This document shows, in pieces, positions 1 through 32,000 of a DNA stretch of 32,000 bases (within the stretch, counting starts at the first letter, position 1; each line of letters starts with the position of its first letter). The position numbers and the translations under genes were made by a program. This DNA comes from Pseudomonadota bacterium (lineage in GTDB: Bacteria; Desulfobacterota; Desulfobacteria; Desulfobacterales; JAFDDL01), in NCBI GenBank assembly GCA_043797445.1, contig JAZDPP010000092.1, positions 1-32,000 on the forward strand. Reading direction: 5' to 3'. The notes under the pieces were generated by a model, which ran no database searches, was not told the origin of the DNA, and saw nothing but the letters and a program-made list of their open reading frames with translations.

Positions 1-1
1 T

Positions 2-376
2 TTGTGCGATGGGGGTGGCAGCAATGGGTGCCGAGCAAGATTTTGGAAATACAATCTTTATCAGGAGATTTGTAAAAAGTACGGAATCTCGGTCCGGGTT
101 TGCCATTATCCAACAGGAGCTTCAAAATGGAATCCAGTGGAACATCGTCTCTTCGGTCCGATCACAAACAACTGGCAGGAGCGCCCTCTTAGGTCTTTTG
201 AAATTATCTTAGACTGCATCCGGTCCACGGCTACCAATAAAGGCTTGAGGGTGGAGGCTGTTCTTAATAACAAAGAATATCAGAAAGGTATCAAGGTATC
301 TGACAATCAAATGAAAATGATAAATCTCATACGGCATGATGAATTGCCACTATGGAACTATTCGTTAATGCACTGA
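2..376 (+). CDS. ISAzo13-family DDE transposase, C-terminal fragment (5' end lies outside the window)
   Basis: The ORF is open to the window edge. The translation DGGGSNGCRARFWK...VCHYPTGASKWNPVEHRLFGPITNNWQERPL...IKVSDNQM..INL..H....WNYSL follows the conserved C-terminal pattern of ISAzo13/Rhodopirellula-type DDE transposases (DGGGSNG..R.W...L......G..I.VCH.PPGTSKWNKIEHRLF), recalled from memory. Confidence 0.8.
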   Translation: MCDGGGSNGCRARFWKYNLYQEICKKYGISVRVCHYPTGASKWNPVEHRLFGPITNNWQERPLRSFEIILDCIRSTATNKGLRVEAVLNNKEYQKGIKVSDNQMKMINLIRHDELPLWNYSLMH

Positions 377-466
377 GCACTGGAACAAAAATGCCAATTA
401 ATTTTTACGCACGTGCTTAGGGCAATGGTTGGTTACTCTGGCGCCCCAGCTTAAGCGCGGTTCGCC

Positions 467-1435
467 TCACTTTTGTCTTTCGAAATAGGCATACAAGTTT
501 TCAAACAGCCGGAATCCCTCCTGCATGCGTTGGAAGTCATCCGGGTGAGAGACAACCATGCCGGTCAAAAGGGCGTTAAAACCGTCCGTCTCGCTGCGGC
601 CGTATTTGGCGTCTTTGAGATCGATATCGTGAACCACTTCGGCTACGGCGAAAAGCGCCCGGTCCTGGGGATGCAGCCGTTGGATCATCACTTCGAAGCT
701 GCACAGGTTTCCCTCGTGGGTAAATTCTCCGTCAAACATGTCGAATCGAAGTTCTCCCTCCTTCGGCACGTATTGAGGGCCTTGGACGAACTTGAAAACC
801 GCCTCCGCGTCCAAAAATCGGCGGATCAGCCACCCGCACGCAATACGGTCAACAAAGAGGTTTCTCCTTGTTACCCAGATTTTTCCTTCAAGGGCACCCA
901 ATCCCTCTTTGGGAGCGAATGTCACAGATGCTTCACCAGCAACTTTTGCCGCAAGATCATTCAGGAGGATTTCCGCAGTTCCCCGCTCAGGCGCTTGATA
1001 AAAATCGATACTCCTAACCTCGTCCAATCGGCGCCGCAACTTTGTCAGGTGGGCCGGACTTCTTGCACCAGGGTCTTGTGAGTCCGTTTGCCCCGAAGAC
1101 CATTCAGTCAGTAGCTGGCGGGCCTCCTGGATGATTTTTTCGTAATCTGAGTTACGGGCGCCTTGAAACAACGCAATGACTTTTTCGTCAGACAGACCTT
1201 CCAAAAACCGTGCCTCCGAAATTGAACCATCCCCGCCGCCTTCGATGATCTCTTTTAATATCCAGCTCAAATCTTCCCGGGACTGATCGGAAATGGGCAT
1301 GGCGTAAACCGACTGCTTGATGGCCACAGCGCCCACCTGCTGCAAGCGCCGCCAGATTTTCACTCTAAGCGCATTCGGGGTGGGCGGGATCTGGTGGATT
1401 AAAAGCAACCATTTCAGTGGATCACTGGGGGTCAT
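467..1435 (-). CDS. chrB: ChrB-family chromate resistance/regulatory protein
   Basis: The N-terminus LKWLLLIHQIPPTPNALRVKIWRRLQQVGAVAIKQSVYAMP is ChrB-N-like. The C-terminus IWVTRRNLFVDRIACGWLIRRFLD...FDMFDGEFTHEGNLCSFEV...VHDIDLKD matches the chromate-resistance domain. The start was chosen at the second ATG (1435) because GGAGG lies 5 nt upstream; the ORF could extend to 1447. Confidence 0.75.
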   Translation of the reverse strand: MTPSDPLKWLLLIHQIPPTPNALRVKIWRRLQQVGAVAIKQSVYAMPISDQSREDLSWILKEIIEGGGDGSISEARFLEGLSDEKVIALFQGARNSDYEKIIQEARQLLTEWSSGQTDSQDPGARSPAHLTKLRRRLDEVRSIDFYQAPERGTAEILLNDLAAKVAGEASVTFAPKEGLGALEGKIWVTRRNLFVDRIACGWLIRRFLDAEAVFKFVQGPQYVPKEGELRFDMFDGEFTHEGNLCSFEVMIQRLHPQDRALFAVAEVVHDIDLKDAKYGRSETDGFNALLTGMVVSHPDDFQRMQEGFRLFENLYAYFERQK

Positions 1436-1456
1436 TGTTTCCTCCATAAGATGTGT

Positions 1457-1471
1457 TGCATTTAAAATGCA
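1457..1471. promoter_or_regulatory. Perfect 7-1-7 palindrome TGCATTT-A-AAATGCA immediately upstream of the chrB-like start (candidate operator)
   Basis: Read directly from the sequence. It lies 10-22 nt upstream of the possible chrB starts, in an AT-rich intergenic region. Confidence 0.3.
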
Positions 1472-1846
1472 TCAATTGTAACATTTTGTCAAGAACCATT
1501 TCGATGATAATGTCTATTGTCACCTCGATTTATACTGATGCCACTGAAGTTATTGGCCTATTAATTATTGAAACATTTGTTACATTATAAAAGAACAGAT
1601 CAAGGAGCGGACGATGATTGCGCTTAGCGACTTGGAAGATTCTAATATACCGCTAACAAAAGGTATCTCGATGCGGTATCCAAAACCACGCCGGTCTTTC
1701 GATATGAGCGACCGGCAATTTTTGAATAGATAAAGACGAACTTAGCGCACATAACATCTTGCGGCGCACTTTAAAGCAAGCTGGGGGTAGACTGTGGAAT
1801 CAAGAGGTCGCTCGATTCGATAGACGATCAGCATTATTCAATTGCC

Positions 1847-2160
1847 TTGATTTCCCTCGCTGTTTTTTTAAACCCGGAAAACACCCGAACGCCTGCCCGA
1901 AACCTTACCAGTTTCGATGTTCATTTGGCGGAAGACGCTTTGGGCATGGCATCCAGAGCGATCGTGATGCGGTTACGGAAATATGGGGTAAAGGGGGTCT
2001 ACCTCCCGCCGGTGTTTCCGCAGGACACATCCCGCCCAAGGCCCAAGGCCCAAAGCATTAGACATAAGTCATAAAACGGTGGCAGAAGAAGCTGGACTTG
2101 GCCTCATGGGACTTAACCGACTCGTGTTGCACCCCGAAGTCGGAAGCGTAGAGCTGATCG
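1847..2160 (+). pseudogene. Frameshifted, truncated remnant of an Fe-S (epoxyqueuosine-reductase/reductive-dehalogenase-like) gene
   Basis: Two frames together read ...ALGMASRAIVMRLRKYGVKGVYLPPVFPQD / ISHKTVAEEAGLGLMGLNRLVLHPEVGS. This resembles the conserved ..G..A...P...../ISHK.AA..AGLG..G.n.LlitPE.G segment of that family. No Cys-cluster motifs follow, and the frames are broken by a stop at about 2072. Confidence 0.3.
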
Positions 2161-2795
2161 AAAACAGTGGATTCCGGGTTGATTATGAGAGCGTGGCAGC
2201 GATACAGGATGTTCGAATGGGTTCGTATGTATCCGCATCTTCTTTTTCCTCCTTGAGTTTCGGGAATCTTGCCGTTCAGCGCTTGACATATTTAATCTAA
2301 CCGTATATTTTTAAAGCCAATCCTGTTAAAGCGCCCGTATTATGACAGACAGGTATGACTTTTTTCAGGCTTGGGAACCCTTTTTTCCCCGCTTCGGCAT
2401 CGGATTTAACGGCTTGCGACCGTTGTGGAAATAGGCGGTTTGGCGAGGAGGAGACGGCGACGATACATCCATTTGAATTTTTCAATTTCTGATGATTCGA
2501 TGTAATAGGAATAAGTGAAAATGGAGTTGGATGATACACTGGTGAAGGCCGAACTCGATGATATTATGGCGCGAATTGATGGTATCATGAAAAAGGTGGA
2601 AAAATACGAGGGCAATTCAAAAGAAAAACCAGTAGAACCCAATGAGGAATCTGCTTCTCCTTTCAGGGAGGCCCATTTCGGCTGAAAATGATCCCGGTGT
2701 TAGGGTAACCCCCTTATCACTGGACGATTTCGATGATATTACGTTGAATTTCAATAGAATAGGGTGAGGATACAACACGGCTAAGAGGAGGCGCT

Positions 2796-3080
2796 ATGGC
2801 ACTGACCAAAAATGATCTTGTGGCATCCGTAAATGATTTGGGGTTTACGAAAAAAAAGTCAGTCGAAATTATCGAGGGGCTGATTGAAATCATTAAATCC
2901 ACTCTGGATAAGGGGGAGGATGTATTGGTTTCAGGTTTCGGCAAATTTTCCGTTAAACAAAAGCGGGCTCGAAGAGGCCGAAATCCGGCTACCGGCAGCG
3001 ATCTGACATTACGGGAGAGAAAGGTGATCACCTTTAAATGTTCCGGTAAACTTCGGGAAAAAATTAACGGCCCCGATTAA
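2796..3080 (+). CDS. ihfA: Integration host factor / HU-family DNA-binding protein (IHF alpha-like)
   Basis: 94 aa. MALTKNDL...SGFGKFSVKQKRARRGRNPATGSDLTLRERKVITFKCSGKLREKI is the classic IHF/HU arm motif (GFG.F....R..R.GRNP.TG). An RBS GAGGAGG lies upstream. Confidence 0.9.
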   Translation: MALTKNDLVASVNDLGFTKKKSVEIIEGLIEIIKSTLDKGEDVLVSGFGKFSVKQKRARRGRNPATGSDLTLRERKVITFKCSGKLREKINGPD

Positions 3081-3196
3081 CCTCTGCCCTCGGTGTTACA
3101 CATCATCCTCTTTTTGTGTAACAGCTCGATATATTGTCGAAGTGGAAGCAGCGTGCGCTTAAATAAAGAAAATAATTTGTTCTGCAATGCCGGTAT

Positions 3197-3712
3197 ATGA
3201 ACGATGACAACCGCGGCGTCACAGCGGGTAATTACCTCTTGAAGCCCGGATATATTTATATTGCGGACCCTCGGACGGTTTTGTCCACTGTGTTGGGCTC
3301 TTCCGTGTCGGTTTGCCTTTTTGACCGAAAGAGGAAAGTCGCCGGCATGAACCACTTCCGGCTTCCTTTCACCAAAGACCCGAAAAAGGCAACCGCCGAT
3401 TACGGTAATGTCGCGACGCTTACCCTCATACGAATGATGGTAATTGACGGATCTGACACAAAGCACCTTGAGGCGCAGGTGTTCGGCGGAGCCTATAATT
3501 CGGAGATTTCTTCAAAGGATATCGGCGGGGAGAATGCCGCGGCTGCAAAAAAAATGTTGCTGCGGGAGAAAATACGGATTGTCTCCGAAGATATCGGCGG
3601 GGAAAAGGGACGCAAAATTGTTTTTGACCCGGCAAAAAATGAGACAGCGGTCATTAAGGTGGATAAACTGCGCAAAGGCGATTGGTTTCCCTACGAGGAT
3701 GATCGGGTGTAA
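3197..3712 (+). CDS. cheD: Chemoreceptor glutamine deamidase CheD
   Basis: 171 aa. ...VLSTVLGSSVSVCLFDRKRKVAGMNHFRLP...LEAQVFGGA... follows the CheD signature (LGSC.av.l.D......GmnH..LP ... K.FGGA). The catalytic Cys position is present (SVC). Confidence 0.85.
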   Translation: MNDDNRGVTAGNYLLKPGYIYIADPRTVLSTVLGSSVSVCLFDRKRKVAGMNHFRLPFTKDPKKATADYGNVATLTLIRMMVIDGSDTKHLEAQVFGGAYNSEISSKDIGGENAAAAKKMLLREKIRIVSEDIGGEKGRKIVFDPAKNETAVIKVDKLRKGDWFPYEDDRV

Positions 3713-3874
3713 GAGAAGAGACCCGGCGATTATCCATCAGCGGATACCTATAGATCAGCTCCATGCGAATCATTTCGTCATCTTTTTTCCGCAGCCATTC
3801 CGATAGCCGACCGAAACGGATTGCGAGGATAAGCGCCAGAAAAGTGCTTCCTGCTGCCGGCACTCATGGGTGCT

Positions 3875-5371
3875 TCATGGATCCAGATCCGGAAGCATTG
3901 CCCCGTGGGCCAGAAGGTTGCGGTGCAGCTCAAAGCAACGCGTGAGATCATGCGCGATATGGCCGACGCGGGATTCACTCACGTACCGGTGCAGGTAATC
4001 CCGATAGGCCGGATGGGCGCAGTGGTCAATGATTCTTCGCGCGCGTTGCACGGGACCGAGACCTCGCAAGTCGGAAAGCCCCTGTTCCGTCACCACCACC
4101 TGAACGGAATGCTCGTTGTTGTCGATATGCGGGCACATGGGGACGATGGAACTGATTCTCCCGCCTTTGGCAATGGAGGGGGTGATAAAAATGGATAAAT
4201 AGCTGTTTCGGGTGAATTCACCGCTGCCGCCAACTCCGTTCATGACATCCATGCCGTAAAGGTGTGAAGAATTGACGTTGCCGTAGATATCGATTTCCAG
4301 GGCCGTATTGATGGCAATGACGCCCAACCGGCGAATCACGCCGGGATGGTTTGAAATCTCCTGGGGTCTCAAAACGATCCGGGGTGCAAAAAAATCGATA
4401 TTATCGACGATTCGAGCGAGTTTGTCCGTGGTGACAGTGAGGCTCGTGGCACTGGCGCCCAGCAGACGTCCCCTGGCCATCAGATCCACCTGCGAATCCT
4501 GAAAGACTTCCGAATACATCATGAAGGGAGGAAGTTCAGCGGTGTTGCCGAGTGCCTCCATGACGCCGTTGGCCATATTGCCGACTCCCGCCTGCAATGG
4601 CAGAAAGGTTTTGGGAATGCGCCCGCAAGCCATCTCTTTCAGTAAAAAATCCGCCACATGATGACCGATCGCCTGACTGACGGCATCCGGTGTTGCAAAG
4701 GCGTCGACCTTATCCGATGCGTCATTTTCGACCACTCCGATGACTTTTTTCGGATCCACCACTGCATAGGGGAGCCCGATGCGCGTCAACGGGTCATAAA
4801 TGGGAATCGGATTGCGATGCGGCGGGGGCGGCATCACCCAGATATCCGCCATCTCGCGCAAGCGCGGGGCCTGGCGCCGATTCAATTCGATAACCACCTT
4901 TTTCGCGTACTTCAAGTAGGTCGGGGAGGCGCCGATGGAGGTGCTCAGGTAAACCCGCCCGTCCGGCGTGATCTCCGTGGCTTCTATTGCCGCCAGATCG
5001 ATTTCTCCCAGAAACCCCCAGGAAACCATCTGGGGAAGGTGCGAAAGATGCATATCCACATATTCCACCTTCTGCTGGTTGATTTGTTCCCGCAGCACCT
5101 TTCCGCCCTGGTAAGGGGCTCGCCAGGAGATGGCCTCTGCCGCCGCGAGATCTTCATCCACGCTTTGTCCGCTGGAGGCGCCGGTGAGGACCCTGATTTG
5201 GAAAGGCCTTCCGAGTGCATGCTGTTCCCGGGCATAAGCCGCCAGCGCTTCCGGAACCGCTTTTGCGGCCCCTGCGGGAGAAAACCCCGAAAAAGAAACC
5301 GTTTGCCCGTGCTGAATGCCCGCTGCAACTTCCTGTGCGCTCAATACCGGAAAGGGACCGTATCCTGCCAT
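3875..5371 (-). CDS. Acetyl-CoA hydrolase/transferase family CoA-transferase (succinyl-CoA:acetate CoA-transferase-like)
   Basis: The N-terminus ..VLSAQEVAAGIQHGQTVSFSGFSPAGAAKAVPEALA and the conserved MNGVGGSGEFTRNSY motif are typical of the family. The start was chosen at 5371 (MAGYG..) because GGGGGAG lies 8 nt upstream. The ORF is open to 5419. Confidence 0.85.
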   Translation of the reverse strand: MAGYGPFPVLSAQEVAAGIQHGQTVSFSGFSPAGAAKAVPEALAAYAREQHALGRPFQIRVLTGASSGQSVDEDLAAAEAISWRAPYQGGKVLREQINQQKVEYVDMHLSHLPQMVSWGFLGEIDLAAIEATEITPDGRVYLSTSIGASPTYLKYAKKVVIELNRRQAPRLREMADIWVMPPPPHRNPIPIYDPLTRIGLPYAVVDPKKVIGVVENDASDKVDAFATPDAVSQAIGHHVADFLLKEMACGRIPKTFLPLQAGVGNMANGVMEALGNTAELPPFMMYSEVFQDSQVDLMARGRLLGASATSLTVTTDKLARIVDNIDFFAPRIVLRPQEISNHPGVIRRLGVIAINTALEIDIYGNVNSSHLYGMDVMNGVGGSGEFTRNSYLSIFITPSIAKGGRISSIVPMCPHIDNNEHSVQVVVTEQGLSDLRGLGPVQRARRIIDHCAHPAYRDYLHRYVSESRVGHIAHDLTRCFELHRNLLAHGAMLPDLDP

Positions 5372-5436
5372 GCTCGAAGCTCCCCCAAGTGAGTGGTTCA
5401 TAGTTGTTAAAAATAGCATTATTCTGAAATTTGTCC

Positions 5437-5465
5437 ATTATACACGGTGGCATCTTGTCTCACAA
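5437..5465 (-). promoter_or_regulatory. Sigma70-type promoter candidate for the CoA-transferase gene
   Basis: The minus strand reads TTGTGA-17 nt-(TG)TATAAT, with the -35 at 5460-5465 and an extended -10 at 5437-5444. It sits about 65 nt upstream of the favoured start. Confidence 0.4.
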
Positions 5466-5735
5466 CAGTATCCTATCGGTTTAAGCCACAATTATTCTTG
5501 GCATTTTCCAAGAGAAAGCTTAACCTGGGAAAAAGATTATGCGGCCTTGATCATCGTCCCGGCCACGCCAGGATATTTTTTCCAGACCGGCAGGAACTCG
5601 CTATCGCTCAAACAACCTGCCGCTCTTCCAAAAACACCCTGGCGTGGCCTCCCTGCCGTGGGAAATTGGCCGAAAAGATGATCAAGGCCGATTATGCAAA
5701 TGGGGAAGGCTATTTTCAGGGAGGAATTCGAATAA

Positions 5736-6230
5736 ATGAATACCCTGTGCATCAATGAAAAATTGCTCGAAGTGCGGGATCATGACAAGGAGGGCTACCG
5801 CCCGGTAATTGACTATGGGGCATGGCGGGTCGCGATTCTGAACTTCAGTGACGAGCTTCGAGTTGAAAACCTCACCGCGATGCAGCGCCACAATGAAACC
5901 GATGAGGTGTTTGTATTGCTCAAGGGACGTTGCATCCTCTTTCTAGGCGAGGGGAGTGAGGCGGTGACGGCGGTTTATGCGGCGGATATGCAGCCGTTTA
6001 AAATATACAATGTTAAAAAGGCGGTCTGGCACACGCACACGCTCAGCCGCGATGCGATGGTGCTGATCGTCGAGAATCGGGATACAACGGCTGACAACTC
6101 GCCGTTTTGTTCCCTGACCGCCGCTCAGCAACAGACGATTGGCGCGTTGGCTGAACGGCTATGGACCGATGGCGCTTCAAAAGAAAGAGGGCATTTCCCT
6201 TGGGAATTCCGGGGAAAGCCCTCTTCATGA
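5736..6230 (+). CDS. Cupin-like hypothetical protein
   Basis: 164 aa, with GGGAGGA upstream. The segment RHNETDEVFVLLKGRCILFLG ... VWHTHTL resembles degenerate cupin motifs 1 and 2. No closer assignment is possible. Confidence 0.5.
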   Translation: MNTLCINEKLLEVRDHDKEGYRPVIDYGAWRVAILNFSDELRVENLTAMQRHNETDEVFVLLKGRCILFLGEGSEAVTAVYAADMQPFKIYNVKKAVWHTHTLSRDAMVLIVENRDTTADNSPFCSLTAAQQQTIGALAERLWTDGASKERGHFPWEFRGKPSS

Positions 6231-6240
6231 GTTGTCGTCG

Positions 6241-6441
6241 CTATTCTTCCGTTACATTGACCGCGGCGGGCCCCTTTTTGCCCTGCTCGATGTCGAATGT
6301 CACTCGGGCGCCTTCTTTGAGGGTTTTAAACCCGCTGGAATTAATCCCTGAATGATGAACAAACACATCGGGTCCATTTTCTTGCTCAATGAAACCAAAC
6401 CCCTTTTTGTCGCTAAACCATTTTACCGTTCCTTTTGCCAT
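6241..6441 (-). CDS. cspA: Cold-shock protein, CspA family
   Basis: [33 protein letters not shown] carries the RNP1/RNP2 motifs KGFGFI and VFVHH. The start at 6441 has GAGGAG upstream. The longer track ORF (to 6474) is an N-terminal over-extension. Confidence 0.95.
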
Positions 6442-6495
6442 CGTGCTCTCCTCATTTTTTAAAAAAACGCCCAATTGCCATTCATAAAAAATAAC

Positions 6496-6523
6496 CTAAT
6501 ATGAAATTAATAATATTTGTCAA
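6496..6523 (-). promoter_or_regulatory. Sigma70-type promoter candidate for cspA
   Basis: The minus strand reads TTGACA (6518-6523), a 16-nt spacer, then TATTAG (6496-6501). This leaves a leader of about 50 nt before the cspA ATG. Confidence 0.35.
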
Positions 6524-6789
6524 TACAATAAACACGTTCGAGGAATAAAGAGGATGAAATGATTAAAAACCGGAAGGGATCACCGTAAATCGCGGCAGGG
6601 GGATGGTAATTAAAAACTGAACAATATAAAAAAGTTGTAAAAAGTTACGATCCATCGAAGGCCTCACCACGAACGGGCAATAGGCACTTATACCTATTTT
6701 TTCTCGGAATCGCTTCATATCTCCCAGGCGGGCATTTTTGTGCGCTGTCGTTGTTCACAATCCACCCTCGTCCCTTTTCAGGTGGACCT

Positions 6790-7431
6790 TTACTCAAACT
6801 GCTTTTTAAAGACGGCAAATGCTTCTTTCAATGCGTCGATATCCTGTCGAAGGTCCTCGATATCCCGCGCCATCCGGTCCATGCGCATCTCCGCTTCGCT
6901 GTTGTCAACCGCTTCACCGGGGGCGGTATCGGCATGAACGACTTCCGGCTCTCCCGAAAGCAGGTGCCCGTAACGGGATTCCTTATGGCCGGGTAATCGG
7001 GCCATTCGCTTGATATAACCCCATTCCTGAAGATTGTTCAGGGTTTCGAGCAAGGCCTCGAGGCTTTCAAAGGCGTGCATTCGTCCCGTTCGTCCCCGGA
7101 TTTCTCCGGCGGTTTGGGGACCTCGAAGAAAAAGGACGCAGAGAACCGAGGACTCCCCGGCAACCAGATCACGCTCCCGGGTAAAGCGCTCCTCATATTT
7201 TATGACGCGCCCGACGCCGCTCTTCCGGACGAGCCCTTTTTTTTCCAGATCCTCGCAGGCACGGACCACGGTATTCTCGTCATGGGAGACCACCGGGTCC
7301 CGGTTCGATTTCTGGTTGCAGGCATTGGTCAGCGCATTTAAAGAGAGGGGATAATATTCGGGGGTCGAAAGCGCCTTTTCAATAAGGCTTCCCAGGACCC
7401 GGATTTCTGTTTCATTCAGCATCATTTCCAT
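6790..7431 (-). CDS. yceH: YceH/DUF480 (UPF0502) family protein
   Basis: LNETEIRVLGSLIEKALSTPEYYPLSLNALTNACNQKSNRDPVV...LRGPQTAGEIRGRTGRMH...PGHKESRYGHLLSGEP aligns along its full length with E. coli YceH, as recalled from memory. Confidence 0.85.
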   Translation of the reverse strand: MEMMLNETEIRVLGSLIEKALSTPEYYPLSLNALTNACNQKSNRDPVVSHDENTVVRACEDLEKKGLVRKSGVGRVIKYEERFTRERDLVAGESSVLCVLFLRGPQTAGEIRGRTGRMHAFESLEALLETLNNLQEWGYIKRMARLPGHKESRYGHLLSGEPEVVHADTAPGEAVDNSEAEMRMDRMARDIEDLRQDIDALKEAFAVFKKQFE

Positions 7432-7765
7432 TTTTGATCGACCGTTTTTTATAAGGGGAGGTTATACCTTCCATACGATTAAATGAATTGACTCTTATGC
7501 GATTATTTTCTAATTAACAAGCCGAAACATTTCATAAACCATCCTGTATATCGATGGTGCCGGCAGAGGCGGTTTTTGGGCGGGCATCATGAAACATGTT
7601 GCAGTTTCTCCTTTGTGCTTTAAAAGTGACCGACTGAAAGAAACTTTCACGTCAATTTCCGGCATGAGGCCTGCTTCTTAGGGCCATGTCGCCGGAATGG
7701 GGGGCATGGCTTCAGAGAGAGACACGAGTTAGCGATTAGCTTTTATAAAAAAGGAGGGTTGGACG

Positions 7766-8407
7766 ATGGCGATTCTTTATACCCAGGCATTTGATATCAT
7801 TTCCGGGCAGGAGGCCGCGTACGAAAATTTTATCGCTGATTACATTCCCCGTTCGAACAAGCTGGGGCTTCAATCCGTTGGTGGATTCTACGTGGTTTGC
7901 GGTTTTGGGCCCCGGATTATCCATATATGCCGCGCCGAATCGATTGATGATTTATGCCGGATTTTGTCGACTAAGGAATTCAGGGACCTGCTTCTTGATA
8001 TCAAACGGTACGTCGTTAACTTCCGGAGCAAAATTCTTGAGCCGACCGGGCGGGTCAAACACCAGGAATACGAACTGAGAAAGGGGATCTGGAAGTTCAA
8101 CCAGTACTACGATCTGATCCCGGGCAAGAAAAAGGATTATGCCGATTTTATCATCAACGAGTACCTTCCGGTGATCGAGAAAATTGATTACGTGGAGGTG
8201 ACGGGCGGCTGGAACGTCCTTATCGGCGGTGTCAGCGAGATCATTGGGGAGTTTACTTTCAAATCGCCCGTGGATATCGCACGCATCCTTGAAAATCCGG
8301 ATTTCCAGCGCATTACCGACGTGCTTCGCACGTATGTGGTCAACTATGTGAGCCGCATTATGAGGGTCACCGAACGGTTCGAGGAATCCAGGTGGTACAG
8401 GCTTTGA
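7766..8407 (+). CDS. Hypothetical protein made of two tandem ~100-aa homologous modules
   Basis: A strong RBS AAGGAGGG lies upstream. There is a clear internal repeat: aa 2-96 against aa 108-204, for example RILSTKEFRDLLLDIKRYVVNFRSKIL against RILENPDFQRITDVLRTYVVNYVSRIM. No family was recognised. Confidence 0.7.
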   Translation: MAILYTQAFDIISGQEAAYENFIADYIPRSNKLGLQSVGGFYVVCGFGPRIIHICRAESIDDLCRILSTKEFRDLLLDIKRYVVNFRSKILEPTGRVKHQEYELRKGIWKFNQYYDLIPGKKKDYADFIINEYLPVIEKIDYVEVTGGWNVLIGGVSEIIGEFTFKSPVDIARILENPDFQRITDVLRTYVVNYVSRIMRVTERFEESRWYRL

Positions 8408-8470
8408 ATTCCGGTCCTCGCCGTATCACGGCCATTCACACCCCAACCCCTTAGACAAGGAGGAAAAGAC

Positions 8471-10315
8471 ATGGCAAAAAAGTTTTTAGACCCGCACGAT
8501 GTTCCCAAGATCCCCGGCACCGAGGGGTGGGAGAGAATGTACCCCTACTATTACCAGTTTAACACGGACGACCCGGCCCGGGCGGCGCATGAAAGCAACC
8601 AGCTATGGTATTATGACGGTCTTCATTACCCCGAGCCGCACCCGCCTTTTGACCTGATGTGGGACGAGGCCTGGTTCATGGCGCTGTCCCAGAACAATAC
8701 CCGAACCTTTCTCGTTCCCCCGGCCAAAGGCATCGAACACCGGATTGTAAACGGATATGTTTATATAACGCCCATCGGCATTGCCGATCCAAAGGAGATC
8801 GAGTCGCGGGTACCCGTTTTTTTAAAACGGGCCGGCTACTACTATGATAACTGGGATACCCTCTATCAGGAGTGGGAAGCCCGGATGAAAACACTCTTAA
8901 TCGAGCTTGAATCCGTCTCCTTTCACCCCCTTCCGGAGGTAGAGGATGAATCGGTCGTTTTTGAAAAGAGAGGGACCGGAAGCGGGTATCATCTGCTGAA
9001 CAAATATGACGATCTGATCGATATGGGGTTTAAGTGCTGGCAATATCATTTTGAGATGCTCAATCTCTGCTATGCCGCCTTTCTGACCTTTACCAATACG
9101 GTGGACCAGATTTTCCCGAACACCCCCGTAGCAACCGTGACAAAGATGGTTTCCGGGATCGATGCCATGATCATGAGGCCCAATGCCGAACTGATCAAAC
9201 TGGCGAAGCTGGCGATTGAAAAGAAGGTCGAAGACCTCATTCTGGAACCCCTGGACGCTTCGGCGCTCATGGAAGCGCTCGGCAAGACGCCCGCCGGCGT
9301 GGAGTGGCTTACCGCACTGGAGGCGTCACGCTATCCCTGGTTTCATATTTCAACCGGCACGGGGTGGTATCATCACCATTGCAGCTGGAACGACGATCTC
9401 AATATCCCCATGGAAAACATTCGGATGCACATCAAGGCGTTAAAAGCGGGGAAAGTGATCGATCGGCCCACCGAAAGATTGATCGAGGAGCGGGATAAAA
9501 TCGTTAAGGAATACCGGGCCATGATTCAGACGGATGAAGACCGCGAGGCGTTCGACGAGACCCTTTCCATTGCCCGGCGGGTATTTCCCTTCGCGGAAAA
9601 CCATATCTTCTATGTCGAGAACTGGTTCCACAGTGTTTTTTGGAACAAAATAAGGCAGGTCGCCGATATTCTTCACGATATCGGTTTTATTAAAGACCGG
9701 GAAGATATCTGGTACCTGAGACGGGGGGAAATCCGGGACGCCCTGTGGGATCACGTGACCAGCTGGGCCACCGGAATTGAACCGCGAGGGCCGTTCCATT
9801 GGCCAAAGGAAATCGAATGGCGGAAAGGGGTTATCGAGAAATTCAGGCAGTGGACGCCGCCACCGGCTCTGGGAACTCCTCCCGACGTGGTCACCGAACC
9901 GTTTACGATCATGTTGTGGGGGGTCACGACGGATGTGTTAAAGAAATGGCTGGAGAGCACCGAAGCGGCCGCGGGAATGGATGACACCGATGAGTTGTTC
10001 GGAGCGCCCGGTTCCTCGGGTCTTGTGGAAGGAAAGGCGCGGGTTATCCGGACCGTTGCGGAGTTGAGCGATTTGCAGGAGGGGGAGATTTTAGTCGCCA
10101 CCACGACCTCACCCAGTTGGGCGCCCGCCTTTTCGAAAATCAAGGGTGCTGTCACGGATGTCGGCGGATCCATGTGCCATGCGGCGATCATCTGCCGTGA
10201 ATATGCCTTGCCGACGGTTGTGGGAACCGGGAGAGCCACTTCATTTATCAAAACGGGTGATTTGATTCGTCTGGATGGGGATCAGGGTACCATCAAGATT
10301 CTGAAACGGGCCTGA
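8471..10315 (+). CDS. PEP-utilizing-enzyme family protein, phenylphosphate synthase alpha (PpsA)-like (substrate domain + phosphohistidine swivel domain)
   Basis: 614 aa, with RBS AGGAGG. The C-terminus GSSGLVEGKARVIRT...GEILVATTTSPSWAPAFSKIKGAVTDVGGSMCHAAIICREYALPTVVGT is the mobile His domain. The protein ends right after it, so there is no ATP-grasp domain and no PEP/pyruvate TIM-barrel domain. Confidence 0.85.
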   Translation: MAKKFLDPHDVPKIPGTEGWERMYPYYYQFNTDDPARAAHESNQLWYYDGLHYPEPHPPFDLMWDEAWFMALSQNNTRTFLVPPAKGIEHRIVNGYVYITPIGIADPKEIESRVPVFLKRAGYYYDNWDTLYQEWEARMKTLLIELESVSFHPLPEVEDESVVFEKRGTGSGYHLLNKYDDLIDMGFKCWQYHFEMLNLCYAAFLTFTNTVDQIFPNTPVATVTKMVSGIDAMIMRPNAELIKLAKLAIEKKVEDLILEPLDASALMEALGKTPAGVEWLTALEASRYPWFHISTGTGWYHHHCSWNDDLNIPMENIRMHIKALKAGKVIDRPTERLIEERDKIVKEYRAMIQTDEDREAFDETLSIARRVFPFAENHIFYVENWFHSVFWNKIRQVADILHDIGFIKDREDIWYLRRGEIRDALWDHVTSWATGIEPRGPFHWPKEIEWRKGVIEKFRQWTPPPALGTPPDVVTEPFTIMLWGVTTDVLKKWLESTEAAAGMDDTDELFGAPGSSGLVEGKARVIRTVAELSDLQEGEILVATTTSPSWAPAFSKIKGAVTDVGGSMCHAAIICREYALPTVVGTGRATSFIKTGDLIRLDGDQGTIKILKRA

Positions 10316-10321
10316 TTGGTT

Positions 10322-10351
10322 TGTCGGGGCGGTTCGCGAACCGCCCCGACA
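10322..10351. terminator. Perfect 30-nt GC-rich palindrome between convergent genes (candidate bidirectional terminator / REP-like element)
   Basis: TGTCGGGGCGGTTCG|CGAACCGCCCCGACA was read directly. It sits between the PpsA-like stop (10315) and the LysR stop (10377). There is no clear U-tract. Confidence 0.5.
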
Positions 10352-10376
10352 GGTTGCATTGAGGGCTGAAGGATTC

Positions 10377-11333
10377 TCATCGGCCGAGGCGCGTGGAATT
10401 GTTATCGCCCAAAATCAGGGAATGAATTCCCTTGATGGGTCTTTTTCCCCCCGTTATCTGCTCCAGGGTTTTAAGAAAGGCCCGGGCGGCGGGGGACAGC
10501 GGTTGGTTTTTTAAATAGGCGATGCTGACATCGATCGTGACGGTCTCTCCGATGATCGGACGGGTGGCGAGTCTCTCCTGTTTGATTTCCGCGTCCACCG
10601 CTCCTCTGACCAGGAAGGAAATTCCCTCGCCCCGTTCGACGAATTGTTTGATAAAATCGGCGTTGGCCGTTTCCATCAGAATGTTGGGAGTGCAGCCATG
10701 GCGTGCGTAGAGTTCGTTGACCACCCGTCTCGTTTTTGAGCCGGTCTCTTTCAGGATGACCGGTTCATTGGAAATTTCTTCGAAAGTGACGCTTTTTTTG
10801 CGGACCAAAGGATGTCCGGGCGGAAGCAGCAGAATCAATTCCTCCTCGCTGAAAGGGATAAATTCCACATCCGGTGCATCGACTACCTTGGCGATAATTG
10901 CCACCTCGTTTTTCAGCTCCGGAAGGCTTTTGATCATATCCGTGGAGCTGCCCTCGTCCAGATGTATTTCGATATGGCGATACTTCGCGTGAAAATCCCG
11001 CATCAGAAACGGCATGATGTAACGGGCGTAGGTTTTGCTGGTGCCGAGGCGCAGGACGCCGCGCTTGAGGCCTCGTAGATCCGCGATGAGGGTCTCGACT
11101 TCCTTTTCGTGCTCAAAGATCGGCCGGACACTTTCGTAGAGCGCTTTTCCCTCGTCGGTCATGCAGATGCTTCGGCCACGCTTTTTAAATAACTCAAGTT
11201 CACAGTATTCCTCGAAAGCCTTTATTTGCGCCGTGACGGCCGGCTGGGTGATAAAGAGCTCTTTTGCGGCGGCAGTAAAGCTCAGGTTCTTTGCCACATA
11301 ATAGAATGCTCTGATCTGATTTAAATTGAGCAT
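10377..11333 (-). CDS. LysR-family transcriptional regulator
   Basis: MLNLNQIRAFYYVAKNLSFTAAAKELFITQPAVTAQIKAFEE is the LysR-type wHTH, followed by a typical substrate-binding domain. The start at 11333 has GGAGAAG upstream. The 380-aa track ORF (to 11519) is an over-extension. Confidence 0.9.
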   Translation of the reverse strand: MLNLNQIRAFYYVAKNLSFTAAAKELFITQPAVTAQIKAFEEYCELELFKKRGRSICMTDEGKALYESVRPIFEHEKEVETLIADLRGLKRGVLRLGTSKTYARYIMPFLMRDFHAKYRHIEIHLDEGSSTDMIKSLPELKNEVAIIAKVVDAPDVEFIPFSEEELILLLPPGHPLVRKKSVTFEEISNEPVILKETGSKTRRVVNELYARHGCTPNILMETANADFIKQFVERGEGISFLVRGAVDAEIKQERLATRPIIGETVTIDVSIAYLKNQPLSPAARAFLKTLEQITGGKRPIKGIHSLILGDNNSTRLGR

Positions 11334-11664
11334 GTGACGCTTCTCCATCGGGCTTGGGGCATTGGGCTGCCTTCCTTTTGGAAGTAAAGAGGAAACGGTT
11401 GGAACGACCGGTGTGCCGGACGTGCTCAACCCATAAGTTCTCCTGATAAATAGCATAAGGATAATGAAATTGACATCATATTTTATTTCAGTCATCCTGC
11501 AACTTAAAAACGTGGCCATATGAAGGCCGCTTCCGTTGCCATATCACGTTTTACCCAACTGCTCGTGTTTTTAAAATAAAATCATACCCCCTCATTCAAG
11601 GGGCACCGATTAACGGGGCGAATTTTTCGCTTCACTTATAAACCCTGTAAAGGAGGAAAACACC
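11334..11664. promoter_or_regulatory. Divergent intergenic control region between the LysR gene and the UbiD-led operon
   Basis: A 331-bp AT-rich spacer lies between divergently transcribed genes, the usual site of LysR autoregulation and activation. No specific operator or promoter was confidently identified. Confidence 0.4.
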
Positions 11665-13071
11665 ATGAAGGACATGAGAGATTATCTGTCAATTTGTGAA
11701 GAAAAAGGGTTATTAAAAAGAATTACGGCGGAAGTTGACCCGTACCTGGAATTGTCCCATATCGCAAAATTAAACGAGGAAGCCCAGGGGCCGGCCCTCT
11801 TGTTCGAAAATGTGAAGGGCCATAATACACCTGTTCTTACCAGTGCCAGTACAACGGTTCAACGTCTGGCCATTATCATGGGTGAGCCTGAAAATTCAAG
11901 CCTTTTTGATCTCTATGCAGCATGGGCGGAAAAGGCAAAAAGTCCGATCAAACCAAAATATGTGGATAGAAGTCAGGCGCCCTGCAAGCAAAACATCATG
12001 ATGGGGGATGATATAGATCTGACTATGTTTCCGGTTCCCCATTATTATCCTCTGGATGGCGGCAAATATTATGGGACCGCACACTTCATCATTACCAAAG
12101 ATCCTGATTCCGGATGGGTTAATCTGGGAACCTATCGAAGCCAGCTGCTGGGTAAAGACAAACTCGGCACCCAGTTCATCAAAGGCAAACATGCCGATAT
12201 CATGCTCAAAAAATACCAGGCACTGAAACAACCCATGCCCGTTGCCTCCATTTGCGGATGCGACCCCATCTTATTTTTAGTGGGAGCCGCCAGGATTGGC
12301 GCCTTTACCAGTGAATTGGAGGTGGCCGGCGCTTTCCGGGGTGAACCCATAGAAGTGGTCAAAGGAGAAGTGGTGGATCTGCCCATTCCCGCCCATGCGG
12401 AAATCGTGGTGGAAGGATTTGTGGATGCGGATAAGTTTATGGAAGAAGGCCCCTTTGGTGAATATACCGGGTATTACTCCGGTGTGGGGACGGATCCCAG
12501 AAACTTTATCGATGTGAAATGTATCACCTATAGAAACAATCCGATATTCTGGGGAACAACCGTTGGTCGTGCGGTAACCGATTCGCATATGACCCTGGCG
12601 TTGTCCTATGGCGCCACCCTCTGGCAGCAACTTAATGAAATGAGGATACCGGGTTTGAAAAATTGTTATTGCCCCCCCGAAGCTGCCGGCAGATTCCTTG
12701 CGATTATCTCCGTAAAACAGATGTTCCCGGGGCATGTCGACCAGGTGCTCACCGCGGCTATTTCAACGGAAATGGGCGCCTATGGGCTTAAAACCGTCAT
12801 TGTGGTGGATGACGATATTGATTCATGGGACATCCCAAGGGTCATGTATGCCATGAGTTTCAGATTCCAGCCAAACCGTTGCCAGATCATCAAGAGAGGC
12901 CGGTCTACCCCGCTTGATCCTTCTCTGCCCATCGATGCCAGATGGATTACCGGAAGACTTCTCATGGATTGTACGATTCCCTATGAGTGGGAAGAAAAAC
13001 CCATTCAGATCAAACTGGATGATGCCATGGTTAAACATGTGAAAGAGAGATGGGCGGAGCTTGGGCTCTAA
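11665..13071 (+). CDS. UbiD-family (prFMN-dependent) aromatic (de)carboxylase
   Basis: 468 aa, with RBS AAGGAGGA. MRDYLSICEEKGLLKRITAEVDPYLELSHIA..., GTYRSQLLGKD, PAHAEIVVEGFV and EEGPFGEYTGYYSG are hallmark UbiD segments. Confidence 0.9.
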   Translation: MKDMRDYLSICEEKGLLKRITAEVDPYLELSHIAKLNEEAQGPALLFENVKGHNTPVLTSASTTVQRLAIIMGEPENSSLFDLYAAWAEKAKSPIKPKYVDRSQAPCKQNIMMGDDIDLTMFPVPHYYPLDGGKYYGTAHFIITKDPDSGWVNLGTYRSQLLGKDKLGTQFIKGKHADIMLKKYQALKQPMPVASICGCDPILFLVGAARIGAFTSELEVAGAFRGEPIEVVKGEVVDLPIPAHAEIVVEGFVDADKFMEEGPFGEYTGYYSGVGTDPRNFIDVKCITYRNNPIFWGTTVGRAVTDSHMTLALSYGATLWQQLNEMRIPGLKNCYCPPEAAGRFLAIISVKQMFPGHVDQVLTAAISTEMGAYGLKTVIVVDDDIDSWDIPRVMYAMSFRFQPNRCQIIKRGRSTPLDPSLPIDARWITGRLLMDCTIPYEWEEKPIQIKLDDAMVKHVKERWAELGL

Positions 13072-13242
13072 AAAGGCTTGATCCGTCATTCCATTACGGT
13101 CTTGCGGGCGAGAATTGTTCCGACATTCCTCCCGCAAGGCTTATGGAAGTCTTCATGCATGCAAAACACTTGCTGCCTAAAGGGAATTTGAAAACCTAAA
13201 ACCATCACACGAGTGTGGGTTGCATCAACCGGAGGGGCAAAA

Positions 13243-14307
13243 ATGGTAGAAAAAGAAAAACGAATGACGATTTGGTACGATGAACTCAAAGGTGAGGAGT
13301 ACCATCTTGTCGGTAAGAAAAATGCCAACCTGGGAGAGATGATAAAGGCGGGGATTCGCGTGAGCCCCGGGTTTGCCCTGACCGTTCATGCCAACGAGGT
13401 GTTTGTTTCCGAGACGGGCATTAAACAGAAACTCGAAGACTATCTTAACGACCTAGGTCCGGTGAGTTACGAGAAGAGTCAGCAGGCGAGCCAATACGCC
13501 ATCGATCTGATTGAAAACGCCGAGATACCGCCGGTGATCTGCGATGAAGTTTTTCGGGAATACGAGAAGCTTTGCAGTCTGTCCGGTGTCGAAAACGTGC
13601 CGGTTGCGGTCCGATCCAGCGGAGCCGTTTCCATGCCCGGTCAGATGGAGACTTACCTGAATATTCGCGGGAAAAACGATTTACTTCTCTATATCAAAAA
13701 GACCTGGTCCAGCGCCTATTCCGTCGAAGCCATTACCTATCGGATGAACAAGGGAATGGGGTTTATGCTCAATATCGGCGTGGGGATTCCCAAGATGGTC
13801 AATTCCCGGCTTTCAGGCGTTATTTTTACCTTAAACCCCCTAAACGGGGACCGGTCCAAGATATCTGTTGATGTGAGTTACGGTCTGGGCGAGGCCGTTG
13901 TGAGCGGTATGGTGACACCTGACAATTACCTGGTGGAAAAGGTAACGCTGCAGGTGATCAGCTCGGTGATGGGGGGGAAGGAATCCATGTGTGTCTACCA
14001 GGACGGCGAGAGCAATATCAAGATCGTGGATGTGGCCCAAGAGGACCGCGTGAGATATTGCATTACGCCGGCGGAGCTGACGGAACTTTGCCGTATCGCC
14101 AAGTCCATCGATGTTTACTATGGAAAACCCTATGATATTGAATTCGCGATCGATTGGGATCTGCCGTTCCCCGAGAATGTGATTATTCTCCAGGTCAGGC
14201 CCGAATCGGTCTGGTCCAAGAAGGAGACCCAGCCAAGGACCGCCAAAAAGAAAGATGTTATGGACAGGATTATCAGTCAATTGGTTACGGGCGTCAGAGT
14301 GAAGTAG
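13243..14307 (+). CDS. PEP/pyruvate-binding (PPDK_N ATP-grasp) protein, phenylphosphate synthase beta (PpsB)-like
   Basis: LVGKKNANLGEMIKAGIRVSPGFALT ... VAVRSSGAVSMPGQMETYLN ... PYDIEFAI is the nucleotide-binding domain of PEP synthase/PPDK. No His swivel domain is present. The start at 13243 has GGAGGGG upstream, and a GTG at 13213 is an alternative. Confidence 0.85.
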   Translation: MVEKEKRMTIWYDELKGEEYHLVGKKNANLGEMIKAGIRVSPGFALTVHANEVFVSETGIKQKLEDYLNDLGPVSYEKSQQASQYAIDLIENAEIPPVICDEVFREYEKLCSLSGVENVPVAVRSSGAVSMPGQMETYLNIRGKNDLLLYIKKTWSSAYSVEAITYRMNKGMGFMLNIGVGIPKMVNSRLSGVIFTLNPLNGDRSKISVDVSYGLGEAVVSGMVTPDNYLVEKVTLQVISSVMGGKESMCVYQDGESNIKIVDVAQEDRVRYCITPAELTELCRIAKSIDVYYGKPYDIEFAIDWDLPFPENVIILQVRPESVWSKKETQPRTAKKKDVMDRIISQLVTGVRVK

Positions 14308-14326
14308 TAACTATAAGGAGGAACCA

Positions 14327-15979
14327 TTGAAACCGATTCGCTATAAAGAAAAAATGATAAACGAGTTTGTAGAAGACGGCCACTGGACGCAGGAGCTGTT
14401 TTACGATTTCTGGGACCGAAACGCCCGGGAGTTTGGAGACCGGGAAGCCCTTGTCGATTCAAAGCACCGGATCACCTGGGCCGAAGCGAAAAAGCTGGTG
14501 GATGCCATGGCCATTACGTGGGTGGAAATGGGAATCGCCAAGGATTCGCGCATCATCATTCAATCGCCTAACAGCGTGTTCGGATTTCTCGCCCGGATTG
14601 CCTGCGAGCGCGCCGGTTGCATTTCCCTGACCGTCTATCCGTATTTGCGTCAGTTGGAACTGGAGTATATGCTGGAGAAGACCGAAGCCACAGCCGTGGT
14701 GATTCCCAGTGTTTATCGGGGATTTGACTATCTGGACATGTACCGGGGCCTGCAGGAGCGGTTTACCCATCTAAAATACTTCTTCCTCTTTGACGATCAG
14801 GTGCCGGCCGGCGCGCCGAAGGGCGCCTACTCGCTGACAACGACGGTTCAGGAGCGCGCGAAAAAGCCGGTGGATGCGTCGGTTCTGGACGCCCGACGGC
14901 TTAGCGCCTGGGGTGATGTGGCGCTATTGACGACCACCTCCGGCACGACCGGTATTCCCAAGCTCGTTGAATATCCCGCGGCTCCCCGAGTCTGTACCTC
15001 CAAGGGCAGAGTCGATATCTGGAAACTCACCAAGGACGATATTGCCGTGGCCATCGCGCCCCATGCCGGCGGTGCCGCGGGGACGTTGACCTATTTTGCA
15101 GCACCTCTTGCGGGCGCCAAAACCGTCATGCTGGAGGAATTCGAACCGGAAGCGGCTCTCGCTCTGATGGAAAAGGAAAAGGCCACGGCCATCGGCGTGG
15201 TGCCCACCCACCTGATTCGAATGCTCGAGTGCGATATCTCCAAATATGATTTGAGTTCTCTTCGCTTTATTCGCTCCGCCGGTGGATATCTTCCTCCGCA
15301 AGTTGCGGAAGAGGCGGAAAATGCGTTCGGGGCCTCCATCACGAGTGATCTGGGTACCCAGGATATGGGATCCGTGTCCGGATGCCGGGTGGAAGACAGC
15401 AAGGATTTACGTCGCCGGACCGTCGGGCGCATGCTGCCGGGCAATAAGGTTCGTCTTCTGGATAAAGACACTAAAAAAGAGGTACCCGAAGGAGAGCCCG
15501 GTGTGCTCTACTTCAGAGGACCCCATGCCCCGGCCGGCTATTTCCGGGATGAGAAATTGACCGCGACGGTATTCGACGATGAGGGGTGGACCACGACGAG
15601 TGATATCGTGAAATTCGATCAGGGGTGTCTCTGGATTCTGGGTCGTGCGAAAGACATGATCATTCGGGGCGGACAGAACCTCTATCCGGCGGAAATTGAG
15701 GGATTATTGAACGGCCATCCCAAAATTGCCTCCGTGGCCGTCGTGGGGTATCCGGATCGCCTGATGGGGGAAAGAGCTTGCGCCTATGTCATTCCCAAAA
15801 AGGGTCAGACGTTTATCTTTCAGGAGATGGTCGATTTTCTTAAATCCAAGAAACTGGCCATGTTCAAAATTCCCGAGCGTCTGGAGATCGTCTCGGAGTT
15901 TCCGGCTGTCGGGGATTCCGGAAAGGTCAACAAGGAAGTATTGAAGAAAGATATCGCTGAAAAAGTAAAGGCGGGGTGA
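14327..15979 (+). CDS. AMP-forming aryl/acyl-CoA ligase (adenylate-forming superfamily)
   Basis: A TTG start follows AAGGAGG. The adenylation core motifs are present: TTTSGTTGIPK, WTTTSDIV, GRAKDMIIRGGQNLYPAEIE and a C-terminal GKVNK. The N-terminus (..DGHWTQE..) resembles the EntE/AliA-type aryl/alicyclic acid ligases, from memory. Confidence 0.9.
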   Translation: MKPIRYKEKMINEFVEDGHWTQELFYDFWDRNAREFGDREALVDSKHRITWAEAKKLVDAMAITWVEMGIAKDSRIIIQSPNSVFGFLARIACERAGCISLTVYPYLRQLELEYMLEKTEATAVVIPSVYRGFDYLDMYRGLQERFTHLKYFFLFDDQVPAGAPKGAYSLTTTVQERAKKPVDASVLDARRLSAWGDVALLTTTSGTTGIPKLVEYPAAPRVCTSKGRVDIWKLTKDDIAVAIAPHAGGAAGTLTYFAAPLAGAKTVMLEEFEPEAALALMEKEKATAIGVVPTHLIRMLECDISKYDLSSLRFIRSAGGYLPPQVAEEAENAFGASITSDLGTQDMGSVSGCRVEDSKDLRRRTVGRMLPGNKVRLLDKDTKKEVPEGEPGVLYFRGPHAPAGYFRDEKLTATVFDDEGWTTTSDIVKFDQGCLWILGRAKDMIIRGGQNLYPAEIEGLLNGHPKIASVAVVGYPDRLMGERACAYVIPKKGQTFIFQEMVDFLKSKKLAMFKIPERLEIVSEFPAVGDSGKVNKEVLKKDIAEKVKAG

Positions 15980-15983
15980 TCGA

Positions 15984-17195
15984 ATGCCGAAAACCGTACT
16001 GATTCTCTCGACGCTGGACACAAAGAGTGAAGAAACTCTCTATTTGCGGCAAAAAATAGAGTCAATCGGTCTCGGAAACTTAGTGATGGATCTCTCCATG
16101 CGTGGCGACAGCGCCTGGCCGGCGGATATTACACCGGCACAGGTTGCCGTTGCCGGCGGCAGTTCACTGGAAGAGATTCGAAGCTCCCGGGATCGATCTA
16201 AAAATACCCGTATTACCACCGCCGGCGCTTCGAAAATCGCCGGTGAGCTATTCAGACAGGGTCGAATCGCCGGTGTGCTCGCCATCGGCGGCTCGACCGG
16301 CTCTCTCATGGCAACCGACGTCATGCGCACACTCCCCTTCGGGGTGCCCAAGCTCATGATCTCCTCCACCGCCGCCTTGCCGGGACTTGCCACCCGGTAT
16401 ATCGGAACCGGAGACATCCTGCTCTTTCACTCCGTCATTGAAGTGGCCGGGGTCACGGATCTATTGAAAAACGTGGTGGACAGAGCGGTCCACGCCATGG
16501 CCGGTATGCTTTCGGAGGGAATTACCCCGCCGTTCAGCCGCGCTGGAAAGGCCATAGCCATTACCATGCTCAGCCCCTGCGAACAATGCGCCAGTGCAGT
16601 TCGGGACGCCCTGGAAAAGGACGGGTATCAGGTGATCGGCTATTCGGCGGCGGGTGTCGGTGACCGGGCCATGGAGGAGATGATATCCCAGGGCCTCTTC
16701 CACGGGGTCATCGATCTTGCGCCCGGCGGGGTGGGGGAGCATCTGTTTGGCTATATGCGGGATGCGGGTCCCGACCGGATGGAGTCCGCGGGCCGCAAGG
16801 GCATTGCGCAGGTGATCTCCACCTGCAGCGTAAACCACATGACGCCGTCCAAGAACAAGTATAAGCCGGATTTTTACGAGCGCAGAAAATACGACCTTGA
16901 CAAGTTCCGCTCCTGGGTGCGCTTATCGCCCGAAGAGTTAAAGACCGTGGCAGGGGTGTTTGCGCAGAAGCTGAACGGCGCCAGAGGACCCGTAAAGGTA
17001 TTGATTCCCTCCAGGGGGTGGTCATCGGTGGATATTCCCGGAAACCCAACCTATGATCCCGACGAGGACCGCATCTTTGTGAAGGAGCTTCGGTTATTGC
17101 TTGACTCAAAAATAGAATTGGTTGAGATTGAGGCGAACATGGAAGAGCCCGTGTTTGCCGAGGCGGTGGTTCGGGTTGCAAGGGAAATTTTTTGA
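15984..17195 (+). CDS. UPF0261 / Tm-1-like ATP-binding domain protein
   Basis: 403 aa. The N-terminus MPKTVLILSTLDTKSEETLYLRQKIES.G is the characteristic UPF0261 start (..I.I.GT.DTKG.E..YL). It starts 4 nt after the ligase stop, which suggests translational coupling. Confidence 0.75.
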   Translation: MPKTVLILSTLDTKSEETLYLRQKIESIGLGNLVMDLSMRGDSAWPADITPAQVAVAGGSSLEEIRSSRDRSKNTRITTAGASKIAGELFRQGRIAGVLAIGGSTGSLMATDVMRTLPFGVPKLMISSTAALPGLATRYIGTGDILLFHSVIEVAGVTDLLKNVVDRAVHAMAGMLSEGITPPFSRAGKAIAITMLSPCEQCASAVRDALEKDGYQVIGYSAAGVGDRAMEEMISQGLFHGVIDLAPGGVGEHLFGYMRDAGPDRMESAGRKGIAQVISTCSVNHMTPSKNKYKPDFYERRKYDLDKFRSWVRLSPEELKTVAGVFAQKLNGARGPVKVLIPSRGWSSVDIPGNPTYDPDEDRIFVKELRLLLDSKIELVEIEANMEEPVFAEAVVRVAREIF

Positions 17196-17322
17196 CATCC
17201 TGGCATTGATCATTTTTTCTAAAAACCGGAACACGGCGTTGCAGGGGCGAAAATAAGTCTCCATTACGGGTTGCAGCCGGTGCGGGATGTTTTCCATTTA
17301 TTACTATAATGAAAGGTGAATT

Positions 17323-17904
17323 ATGCCCAAACGAATCGTCGTCGGACTCTCAGGGGCCAGCGGGATTATCTATGGCGTCCGCATTCTGGAGCTTCTCAGG
17401 GATTCAGATATCGAAACGCATTTGATTATCTCAAACTCCGGGAAGGTAAATATCCGTATCGAGACTGATTTTACGCCGGAAGAAGTTGCCGCCATGGCAA
17501 ATTATACCTACGATGACAATGACATGGCGGCGGCTGTCTCCAGCGGTTCATTTTTAACCGAGGGAATGATCGTCGCCCCCTGCACCATCAAATCGCTTTC
17601 CGGAATTGCCAATTCCTATACCACCAACCTGCTGGTGAGGGCCGCGGATGTAACGCTTAAGGAAAAACGGAAGCTGGTTCTGGTTGTCAGGGAAACGCCG
17701 CTCCACAAGGGGCATTTGAGGCTGATGACCATGGCGGCGGACATGGGGGCACATATTCTGCCCCCGGTCCCCTCCTTTTATCACAAGCCGAAAACCATTC
17801 AGGACATCATCGATCAGACCATCGGAAAGGTCTTCGATTATATGGGAATCCAGCATGCGTTATTTGCACGATGGGGCAAAGAAGAACGCGACGAGGTTTT
17901 ATGA
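17323..17904 (+). CDS. ubiX: Flavin prenyltransferase UbiX (prFMN synthase)
   Basis: 193 aa. MPKRIVVGLSGASGIIYGVRILELL, MIVAPCTIKSLSGIANSYTTNLLVRAADVTLKE.RKLVLVVRETPL and HL.NM are textbook UbiX/Pad1 segments. Confidence 0.95.
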   Translation: MPKRIVVGLSGASGIIYGVRILELLRDSDIETHLIISNSGKVNIRIETDFTPEEVAAMANYTYDDNDMAAAVSSGSFLTEGMIVAPCTIKSLSGIANSYTTNLLVRAADVTLKEKRKLVLVVRETPLHKGHLRLMTMAADMGAHILPPVPSFYHKPKTIQDIIDQTIGKVFDYMGIQHALFARWGKEERDEVL

Positions 17905-18039
17905 CCCATGAGAGCGCAGAAAAAAAATTGGGTTCGGGCTGAATTCGAAGAGCGTCAACAGGTAGATCTTTATGGGGATGGGGAACCGTAACTTTGCCGG
18001 GCATTTCCGATTGCTTGAATTTCGGTTCCGGTCATTCAT

Positions 18040-19101
18040 TCATCTTTTCATATTCTTCTTTACTGTCTTAATGAAGCGTCCGAATGCCCTGTCCTTTTTA
18101 CGTTTGTCCAAGTACGACATCTCATAGTGCTCTGACTCTTTCCTGAGTTTCAAATAACTATTATAGCGCTCCTCACTCAACTCGCCGTTTGTAATAGCAG
18201 TAAGAACTGCGCAGTCTGATTCTTGAGTATGGCTGCAATCGACATAGCGACAAGCCATGGAAAGCTCGATAATATCTTCAAACCCTTTGCTTACCCCTTC
18301 CCTGGCGCCCAGAAGGCCTAATTCTCTCATTCCAGGTGTATCAATGAACATAACGCCGTTATCAAGAACAATGAGTTGCCGACGCGCTGTTGTGTGTGTG
18401 CCTTCTCCTGTTCCACTAACCGCTTTGGTATCAAGATCATCCTGTCCAATCAGATGATTGATCAGTGTCGTCTTGCCGACTCCGGATGACCCAAGCAGGC
18501 AATATGTTTGACCCGGTATTAATACCGGATGAAATTCGTCAAATCCGGAGCCAGTTATGTTACTGAGCGCAATAACCCTGGTCGTGATGCCAGCCTGTCT
18601 AATAATCGCAAGCTTCTGTTGCAGCTCATCGTGGGAGATCAAGTCCGTTTTGGCAAGAATGATAATCGGCTCAACATGTCCGTCAGCCGCCATTACTAAA
18701 TACCGATTCAGTCTAGGTAGATTAAAGTCGAAGTGACATGACTGGACAATGAAAGCGATATCAATGTTGGCTGCAATCATCTGGTAGTCCACTTCTATGC
18801 CAGCACGCTTGCGGCGTAAAAACGTCTTTCGTGGAAAGACCCCATGGATGAGTGCCGAAGCGCCATCATTGTGATACTGCACGGTGACCCAATCGCCGAC
18901 GCATGGCAGCTCGACCGATGACTCGACATGGAAATAGAATTTTCCCGCAAGTTCAGCAGGAATCTCTCTGAGTTCATTCCTGATAATGTAGGAATTGCGA
19001 TCAACTGCCGACACGCGTGCAATGCCTTGATTCTCGTGGCGGATGTCATCGACATGTGCGTCAAACCAGTGGTCAAACCCTATATCACTCAATTTCATCA
19101 T
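18040..19101 (-). CDS. rsgA: Ribosome small-subunit-dependent GTPase A
   Basis: It has a circularly permuted GTPase order: LAKTDL (G4), GSSGVGKTTL (G1), DTPGMRE (G3). A C-terminal zinc knuckle CRYVDCSHTQESDCAV and an N-terminal OB-like region are present. The start was chosen at MMKLSDIG; the track ORF extends to 19179. Confidence 0.85.
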   Translation of the reverse strand: MMKLSDIGFDHWFDAHVDDIRHENQGIARVSAVDRNSYIIRNELREIPAELAGKFYFHVESSVELPCVGDWVTVQYHNDGASALIHGVFPRKTFLRRKRAGIEVDYQMIAANIDIAFIVQSCHFDFNLPRLNRYLVMAADGHVEPIIILAKTDLISHDELQQKLAIIRQAGITTRVIALSNITGSGFDEFHPVLIPGQTYCLLGSSGVGKTTLINHLIGQDDLDTKAVSGTGEGTHTTARRQLIVLDNGVMFIDTPGMRELGLLGAREGVSKGFEDIIELSMACRYVDCSHTQESDCAVLTAITNGELSEERYNSYLKLRKESEHYEMSYLDKRKKDRAFGRFIKTVKKNMKR

Positions 19102-19381
19102 AAGAGGTAAGCGCATCGATCTCGGATTGATATTCTCTATTTTGTGAACGAAGAGCATAAGACCATATTGGCGTATCAACCAGGACTTTCAACGATTTCT
19201 TCCCCTTTTATAATCATAATAATTGATCATCGATCGCTAAATTGGTGGCCATTTTGCACTTCCTTTTTTACACACCATATTGCACATTGAATTGTGTGTC
19301 AAATAAGTGCGGCGAGGCTAACGTTGGAATTCTGCGGCTGTCGTAGGCGGTCCGCTTGAACGCCGGGTAGCCGCGGCTCTT

Positions 19382-19693
19382 TTAAATGTCGAGTGCAAAG
19401 CGAATTGCCCGTGCAACGTCAAACTTCTTTGTCCGGGGCAAGGATGTGATCAACGGTCCGATTTTGCTCTTGGAAACAGTCTGCAAATGGTCACAATTGA
19501 CAGCACAGTCCTGAGGCATACCATCAGCCGTCGAGAGGAACACCTCGGACGGTATATTACGTACGGTAGTCGTAATGGGTGCGATGGTAACCTCCCCCAG
19601 ATATTCCAACACGGAATCCCGTGTCAGGATAAGGACAGGCCGTTGTTTATCTGGCAACAAAAATTTATACCAGCGTATTTCGCCATGCTTCAT
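19382..19693 (-). CDS. mazF: Type II toxin, MazF/PemK family endoribonuclease
   Basis: 103 aa. GEIRWYKF..PDKQRPVLILTRDS...VTIAPITTT fits the PemK/MazF pattern. Its ATG overlaps the upstream antitoxin stop (ATGA). Confidence 0.85.
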   Translation of the reverse strand: MKHGEIRWYKFLLPDKQRPVLILTRDSVLEYLGEVTIAPITTTVRNIPSEVFLSTADGMPQDCAVNCDHLQTVSKSKIGPLITSLPRTKKFDVARAIRFALDI

Positions 19694-19923
19694 TCGTCAC
19701 CCCACGCCTGCTCAATTTCCCAAACCGAAAACTCATCAGTTGCCACCGGGTTTTGTTCGTACCCCATACGGTGCTTGCGTTCTTGTTGCTCAAGTTTATA
19801 ACGAACAAGGGCGTCTTGCAGCGCCTTTCTTGTGAATGCGGAACGGCTTGTATGGAGTTCCTTTGAAACACGATCGACCGCGTTCACAAGATTATCATCC
19901 AGGGTCATCTGAATGGTTCTCAT
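19690..19923 (-). CDS. Ribbon-helix-helix (CopG-like) antitoxin partnered with MazF
   Basis: 77 aa. The N-terminal RTIQMTLDDNLVNAVDRVSKELHTSRSAFTRKALQDAL fits a beta-strand plus two helices of the RHH fold. It has a 4-nt overlap with the toxin gene. Confidence 0.75.
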   Translation of the reverse strand: MRTIQMTLDDNLVNAVDRVSKELHTSRSAFTRKALQDALVRYKLEQQERKHRMGYEQNPVATDEFSVWEIEQAWGDE

Positions 19924-20061
19924 CTCGCACCTCCATAATATGGATTTTGATAGCTATGATATTCCACATTGAAAGGCCTGTCAAATGAATTGGGTGCGGC
20001 TCTTTTACGGTGCCCCAGGTTAAGAGGTCAGAGAGACCAAGACAGGCTCACAGTCCCGAAA

Positions 20062-20244
20062 TCAGGGTTCTCTCGCTCGGATTCGAATGTTTTTGTAAAG
20101 TAGGTCAAAGCATAGCTCAAAGTGAAACGACCATGTCGCACGCAGAAGCCGAGCGAGGCCATACCGATGAAAGGGTTGATTGTCTCTGCGGTCATGCAAT
20201 TTTGCAATTCCATCATCATCAAACTGGTATTCTGGTACATCCAT
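20062..20244 (-). CDS. Hypothetical small protein (60 aa)
   Basis: An ATG is preceded by a strong GGGAGGTG at 5-nt spacing. The translation is MDVPEYQFDDDGIAKLHDRRDNQPFHRYGLARLL.... No recognisable family, and coding status is uncertain. Confidence 0.3.
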   Translation of the reverse strand: MDVPEYQFDDDGIAKLHDRRDNQPFHRYGLARLLRATWSFHFELCFDLLYKNIRIRAREP

Positions 20245-20374
20245 GAGCACCTCCCATCTATTTGGGTTATAGGTTACATCATGAGTGTATCAACAGTTCT
20301 AACGTTTGTCTATCGCATTGATTTAATATCGCATATTTACAGTCGAGCAAAATGTGTGCCAGAAAAAACCTAAG

Positions 20375-20523
20375 TTGGACCACTATATCGGGAAAGATAT
20401 TGCCGGCCAGAAACATATTCAGGAGATAATGAAAACCCATCGGCCCGTTGTCAGCGATGTCTTTACGGCGGTTCAGGGAAATACGGCGGTAGCACTGCAT
20501 GTGCCGGTGTTTAAGGGAAACGG
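20375..20523 (+). pseudogene. Remnant of a Cache/PDC-type extracellular sensor domain gene
   Basis: LDHYIGKDIAGQKHIQEIMKTHRPVVSDVFTAVQGNTAVALHVPVFKGNG resembles the conserved ..GkD.s.r.yf.ea.ktgkp.iSdvf.s..tg.pvi.i.vPv...nG core of Cache domains. Only about 50 aa are left, and it abuts the mazF stop. Confidence 0.3.
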
Positions 20524-20880
20524 CTACTGCGCGTCGAAAACAATTTTTAAAGCTTCGTCAATTTTTGCCATGATCTCGTCTTCCAGTTCACCTCGCACTT
20601 TGACTAAACGAGCGCGGTGATCAATAGGACGAGTCTGCAGGCAATCCGCCACCATTTTTTTGGTTAACCCGTTATGCGACGATGGGACAATTTCCGCATT
20701 AGTGATGATGCTGGCTTTTTTTTCACTCCATGTCGTTAACGGTACCACTTGGATGACTGGAACACGCGCATTATACGTGTTGTTCGTAACTATCACGCAG
20801 GGTCGAATTTTCCCGGTTTCCGAACCCTTGGCAGGGTCAAGATTCACGTCGATGACCATCCCCCGGCTCAGCTTGCTCAT
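20524..20880 (-). CDS. mazF: Type II toxin, MazF/PemK family endoribonuclease (second copy, different subfamily)
   Basis: MSKLSRGMVIDVNLDPAKGSETGKIRPCVIVTNN...VVPLTT is the canonical MazF N-terminus (RG.i..v.ldP..G.E..K.RP.vVvs). The start at 20880 overlaps the upstream gene's stop (ATGA). The track ORF is over-extended to 20913. Confidence 0.8.
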   Translation of the reverse strand: MSKLSRGMVIDVNLDPAKGSETGKIRPCVIVTNNTYNARVPVIQVVPLTTWSEKKASIITNAEIVPSSHNGLTKKMVADCLQTRPIDHRARLVKVRGELEDEIMAKIDEALKIVFDAQ

Positions 20881-21110
20881 GTTGGCCACTCTGACAGCGC
20901 CGCATCCGTCCATTCTCTCGTTTCATCATCTTCTTCATAAACATCGGCGTACAAAGCAGCCGATTCGCGCAAGCGCTGCTGGGTTAATTCTGTAAACAAG
21001 CGATCGATGGCGGTACGCACCACGTCACTTTTATCCTTAAATCCATACCGATTGCATTGTTCAATAAATTGAATATGCGATTCTTTGAGGCTAAATTTGG
21101 CTTGAATCAT
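20877..21110 (-). CDS. Putative antitoxin partnered with the second MazF
   Basis: 77 aa with an acidic C-terminus (YEEDDETREWTD) and a 4-nt overlap with the toxin. The N-terminal FSLKESHIQFIEQCNRYGFKDKSDVVRTAIDRL is compatible with an RHH-like fold. The assignment rests mainly on context. Confidence 0.6.
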   Translation of the reverse strand: MIQAKFSLKESHIQFIEQCNRYGFKDKSDVVRTAIDRLFTELTQQRLRESAALYADVYEEDDETREWTDAALSEWPT

Positions 21111-21232
21111 GAGGACCTCCTTAAATAGTCTAATATGAATACCCTAAATATTGCCCTAAGTATAGGTCCTAAACGATGGGGAGTCAAACCATTTTCTAAG
21201 GGCAGGCCCAACGTGGAGCGCAACCGGCGCTG

Positions 21233-22438
21233 TCAGGCGTCTGGTTCGCGCCGTGGTTGGGGCCGATGCTGCACACCCTTGAGCATTTGCTTTGCAATGA
21301 CGAGTTTTTGGATTTCGCTCGTGCCGTCAAAAATGCGGAATGCTCTGACATGCCGGTAGAGGCGCTCGACAGTGGCACCATCGGCCACGCCTACCCCACC
21401 GAATATTTGCAGCGCTTGATCCACTACCTCCTGGGCGATCTCTGTAGAGTAGAGCTTCGCGATCGAGGCCTCGCGGCCGATTGAAGATGAACCTACGTCA
21501 TGGGCCCAGGCTGCGCGACAGACCAAAAGCGCCGCGGCGTCCGTCTTCACCGCCATGTCCGCAAGTTTTTCCTGGATTAGCTGGTGTTCGCAGATCGGCT
21601 TCCCAAAAGCTCTCCGTTCGGTGCTTCGTTTCAGCGCTTCGTCCATGGCGCGACGCGCGAGACCCAGGCTTGCCGCTCCGACAGTAGGGCGAAACATCTC
21701 GAGAGCCCGCATGGCGATTTCGAAGCCCTGGCCCAGTCGTCCGAGCAGGGCCGTGGATTCGACGAAGCAACCATCGAAACGAAGAGTTCCGAGAGTGTGA
21801 GGCGTCAACACACGGAGCCGATTTTCCAGTGTCACGCCGGCATTAACCCCGCTGACCAGAAAGGCGGATATCCCCTGGACGCCTCCTTCCCCTTCCGTTC
21901 GCGCGAAAACGACGTACAGGTCCGCCACCCCCGAATTCGATATCCAGGTCTTGCACCCGTCTATCACGAAGCCGGAGCCGGACGGCGTGGCGGTAGTCGC
22001 AATCGATGCGACGTCGGACCCGGCCTCTGGCTCGGACAGAGCAAAGGCGGGCAAGGATTCCGCCCCGGAGTATGGCTCTATGAACCTTCGCTTCTGCTCC
22101 GGAGTGCCGTAGAGTGCGATCGGCAATGCTGCCAGCCATGGCTCGGAAAACGCGACATCCGCGACAGCAGAGCTGAAAGCGAGAATCTCGCGCATCAAAC
22201 ATACGCGACGAAGATCGATTTGCCGGTTAGATCCTCCCTGGTCCTGAACAACCGTGGGACCAAGCCACCCGTCGGTGGCGAGGAGTCGAAAGATCTCCTT
22301 TGCAGCGTGCCCATCCCCGCCCTCGTCCGATTCAAAATCGCGTAGATGTGATGCAACCCATGACCGGAAGGCCACGGCAAACTGACGATGCCGTAGTTCG
22401 AAGAACGGCCATTCAGTTGGAGTTATCGTCGGCATCAT
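21233..22438 (-). CDS. Acyl-CoA dehydrogenase family protein
   Basis: 401 aa. AFALSEPEAGSDVASI, KTWISNSGVADLYVVFART, ...IFGGVG... and RIFDGTSEIQKLVIAKQML are typical ACAD segments. Confidence 0.9.
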   Translation of the reverse strand: MMPTITPTEWPFFELRHRQFAVAFRSWVASHLRDFESDEGGDGHAAKEIFRLLATDGWLGPTVVQDQGGSNRQIDLRRVCLMREILAFSSAVADVAFSEPWLAALPIALYGTPEQKRRFIEPYSGAESLPAFALSEPEAGSDVASIATTATPSGSGFVIDGCKTWISNSGVADLYVVFARTEGEGGVQGISAFLVSGVNAGVTLENRLRVLTPHTLGTLRFDGCFVESTALLGRLGQGFEIAMRALEMFRPTVGAASLGLARRAMDEALKRSTERRAFGKPICEHQLIQEKLADMAVKTDAAALLVCRAAWAHDVGSSSIGREASIAKLYSTEIAQEVVDQALQIFGGVGVADGATVERLYRHVRAFRIFDGTSEIQKLVIAKQMLKGVQHRPQPRREPDA

Positions 22439-22454
22439 GTTCTGCTCCCGGTTC

Positions 22455-22895
22455 TCACGAACCTTGTATGCTCTCTCGCGGCACGACGTCGACTTTGACC
22501 TTCACCTCGCCATAACCGAGACATTCGACGCCTATGTCCGGGCAACGCACATAGCGCATAAAATGGAAGGTGTTCGGCTCCAACCCCTCGCTCAGCCTCT
22601 CATTGATGAGAGCAACAGGAATGGCAAGCTGAGAAAGGAGGTAAACGCACATCCGGGAAGGGCACAACTTCGAGATGAAGCTGCCATCCACGTCGAGAAT
22701 AAGACGTTGCCCCACCTTGTGGCCCGAGTTGCAGTGACGCGCTTCGACGACCTCGGCAACGATGGAGTACAAGGGCGCTGCTTCAGACAGTCGGTCGATC
22801 TGTCGGATTCGGTAGCCCGACTCACGAAATGACTCCATTTCGGTTTCGGTGTAGCCAACTCGCTTCGCATATCTCTTCAACTTCTCTTCTATCAT
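22455..22895 (-). CDS. TIGR04076-like Cys-rich small protein
   Basis: 146 aa. The pattern ARHCNSGHKVGQRLILD..GSFISKLCPSRMCVYLLSQLAIPV...VRCPDIGVECLGYGEVKVKV matches my recollection of the TIGR04076 family (C..GHkvGD...C..a...l.p...CPD...gG.v.f). It lies 16 nt upstream of the ACAD gene. Confidence 0.55.
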   Translation of the reverse strand: MIEEKLKRYAKRVGYTETEMESFRESGYRIRQIDRLSEAAPLYSIVAEVVEARHCNSGHKVGQRLILDVDGSFISKLCPSRMCVYLLSQLAIPVALINERLSEGLEPNTFHFMRYVRCPDIGVECLGYGEVKVKVDVVPRESIQGS

Positions 22896-22982
22896 CCCTG
22901 ATCACCCCGTCTTGTGATTTCCACGGCTCGGTAGCCTCTGGGAACCGCCTAGTGCGGACCCGCATGATAGGTGGTGTGGGGA

Positions 22983-23003
22983 GGGGGAGAGAAAGACTCC
23001 CCC
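22983..23003 (-). terminator. Hairpin downstream of vapC (GGGGGAG-7 nt-CTCCCCC)
   Basis: Read directly from the sequence. It has a 7-bp GC stem 17 nt after the vapC stop but no U-tract, so terminator function is uncertain. Confidence 0.25.
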
Positions 23004-23019
23004 TTACCCGATTGGCCTT

Positions 23020-23403
23020 TTACTTAAGGTAGGCTGGTTTAAGGTTCTTTAACATGGGATAATGTTTGGTGTTGAGAGTTTTTAACTCTGCATTTTCGGC
23101 TTCCGCAGTGGCAGCCAAAATAGCATCCGCAAGACCAACGCCATGTGACTTACCATAATCTCGTTTATAAAGACCTCCGGCCTTCCCAATATCGGCGTTT
23201 ACTGGGACAACGCGGAAGAGGGAGACAAACTCCTGAAGAGTTGCTTGCTCCGAATCTCCTTTTACTCCGGCATACAATTCTGCAACAACTATCGATGAAA
23301 GGATGATGCGAGCATTGTATGTGTCGATAAAAACCTCCGCCTTCACATGGCCCCGAAAAAAATCAATTAGAACATCTGTGTCTAAAAGGATGGGCCTCGC
23401 CAT
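23020..23403 (-). CDS. vapC: PIN-domain toxin VapC
   Basis: 127 aa. MARPILLDTDVLIDFFRG is the classic PIN N-terminus with the first acidic residue, and later D/E positions are present (..AELY.., ..DAILAATA..). Confidence 0.9.
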   Translation of the reverse strand: MARPILLDTDVLIDFFRGHVKAEVFIDTYNARIILSSIVVAELYAGVKGDSEQATLQEFVSLFRVVPVNADIGKAGGLYKRDYGKSHGVGLADAILAATAEAENAELKTLNTKHYPMLKNLKPAYLK

Positions 23404-23405
23404 GA

Positions 23406-23639
23406 TTAGCTCCTATCCCATTCGGCCCGAATTGAATTAAAATCAGGAAGATCCGTACGATCTTTCCAGATTCCAGCAGCTTTGCGCAACACAAATTCCC
23501 TGTGTCCGCGTCCGGCTTGATCAATGAGCCGATCAATGGCATCTCGAATGAGTTCACTTTGTTTCTTGCCGACGGTCTTGGCGATAGTAGCCAATTCTTC
23601 CCGTTGATTTTCTGTCAAATATATTTGCGTTCGTACCAT
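23406..23639 (-). CDS. vapB: Ribbon-helix-helix antitoxin (VapB-type partner of VapC)
   Basis: MVRTQIYLTENQREELATIAKTVGKKQSELIRDAIDRL is an RHH motif. Its stop is 2 nt before the vapC start. The start was chosen at 23639; the track ORF extends to 23663. Confidence 0.8.
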   Translation of the reverse strand: MVRTQIYLTENQREELATIAKTVGKKQSELIRDAIDRLIDQAGRGHREFVLRKAAGIWKDRTDLPDFNSIRAEWDRS

Positions 23640-23810
23640 GGCGCACCTCATAGCTGTATACACCAGTGTTATACATCATTTTTAACCCATGTCAAGGCCA
23701 ACGTTTAGAGTTCTATCCATTGTGCCGCTCGGAATAGAAAGCAGGAAACGCTCAAGTTCCAACAAAAGAACCAGATAACCACGAACGATGGAGCATATAA
23801 AAGCGGGATT

Positions 23811-24023
23811 ATGTGGATAAAACACTGTTGGACTGAGCCGTTTATTGAAGCTGGCGATTTCGTAACATTATCTATGAAAATTCTCTGGCGCAACCGGCAA
23901 ACGATTTCGCTCGAGCCGGCCAATCGTGCTTATGCCGCCATGATATTCAAGGGGGCGGAGTGCCGGAAAGTCCGGGTGCTCGGAAAATGCGTGGGGATTA
24001 TTCGCAAGAGTTATGGACGATAG
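23811..24023 (+). pseudogene. Decayed C-terminal remnant of an S24 (LexA/UmuD-like) peptidase-domain gene
   Basis: ...EPFIEAGDFVTLSMKILWRNRQTISLEPANRAYAAMIFKGAECRKVRVLGKCVGIIRK resembles the S24 C-terminus (GD.v.v....vKRl......i.L.p.Np.y.p........v.ilG.vvgviR). The Ser-containing GDSM motif and the N-terminal DNA-binding domain are missing. Confidence 0.3.
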
Positions 24024-24032
24024 TGCCATAAC

Positions 24033-27000
24033 TTAACCCCGATAAACGGGACTCTTTTCAGTACCCCCTTGAGGGGTATAAATACCTTTTTCCACGGAGC
24101 GCCCCTTCCACAGTTTATAAACCGCCGGGTAGACCAGAAGTTCCAGCAGAAAGGAGGTCAGGAGCCCGCCGATCATCGGGGCGGCGATGCGTTTCATGAC
24201 ATCGGATCCGGCGGAGGTGGACCACATGATGGGAAGAAGTCCCATGAAGGCGGCCGATACGGTCATGATCTTCGGCCGGACGCGTTTGACCGCGCCGTGA
24301 ATGATCGCCTCGTCGAGATCGGCGAGGTTGTTTAAGAAACCTCTTTTCTTGGCATCCTCGTAGGAGAGATCGAGAAAGAGCAGCATGAAGACACCGGTTT
24401 CGGCATCCAGTCCCAGCAGCGCGATCATTCCCACCCATGCGGCGATCGAGACATTGTAGTCGAGAAAATAAAAGAGCCAGATGGCGCCGATCGCCGAAAA
24501 GGGAACGGCCAGCATCACGAGCAGCGATTTAAAGACCGATCGCGTGTTGAAGAAAAGAAGGAGAAAGATGAGCGTGAGCGTGATCGGAATGATCACCTTC
24601 ATTCGCTCCTTTACCCGCAGCATGTTCTCATACTGCCCGCTCCACTGAAGGGAGTAGCCGGTGGGAAGGGTTAACGCTTCGGTCACTTTTTTCTTCGCCT
24701 CCTCGACATACCCGCCGATATCTCTTCCGGTGATATAGACATAGACATACCCGGATAAAAAGCCGTTTTCATCGCGCAGCATGGAGGGTCCCTGCGTCAT
24801 TCGAATATCGGCGAGTAAGCTTAGCGGAACCTGGGCGCCTGTTTCCGTGGGGACCAGAATACGGGCGAGGCTGTCGAGGTTGTCCCGAAGCTCTCTGGGA
24901 TACCGGACGTTGACCGGGTAGCGCTCCCGGCCCTCGATGGTGGTGGTGATATTCTCGCCGCCCACCGCGCTCATGATGATGTCCTGAAGGGCGCCGATGG
25001 TGAGTCCGTAGCGGGCCAGCTGATCCCGGCGGGGTTCGAAATCCAGAAAATACCCCTCGGCCGTTCGCTCCGCAAAGACGCTGCTCGTGCCGGGGACGTT
25101 TTTAATGAGCAGTTCGATTTCCTGCCCGATGCGTTCGATCTCCTTTAAATCCGAACCGAAAATCTTGATCCCGAGGGGACTGCGGATGCCCGTCGAGAGC
25201 ATGTCGATCCGGGCCTTTATCGGCATGGTCATGGCGCCCCGGCTGGTCACTCCCGGAATGACGAGTTTGTCATCCATTTCAGCCAACAGCTCCTCGTAGG
25301 AGAGATGATCGGGCCAGGCGAGCCTTAGAAACGATTTCAGCCAGTCGGGGGCAAGGCCGGAATACCAGCGCTTCTTTGTCCGCCATTCGGTTTCCGGCTT
25401 CAAAACGATCGTTGTCTCCATCATGGAAAAGGGGGCCGGGTCGGTACTGGTGTCGGCGCGCCCGGCTTTCCCGAAAACCCGTTCCACCTCCGGAAACGAG
25501 GTGAGAATGCGGTCCTGCGTTTCCATTACCCGCTGCGCTTCCCCGACCGATATGCCGGGAAGCGTTGTCGGCATGAAGAGAAGCGAGCCCTCGCGTAAGG
25601 GCGGCATGAATTCCGAGCCGAGATGGAAATAGGCCGGGAGGCTGGCGGCGACAAGGAGAAAAGAGACCAGGATGACCGTCTTCGGGCGGCGGATTATGAG
25701 ACGGCAGGCCGGTTCATAGAGCTTAAAGAGAATCCGGCTGATGGGGTGCCTTTCCTCCGCGTAATAGGTGCCGACGAGCGCGTGAGAGGCGACCCGGGCG
25801 AGCCACCGGGGACGGAAGGAAAAGGCGTCCATGCGGCTAAAGAGCATGCGCATGGCCGGATCGAGCGTGACGGCGAGAATGGCGGCGATTCCCATGGCGA
25901 GGTTTTTGGAGTAGGCCAGCGGCTTAAAGAGCCGTCCCTCCTGATCCACGAGGGCAAAGACGGGCAGAAAGGCAACGGCGATGACGAGAAGCGAGAAGAA
26001 GACGGAGGGGCCGACCTCTTTTAAGGCCTCCAGGCGAATCGCGTGAAAATCTCCCTTTCTGCCATCGGCCTGCCAGTGATAAAGCTTGTTGTAGGCGTTT
26101 TCCACCTCCACGATGGCGCCGTCCACCAGCACCCCGATGGAGATCGCTATACCGGCGAGCGACATGATATTCACCGTTACTCCCAGATAGTAAAGGGGGA
26201 TGAAGGAGAAGAGCACCGAGATCGGGATGGTGAGAATTGGAATGATAGCGGAAGGAATGTGCCAGAGAAAGAGGAGGATGACGAGGGAAACGATGATCAT
26301 TTCGATCACGAGCTCATGGCGTAGCGTGTGAAGGGCGCGAATGATGAGATCGGACCGGTCGTAGGTGGTAAGCATTTTGACCCCTTTCGGCAGCGACGGG
26401 GTGAGCTCGTTCAGCTTGTCCTTTACGGCGTTGATGACGGTCAGCGCGTTTTCGCCGTGACGCATGACGACGATGCCGCCCACGGTATCGCCCTTGCCGT
26501 CGAGATCCGACACACCGCGCCGCATCTCCGGCCCCAGCTCCACCCGGGCGACATCTTTCAAAAGCACCGGTACGCCGCCGGGAGCGGTTTTGACGACGAT
26601 TTTCTCAAAATCCTCAAGCGTCCGGCTGTAACCCCGGCCGCGCACCATATACTCCTTTCCGGAAAACTCGAGAAGTCGGCCGCCCACCTCGTTATTGGAC
26701 AGGCGGATGGCCTCGGTCACGCGGGCGAGGGGAAGATTATAGGCCGAGAGCCGGTTCGGATCGACCGTCACCTGGTACTGCTTCACGAACCCGCCGATGC
26801 TGGCTACTTCCGCGACGCCTGGCACGGACTGGACGGCGTAGCGAAGGGTCCAGTCCTGATAGGAGCGAAGGGAATCGAGAGCGTACGTTCCGGACTCATC
26901 CACGAGCGCATACTGAAACACCCAGCCGACGCCCGTGGCATCGGGCCCCAGCTCCGTGCTCACGCCCTCGGGGAGACGCGGCTGAATCTTGGAGAGATAC

Positions 27001-27332
27001 TCCAGCACGCGGGATCTGGCCCAGTAGATATCGGTGCCGTCCTGAAATATGACGTAAATATAGGAAAACCCGAAATCCGACAATCCCCGAATCGCCTTGA
27101 CCTTGGGGGCGCCCAGAAGTGAGGTGATGATGGGGTAGGTCAACTGGTCCTCAATGATGTCGGGGGACCGGTCCCATTTGGAGTAGATGATCACCTGCGT
27201 ATCGGAGAGATCCGGCAGGGCATCGAGGCGGATGTTTTTGAGAATATAGACCGATAACACCCCCACCGCGAGGGTCAAAAGGATCACGAGCCAGCGGTTC
27301 AGCGCGGAAAATTCGATAACTTTTTTGATCAT
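24033..27332 (-). CDS. cusA: Heavy-metal efflux RND pump, CusA-type (Cu(I)/Ag(I))
   Basis: 1099 aa. MIKKVIEFSALNRWLV...DALPDLSDTQVIIYSKW...YWARSRVLEYL...ELGPDATGVGW is collinear with E. coli CusA. The three Met of the CusA Cu(I) site appear conserved (LLFMPTT, SMMETT, RIDMLSTGI). The VDGAIVEVENAY motif is also present. Confidence 0.95.
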   Translation of the reverse strand: MIKKVIEFSALNRWLVILLTLAVGVLSVYILKNIRLDALPDLSDTQVIIYSKWDRSPDIIEDQLTYPIITSLLGAPKVKAIRGLSDFGFSYIYVIFQDGTDIYWARSRVLEYLSKIQPRLPEGVSTELGPDATGVGWVFQYALVDESGTYALDSLRSYQDWTLRYAVQSVPGVAEVASIGGFVKQYQVTVDPNRLSAYNLPLARVTEAIRLSNNEVGGRLLEFSGKEYMVRGRGYSRTLEDFEKIVVKTAPGGVPVLLKDVARVELGPEMRRGVSDLDGKGDTVGGIVVMRHGENALTVINAVKDKLNELTPSLPKGVKMLTTYDRSDLIIRALHTLRHELVIEMIIVSLVILLFLWHIPSAIIPILTIPISVLFSFIPLYYLGVTVNIMSLAGIAISIGVLVDGAIVEVENAYNKLYHWQADGRKGDFHAIRLEALKEVGPSVFFSLLVIAVAFLPVFALVDQEGRLFKPLAYSKNLAMGIAAILAVTLDPAMRMLFSRMDAFSFRPRWLARVASHALVGTYYAEERHPISRILFKLYEPACRLIIRRPKTVILVSFLLVAASLPAYFHLGSEFMPPLREGSLLFMPTTLPGISVGEAQRVMETQDRILTSFPEVERVFGKAGRADTSTDPAPFSMMETTIVLKPETEWRTKKRWYSGLAPDWLKSFLRLAWPDHLSYEELLAEMDDKLVIPGVTSRGAMTMPIKARIDMLSTGIRSPLGIKIFGSDLKEIERIGQEIELLIKNVPGTSSVFAERTAEGYFLDFEPRRDQLARYGLTIGALQDIIMSAVGGENITTTIEGRERYPVNVRYPRELRDNLDSLARILVPTETGAQVPLSLLADIRMTQGPSMLRDENGFLSGYVYVYITGRDIGGYVEEAKKKVTEALTLPTGYSLQWSGQYENMLRVKERMKVIIPITLTLIFLLLFFNTRSVFKSLLVMLAVPFSAIGAIWLFYFLDYNVSIAAWVGMIALLGLDAETGVFMLLFLDLSYEDAKKRGFLNNLADLDEAIIHGAVKRVRPKIMTVSAAFMGLLPIMWSTSAGSDVMKRIAAPMIGGLLTSFLLELLVYPAVYKLWKGRSVEKGIYTPQGGTEKSPVYRG

Positions 27333-28723
27333 GGCCCGCTCGCTCCGCTTTTGGAGGTTGTTCCCTGCATCGCCGCGTCGACAATGGCCTGAAGCCGGGA
27401 TTCCGAATCAATGAGGAAATTGGCGCGGATTACCACGTTCTCACCGGCCTCAATGCCCGAGAGCACCTGGGCCTTTCCCCGGCTGATCGCGCCGCAACGG
27501 ATTTCACGCGGCGTAAATCCGCTCTTTCCCGTTTGCACGAAAACAATTTTTCGCGTCCCCGAGTCCATCACCGCCGAGTCCGGAATCACGACCGATTCCC
27601 CGAGATCGAGCATCAGATCGATATCGACGAACATGCCGGGTTTTAAGGCGAGCGAATCGTTTTCAAACTCCAGGCGGGCTTTCAGCGTGCGGCTTTCGGT
27701 ATTGAGAAAGGGCGTGATAAAGGAAATTTTGCCTTTTCGGGAGAACCCCGGATCGAAAGGGGCCGTTAAAATGGCCTCTTGCCCGATCCCAAGGCTTGCC
27801 GCCTCGTACTCGTAAAACTCCGCCTCCACCCAGATGGTGGACAAATCGGCCACCGCAAAGAGCGTCATTCCCGGTTCGACTTTTTGTCCCTCCACCACGT
27901 CTTTCACGGTCACAAGGCCCGATACGGGGGCGAAGACGGGAACGGTCCGCTGGATCTTTTCGGAGGTCAAAAGCGTGGTGATGAAGGCGTCGGGGACATC
28001 GAAGAGCTCAAGCCGCTTTCGGGCCGACTTCAAGAGCAGCGCCGCGGTCTTCCGGACATCGGGGTCTCCGGAGGCCGAGAGCTCCGCCGCGCTTCGCTTG
28101 GCCTGAAGAAACTCTTCCTGGCCTGACACGAGTGTCGGTGAGTAGAGGGAGAGAACCGGGTCTCCGGCTTTGACCGGCTGGCCGGTGTAATTGATGAAGA
28201 GTTTATCCACCCAGCCGTCGATTTTCGTTTGAACGCTTCGCATCCGGGTCTCATCGGCAACCACGCGGCCAACCGTTCGAATCGTGCGATGAAAGCGTTC
28301 CCGAACCGCCGGCGTGGTGACGACGCCCGAGACGCGAACCGCCGCTTCGGAGAGAGTGATCGGCGCCAGTCCTTTCACGGTTTTGGGTAAGGCACCGGTA
28401 TCTTCCGCAAAAAAATCTTCGGCTTCCTCTTCGGGCGTTTTGGTTTTGGGCGCCGTTCCTTCGGCATAGACGGGGATATAATCCATCCCCATCCAGTCCT
28501 TGGCTGGCACCGGGGAGGTAATGGTGGGGTCCATGGGATTCCGGTAGAAGAGGATCTTAGGTTCTCCCGAGGCCGTTTGGCCTCCGGTTATTCCCGAAAA
28601 AAACGGTTTGCCGTAATGCCAGGTGACGAGCGCGGCGGCACCGATGGCGGCCAGGATCAGAAGCGTGATCAGGGCCTTTTTGCGGGGGCGCGATTTTTGG
28701 TTGTGAGCATTCTGATGGTTCAT
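27329..28723 (-). CDS. cusB: Efflux RND periplasmic adaptor, CusB-type
   Basis: 464 aa with an N-terminal TM/signal segment. The segment YRNPMDPTITSPVPAKDWMGMDYIPVY parallels the CusB N-terminal Met-rich Cu(I) site (..DPMYP....DKPGKSPFMDMDLVP.Y). Typical barrel-sandwich/beta-barrel adaptor regions follow. It overlaps cusA by 4 nt. Confidence 0.9.
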   Translation of the reverse strand: MNHQNAHNQKSRPRKKALITLLILAAIGAAALVTWHYGKPFFSGITGGQTASGEPKILFYRNPMDPTITSPVPAKDWMGMDYIPVYAEGTAPKTKTPEEEAEDFFAEDTGALPKTVKGLAPITLSEAAVRVSGVVTTPAVRERFHRTIRTVGRVVADETRMRSVQTKIDGWVDKLFINYTGQPVKAGDPVLSLYSPTLVSGQEEFLQAKRSAAELSASGDPDVRKTAALLLKSARKRLELFDVPDAFITTLLTSEKIQRTVPVFAPVSGLVTVKDVVEGQKVEPGMTLFAVADLSTIWVEAEFYEYEAASLGIGQEAILTAPFDPGFSRKGKISFITPFLNTESRTLKARLEFENDSLALKPGMFVDIDLMLDLGESVVIPDSAVMDSGTRKIVFVQTGKSGFTPREIRCGAISRGKAQVLSGIEAGENVVIRANFLIDSESRLQAIVDAAMQGTTSKSGASGP

Positions 28724-28779
28724 ATGTTTCCCTTTGTCTGCGGAATTCTTCGCAGGGGCAATCTCCGGTAATCCATGGT

Positions 28780-28807
28780 GGGGGGGCGGGCCCCCCCCCC
28801 CCCCCCC
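28780..28807. repeat. Homopolymeric G/C tract: G7-C-G3-C17
   Basis: Read directly: GGGGGGGCGGG followed by 17 consecutive C. It lies in the 207-bp spacer between the second TolC-like gene and cusB, flanked by a 10-bp direct repeat AGGGGCAATC (28754-28763 and 28810-28819). Confidence 0.9.
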
Positions 28808-28895
28808 GTAGGGGCAATCCTATGTGATTGCCCTTTTTTCTCGTGGCGGCGGTTAATAACCCTGAATGAGGGCGGCCACATAGGGCCGCCCCTAC
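28808..28895. repeat. Two inverted copies of a REP-like hairpin element (GTAGGGGC-NNN-C CTATGT G-NNN-GCCC)
   Basis: Copy 1 on the + strand is GTAGGGGCAATC-CTATGT-GATTGCCC, followed by TTTTTT (28808-28839). Copy 2 on the - strand is GTAGGGGCGGCC-CTATGT-GGCCGCCC (28870-28895). Flank and loop are identical, and the stem differences are compensatory (AAT/ATT against GGC/GCC). Confidence 0.6.
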
Positions 28896-28930
28896 GGTGT
28901 TTCTCGATACCCCTTGTGTCGCTGGATTGC

Positions 28931-30472
28931 CTACCAGGAGACCCCCGTTATTTCCCTCAATTCGGCCAGGGCCCGCCCCAGATCGCTCGCGCTTTTTTCA
29001 ACGGCCAGCCGCGTTTCAAAAAGAGCCGTTGCCGTGCCGATGAGCTCCGGAAACGATTTTCCCCCGCTTTCGACGGCTTTGGCGGCAGCGGAAAAGTCGA
29101 GTTGGGCGTAGGCGGTGATCCGGTCCTTATACAGCAGGAACTGACGTCTTGCCCTGTCGGCAGTGAGCCAGGCGTCTTGTACCATGGAAGCAGTGAGTGC
29201 CTCCTCACCGGAAAGTTCCCGGCGAAGGGCCGTCAGCTTTTGTTTTGTCTCCCGAAGATAGGCCTCGCCGAGACCGAACCCCGAATCCCTTGGAATTCCC
29301 GCCCCGGCACCGGCCTCCGAAGTGACGGAAAAAGGCTCCTGCATTCTCATCGTTCCCGCCCGGGTTACGGCCCGGTTGTCGGTAAGGGACAGGTTACCGG
29401 TAAATCCGGGGAAAATTTCGGTTTCGGCCATCTCGATCATTAGCTCCATCCGGGAGATCATGGCGCGCATTTTCCGTAACTCCTGGCGCCGCTCCGCGGC
29501 GAGCGTCGATAGGTGTTCCGGAGAGGGGAATGTCTTTTCCAGCTTGCCGGTCGCTGGGGTACCGATTTTGGCTGTGGCCGGAAGCAGCAACAGCGCTCTT
29601 ATTTTTGCTTCACTATTCAGCTTTTCTGTTTCAAAGGTCGTCAGCTCTTCTTTCATTTTTTGTTTTTGCACCGAAACCGCGCTGAGTTCCTGAACCGGCC
29701 CGGCGCCGGTTTCGTAGCGTCTCGTCGTCGATGATTCCAGGGTTTTCAGAAGCGAGAGGGAGGCGGCGGTAATGTCGATGGCCCCCTCCGCAAATATCAG
29801 ATCCCAGTAGGCTTTTCGAGCCTGTGTCACCGCGCTTCTGACCGCGATTTCGAAATCTTCCCGCGCGATCCGGACTTCCTGGGTGACAATATCGCCTTTG
29901 AGGGAAACGATGCCCGGGAAGGGATACTTCCGCTCGATGCTCTCCATGTCCGACATGGCACCGACGCCGGTCATGATGCTTGCCGTAAAGGCGCCGTACT
30001 GTCGAAGAATTTCCTCCAGATTGGCGGCCTGACTGTAAGCTTCCAGGGTCGCCTTGACCGTGTGCCCGGCGGATGAGACGAGCGGATTTCTCCCAAGGAT
30101 GAGAATTTCAAGCGCCTCAAGAGAAAAACCGTCTTTTAAGGCCACCTCACAGGCGGCATCATCGGTGAATGCCGGAGAAAGCGCTTCGTGCCGCGAGGCG
30201 TTCGGCGTATAAAAGACGGCATCGGGCCGGGGGGCGGTCAGCTCCTTTTCCCCCTTTTCTTTCAGCGCCGTCCAGTCGAATTCCGGCGGATGGATTGGCG
30301 AATCCGGCCTTATCGATGGGAGCGGTGGCGGGGTAACGGCGCTGCTTGTCGCGTGAAACATGGGCGGCGGTTCGTACCGGTCCATCTCCGAAATGACGGC
30401 GGACCGGCCCGCGCATGCCGAGAGAACGGCCGGAAGCAACACAACAAAGCTGAATAAACGCGATCGGTTCAT
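28931..30472 (-). CDS. Outer-membrane efflux lipoprotein, TolC/CusC family
   Basis: 513 aa. It has a lipoprotein signal with lipobox LSAC (MNRSRLFSFVVLLPAVLSAC), a Pro-rich linker, then two long helical-repeat halves typical of outer-membrane factor proteins. Its start overlaps the upstream gene by 4 nt. Confidence 0.85.
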   Translation of the reverse strand: MNRSRLFSFVVLLPAVLSACAGRSAVISEMDRYEPPPMFHATSSAVTPPPLPSIRPDSPIHPPEFDWTALKEKGEKELTAPRPDAVFYTPNASRHEALSPAFTDDAACEVALKDGFSLEALEILILGRNPLVSSAGHTVKATLEAYSQAANLEEILRQYGAFTASIMTGVGAMSDMESIERKYPFPGIVSLKGDIVTQEVRIAREDFEIAVRSAVTQARKAYWDLIFAEGAIDITAASLSLLKTLESSTTRRYETGAGPVQELSAVSVQKQKMKEELTTFETEKLNSEAKIRALLLLPATAKIGTPATGKLEKTFPSPEHLSTLAAERRQELRKMRAMISRMELMIEMAETEIFPGFTGNLSLTDNRAVTRAGTMRMQEPFSVTSEAGAGAGIPRDSGFGLGEAYLRETKQKLTALRRELSGEEALTASMVQDAWLTADRARRQFLLYKDRITAYAQLDFSAAAKAVESGGKSFPELIGTATALFETRLAVEKSASDLGRALAELREITGVSW

Positions 30473-31872
30473 GGGGCCTCTTTCGGTTCCGCCGGAGCCG
30501 CCGGGTCTTTTTCAGTCAGATGCCGTCCGGCCAGCGCCTCCAGCCGGGCGAGATATTTACCGTGGTCGGCGCCCGCCCGGGCGAGGGCCAACTGGAAATT
30601 ATACCAGACCGATTCGGTTTCGGCGGCGTCGCTGAAACTTCCCTCCCCCTCGCGAAACCAGGTTTCCGCCGTTTTCACGGCTTTTAAGGCTTGGGGAATC
30701 AGTTGCTCCCGGTATAAAACGACCAGGCGCTCCGCGGTTTGAAGCCGGAACCAGGTTTCCCGGACGGCGGCCAGGGTCTCGTTGGTTTGCACCACCGTCA
30801 TGGCCTTTGCTTTTTCCAACGCGGCCCGGGAGGCATCCATCCGGCCGGTGTTTTTTCCCCACCACAGGGGAATCGTCATGCCGAACTGAACGCCGGTCAT
30901 GTTCTCGCGGGAGTTATCCGGGCTTTCGGGAGCGGTGCTCTCAAATATCACGCCCAGCATGAATTCAGGTAACGTTTCATACCGGGCAACGGAGACCTCG
31001 GCCGAGGATTTCTCCATTTCCGCCCTGGCCATGCGGATTTCTTCGCGGTTCTTTTGGGCAAGGGCATAGATTTCGTGGAGAGTGAAAACCACCGAACGCA
31101 TCGCCTCCCCGGCCACGGGGCCGATCGGTGCTTCCGGCGGCCGGTTCAGCAGCGCGTTTAATCGGGCGATTTCGGTCTTCTCGAGGTCGGACAGCAACAG
31201 AACATCATAGGCGCTCTGGGCCGCCTGGGATTTGGCTTTCATCACATCGATCAGGGCGGCGCGGTTTTGCGCCGCCGCCGTCTCGCTGTTGGTGGTTAGC
31301 CGGGCCAGCAGCGCTTGTGTTTGGCCCGCGATTTTCGTGGCTTTTTGAATATAGGAAAGCTCATGAAAGGATTCACGGATCGCGGTCCCGGTGTCGCGGA
31401 TATTCCGGTCCAGTTCGATCCTTCGCACCTGGGATTCGGCCTGGGCCGCTTTCCCGGCCGCGCTCAATTTCCCCGGAAAGGGAATCGTTTGCGAGATCAT
31501 GGCCTCGACTTTTTTATCGTTCAAATCGTCCGCAATCGATTCCGGCCAGTAGATGACCGATACCTGGGGGTCCGGATAGGCCGTTTTGACCCGCGGAAGC
31601 GAGAGCGATTCGGCCCATCCTTCCCGGCCGGCCCGGATCATCGGGGAAGCCTGGTAAGCGTAGTCCAGAAGGTCTGAAAGGCCGGGGCCTTTGGTGATCC
31701 GTTCTTCAATGGCGTTAAGATCCGGGGCGGGAGGATTCGTCGGTTCAGCGAATACCGGATCCCGCAACCCGGGAAAGAAATACAGGATCGACAGAGCGCA
31801 GCAGGCGATGCGGAAAATCCCGATTCGTGTTTTCTTTTCAGATCTGCGGGTATATGCGAGCGGATCTATCAT
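30469..31872 (-). CDS. Outer-membrane efflux protein, TolC/CzcC family (no lipobox)
   Basis: 467 aa with an N-terminal hydrophobic signal-like segment but no lipobox Cys. LSDLLDYAYQASPMIRAGREGW... and a duplicated coiled-coil/beta architecture are typical of the OMF family. Confidence 0.85.
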   Translation of the reverse strand: MIDPLAYTRRSEKKTRIGIFRIACCALSILYFFPGLRDPVFAEPTNPPAPDLNAIEERITKGPGLSDLLDYAYQASPMIRAGREGWAESLSLPRVKTAYPDPQVSVIYWPESIADDLNDKKVEAMISQTIPFPGKLSAAGKAAQAESQVRRIELDRNIRDTGTAIRESFHELSYIQKATKIAGQTQALLARLTTNSETAAAQNRAALIDVMKAKSQAAQSAYDVLLLSDLEKTEIARLNALLNRPPEAPIGPVAGEAMRSVVFTLHEIYALAQKNREEIRMARAEMEKSSAEVSVARYETLPEFMLGVIFESTAPESPDNSRENMTGVQFGMTIPLWWGKNTGRMDASRAALEKAKAMTVVQTNETLAAVRETWFRLQTAERLVVLYREQLIPQALKAVKTAETWFREGEGSFSDAAETESVWYNFQLALARAGADHGKYLARLEALAGRHLTEKDPAAPAEPKEAP

Positions 31873-31930
31873 GTCGTTTTCCTTACCCCCTTCGAGCGGT
31901 TGAGAAATTCTTCCCCATCCGGGATCTGTT

Positions 31931-32000
31931 TTATTTCAGCGTATAGGTAAAATTATCCTTTATTGTTTTGTCCCCCGCAACGATTTTACTGGTGAGCGTA
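31931..32000 (-). CDS. 3' end of an unidentified gene running off the window
   Basis: The minus-strand frame is open from the window edge and reads ...TLTSKIVAGDKTIKDNFTYTLK*, with the stop at 31931-31933. Only about 22 codons are visible, so no family can be assigned. Confidence 0.2.
   Translation of the reverse strand, partial: TLTSKIVAGDKTIKDNFTYTLK

Follow-up and report, generated by a model that had tools for sequence, protein, structure and literature searches.

Gene content of the locus

The window (the whole 32 kb stretch of DNA analysed) was found to carry a block of eight genes, seven on the + strand and one LysR gene on the − strand, and the gene content and coordinates proposed in an earlier interpretation of the bare sequence, hereafter the sequence-only reading, were borne out. 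The features are as follows:

7766..8407, + strand: dup213, a 213-aa tandem-repeat protein with an internal repeat; candidate accessory of the PpsA/PpsB pair
8471..10315, + strand: PpsA-like 614-aa phosphohistidine carrier and substrate-binding subunit of a split dikinase (NF006152, His570)
10377..11348, − strand: LysR-type regulator, divergent from the UbiD operon (HTH_1 and LysR_substrate domains)
11349..11664, no strand: LysR/UbiD intergenic region, presumed promoter and operator, with a 30-nt conserved stretch
11665..13071, + strand: PpcB-type UbiD, putative prFMN-dependent phenylphosphate carboxylase of the beta type (TIGR02724)
13243..14307, + strand: PpsB-like ATP-grasp subunit of the split dikinase (PPDK_N)
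14327..15979, + strand: AMP-forming aryl-acid ligase, DhbE/EntE-like (AMP-binding and AMP-binding_C domains)
15984..17195, + strand: UPF0261 (Tm-1/MarK family) ATP-binding protein with both UPF0261 Pfam domains
17323..17904, + strand: UbiX flavin prenyltransferase, putative prFMN synthase for UbiD (NF004685)

No second UbiD was detected in the 32 kb window by tblastn using UbiD itself as query, nor were CBS, HAD, LpdD-like or small-ORF genes detected there using queries from relatives, which confirmed for the window the earlier statement that the block holds a single UbiD and no CBS, HAD-like or small-subunit gene; hcr genes and gamma- and delta-like components are likewise absent from it. The small subunit of phenylphosphate carboxylase is gamma. 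The phosphatase-like subunit of 18 kDa in the Thauera aromatica enzyme is delta (PMC6114531), so that the sequence-only reading, in naming the small subunit delta and the HAD-like one gamma, had swapped the two labels.

A 380-aa ORF for the LysR gene was rejected as over-extended, since the helix-turn-helix begins only at residue 64–66 of it, giving a protein of ∼318–323 aa; the start codon was assigned from the sequence. This LysR is 56% identical to the equally placed LysR of the Desulfatiglans anilini phe cluster and 86% identical to that of a close relative (L038). In the intergenic region, the 30 nt at 11446–11475 share 90% identity with the equivalent region of a related locus (L016), and an AGGAGG ribosome-binding site precedes the UbiD ATG at 11665. 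A promoter scan of the LysR/UbiD intergenic region gave nothing above chance.

The split kinase and its putative accessory

The sole domain of the 614-aa PpsA-like protein is a C-terminal PEP-utilizers mobile domain (residues 536–606), in which the motif GGSMCHAAIICREY at 565–578 places the conserved histidine at residue 570, the counterpart of Thauera His569 and D. anilini Pps-alpha His571 (the latter two positions from PMC7500099); the phosphohistidine swivel noticed earlier is thus correctly placed. The protein scored 875 bits against NF006152 (cut-off 723), and no sequence relative of its N-terminal 500 aa was found in the PDB. PpsB contains PPDK_N only (1.2e-86), and translation from ATG 13243, which is preceded by a GGAGG ribosome-binding site, yields 354 aa, in agreement with the earlier view of an ATP-grasp part on its own. 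As had also been noted, the two halves are apart, PpsB being located between UbiD and the ligase and not beside PpsA, and this separation is unusual.

The nearest named relatives of PpsA are Syntrophorhabdus proteins (62–66% identity), and a homologue annotated by JGI as ‘phenol phosphorylase subunit alpha’ shares 67%; identity to D. anilini Pps-alpha is only 40%. In four other loci (L001, L026, L002 and L003), the PpsB located after PpsA shares 69–77% identity with that of the window, compared with only 37–40% for the PpsB of the clusters with the closest UbiD and ligase. Across the loci, a PpsA of at least 62% identity is accompanied by a PpsB of at least 56%, and a PpsA of 53–57% by a PpsB of 37–40%. 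This covariation suggests that the separated halves in the window are a matched pair. Judged by these identities, the pair belongs to another subclade than that of D. anilini, one that is common to Syntrophorhabdus.

This subclade travels with dup213, which lies directly upstream of PpsA in nine further related loci (L001, L003, L004, L005, L008, L025, L026, L033, and L037/L038, which count as one). Among the loci examined, a CBS gene of the PpsC-like type never occurs alongside this subclade, or in one locus with dup213. The tandem duplication claimed for this protein is real, as its two halves align locally with a score of 115, whereas shuffled sequences reach 25.8 ± 4.5 (z = 19.6), and its description as novel held up as well: no characterised family fits, Pfam yielding nothing but a sub-threshold NIPSNAP match, and 331/331 homologues are labelled hypothetical. 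The AlphaFold model (pLDDT 88.9) has a twice-repeated beta-alpha-beta-beta-alpha-alpha-beta pattern, and the best Foldseek matches (TM ∼0.6) were the tandem ABM ‘putative monooxygenases’ 3f44 and 3mcs, the anthrone-oxidase-like 5f9p and HemQ/Cld. The predicted structure is that of two ferredoxin-like (NIPSNAP/ABM-like) halves. Most likely, dup213 is an accessory of its PpsA/PpsB subclade and fills the niche that is held by the CBS protein PpsC in the other one.

The putative carboxylase module and its counterpart in D. anilini

UbiD passed the cut-off of the NCBIfam equivalog TIGR02724 phenyl_P_beta (475.7 bits; cut-off 468.95), and all three UbiD domains were found, with GTYR at 155 and EEGPFGE at 260. 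In the PDB, the best UbiD structure matched at 2.5e-76, whereas phthaloyl-CoA decarboxylase structures matched only at 2e-16. The best PDB relatives of the ligase were 2,3-dihydroxybenzoate- and salicylate-AMP ligases (1e-71 to 1e-66), and it is presumed to be a 4-hydroxybenzoate-CoA ligase. UbiX reached 262 bits against NF004685 (cut-off 188).

The phe cluster of D. anilini (H567DRAFT_02049–02059) has the same order of divergent LysR, UbiD, ligase, UPF0261 and UbiX. Besides the LysR already mentioned, identities are 75% for UbiD (Ppc-beta2, P0210), 78% for the ligase (02058), 67% for UPF0261 (02057) and 76% for UbiX (02056), with lengths in the window and in D. anilini of 468/468, 550/552, 403/403 and 193/193 aa, respectively. 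Identity and synteny together indicate that the UbiD of the window is the orthologue of Ppc-beta2. Both clusters contain PpsA and PpsB and lack gamma, delta and PpsC, but in D. anilini PpsB lies next to a PpsA of another subclade. Furthermore, the window lacks the hcrABC-like reductase genes and the phenylacetate-CoA-ligase-type gene of the phe cluster, and dup213 was not detected in the part of the phe cluster analysed, which ends inside ppsB, short of 02050 and 02049. Phenol induces the phe cluster, and phenylphosphate is formed by extracts of cells grown on phenol (PMC6114531). In the proteome, 02057 was recorded at 2.5e9 on phenol and at 0 to 5e7 on other substrates (∼50-fold), and 02058 at 1.26e10 on phenol versus ∼8e8 (PMC6114531 supplement); 02058 is phenol-induced, its function being termed unknown by the authors (PMC6114531). 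In the ani cluster of D. anilini the five parts recur (a split kinase, a UbiD, an acyl-CoA ligase and UPF0261 protein 03869, the last being detected solely in aniline- or 4-aminobenzoate-grown cells; PMC6114531 supplement), but it is the phe set that the window proteins match.

The UPF0261 gene begins 4 nt past the ligase stop codon. Its product aligns end to end (1.4e-53) with MarK (PDB 9MPY; Saro_1862), the multiple aromatic kinase of Novosphingobium aromaticivorans (PMC12624787), and shares its two-domain UPF0261 architecture. The D-T-K nucleotide-site motif is kept, including the lysine that, when gained, increased MarK activity ∼1600-fold, whereas of the MarK phenol-binding residues, which are >90% conserved among MarK homologues (PMC12624787), G195 and H219 are replaced by S and H304 by L; V stands in place of H348 and H in place of F283. 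The context differs too, MarK being part of a biotin carboxylase cluster and the window protein of an anaerobic UbiD carboxylase cluster. Most likely, the UPF0261 protein is a phosphotransferase that uses ATP and either acts on an aryl intermediate or supports the carboxylase.

Related loci

Gene-neighbourhood conservation, proposed as a check in the sequence-only reading, was evident: the gene set recurs in >30 loci of several phyla (Thermodesulfobacteriota, Syntrophorhabdaceae, Campylobacterota, Spirochaetia, Dehalococcoidia and Thermincola) and is therefore beyond chance. The closest UbiD (76–86%) and ligase (75–85%) were found in Syntrophobacteraceae/Desulfobacterales-type clusters (L014–L022, L034–L036), whose UPF0261 and UbiX are 65–69% and 66–75% identical and whose operon is headed by a divergent LysR, as in the window. 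Their PpsA (53–57%) and PpsB are, however, of the other subclade, the 213-aa protein is lacking, and a CBS PpsC-like gene that is absent from the window lies between UPF0261 and UbiX. Small-ORF, LpdD-like and HAD genes are often present; among the closest relatives, HAD was found in one assembly. Since in the closest relatives UPF0261 stands beside CBS, small-ORF and, in that assembly, HAD genes, it does not occur instead of missing subunits, as had been assumed. One of these clusters (L022) includes a gene for an outer-membrane protein of the Phenol_MetA_deg family.

The Pps-Ppc operons of Syntrophorhabdus, a known phenol-degrading genus (PMC5946492; L033), have a PpsA/PpsB of the same subclade as the window and likewise have a 213–215-aa protein directly upstream of PpsA, with UPF0261 and LysR adjoining. 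They differ in that PpsB directly follows PpsA, an LpdD-like small gene follows a UPF0261 paralogue, and their UPF0261 copies are only 33–36% identical to that of the window. The T. aromatica PpsABC/PpcABCD system resembles the window in its 70-kDa His carrier and 40-kDa ATP-grasp subunit, beta-type UbiD and UbiX-like gene, but the CBS PpsC, the second UbiD (alpha), the small gamma and the phosphatase-like delta are missing from the window, which has UPF0261, the DhbE-like ligase and dup213 in addition. UPF0261 is not known from the Thauera cluster.

Two independent assemblies of a close relative (L037 and L038) retain a LysR 3′-end remnant that confirms the PpsA/LysR junction, and the order UbiD-PpsB-ligase is also found in L038. 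This lineage is undergoing rearrangement: the L038 ligase carries a frameshift, and that of L037 is truncated. The sister assemblies also show an ISL3 transposase close by and a duplication of dup213.

A putative phenol activation cluster

The window has a mosaic structure at the nucleotide level, the UbiD-ligase-UPF0261-UbiX part being syntenic with phe and the kinase belonging to the PpsA/PpsB subclade shared with Syntrophorhabdus. With a probability of roughly 0.7, it would represent an anaerobic phenol activation cluster of the strict-anaerobe type, a mosaic of two conserved modules, with phenol or a close phenolic as the most likely substrate. By homology, PpsB (ATP-grasp) and PpsA (His570 swivel) would convert phenol and ATP to phenylphosphate, AMP and Pi; UbiD, using prenylated FMN from UbiX and probably joined by another UbiD-like protein that is encoded outside the window (two UbiD-like subunits are required in vitro; PMC7500099), would carboxylate phenylphosphate in para position to 4-hydroxybenzoate; the DhbE-like ligase would yield 4-hydroxybenzoyl-CoA; and the divergent LysR would control the UbiD operon. 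The downstream 4-hydroxybenzoyl-CoA reductase is not in the window. The phosphorylate-carboxylate-thioesterify logic proposed earlier agrees with a UbiD above the PpcB cut-off, the conserved PpsA histidine and the presence of UbiX and an aryl-acid-type ligase. The further proposal of a distinct variant with an unassigned substrate was not supported, as UbiD, ligase, UPF0261, UbiX and the divergent LysR have orthologues in the same order in the phenol-induced phe cluster; a single ppcB without gamma, delta and PpsC in the cluster, one of the differences cited for that proposal, has been published for D. anilini and Geobacter metallireducens (PMC6114531). On sequence comparison, the cluster is a rearranged form of the type known from D. 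anilini and no new pathway variant.

That the same chemistry serves a different phenolic or an arylamine (cresol, catechol, hydroquinone or aniline), with UbiD and ligase handling the corresponding phosphorylated intermediate and acid, seems unlikely. It would accord with a PpsA that is distant from D. anilini Pps-alpha, in a separate subclade with its own accessory in place of the CBS protein, with the use of Ppc-beta2 in the aniline pathway too and the acceptance of both aniline and phenol by Pas-alpha/beta (PMC7500099), and with the several adjoining PpsA/PpsB pairs in L002, L013 and L015, which suggest substrate diversification. However, this very subclade includes the PpsA of MAGs from the phenol-degrading genus Syntrophorhabdus (PMC5946492), and UbiD, ligase, UPF0261 and UbiX resemble the phenol-induced set and not the ani set. 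Aniline, an option in the sequence-only reading, is unlikely in particular, as the short Pas-alpha of the aniline type stands much further off, sharing only ∼27% identity with Pps-alpha, and carries its histidine at 512 (PMC7500099), in contrast to His570 in the 614-aa PpsA. The only PpsA homologue this distant among the loci is 26% identical (L013).

We consider it quite improbable that the locus is a decaying or non-functional mosaic, in which the kinase halves became separated, PpsC-, gamma- and delta-like genes were lost and the pathway is no working unit. The mosaic structure, the lack of the CBS, small-ORF and HAD genes of the closest UbiD relatives, and the damaged ligase, transposase and duplicated dup213 of the sister assemblies would fit such decay, but 8/8 window genes are intact, full-length ORFs of family-typical length, ribosome-binding sites are present, the PpsA/PpsB pair is co-adapted, and D. 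anilini, whose cluster likewise lacks CBS, gamma and delta genes, is able to grow on phenol (PMC6114531).

As for a UbiD acting on an aryl-CoA or hydrocarbon, putative benzene carboxylase clusters have the order UbiD-ligase-UbiX. Although this order is matched here, and a Thermincola MAG of a benzene-degrading culture (L030) carries a related PpsB-PpsA-UbiD-UPF0261 cluster, a phthaloyl-CoA decarboxylase or AbcA-type benzene carboxylase with kinase-like genes as unrelated neighbours is hardly credible and already largely refuted by the far weaker match to phthaloyl-CoA decarboxylase structures, the PpcB equivalog score and the identity to Ppc-beta2, the absence of an AbcD- or LpdD-like small subunit from the window, and the company of PpsA and PpsB that such a UbiD keeps in most of the >30 loci.

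Gene content and likeness to the phenol cluster of Desulfatiglans anilini

ORF listing and profile searches found every gene that the sequence-only reading had named, each at the position assigned to it:

7766-8407, +, 213-aa protein with a sub-threshold NIPSNAP match only
8471-10315, +, PpsA-like protein of 614 aa, sole domain a C-terminal PEP-utilizers swivel domain; His570 in GGSMCHAAIICREY
10377-11348, −, LysR regulator (the 380-aa ORF is over-extended)
11665-13071, +, UbiD of 468 aa with three UbiD domains
13243-14307, +, PpsB-like protein of 354 aa, PPDK_N only; GGAGG precedes the ATG
14327-15979, +, AMP-forming ligase of 550 aa with AMP-binding domains
15984-17195, +, UPF0261 protein of 403 aa with two UPF0261 domains
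17323-17904, +, UbiX, flavin prenyltransferase

The internal duplication proposed for the 213-aa protein was also evident (z = 19.6 against shuffles). A promoter and terminator scan gave counts not above the shuffled expectation, and transcription units were thus taken from gene order and spacing only. In the divergent LysR/UbiD intergenic region, a 30-nt stretch at 11446-11475 (ATAAATAGCATAAGGATAATGAAATTGACA) shares 90% identity with its counterpart in the related locus L016, with partial identity to locus L026 as well, and may be a LysR operator.

A PpsA scan of one genome per species yielded 30 related loci, and exact-protein look-ups added eight (handles L001-L038); the comparison of these ∼38 loci is of greater use than the window alone. 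The UbiD protein is 75% identical to P0210, the Ppc-beta2 of D. anilini, whose contig AULM01000011.1 (L031) bears the published phe (phenol) cluster in the order LysR(−), UbiD (468 aa), ligase (552), UPF0261 (403), UbiX (193), hcrB/C/A-like genes, PpsA (615) and PpsB (358). The synteny of LysR(−) with the divergent ppcB, DhbE-like ligase, UPF0261 and ubiX genes is common to both, with identities of 56% for LysR, 78% for the ligase, 67% for UPF0261 and 76% for UbiX; the window differs in having PpsB between UbiD and the ligase. Regarding hcr (4-hydroxybenzoyl-CoA reductase), no molybdenum-hydroxylase genes occur among the annotated ORFs of the window. Phenol induces the phe cluster, and phenylphosphate is formed by extracts of cells grown on phenol (PMC6114531); phenol induction of this cluster type is known only for D. 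anilini (PMC6114531). That cluster holds a ppcB homologue only, with ppsC, ppcA and ppcD located elsewhere, and ppcC is absent from D. anilini, in which respect Geobacter metallireducens behaves likewise (PMC6114531). The features listed by the sequence-only reading as setting this cluster apart were therefore already published for these two organisms (PMC6114531) and are better regarded as hallmarks of strict-anaerobe phenol clusters. Both the pathway type and the ‘missing’ subunits are known, and the window is a rearranged, reduced copy of such a cluster. The pathway itself is ordinary, adding one more uncultured Thermodesulfobacteriota-like organism that is a likely anaerobic phenol degrader.

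Based on orthology at all steps, we assign a probability of about 0.7 to a pathway in which phenol is phosphorylated, carboxylated and thioesterified. The PpsA/PpsB dikinase would phosphorylate phenol via His570 (phenol + ATP -> phenylphosphate + AMP + Pi), UbiX would supply prFMN, the PpcB-type UbiD, probably with a partner, would carboxylate phenylphosphate to 4-hydroxybenzoate, the ligase would form the CoA thioester, and LysR would regulate the operon. The roles considered below for the UPF0261 and 213-aa proteins are hypothetical.

The two halves of the kinase

PpsA has the alpha-type layout, with a PEP-utilizers domain at residues 536-606 of its 614 aa that carries His570, and scores above the cut-off of NF006152; in the alpha subunit (∼70 kDa) of Thauera aromatica phenylphosphate synthase the phosphorylated residue is His569. 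The beta subunit is a separate protein of ∼40 kDa made up of the ATP-grasp nucleotide-binding domain, and PpsB has this layout, its 354 aa containing PPDK_N (1.2e-86) and no other domain. Domain content and His570 thus bear out the earlier likening of the two proteins to a split kinase consisting of a His carrier (PpsA) and an ATP-binding subunit (PpsB). PpsA is only 40% identical to D. anilini Pps-alpha. Many other proteins share 62-91% identity with it, among them those of Syntrophorhabdus MAGs and a JGI entry bearing the name ‘phenol phosphorylase subunit alpha’. In a neighbour-joining tree of PpsA, with D. anilini Pps-alpha as the characterised reference, two main subclades were seen, D. 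anilini Pps-alpha lying outside both and bracketing the clade of the window. As the identities of PpsA and PpsB co-vary across loci, the window's kinase halves, although set apart, are a matched pair. A PDB sequence search with the N-terminal 500 aa of PpsA gave no match.

A different phenolic or arylamine substrate is unlikely. The aniline system, which proceeds through phenylphosphoamidate, has a short Pas-alpha with His512 that is ∼27% identical to Pps-alpha (PMC7500099), as against 614 aa and His570 in the window, and the UbiD, ligase and UPF0261 proteins match genes of the phe cluster, not those of the ani (aniline) cluster; the aniline reading was hence rejected. The Aromatoleum buckelii locus L023 was likewise discarded as a canonical reference, as its PpsA paralogue (9983-11827, 53% identical) is solitary, with PpsB and Ppc genes absent within 10 kb. 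Judged by size alone, ORFs upstream of this paralogue may encode a three-gene set of the molybdenum-hydroxylase type, together with a large regulator.

Mosaic structure and rearrangement of the cluster

Judged by its closest relatives, the window is a mosaic at the nucleotide level:

7748-10313, 213-aa protein and PpsA genes, closest to L001 and L026
11649-13064, UbiD gene, closest to L034-L036 (about 80%)
13234-14307, PpsB gene, closest to L026, L002 and L001
14312-17190, ligase and UPF0261 genes, closest to L019, L022, L015 and L031

Two independent ENA assemblies of a close relative (L037 and L038), both with a PpsA 93% identical to that of the window, were compared at the junctions. L038, whose UbiD and PpsB are 95% and 91% identical to those of the window, shares the order UbiD-PpsB-ligase, and a LysR 3′-end remnant lies directly after PpsA in both assemblies. 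As the junctions are common to these sister assemblies, an assembly chimera was rejected as the source of the split kinase, and the gene order is not an assembly artefact. That the cluster is a decaying mosaic, as opposed to a working phenol cluster, appears improbable.

In the close relative, the block of the 213-aa protein and PpsA lies downstream of UbiX and is followed by the LysR remnant of ∼100 nt, and a second copy of the 213-aa gene abuts LysR(−). The ligase gene carries a frameshift in L038 and is cut short in L037, with an ISL3 transposase nearby. The segments concerned span 1-313 and 10001-12756 in L038, and 8-583 and 5286-6293 in L037; the cluster is actively rearranging in this lineage.

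UbiD, UbiX and the carboxylase subunits

UbiD narrowly exceeded the cut-off of TIGR02724, the PpcB equivalog (475.7 versus 468.95 bits), and scored 213.6 bits against the alpha model TIGR02723 (cut-off 564.6). UbiX matched NF004685 with 262 bits, and the catalytic Arg and two Glu of a prFMN-dependent UbiD are kept in the motifs GTYR (155-158) and E-G-P-F-G-E (261-266), which we take to correspond to Fdc1 R173, E277 and E282. That the UbiD is an aryl-CoA decarboxylase or a benzene carboxylase, its kinase neighbours being unrelated, is very improbable given the PpcB equivalog match, the 75% identity to Ppc-beta2 and the weak similarity to phthaloyl-CoA decarboxylase (2.2e-16 to 8oz5, whereas the best UbiD structure gave 2.5e-76), and the phthaloyl-CoA decarboxylase reading was rejected. 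The ORM2a ‘Magic’ benzene cluster concerns different genes.

The claim of a single UbiD stood: no second UbiD-like (alpha) subunit was found in the window, and by analogy with D. anilini 03563 it may be encoded elsewhere in the genome. Equally, the window has no CBS, HAD, LpdD-like or small gamma-like ORF: counterparts of the small ORF, HAD and LpdD-like genes seen in relatives were not found in it (small gamma and HAD delta, descriptions that had been interchanged), and no gene-sized space is left over inside the cluster. In L034-L036, the closest relatives by UbiD (85-86%), the order is LysR(−), then PpsA-PpsB-UbiD-ligase-UPF0261-[HD]-CBS-UbiX-small ORF-[HAD], and the CBS gene was confirmed in four further clusters. 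The suggestion that UPF0261 is present instead of the missing subunits therefore failed; since relatives hold it alongside CBS and HAD genes, UPF0261 is not a simple stand-in for either. As in D. anilini, the cluster here is a reduced version, its missing functions plausibly encoded elsewhere.

Some neighbouring genes of the relatives were also recorded. Inside L022 lie genes for an outer-membrane channel of the Phenol_MetA_deg family and for a small LpdD-like protein (PF21758), at 18923-19957 and 19986-20483. In L034 and L035, aldehyde:ferredoxin oxidoreductase (AOR) and ferredoxin genes directly follow the cluster (16563-19017), and the D. anilini AOR gene H567DRAFT_02046 has a locus tag close to the phe cluster.

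The UPF0261 protein and its linked ligase

The UPF0261 protein matched PF06792 (7e-50), PF23189 (1.8e-62) and NF002674 (349 bits, cut-off 335). Its gene begins 4 nt past the ligase stop codon, the distance being 3-10 nt throughout the ligase-linked orthogroup, and at least 20 loci, spread over several phyla, hold UPF0261 genes together with PpsAB/UbiD. UPF0261 and the DhbE-like ligase are thus regular, tightly linked members of strict-anaerobe phenol clusters. Among solved structures, the ligase is nearest to DhbE, EntE and salicylate-AMP ligase, all of them aryl-acid adenylating enzymes, which is consistent with a hydroxybenzoate substrate. In D. anilini, the UPF0261 protein H567DRAFT_02057, 403 aa, is named ‘Uncharacterized protein, UPF0261 family’ (PMC7500099, supplementary proteome table), and the function of the ligase 02058 was called unknown by the authors (PMC6114531). 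Protein areas, by which both proteins are substrate-induced, were as follows:

02057 (UPF0261), 2.5e9 on phenol, 0 to 5e7 on other substrates
02058 (ligase), 1.26e10 on phenol, about 8e8 on other substrates

The ani cluster's own UPF0261 (03869) was detected only in cells grown on aniline or 4-aminobenzoate (PMC7500099, supplementary proteome). We found no discussion of UPF0261 proteins in the main text of PMC6114531 or PMC7500099.

MarK of Novosphingobium aromaticivorans was shown in 2025 to phosphorylate phenolic hydroxyls as an ADP-forming kinase (PMC12624787, PDB 9MPY). It provides the first enzyme activity for the UPF0261 family and is now its only characterised member. The window protein aligned with it end to end (E = 1.4e-53). 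The ATP-site residues D14-T15-K16 of MarK are D12-T13-K14 in the window protein, so that the nucleotide motif with its critical lysine is kept, and are conserved across the orthogroup. The phenol-binding residues G195, H219 and H304, which are >90% conserved in MarK homologues (PMC12624787), are S, S and L in the window protein, with His at the position of F283; the ligase-linked orthogroup including 02057 has G/S, S/T and L at the three positions, whereas H219 is kept in other cluster-associated paralogues. As the conserved pocket histidines are replaced, the reading as a MarK-type phenol kinase was considered but not adopted, and the protein was assigned to the UPF0261 family only.

Two UPF0261 paralogues, differing in subtype, occur together in several phenol-type clusters:

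L031 (D. anilini phe), 6952-8166
L033 (Syntrophorhabdus), 11564-12829 and 14571-15827 (−)
L026, 18146-19393 and 20521-21783

In the alignment at MarK positions, which of these three covered L031 and L026, their extra copies keep His219; the ligase-linked L031 copy has Ser.

UPF0261 could be a phosphotransferase acting on the aryl-phosphate intermediate, either as an ADP-forming alternative phenol kinase or as a phenylphosphate:ADP phosphotransferase that would replace the delta phosphatase and recover ATP. Either option, if true, would bear on a published puzzle, namely how the cost of this pathway, up to four ATP equivalents, can be met by sulfate reducers and syntrophs. Two points were left open in PMC6114531, the replacement for the gamma and delta subunits and the means by which phenol carboxylation is paid for in energy-limited anaerobes; the activity of MarK on phenolic hydroxyls offers a concrete, testable lead on both.

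The 213-aa protein and the CBS protein

No compared locus held the genes of both proteins:

window's PpsA subclade (62% or more), 213-215-aa protein directly upstream of PpsA in the window, L001, L003, L004, L005, L008, L025, L026, L033 and L037/L038
other PpsA subclade (53-57%), CBS protein between UPF0261 and UbiX in L010, L014, L016, L019, L021, L022 and L034-L036

In four loci of the window's subclade (L002, L006, L007 and L009) the 213-aa protein was not found. The 32-kb window has no CBS (PpsC-type) ORF, and the D. anilini cluster likewise has no CBS gamma subunit gene (PMC6114531). This exclusive distribution nominates the 213-aa protein as a candidate new accessory subunit of the kinase; it could serve as a new third subunit in one PpsA/PpsB subclade, where it would take the place of PpsC, the CBS protein. 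That it and UPF0261 together are missing functional parts of the strict-anaerobe phenol/aniline carboxylation machinery is a tentative proposal, which we consider doubtful as it stands; both are overlooked, conserved components that bear on an acknowledged question, the energy balance and subunit composition of phenol carboxylation in anaerobes with little energy to spare.

The AlphaFold model of the 213-aa protein, a confident one (pLDDT 88.9), comprises two ferredoxin-like halves, and Foldseek returned tandem ABM ‘putative monooxygenases’, an anthrone-oxidase-like protein and HemQ/Cld (TM ∼0.6). An exhaustive profile search retrieved 209 cluster representatives (E up to 0.001) among 1.84 billion, the matches beyond the top ones being mostly fragments or single-domain proteins of ∼100 aa; when 10 of the 209 were scanned against Pfam, two showed weak NIPSNAP similarity and the others none. 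In the related locus L013, a gene 36% identical to that of the 213-aa protein adjoins a very distant PpsB/PpsA pair, the three genes lying at 3-527, 595-1569 and 1771-3381 (all −) and the PpsA being 26% identical and possibly aniline Pas-like. The tandem-repeat protein may accompany more than one kinase subclade.

Other genes of the window

RsgA and toxin-antitoxin genes come after UbiX, with two MazF/PemK-type toxin genes and a PIN-domain gene just downstream of RsgA (19382-19693, 20524-20913 and 23020-23403, all −) forming a toxin-antitoxin patch that adjoins the cluster. Genes for a ChrB-like regulator (467-1447, −), CheD (3197-3712, +), an acetyl-CoA hydrolase/transferase (3875-5419, −) and an acyl-CoA dehydrogenase (21233-22438, −) have no clear link to it. 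An RND efflux operon encoding an AcrB-type pump (1099 aa), an HlyD_D23 adaptor and two outer-membrane factors occupies 24033-31872 (−).
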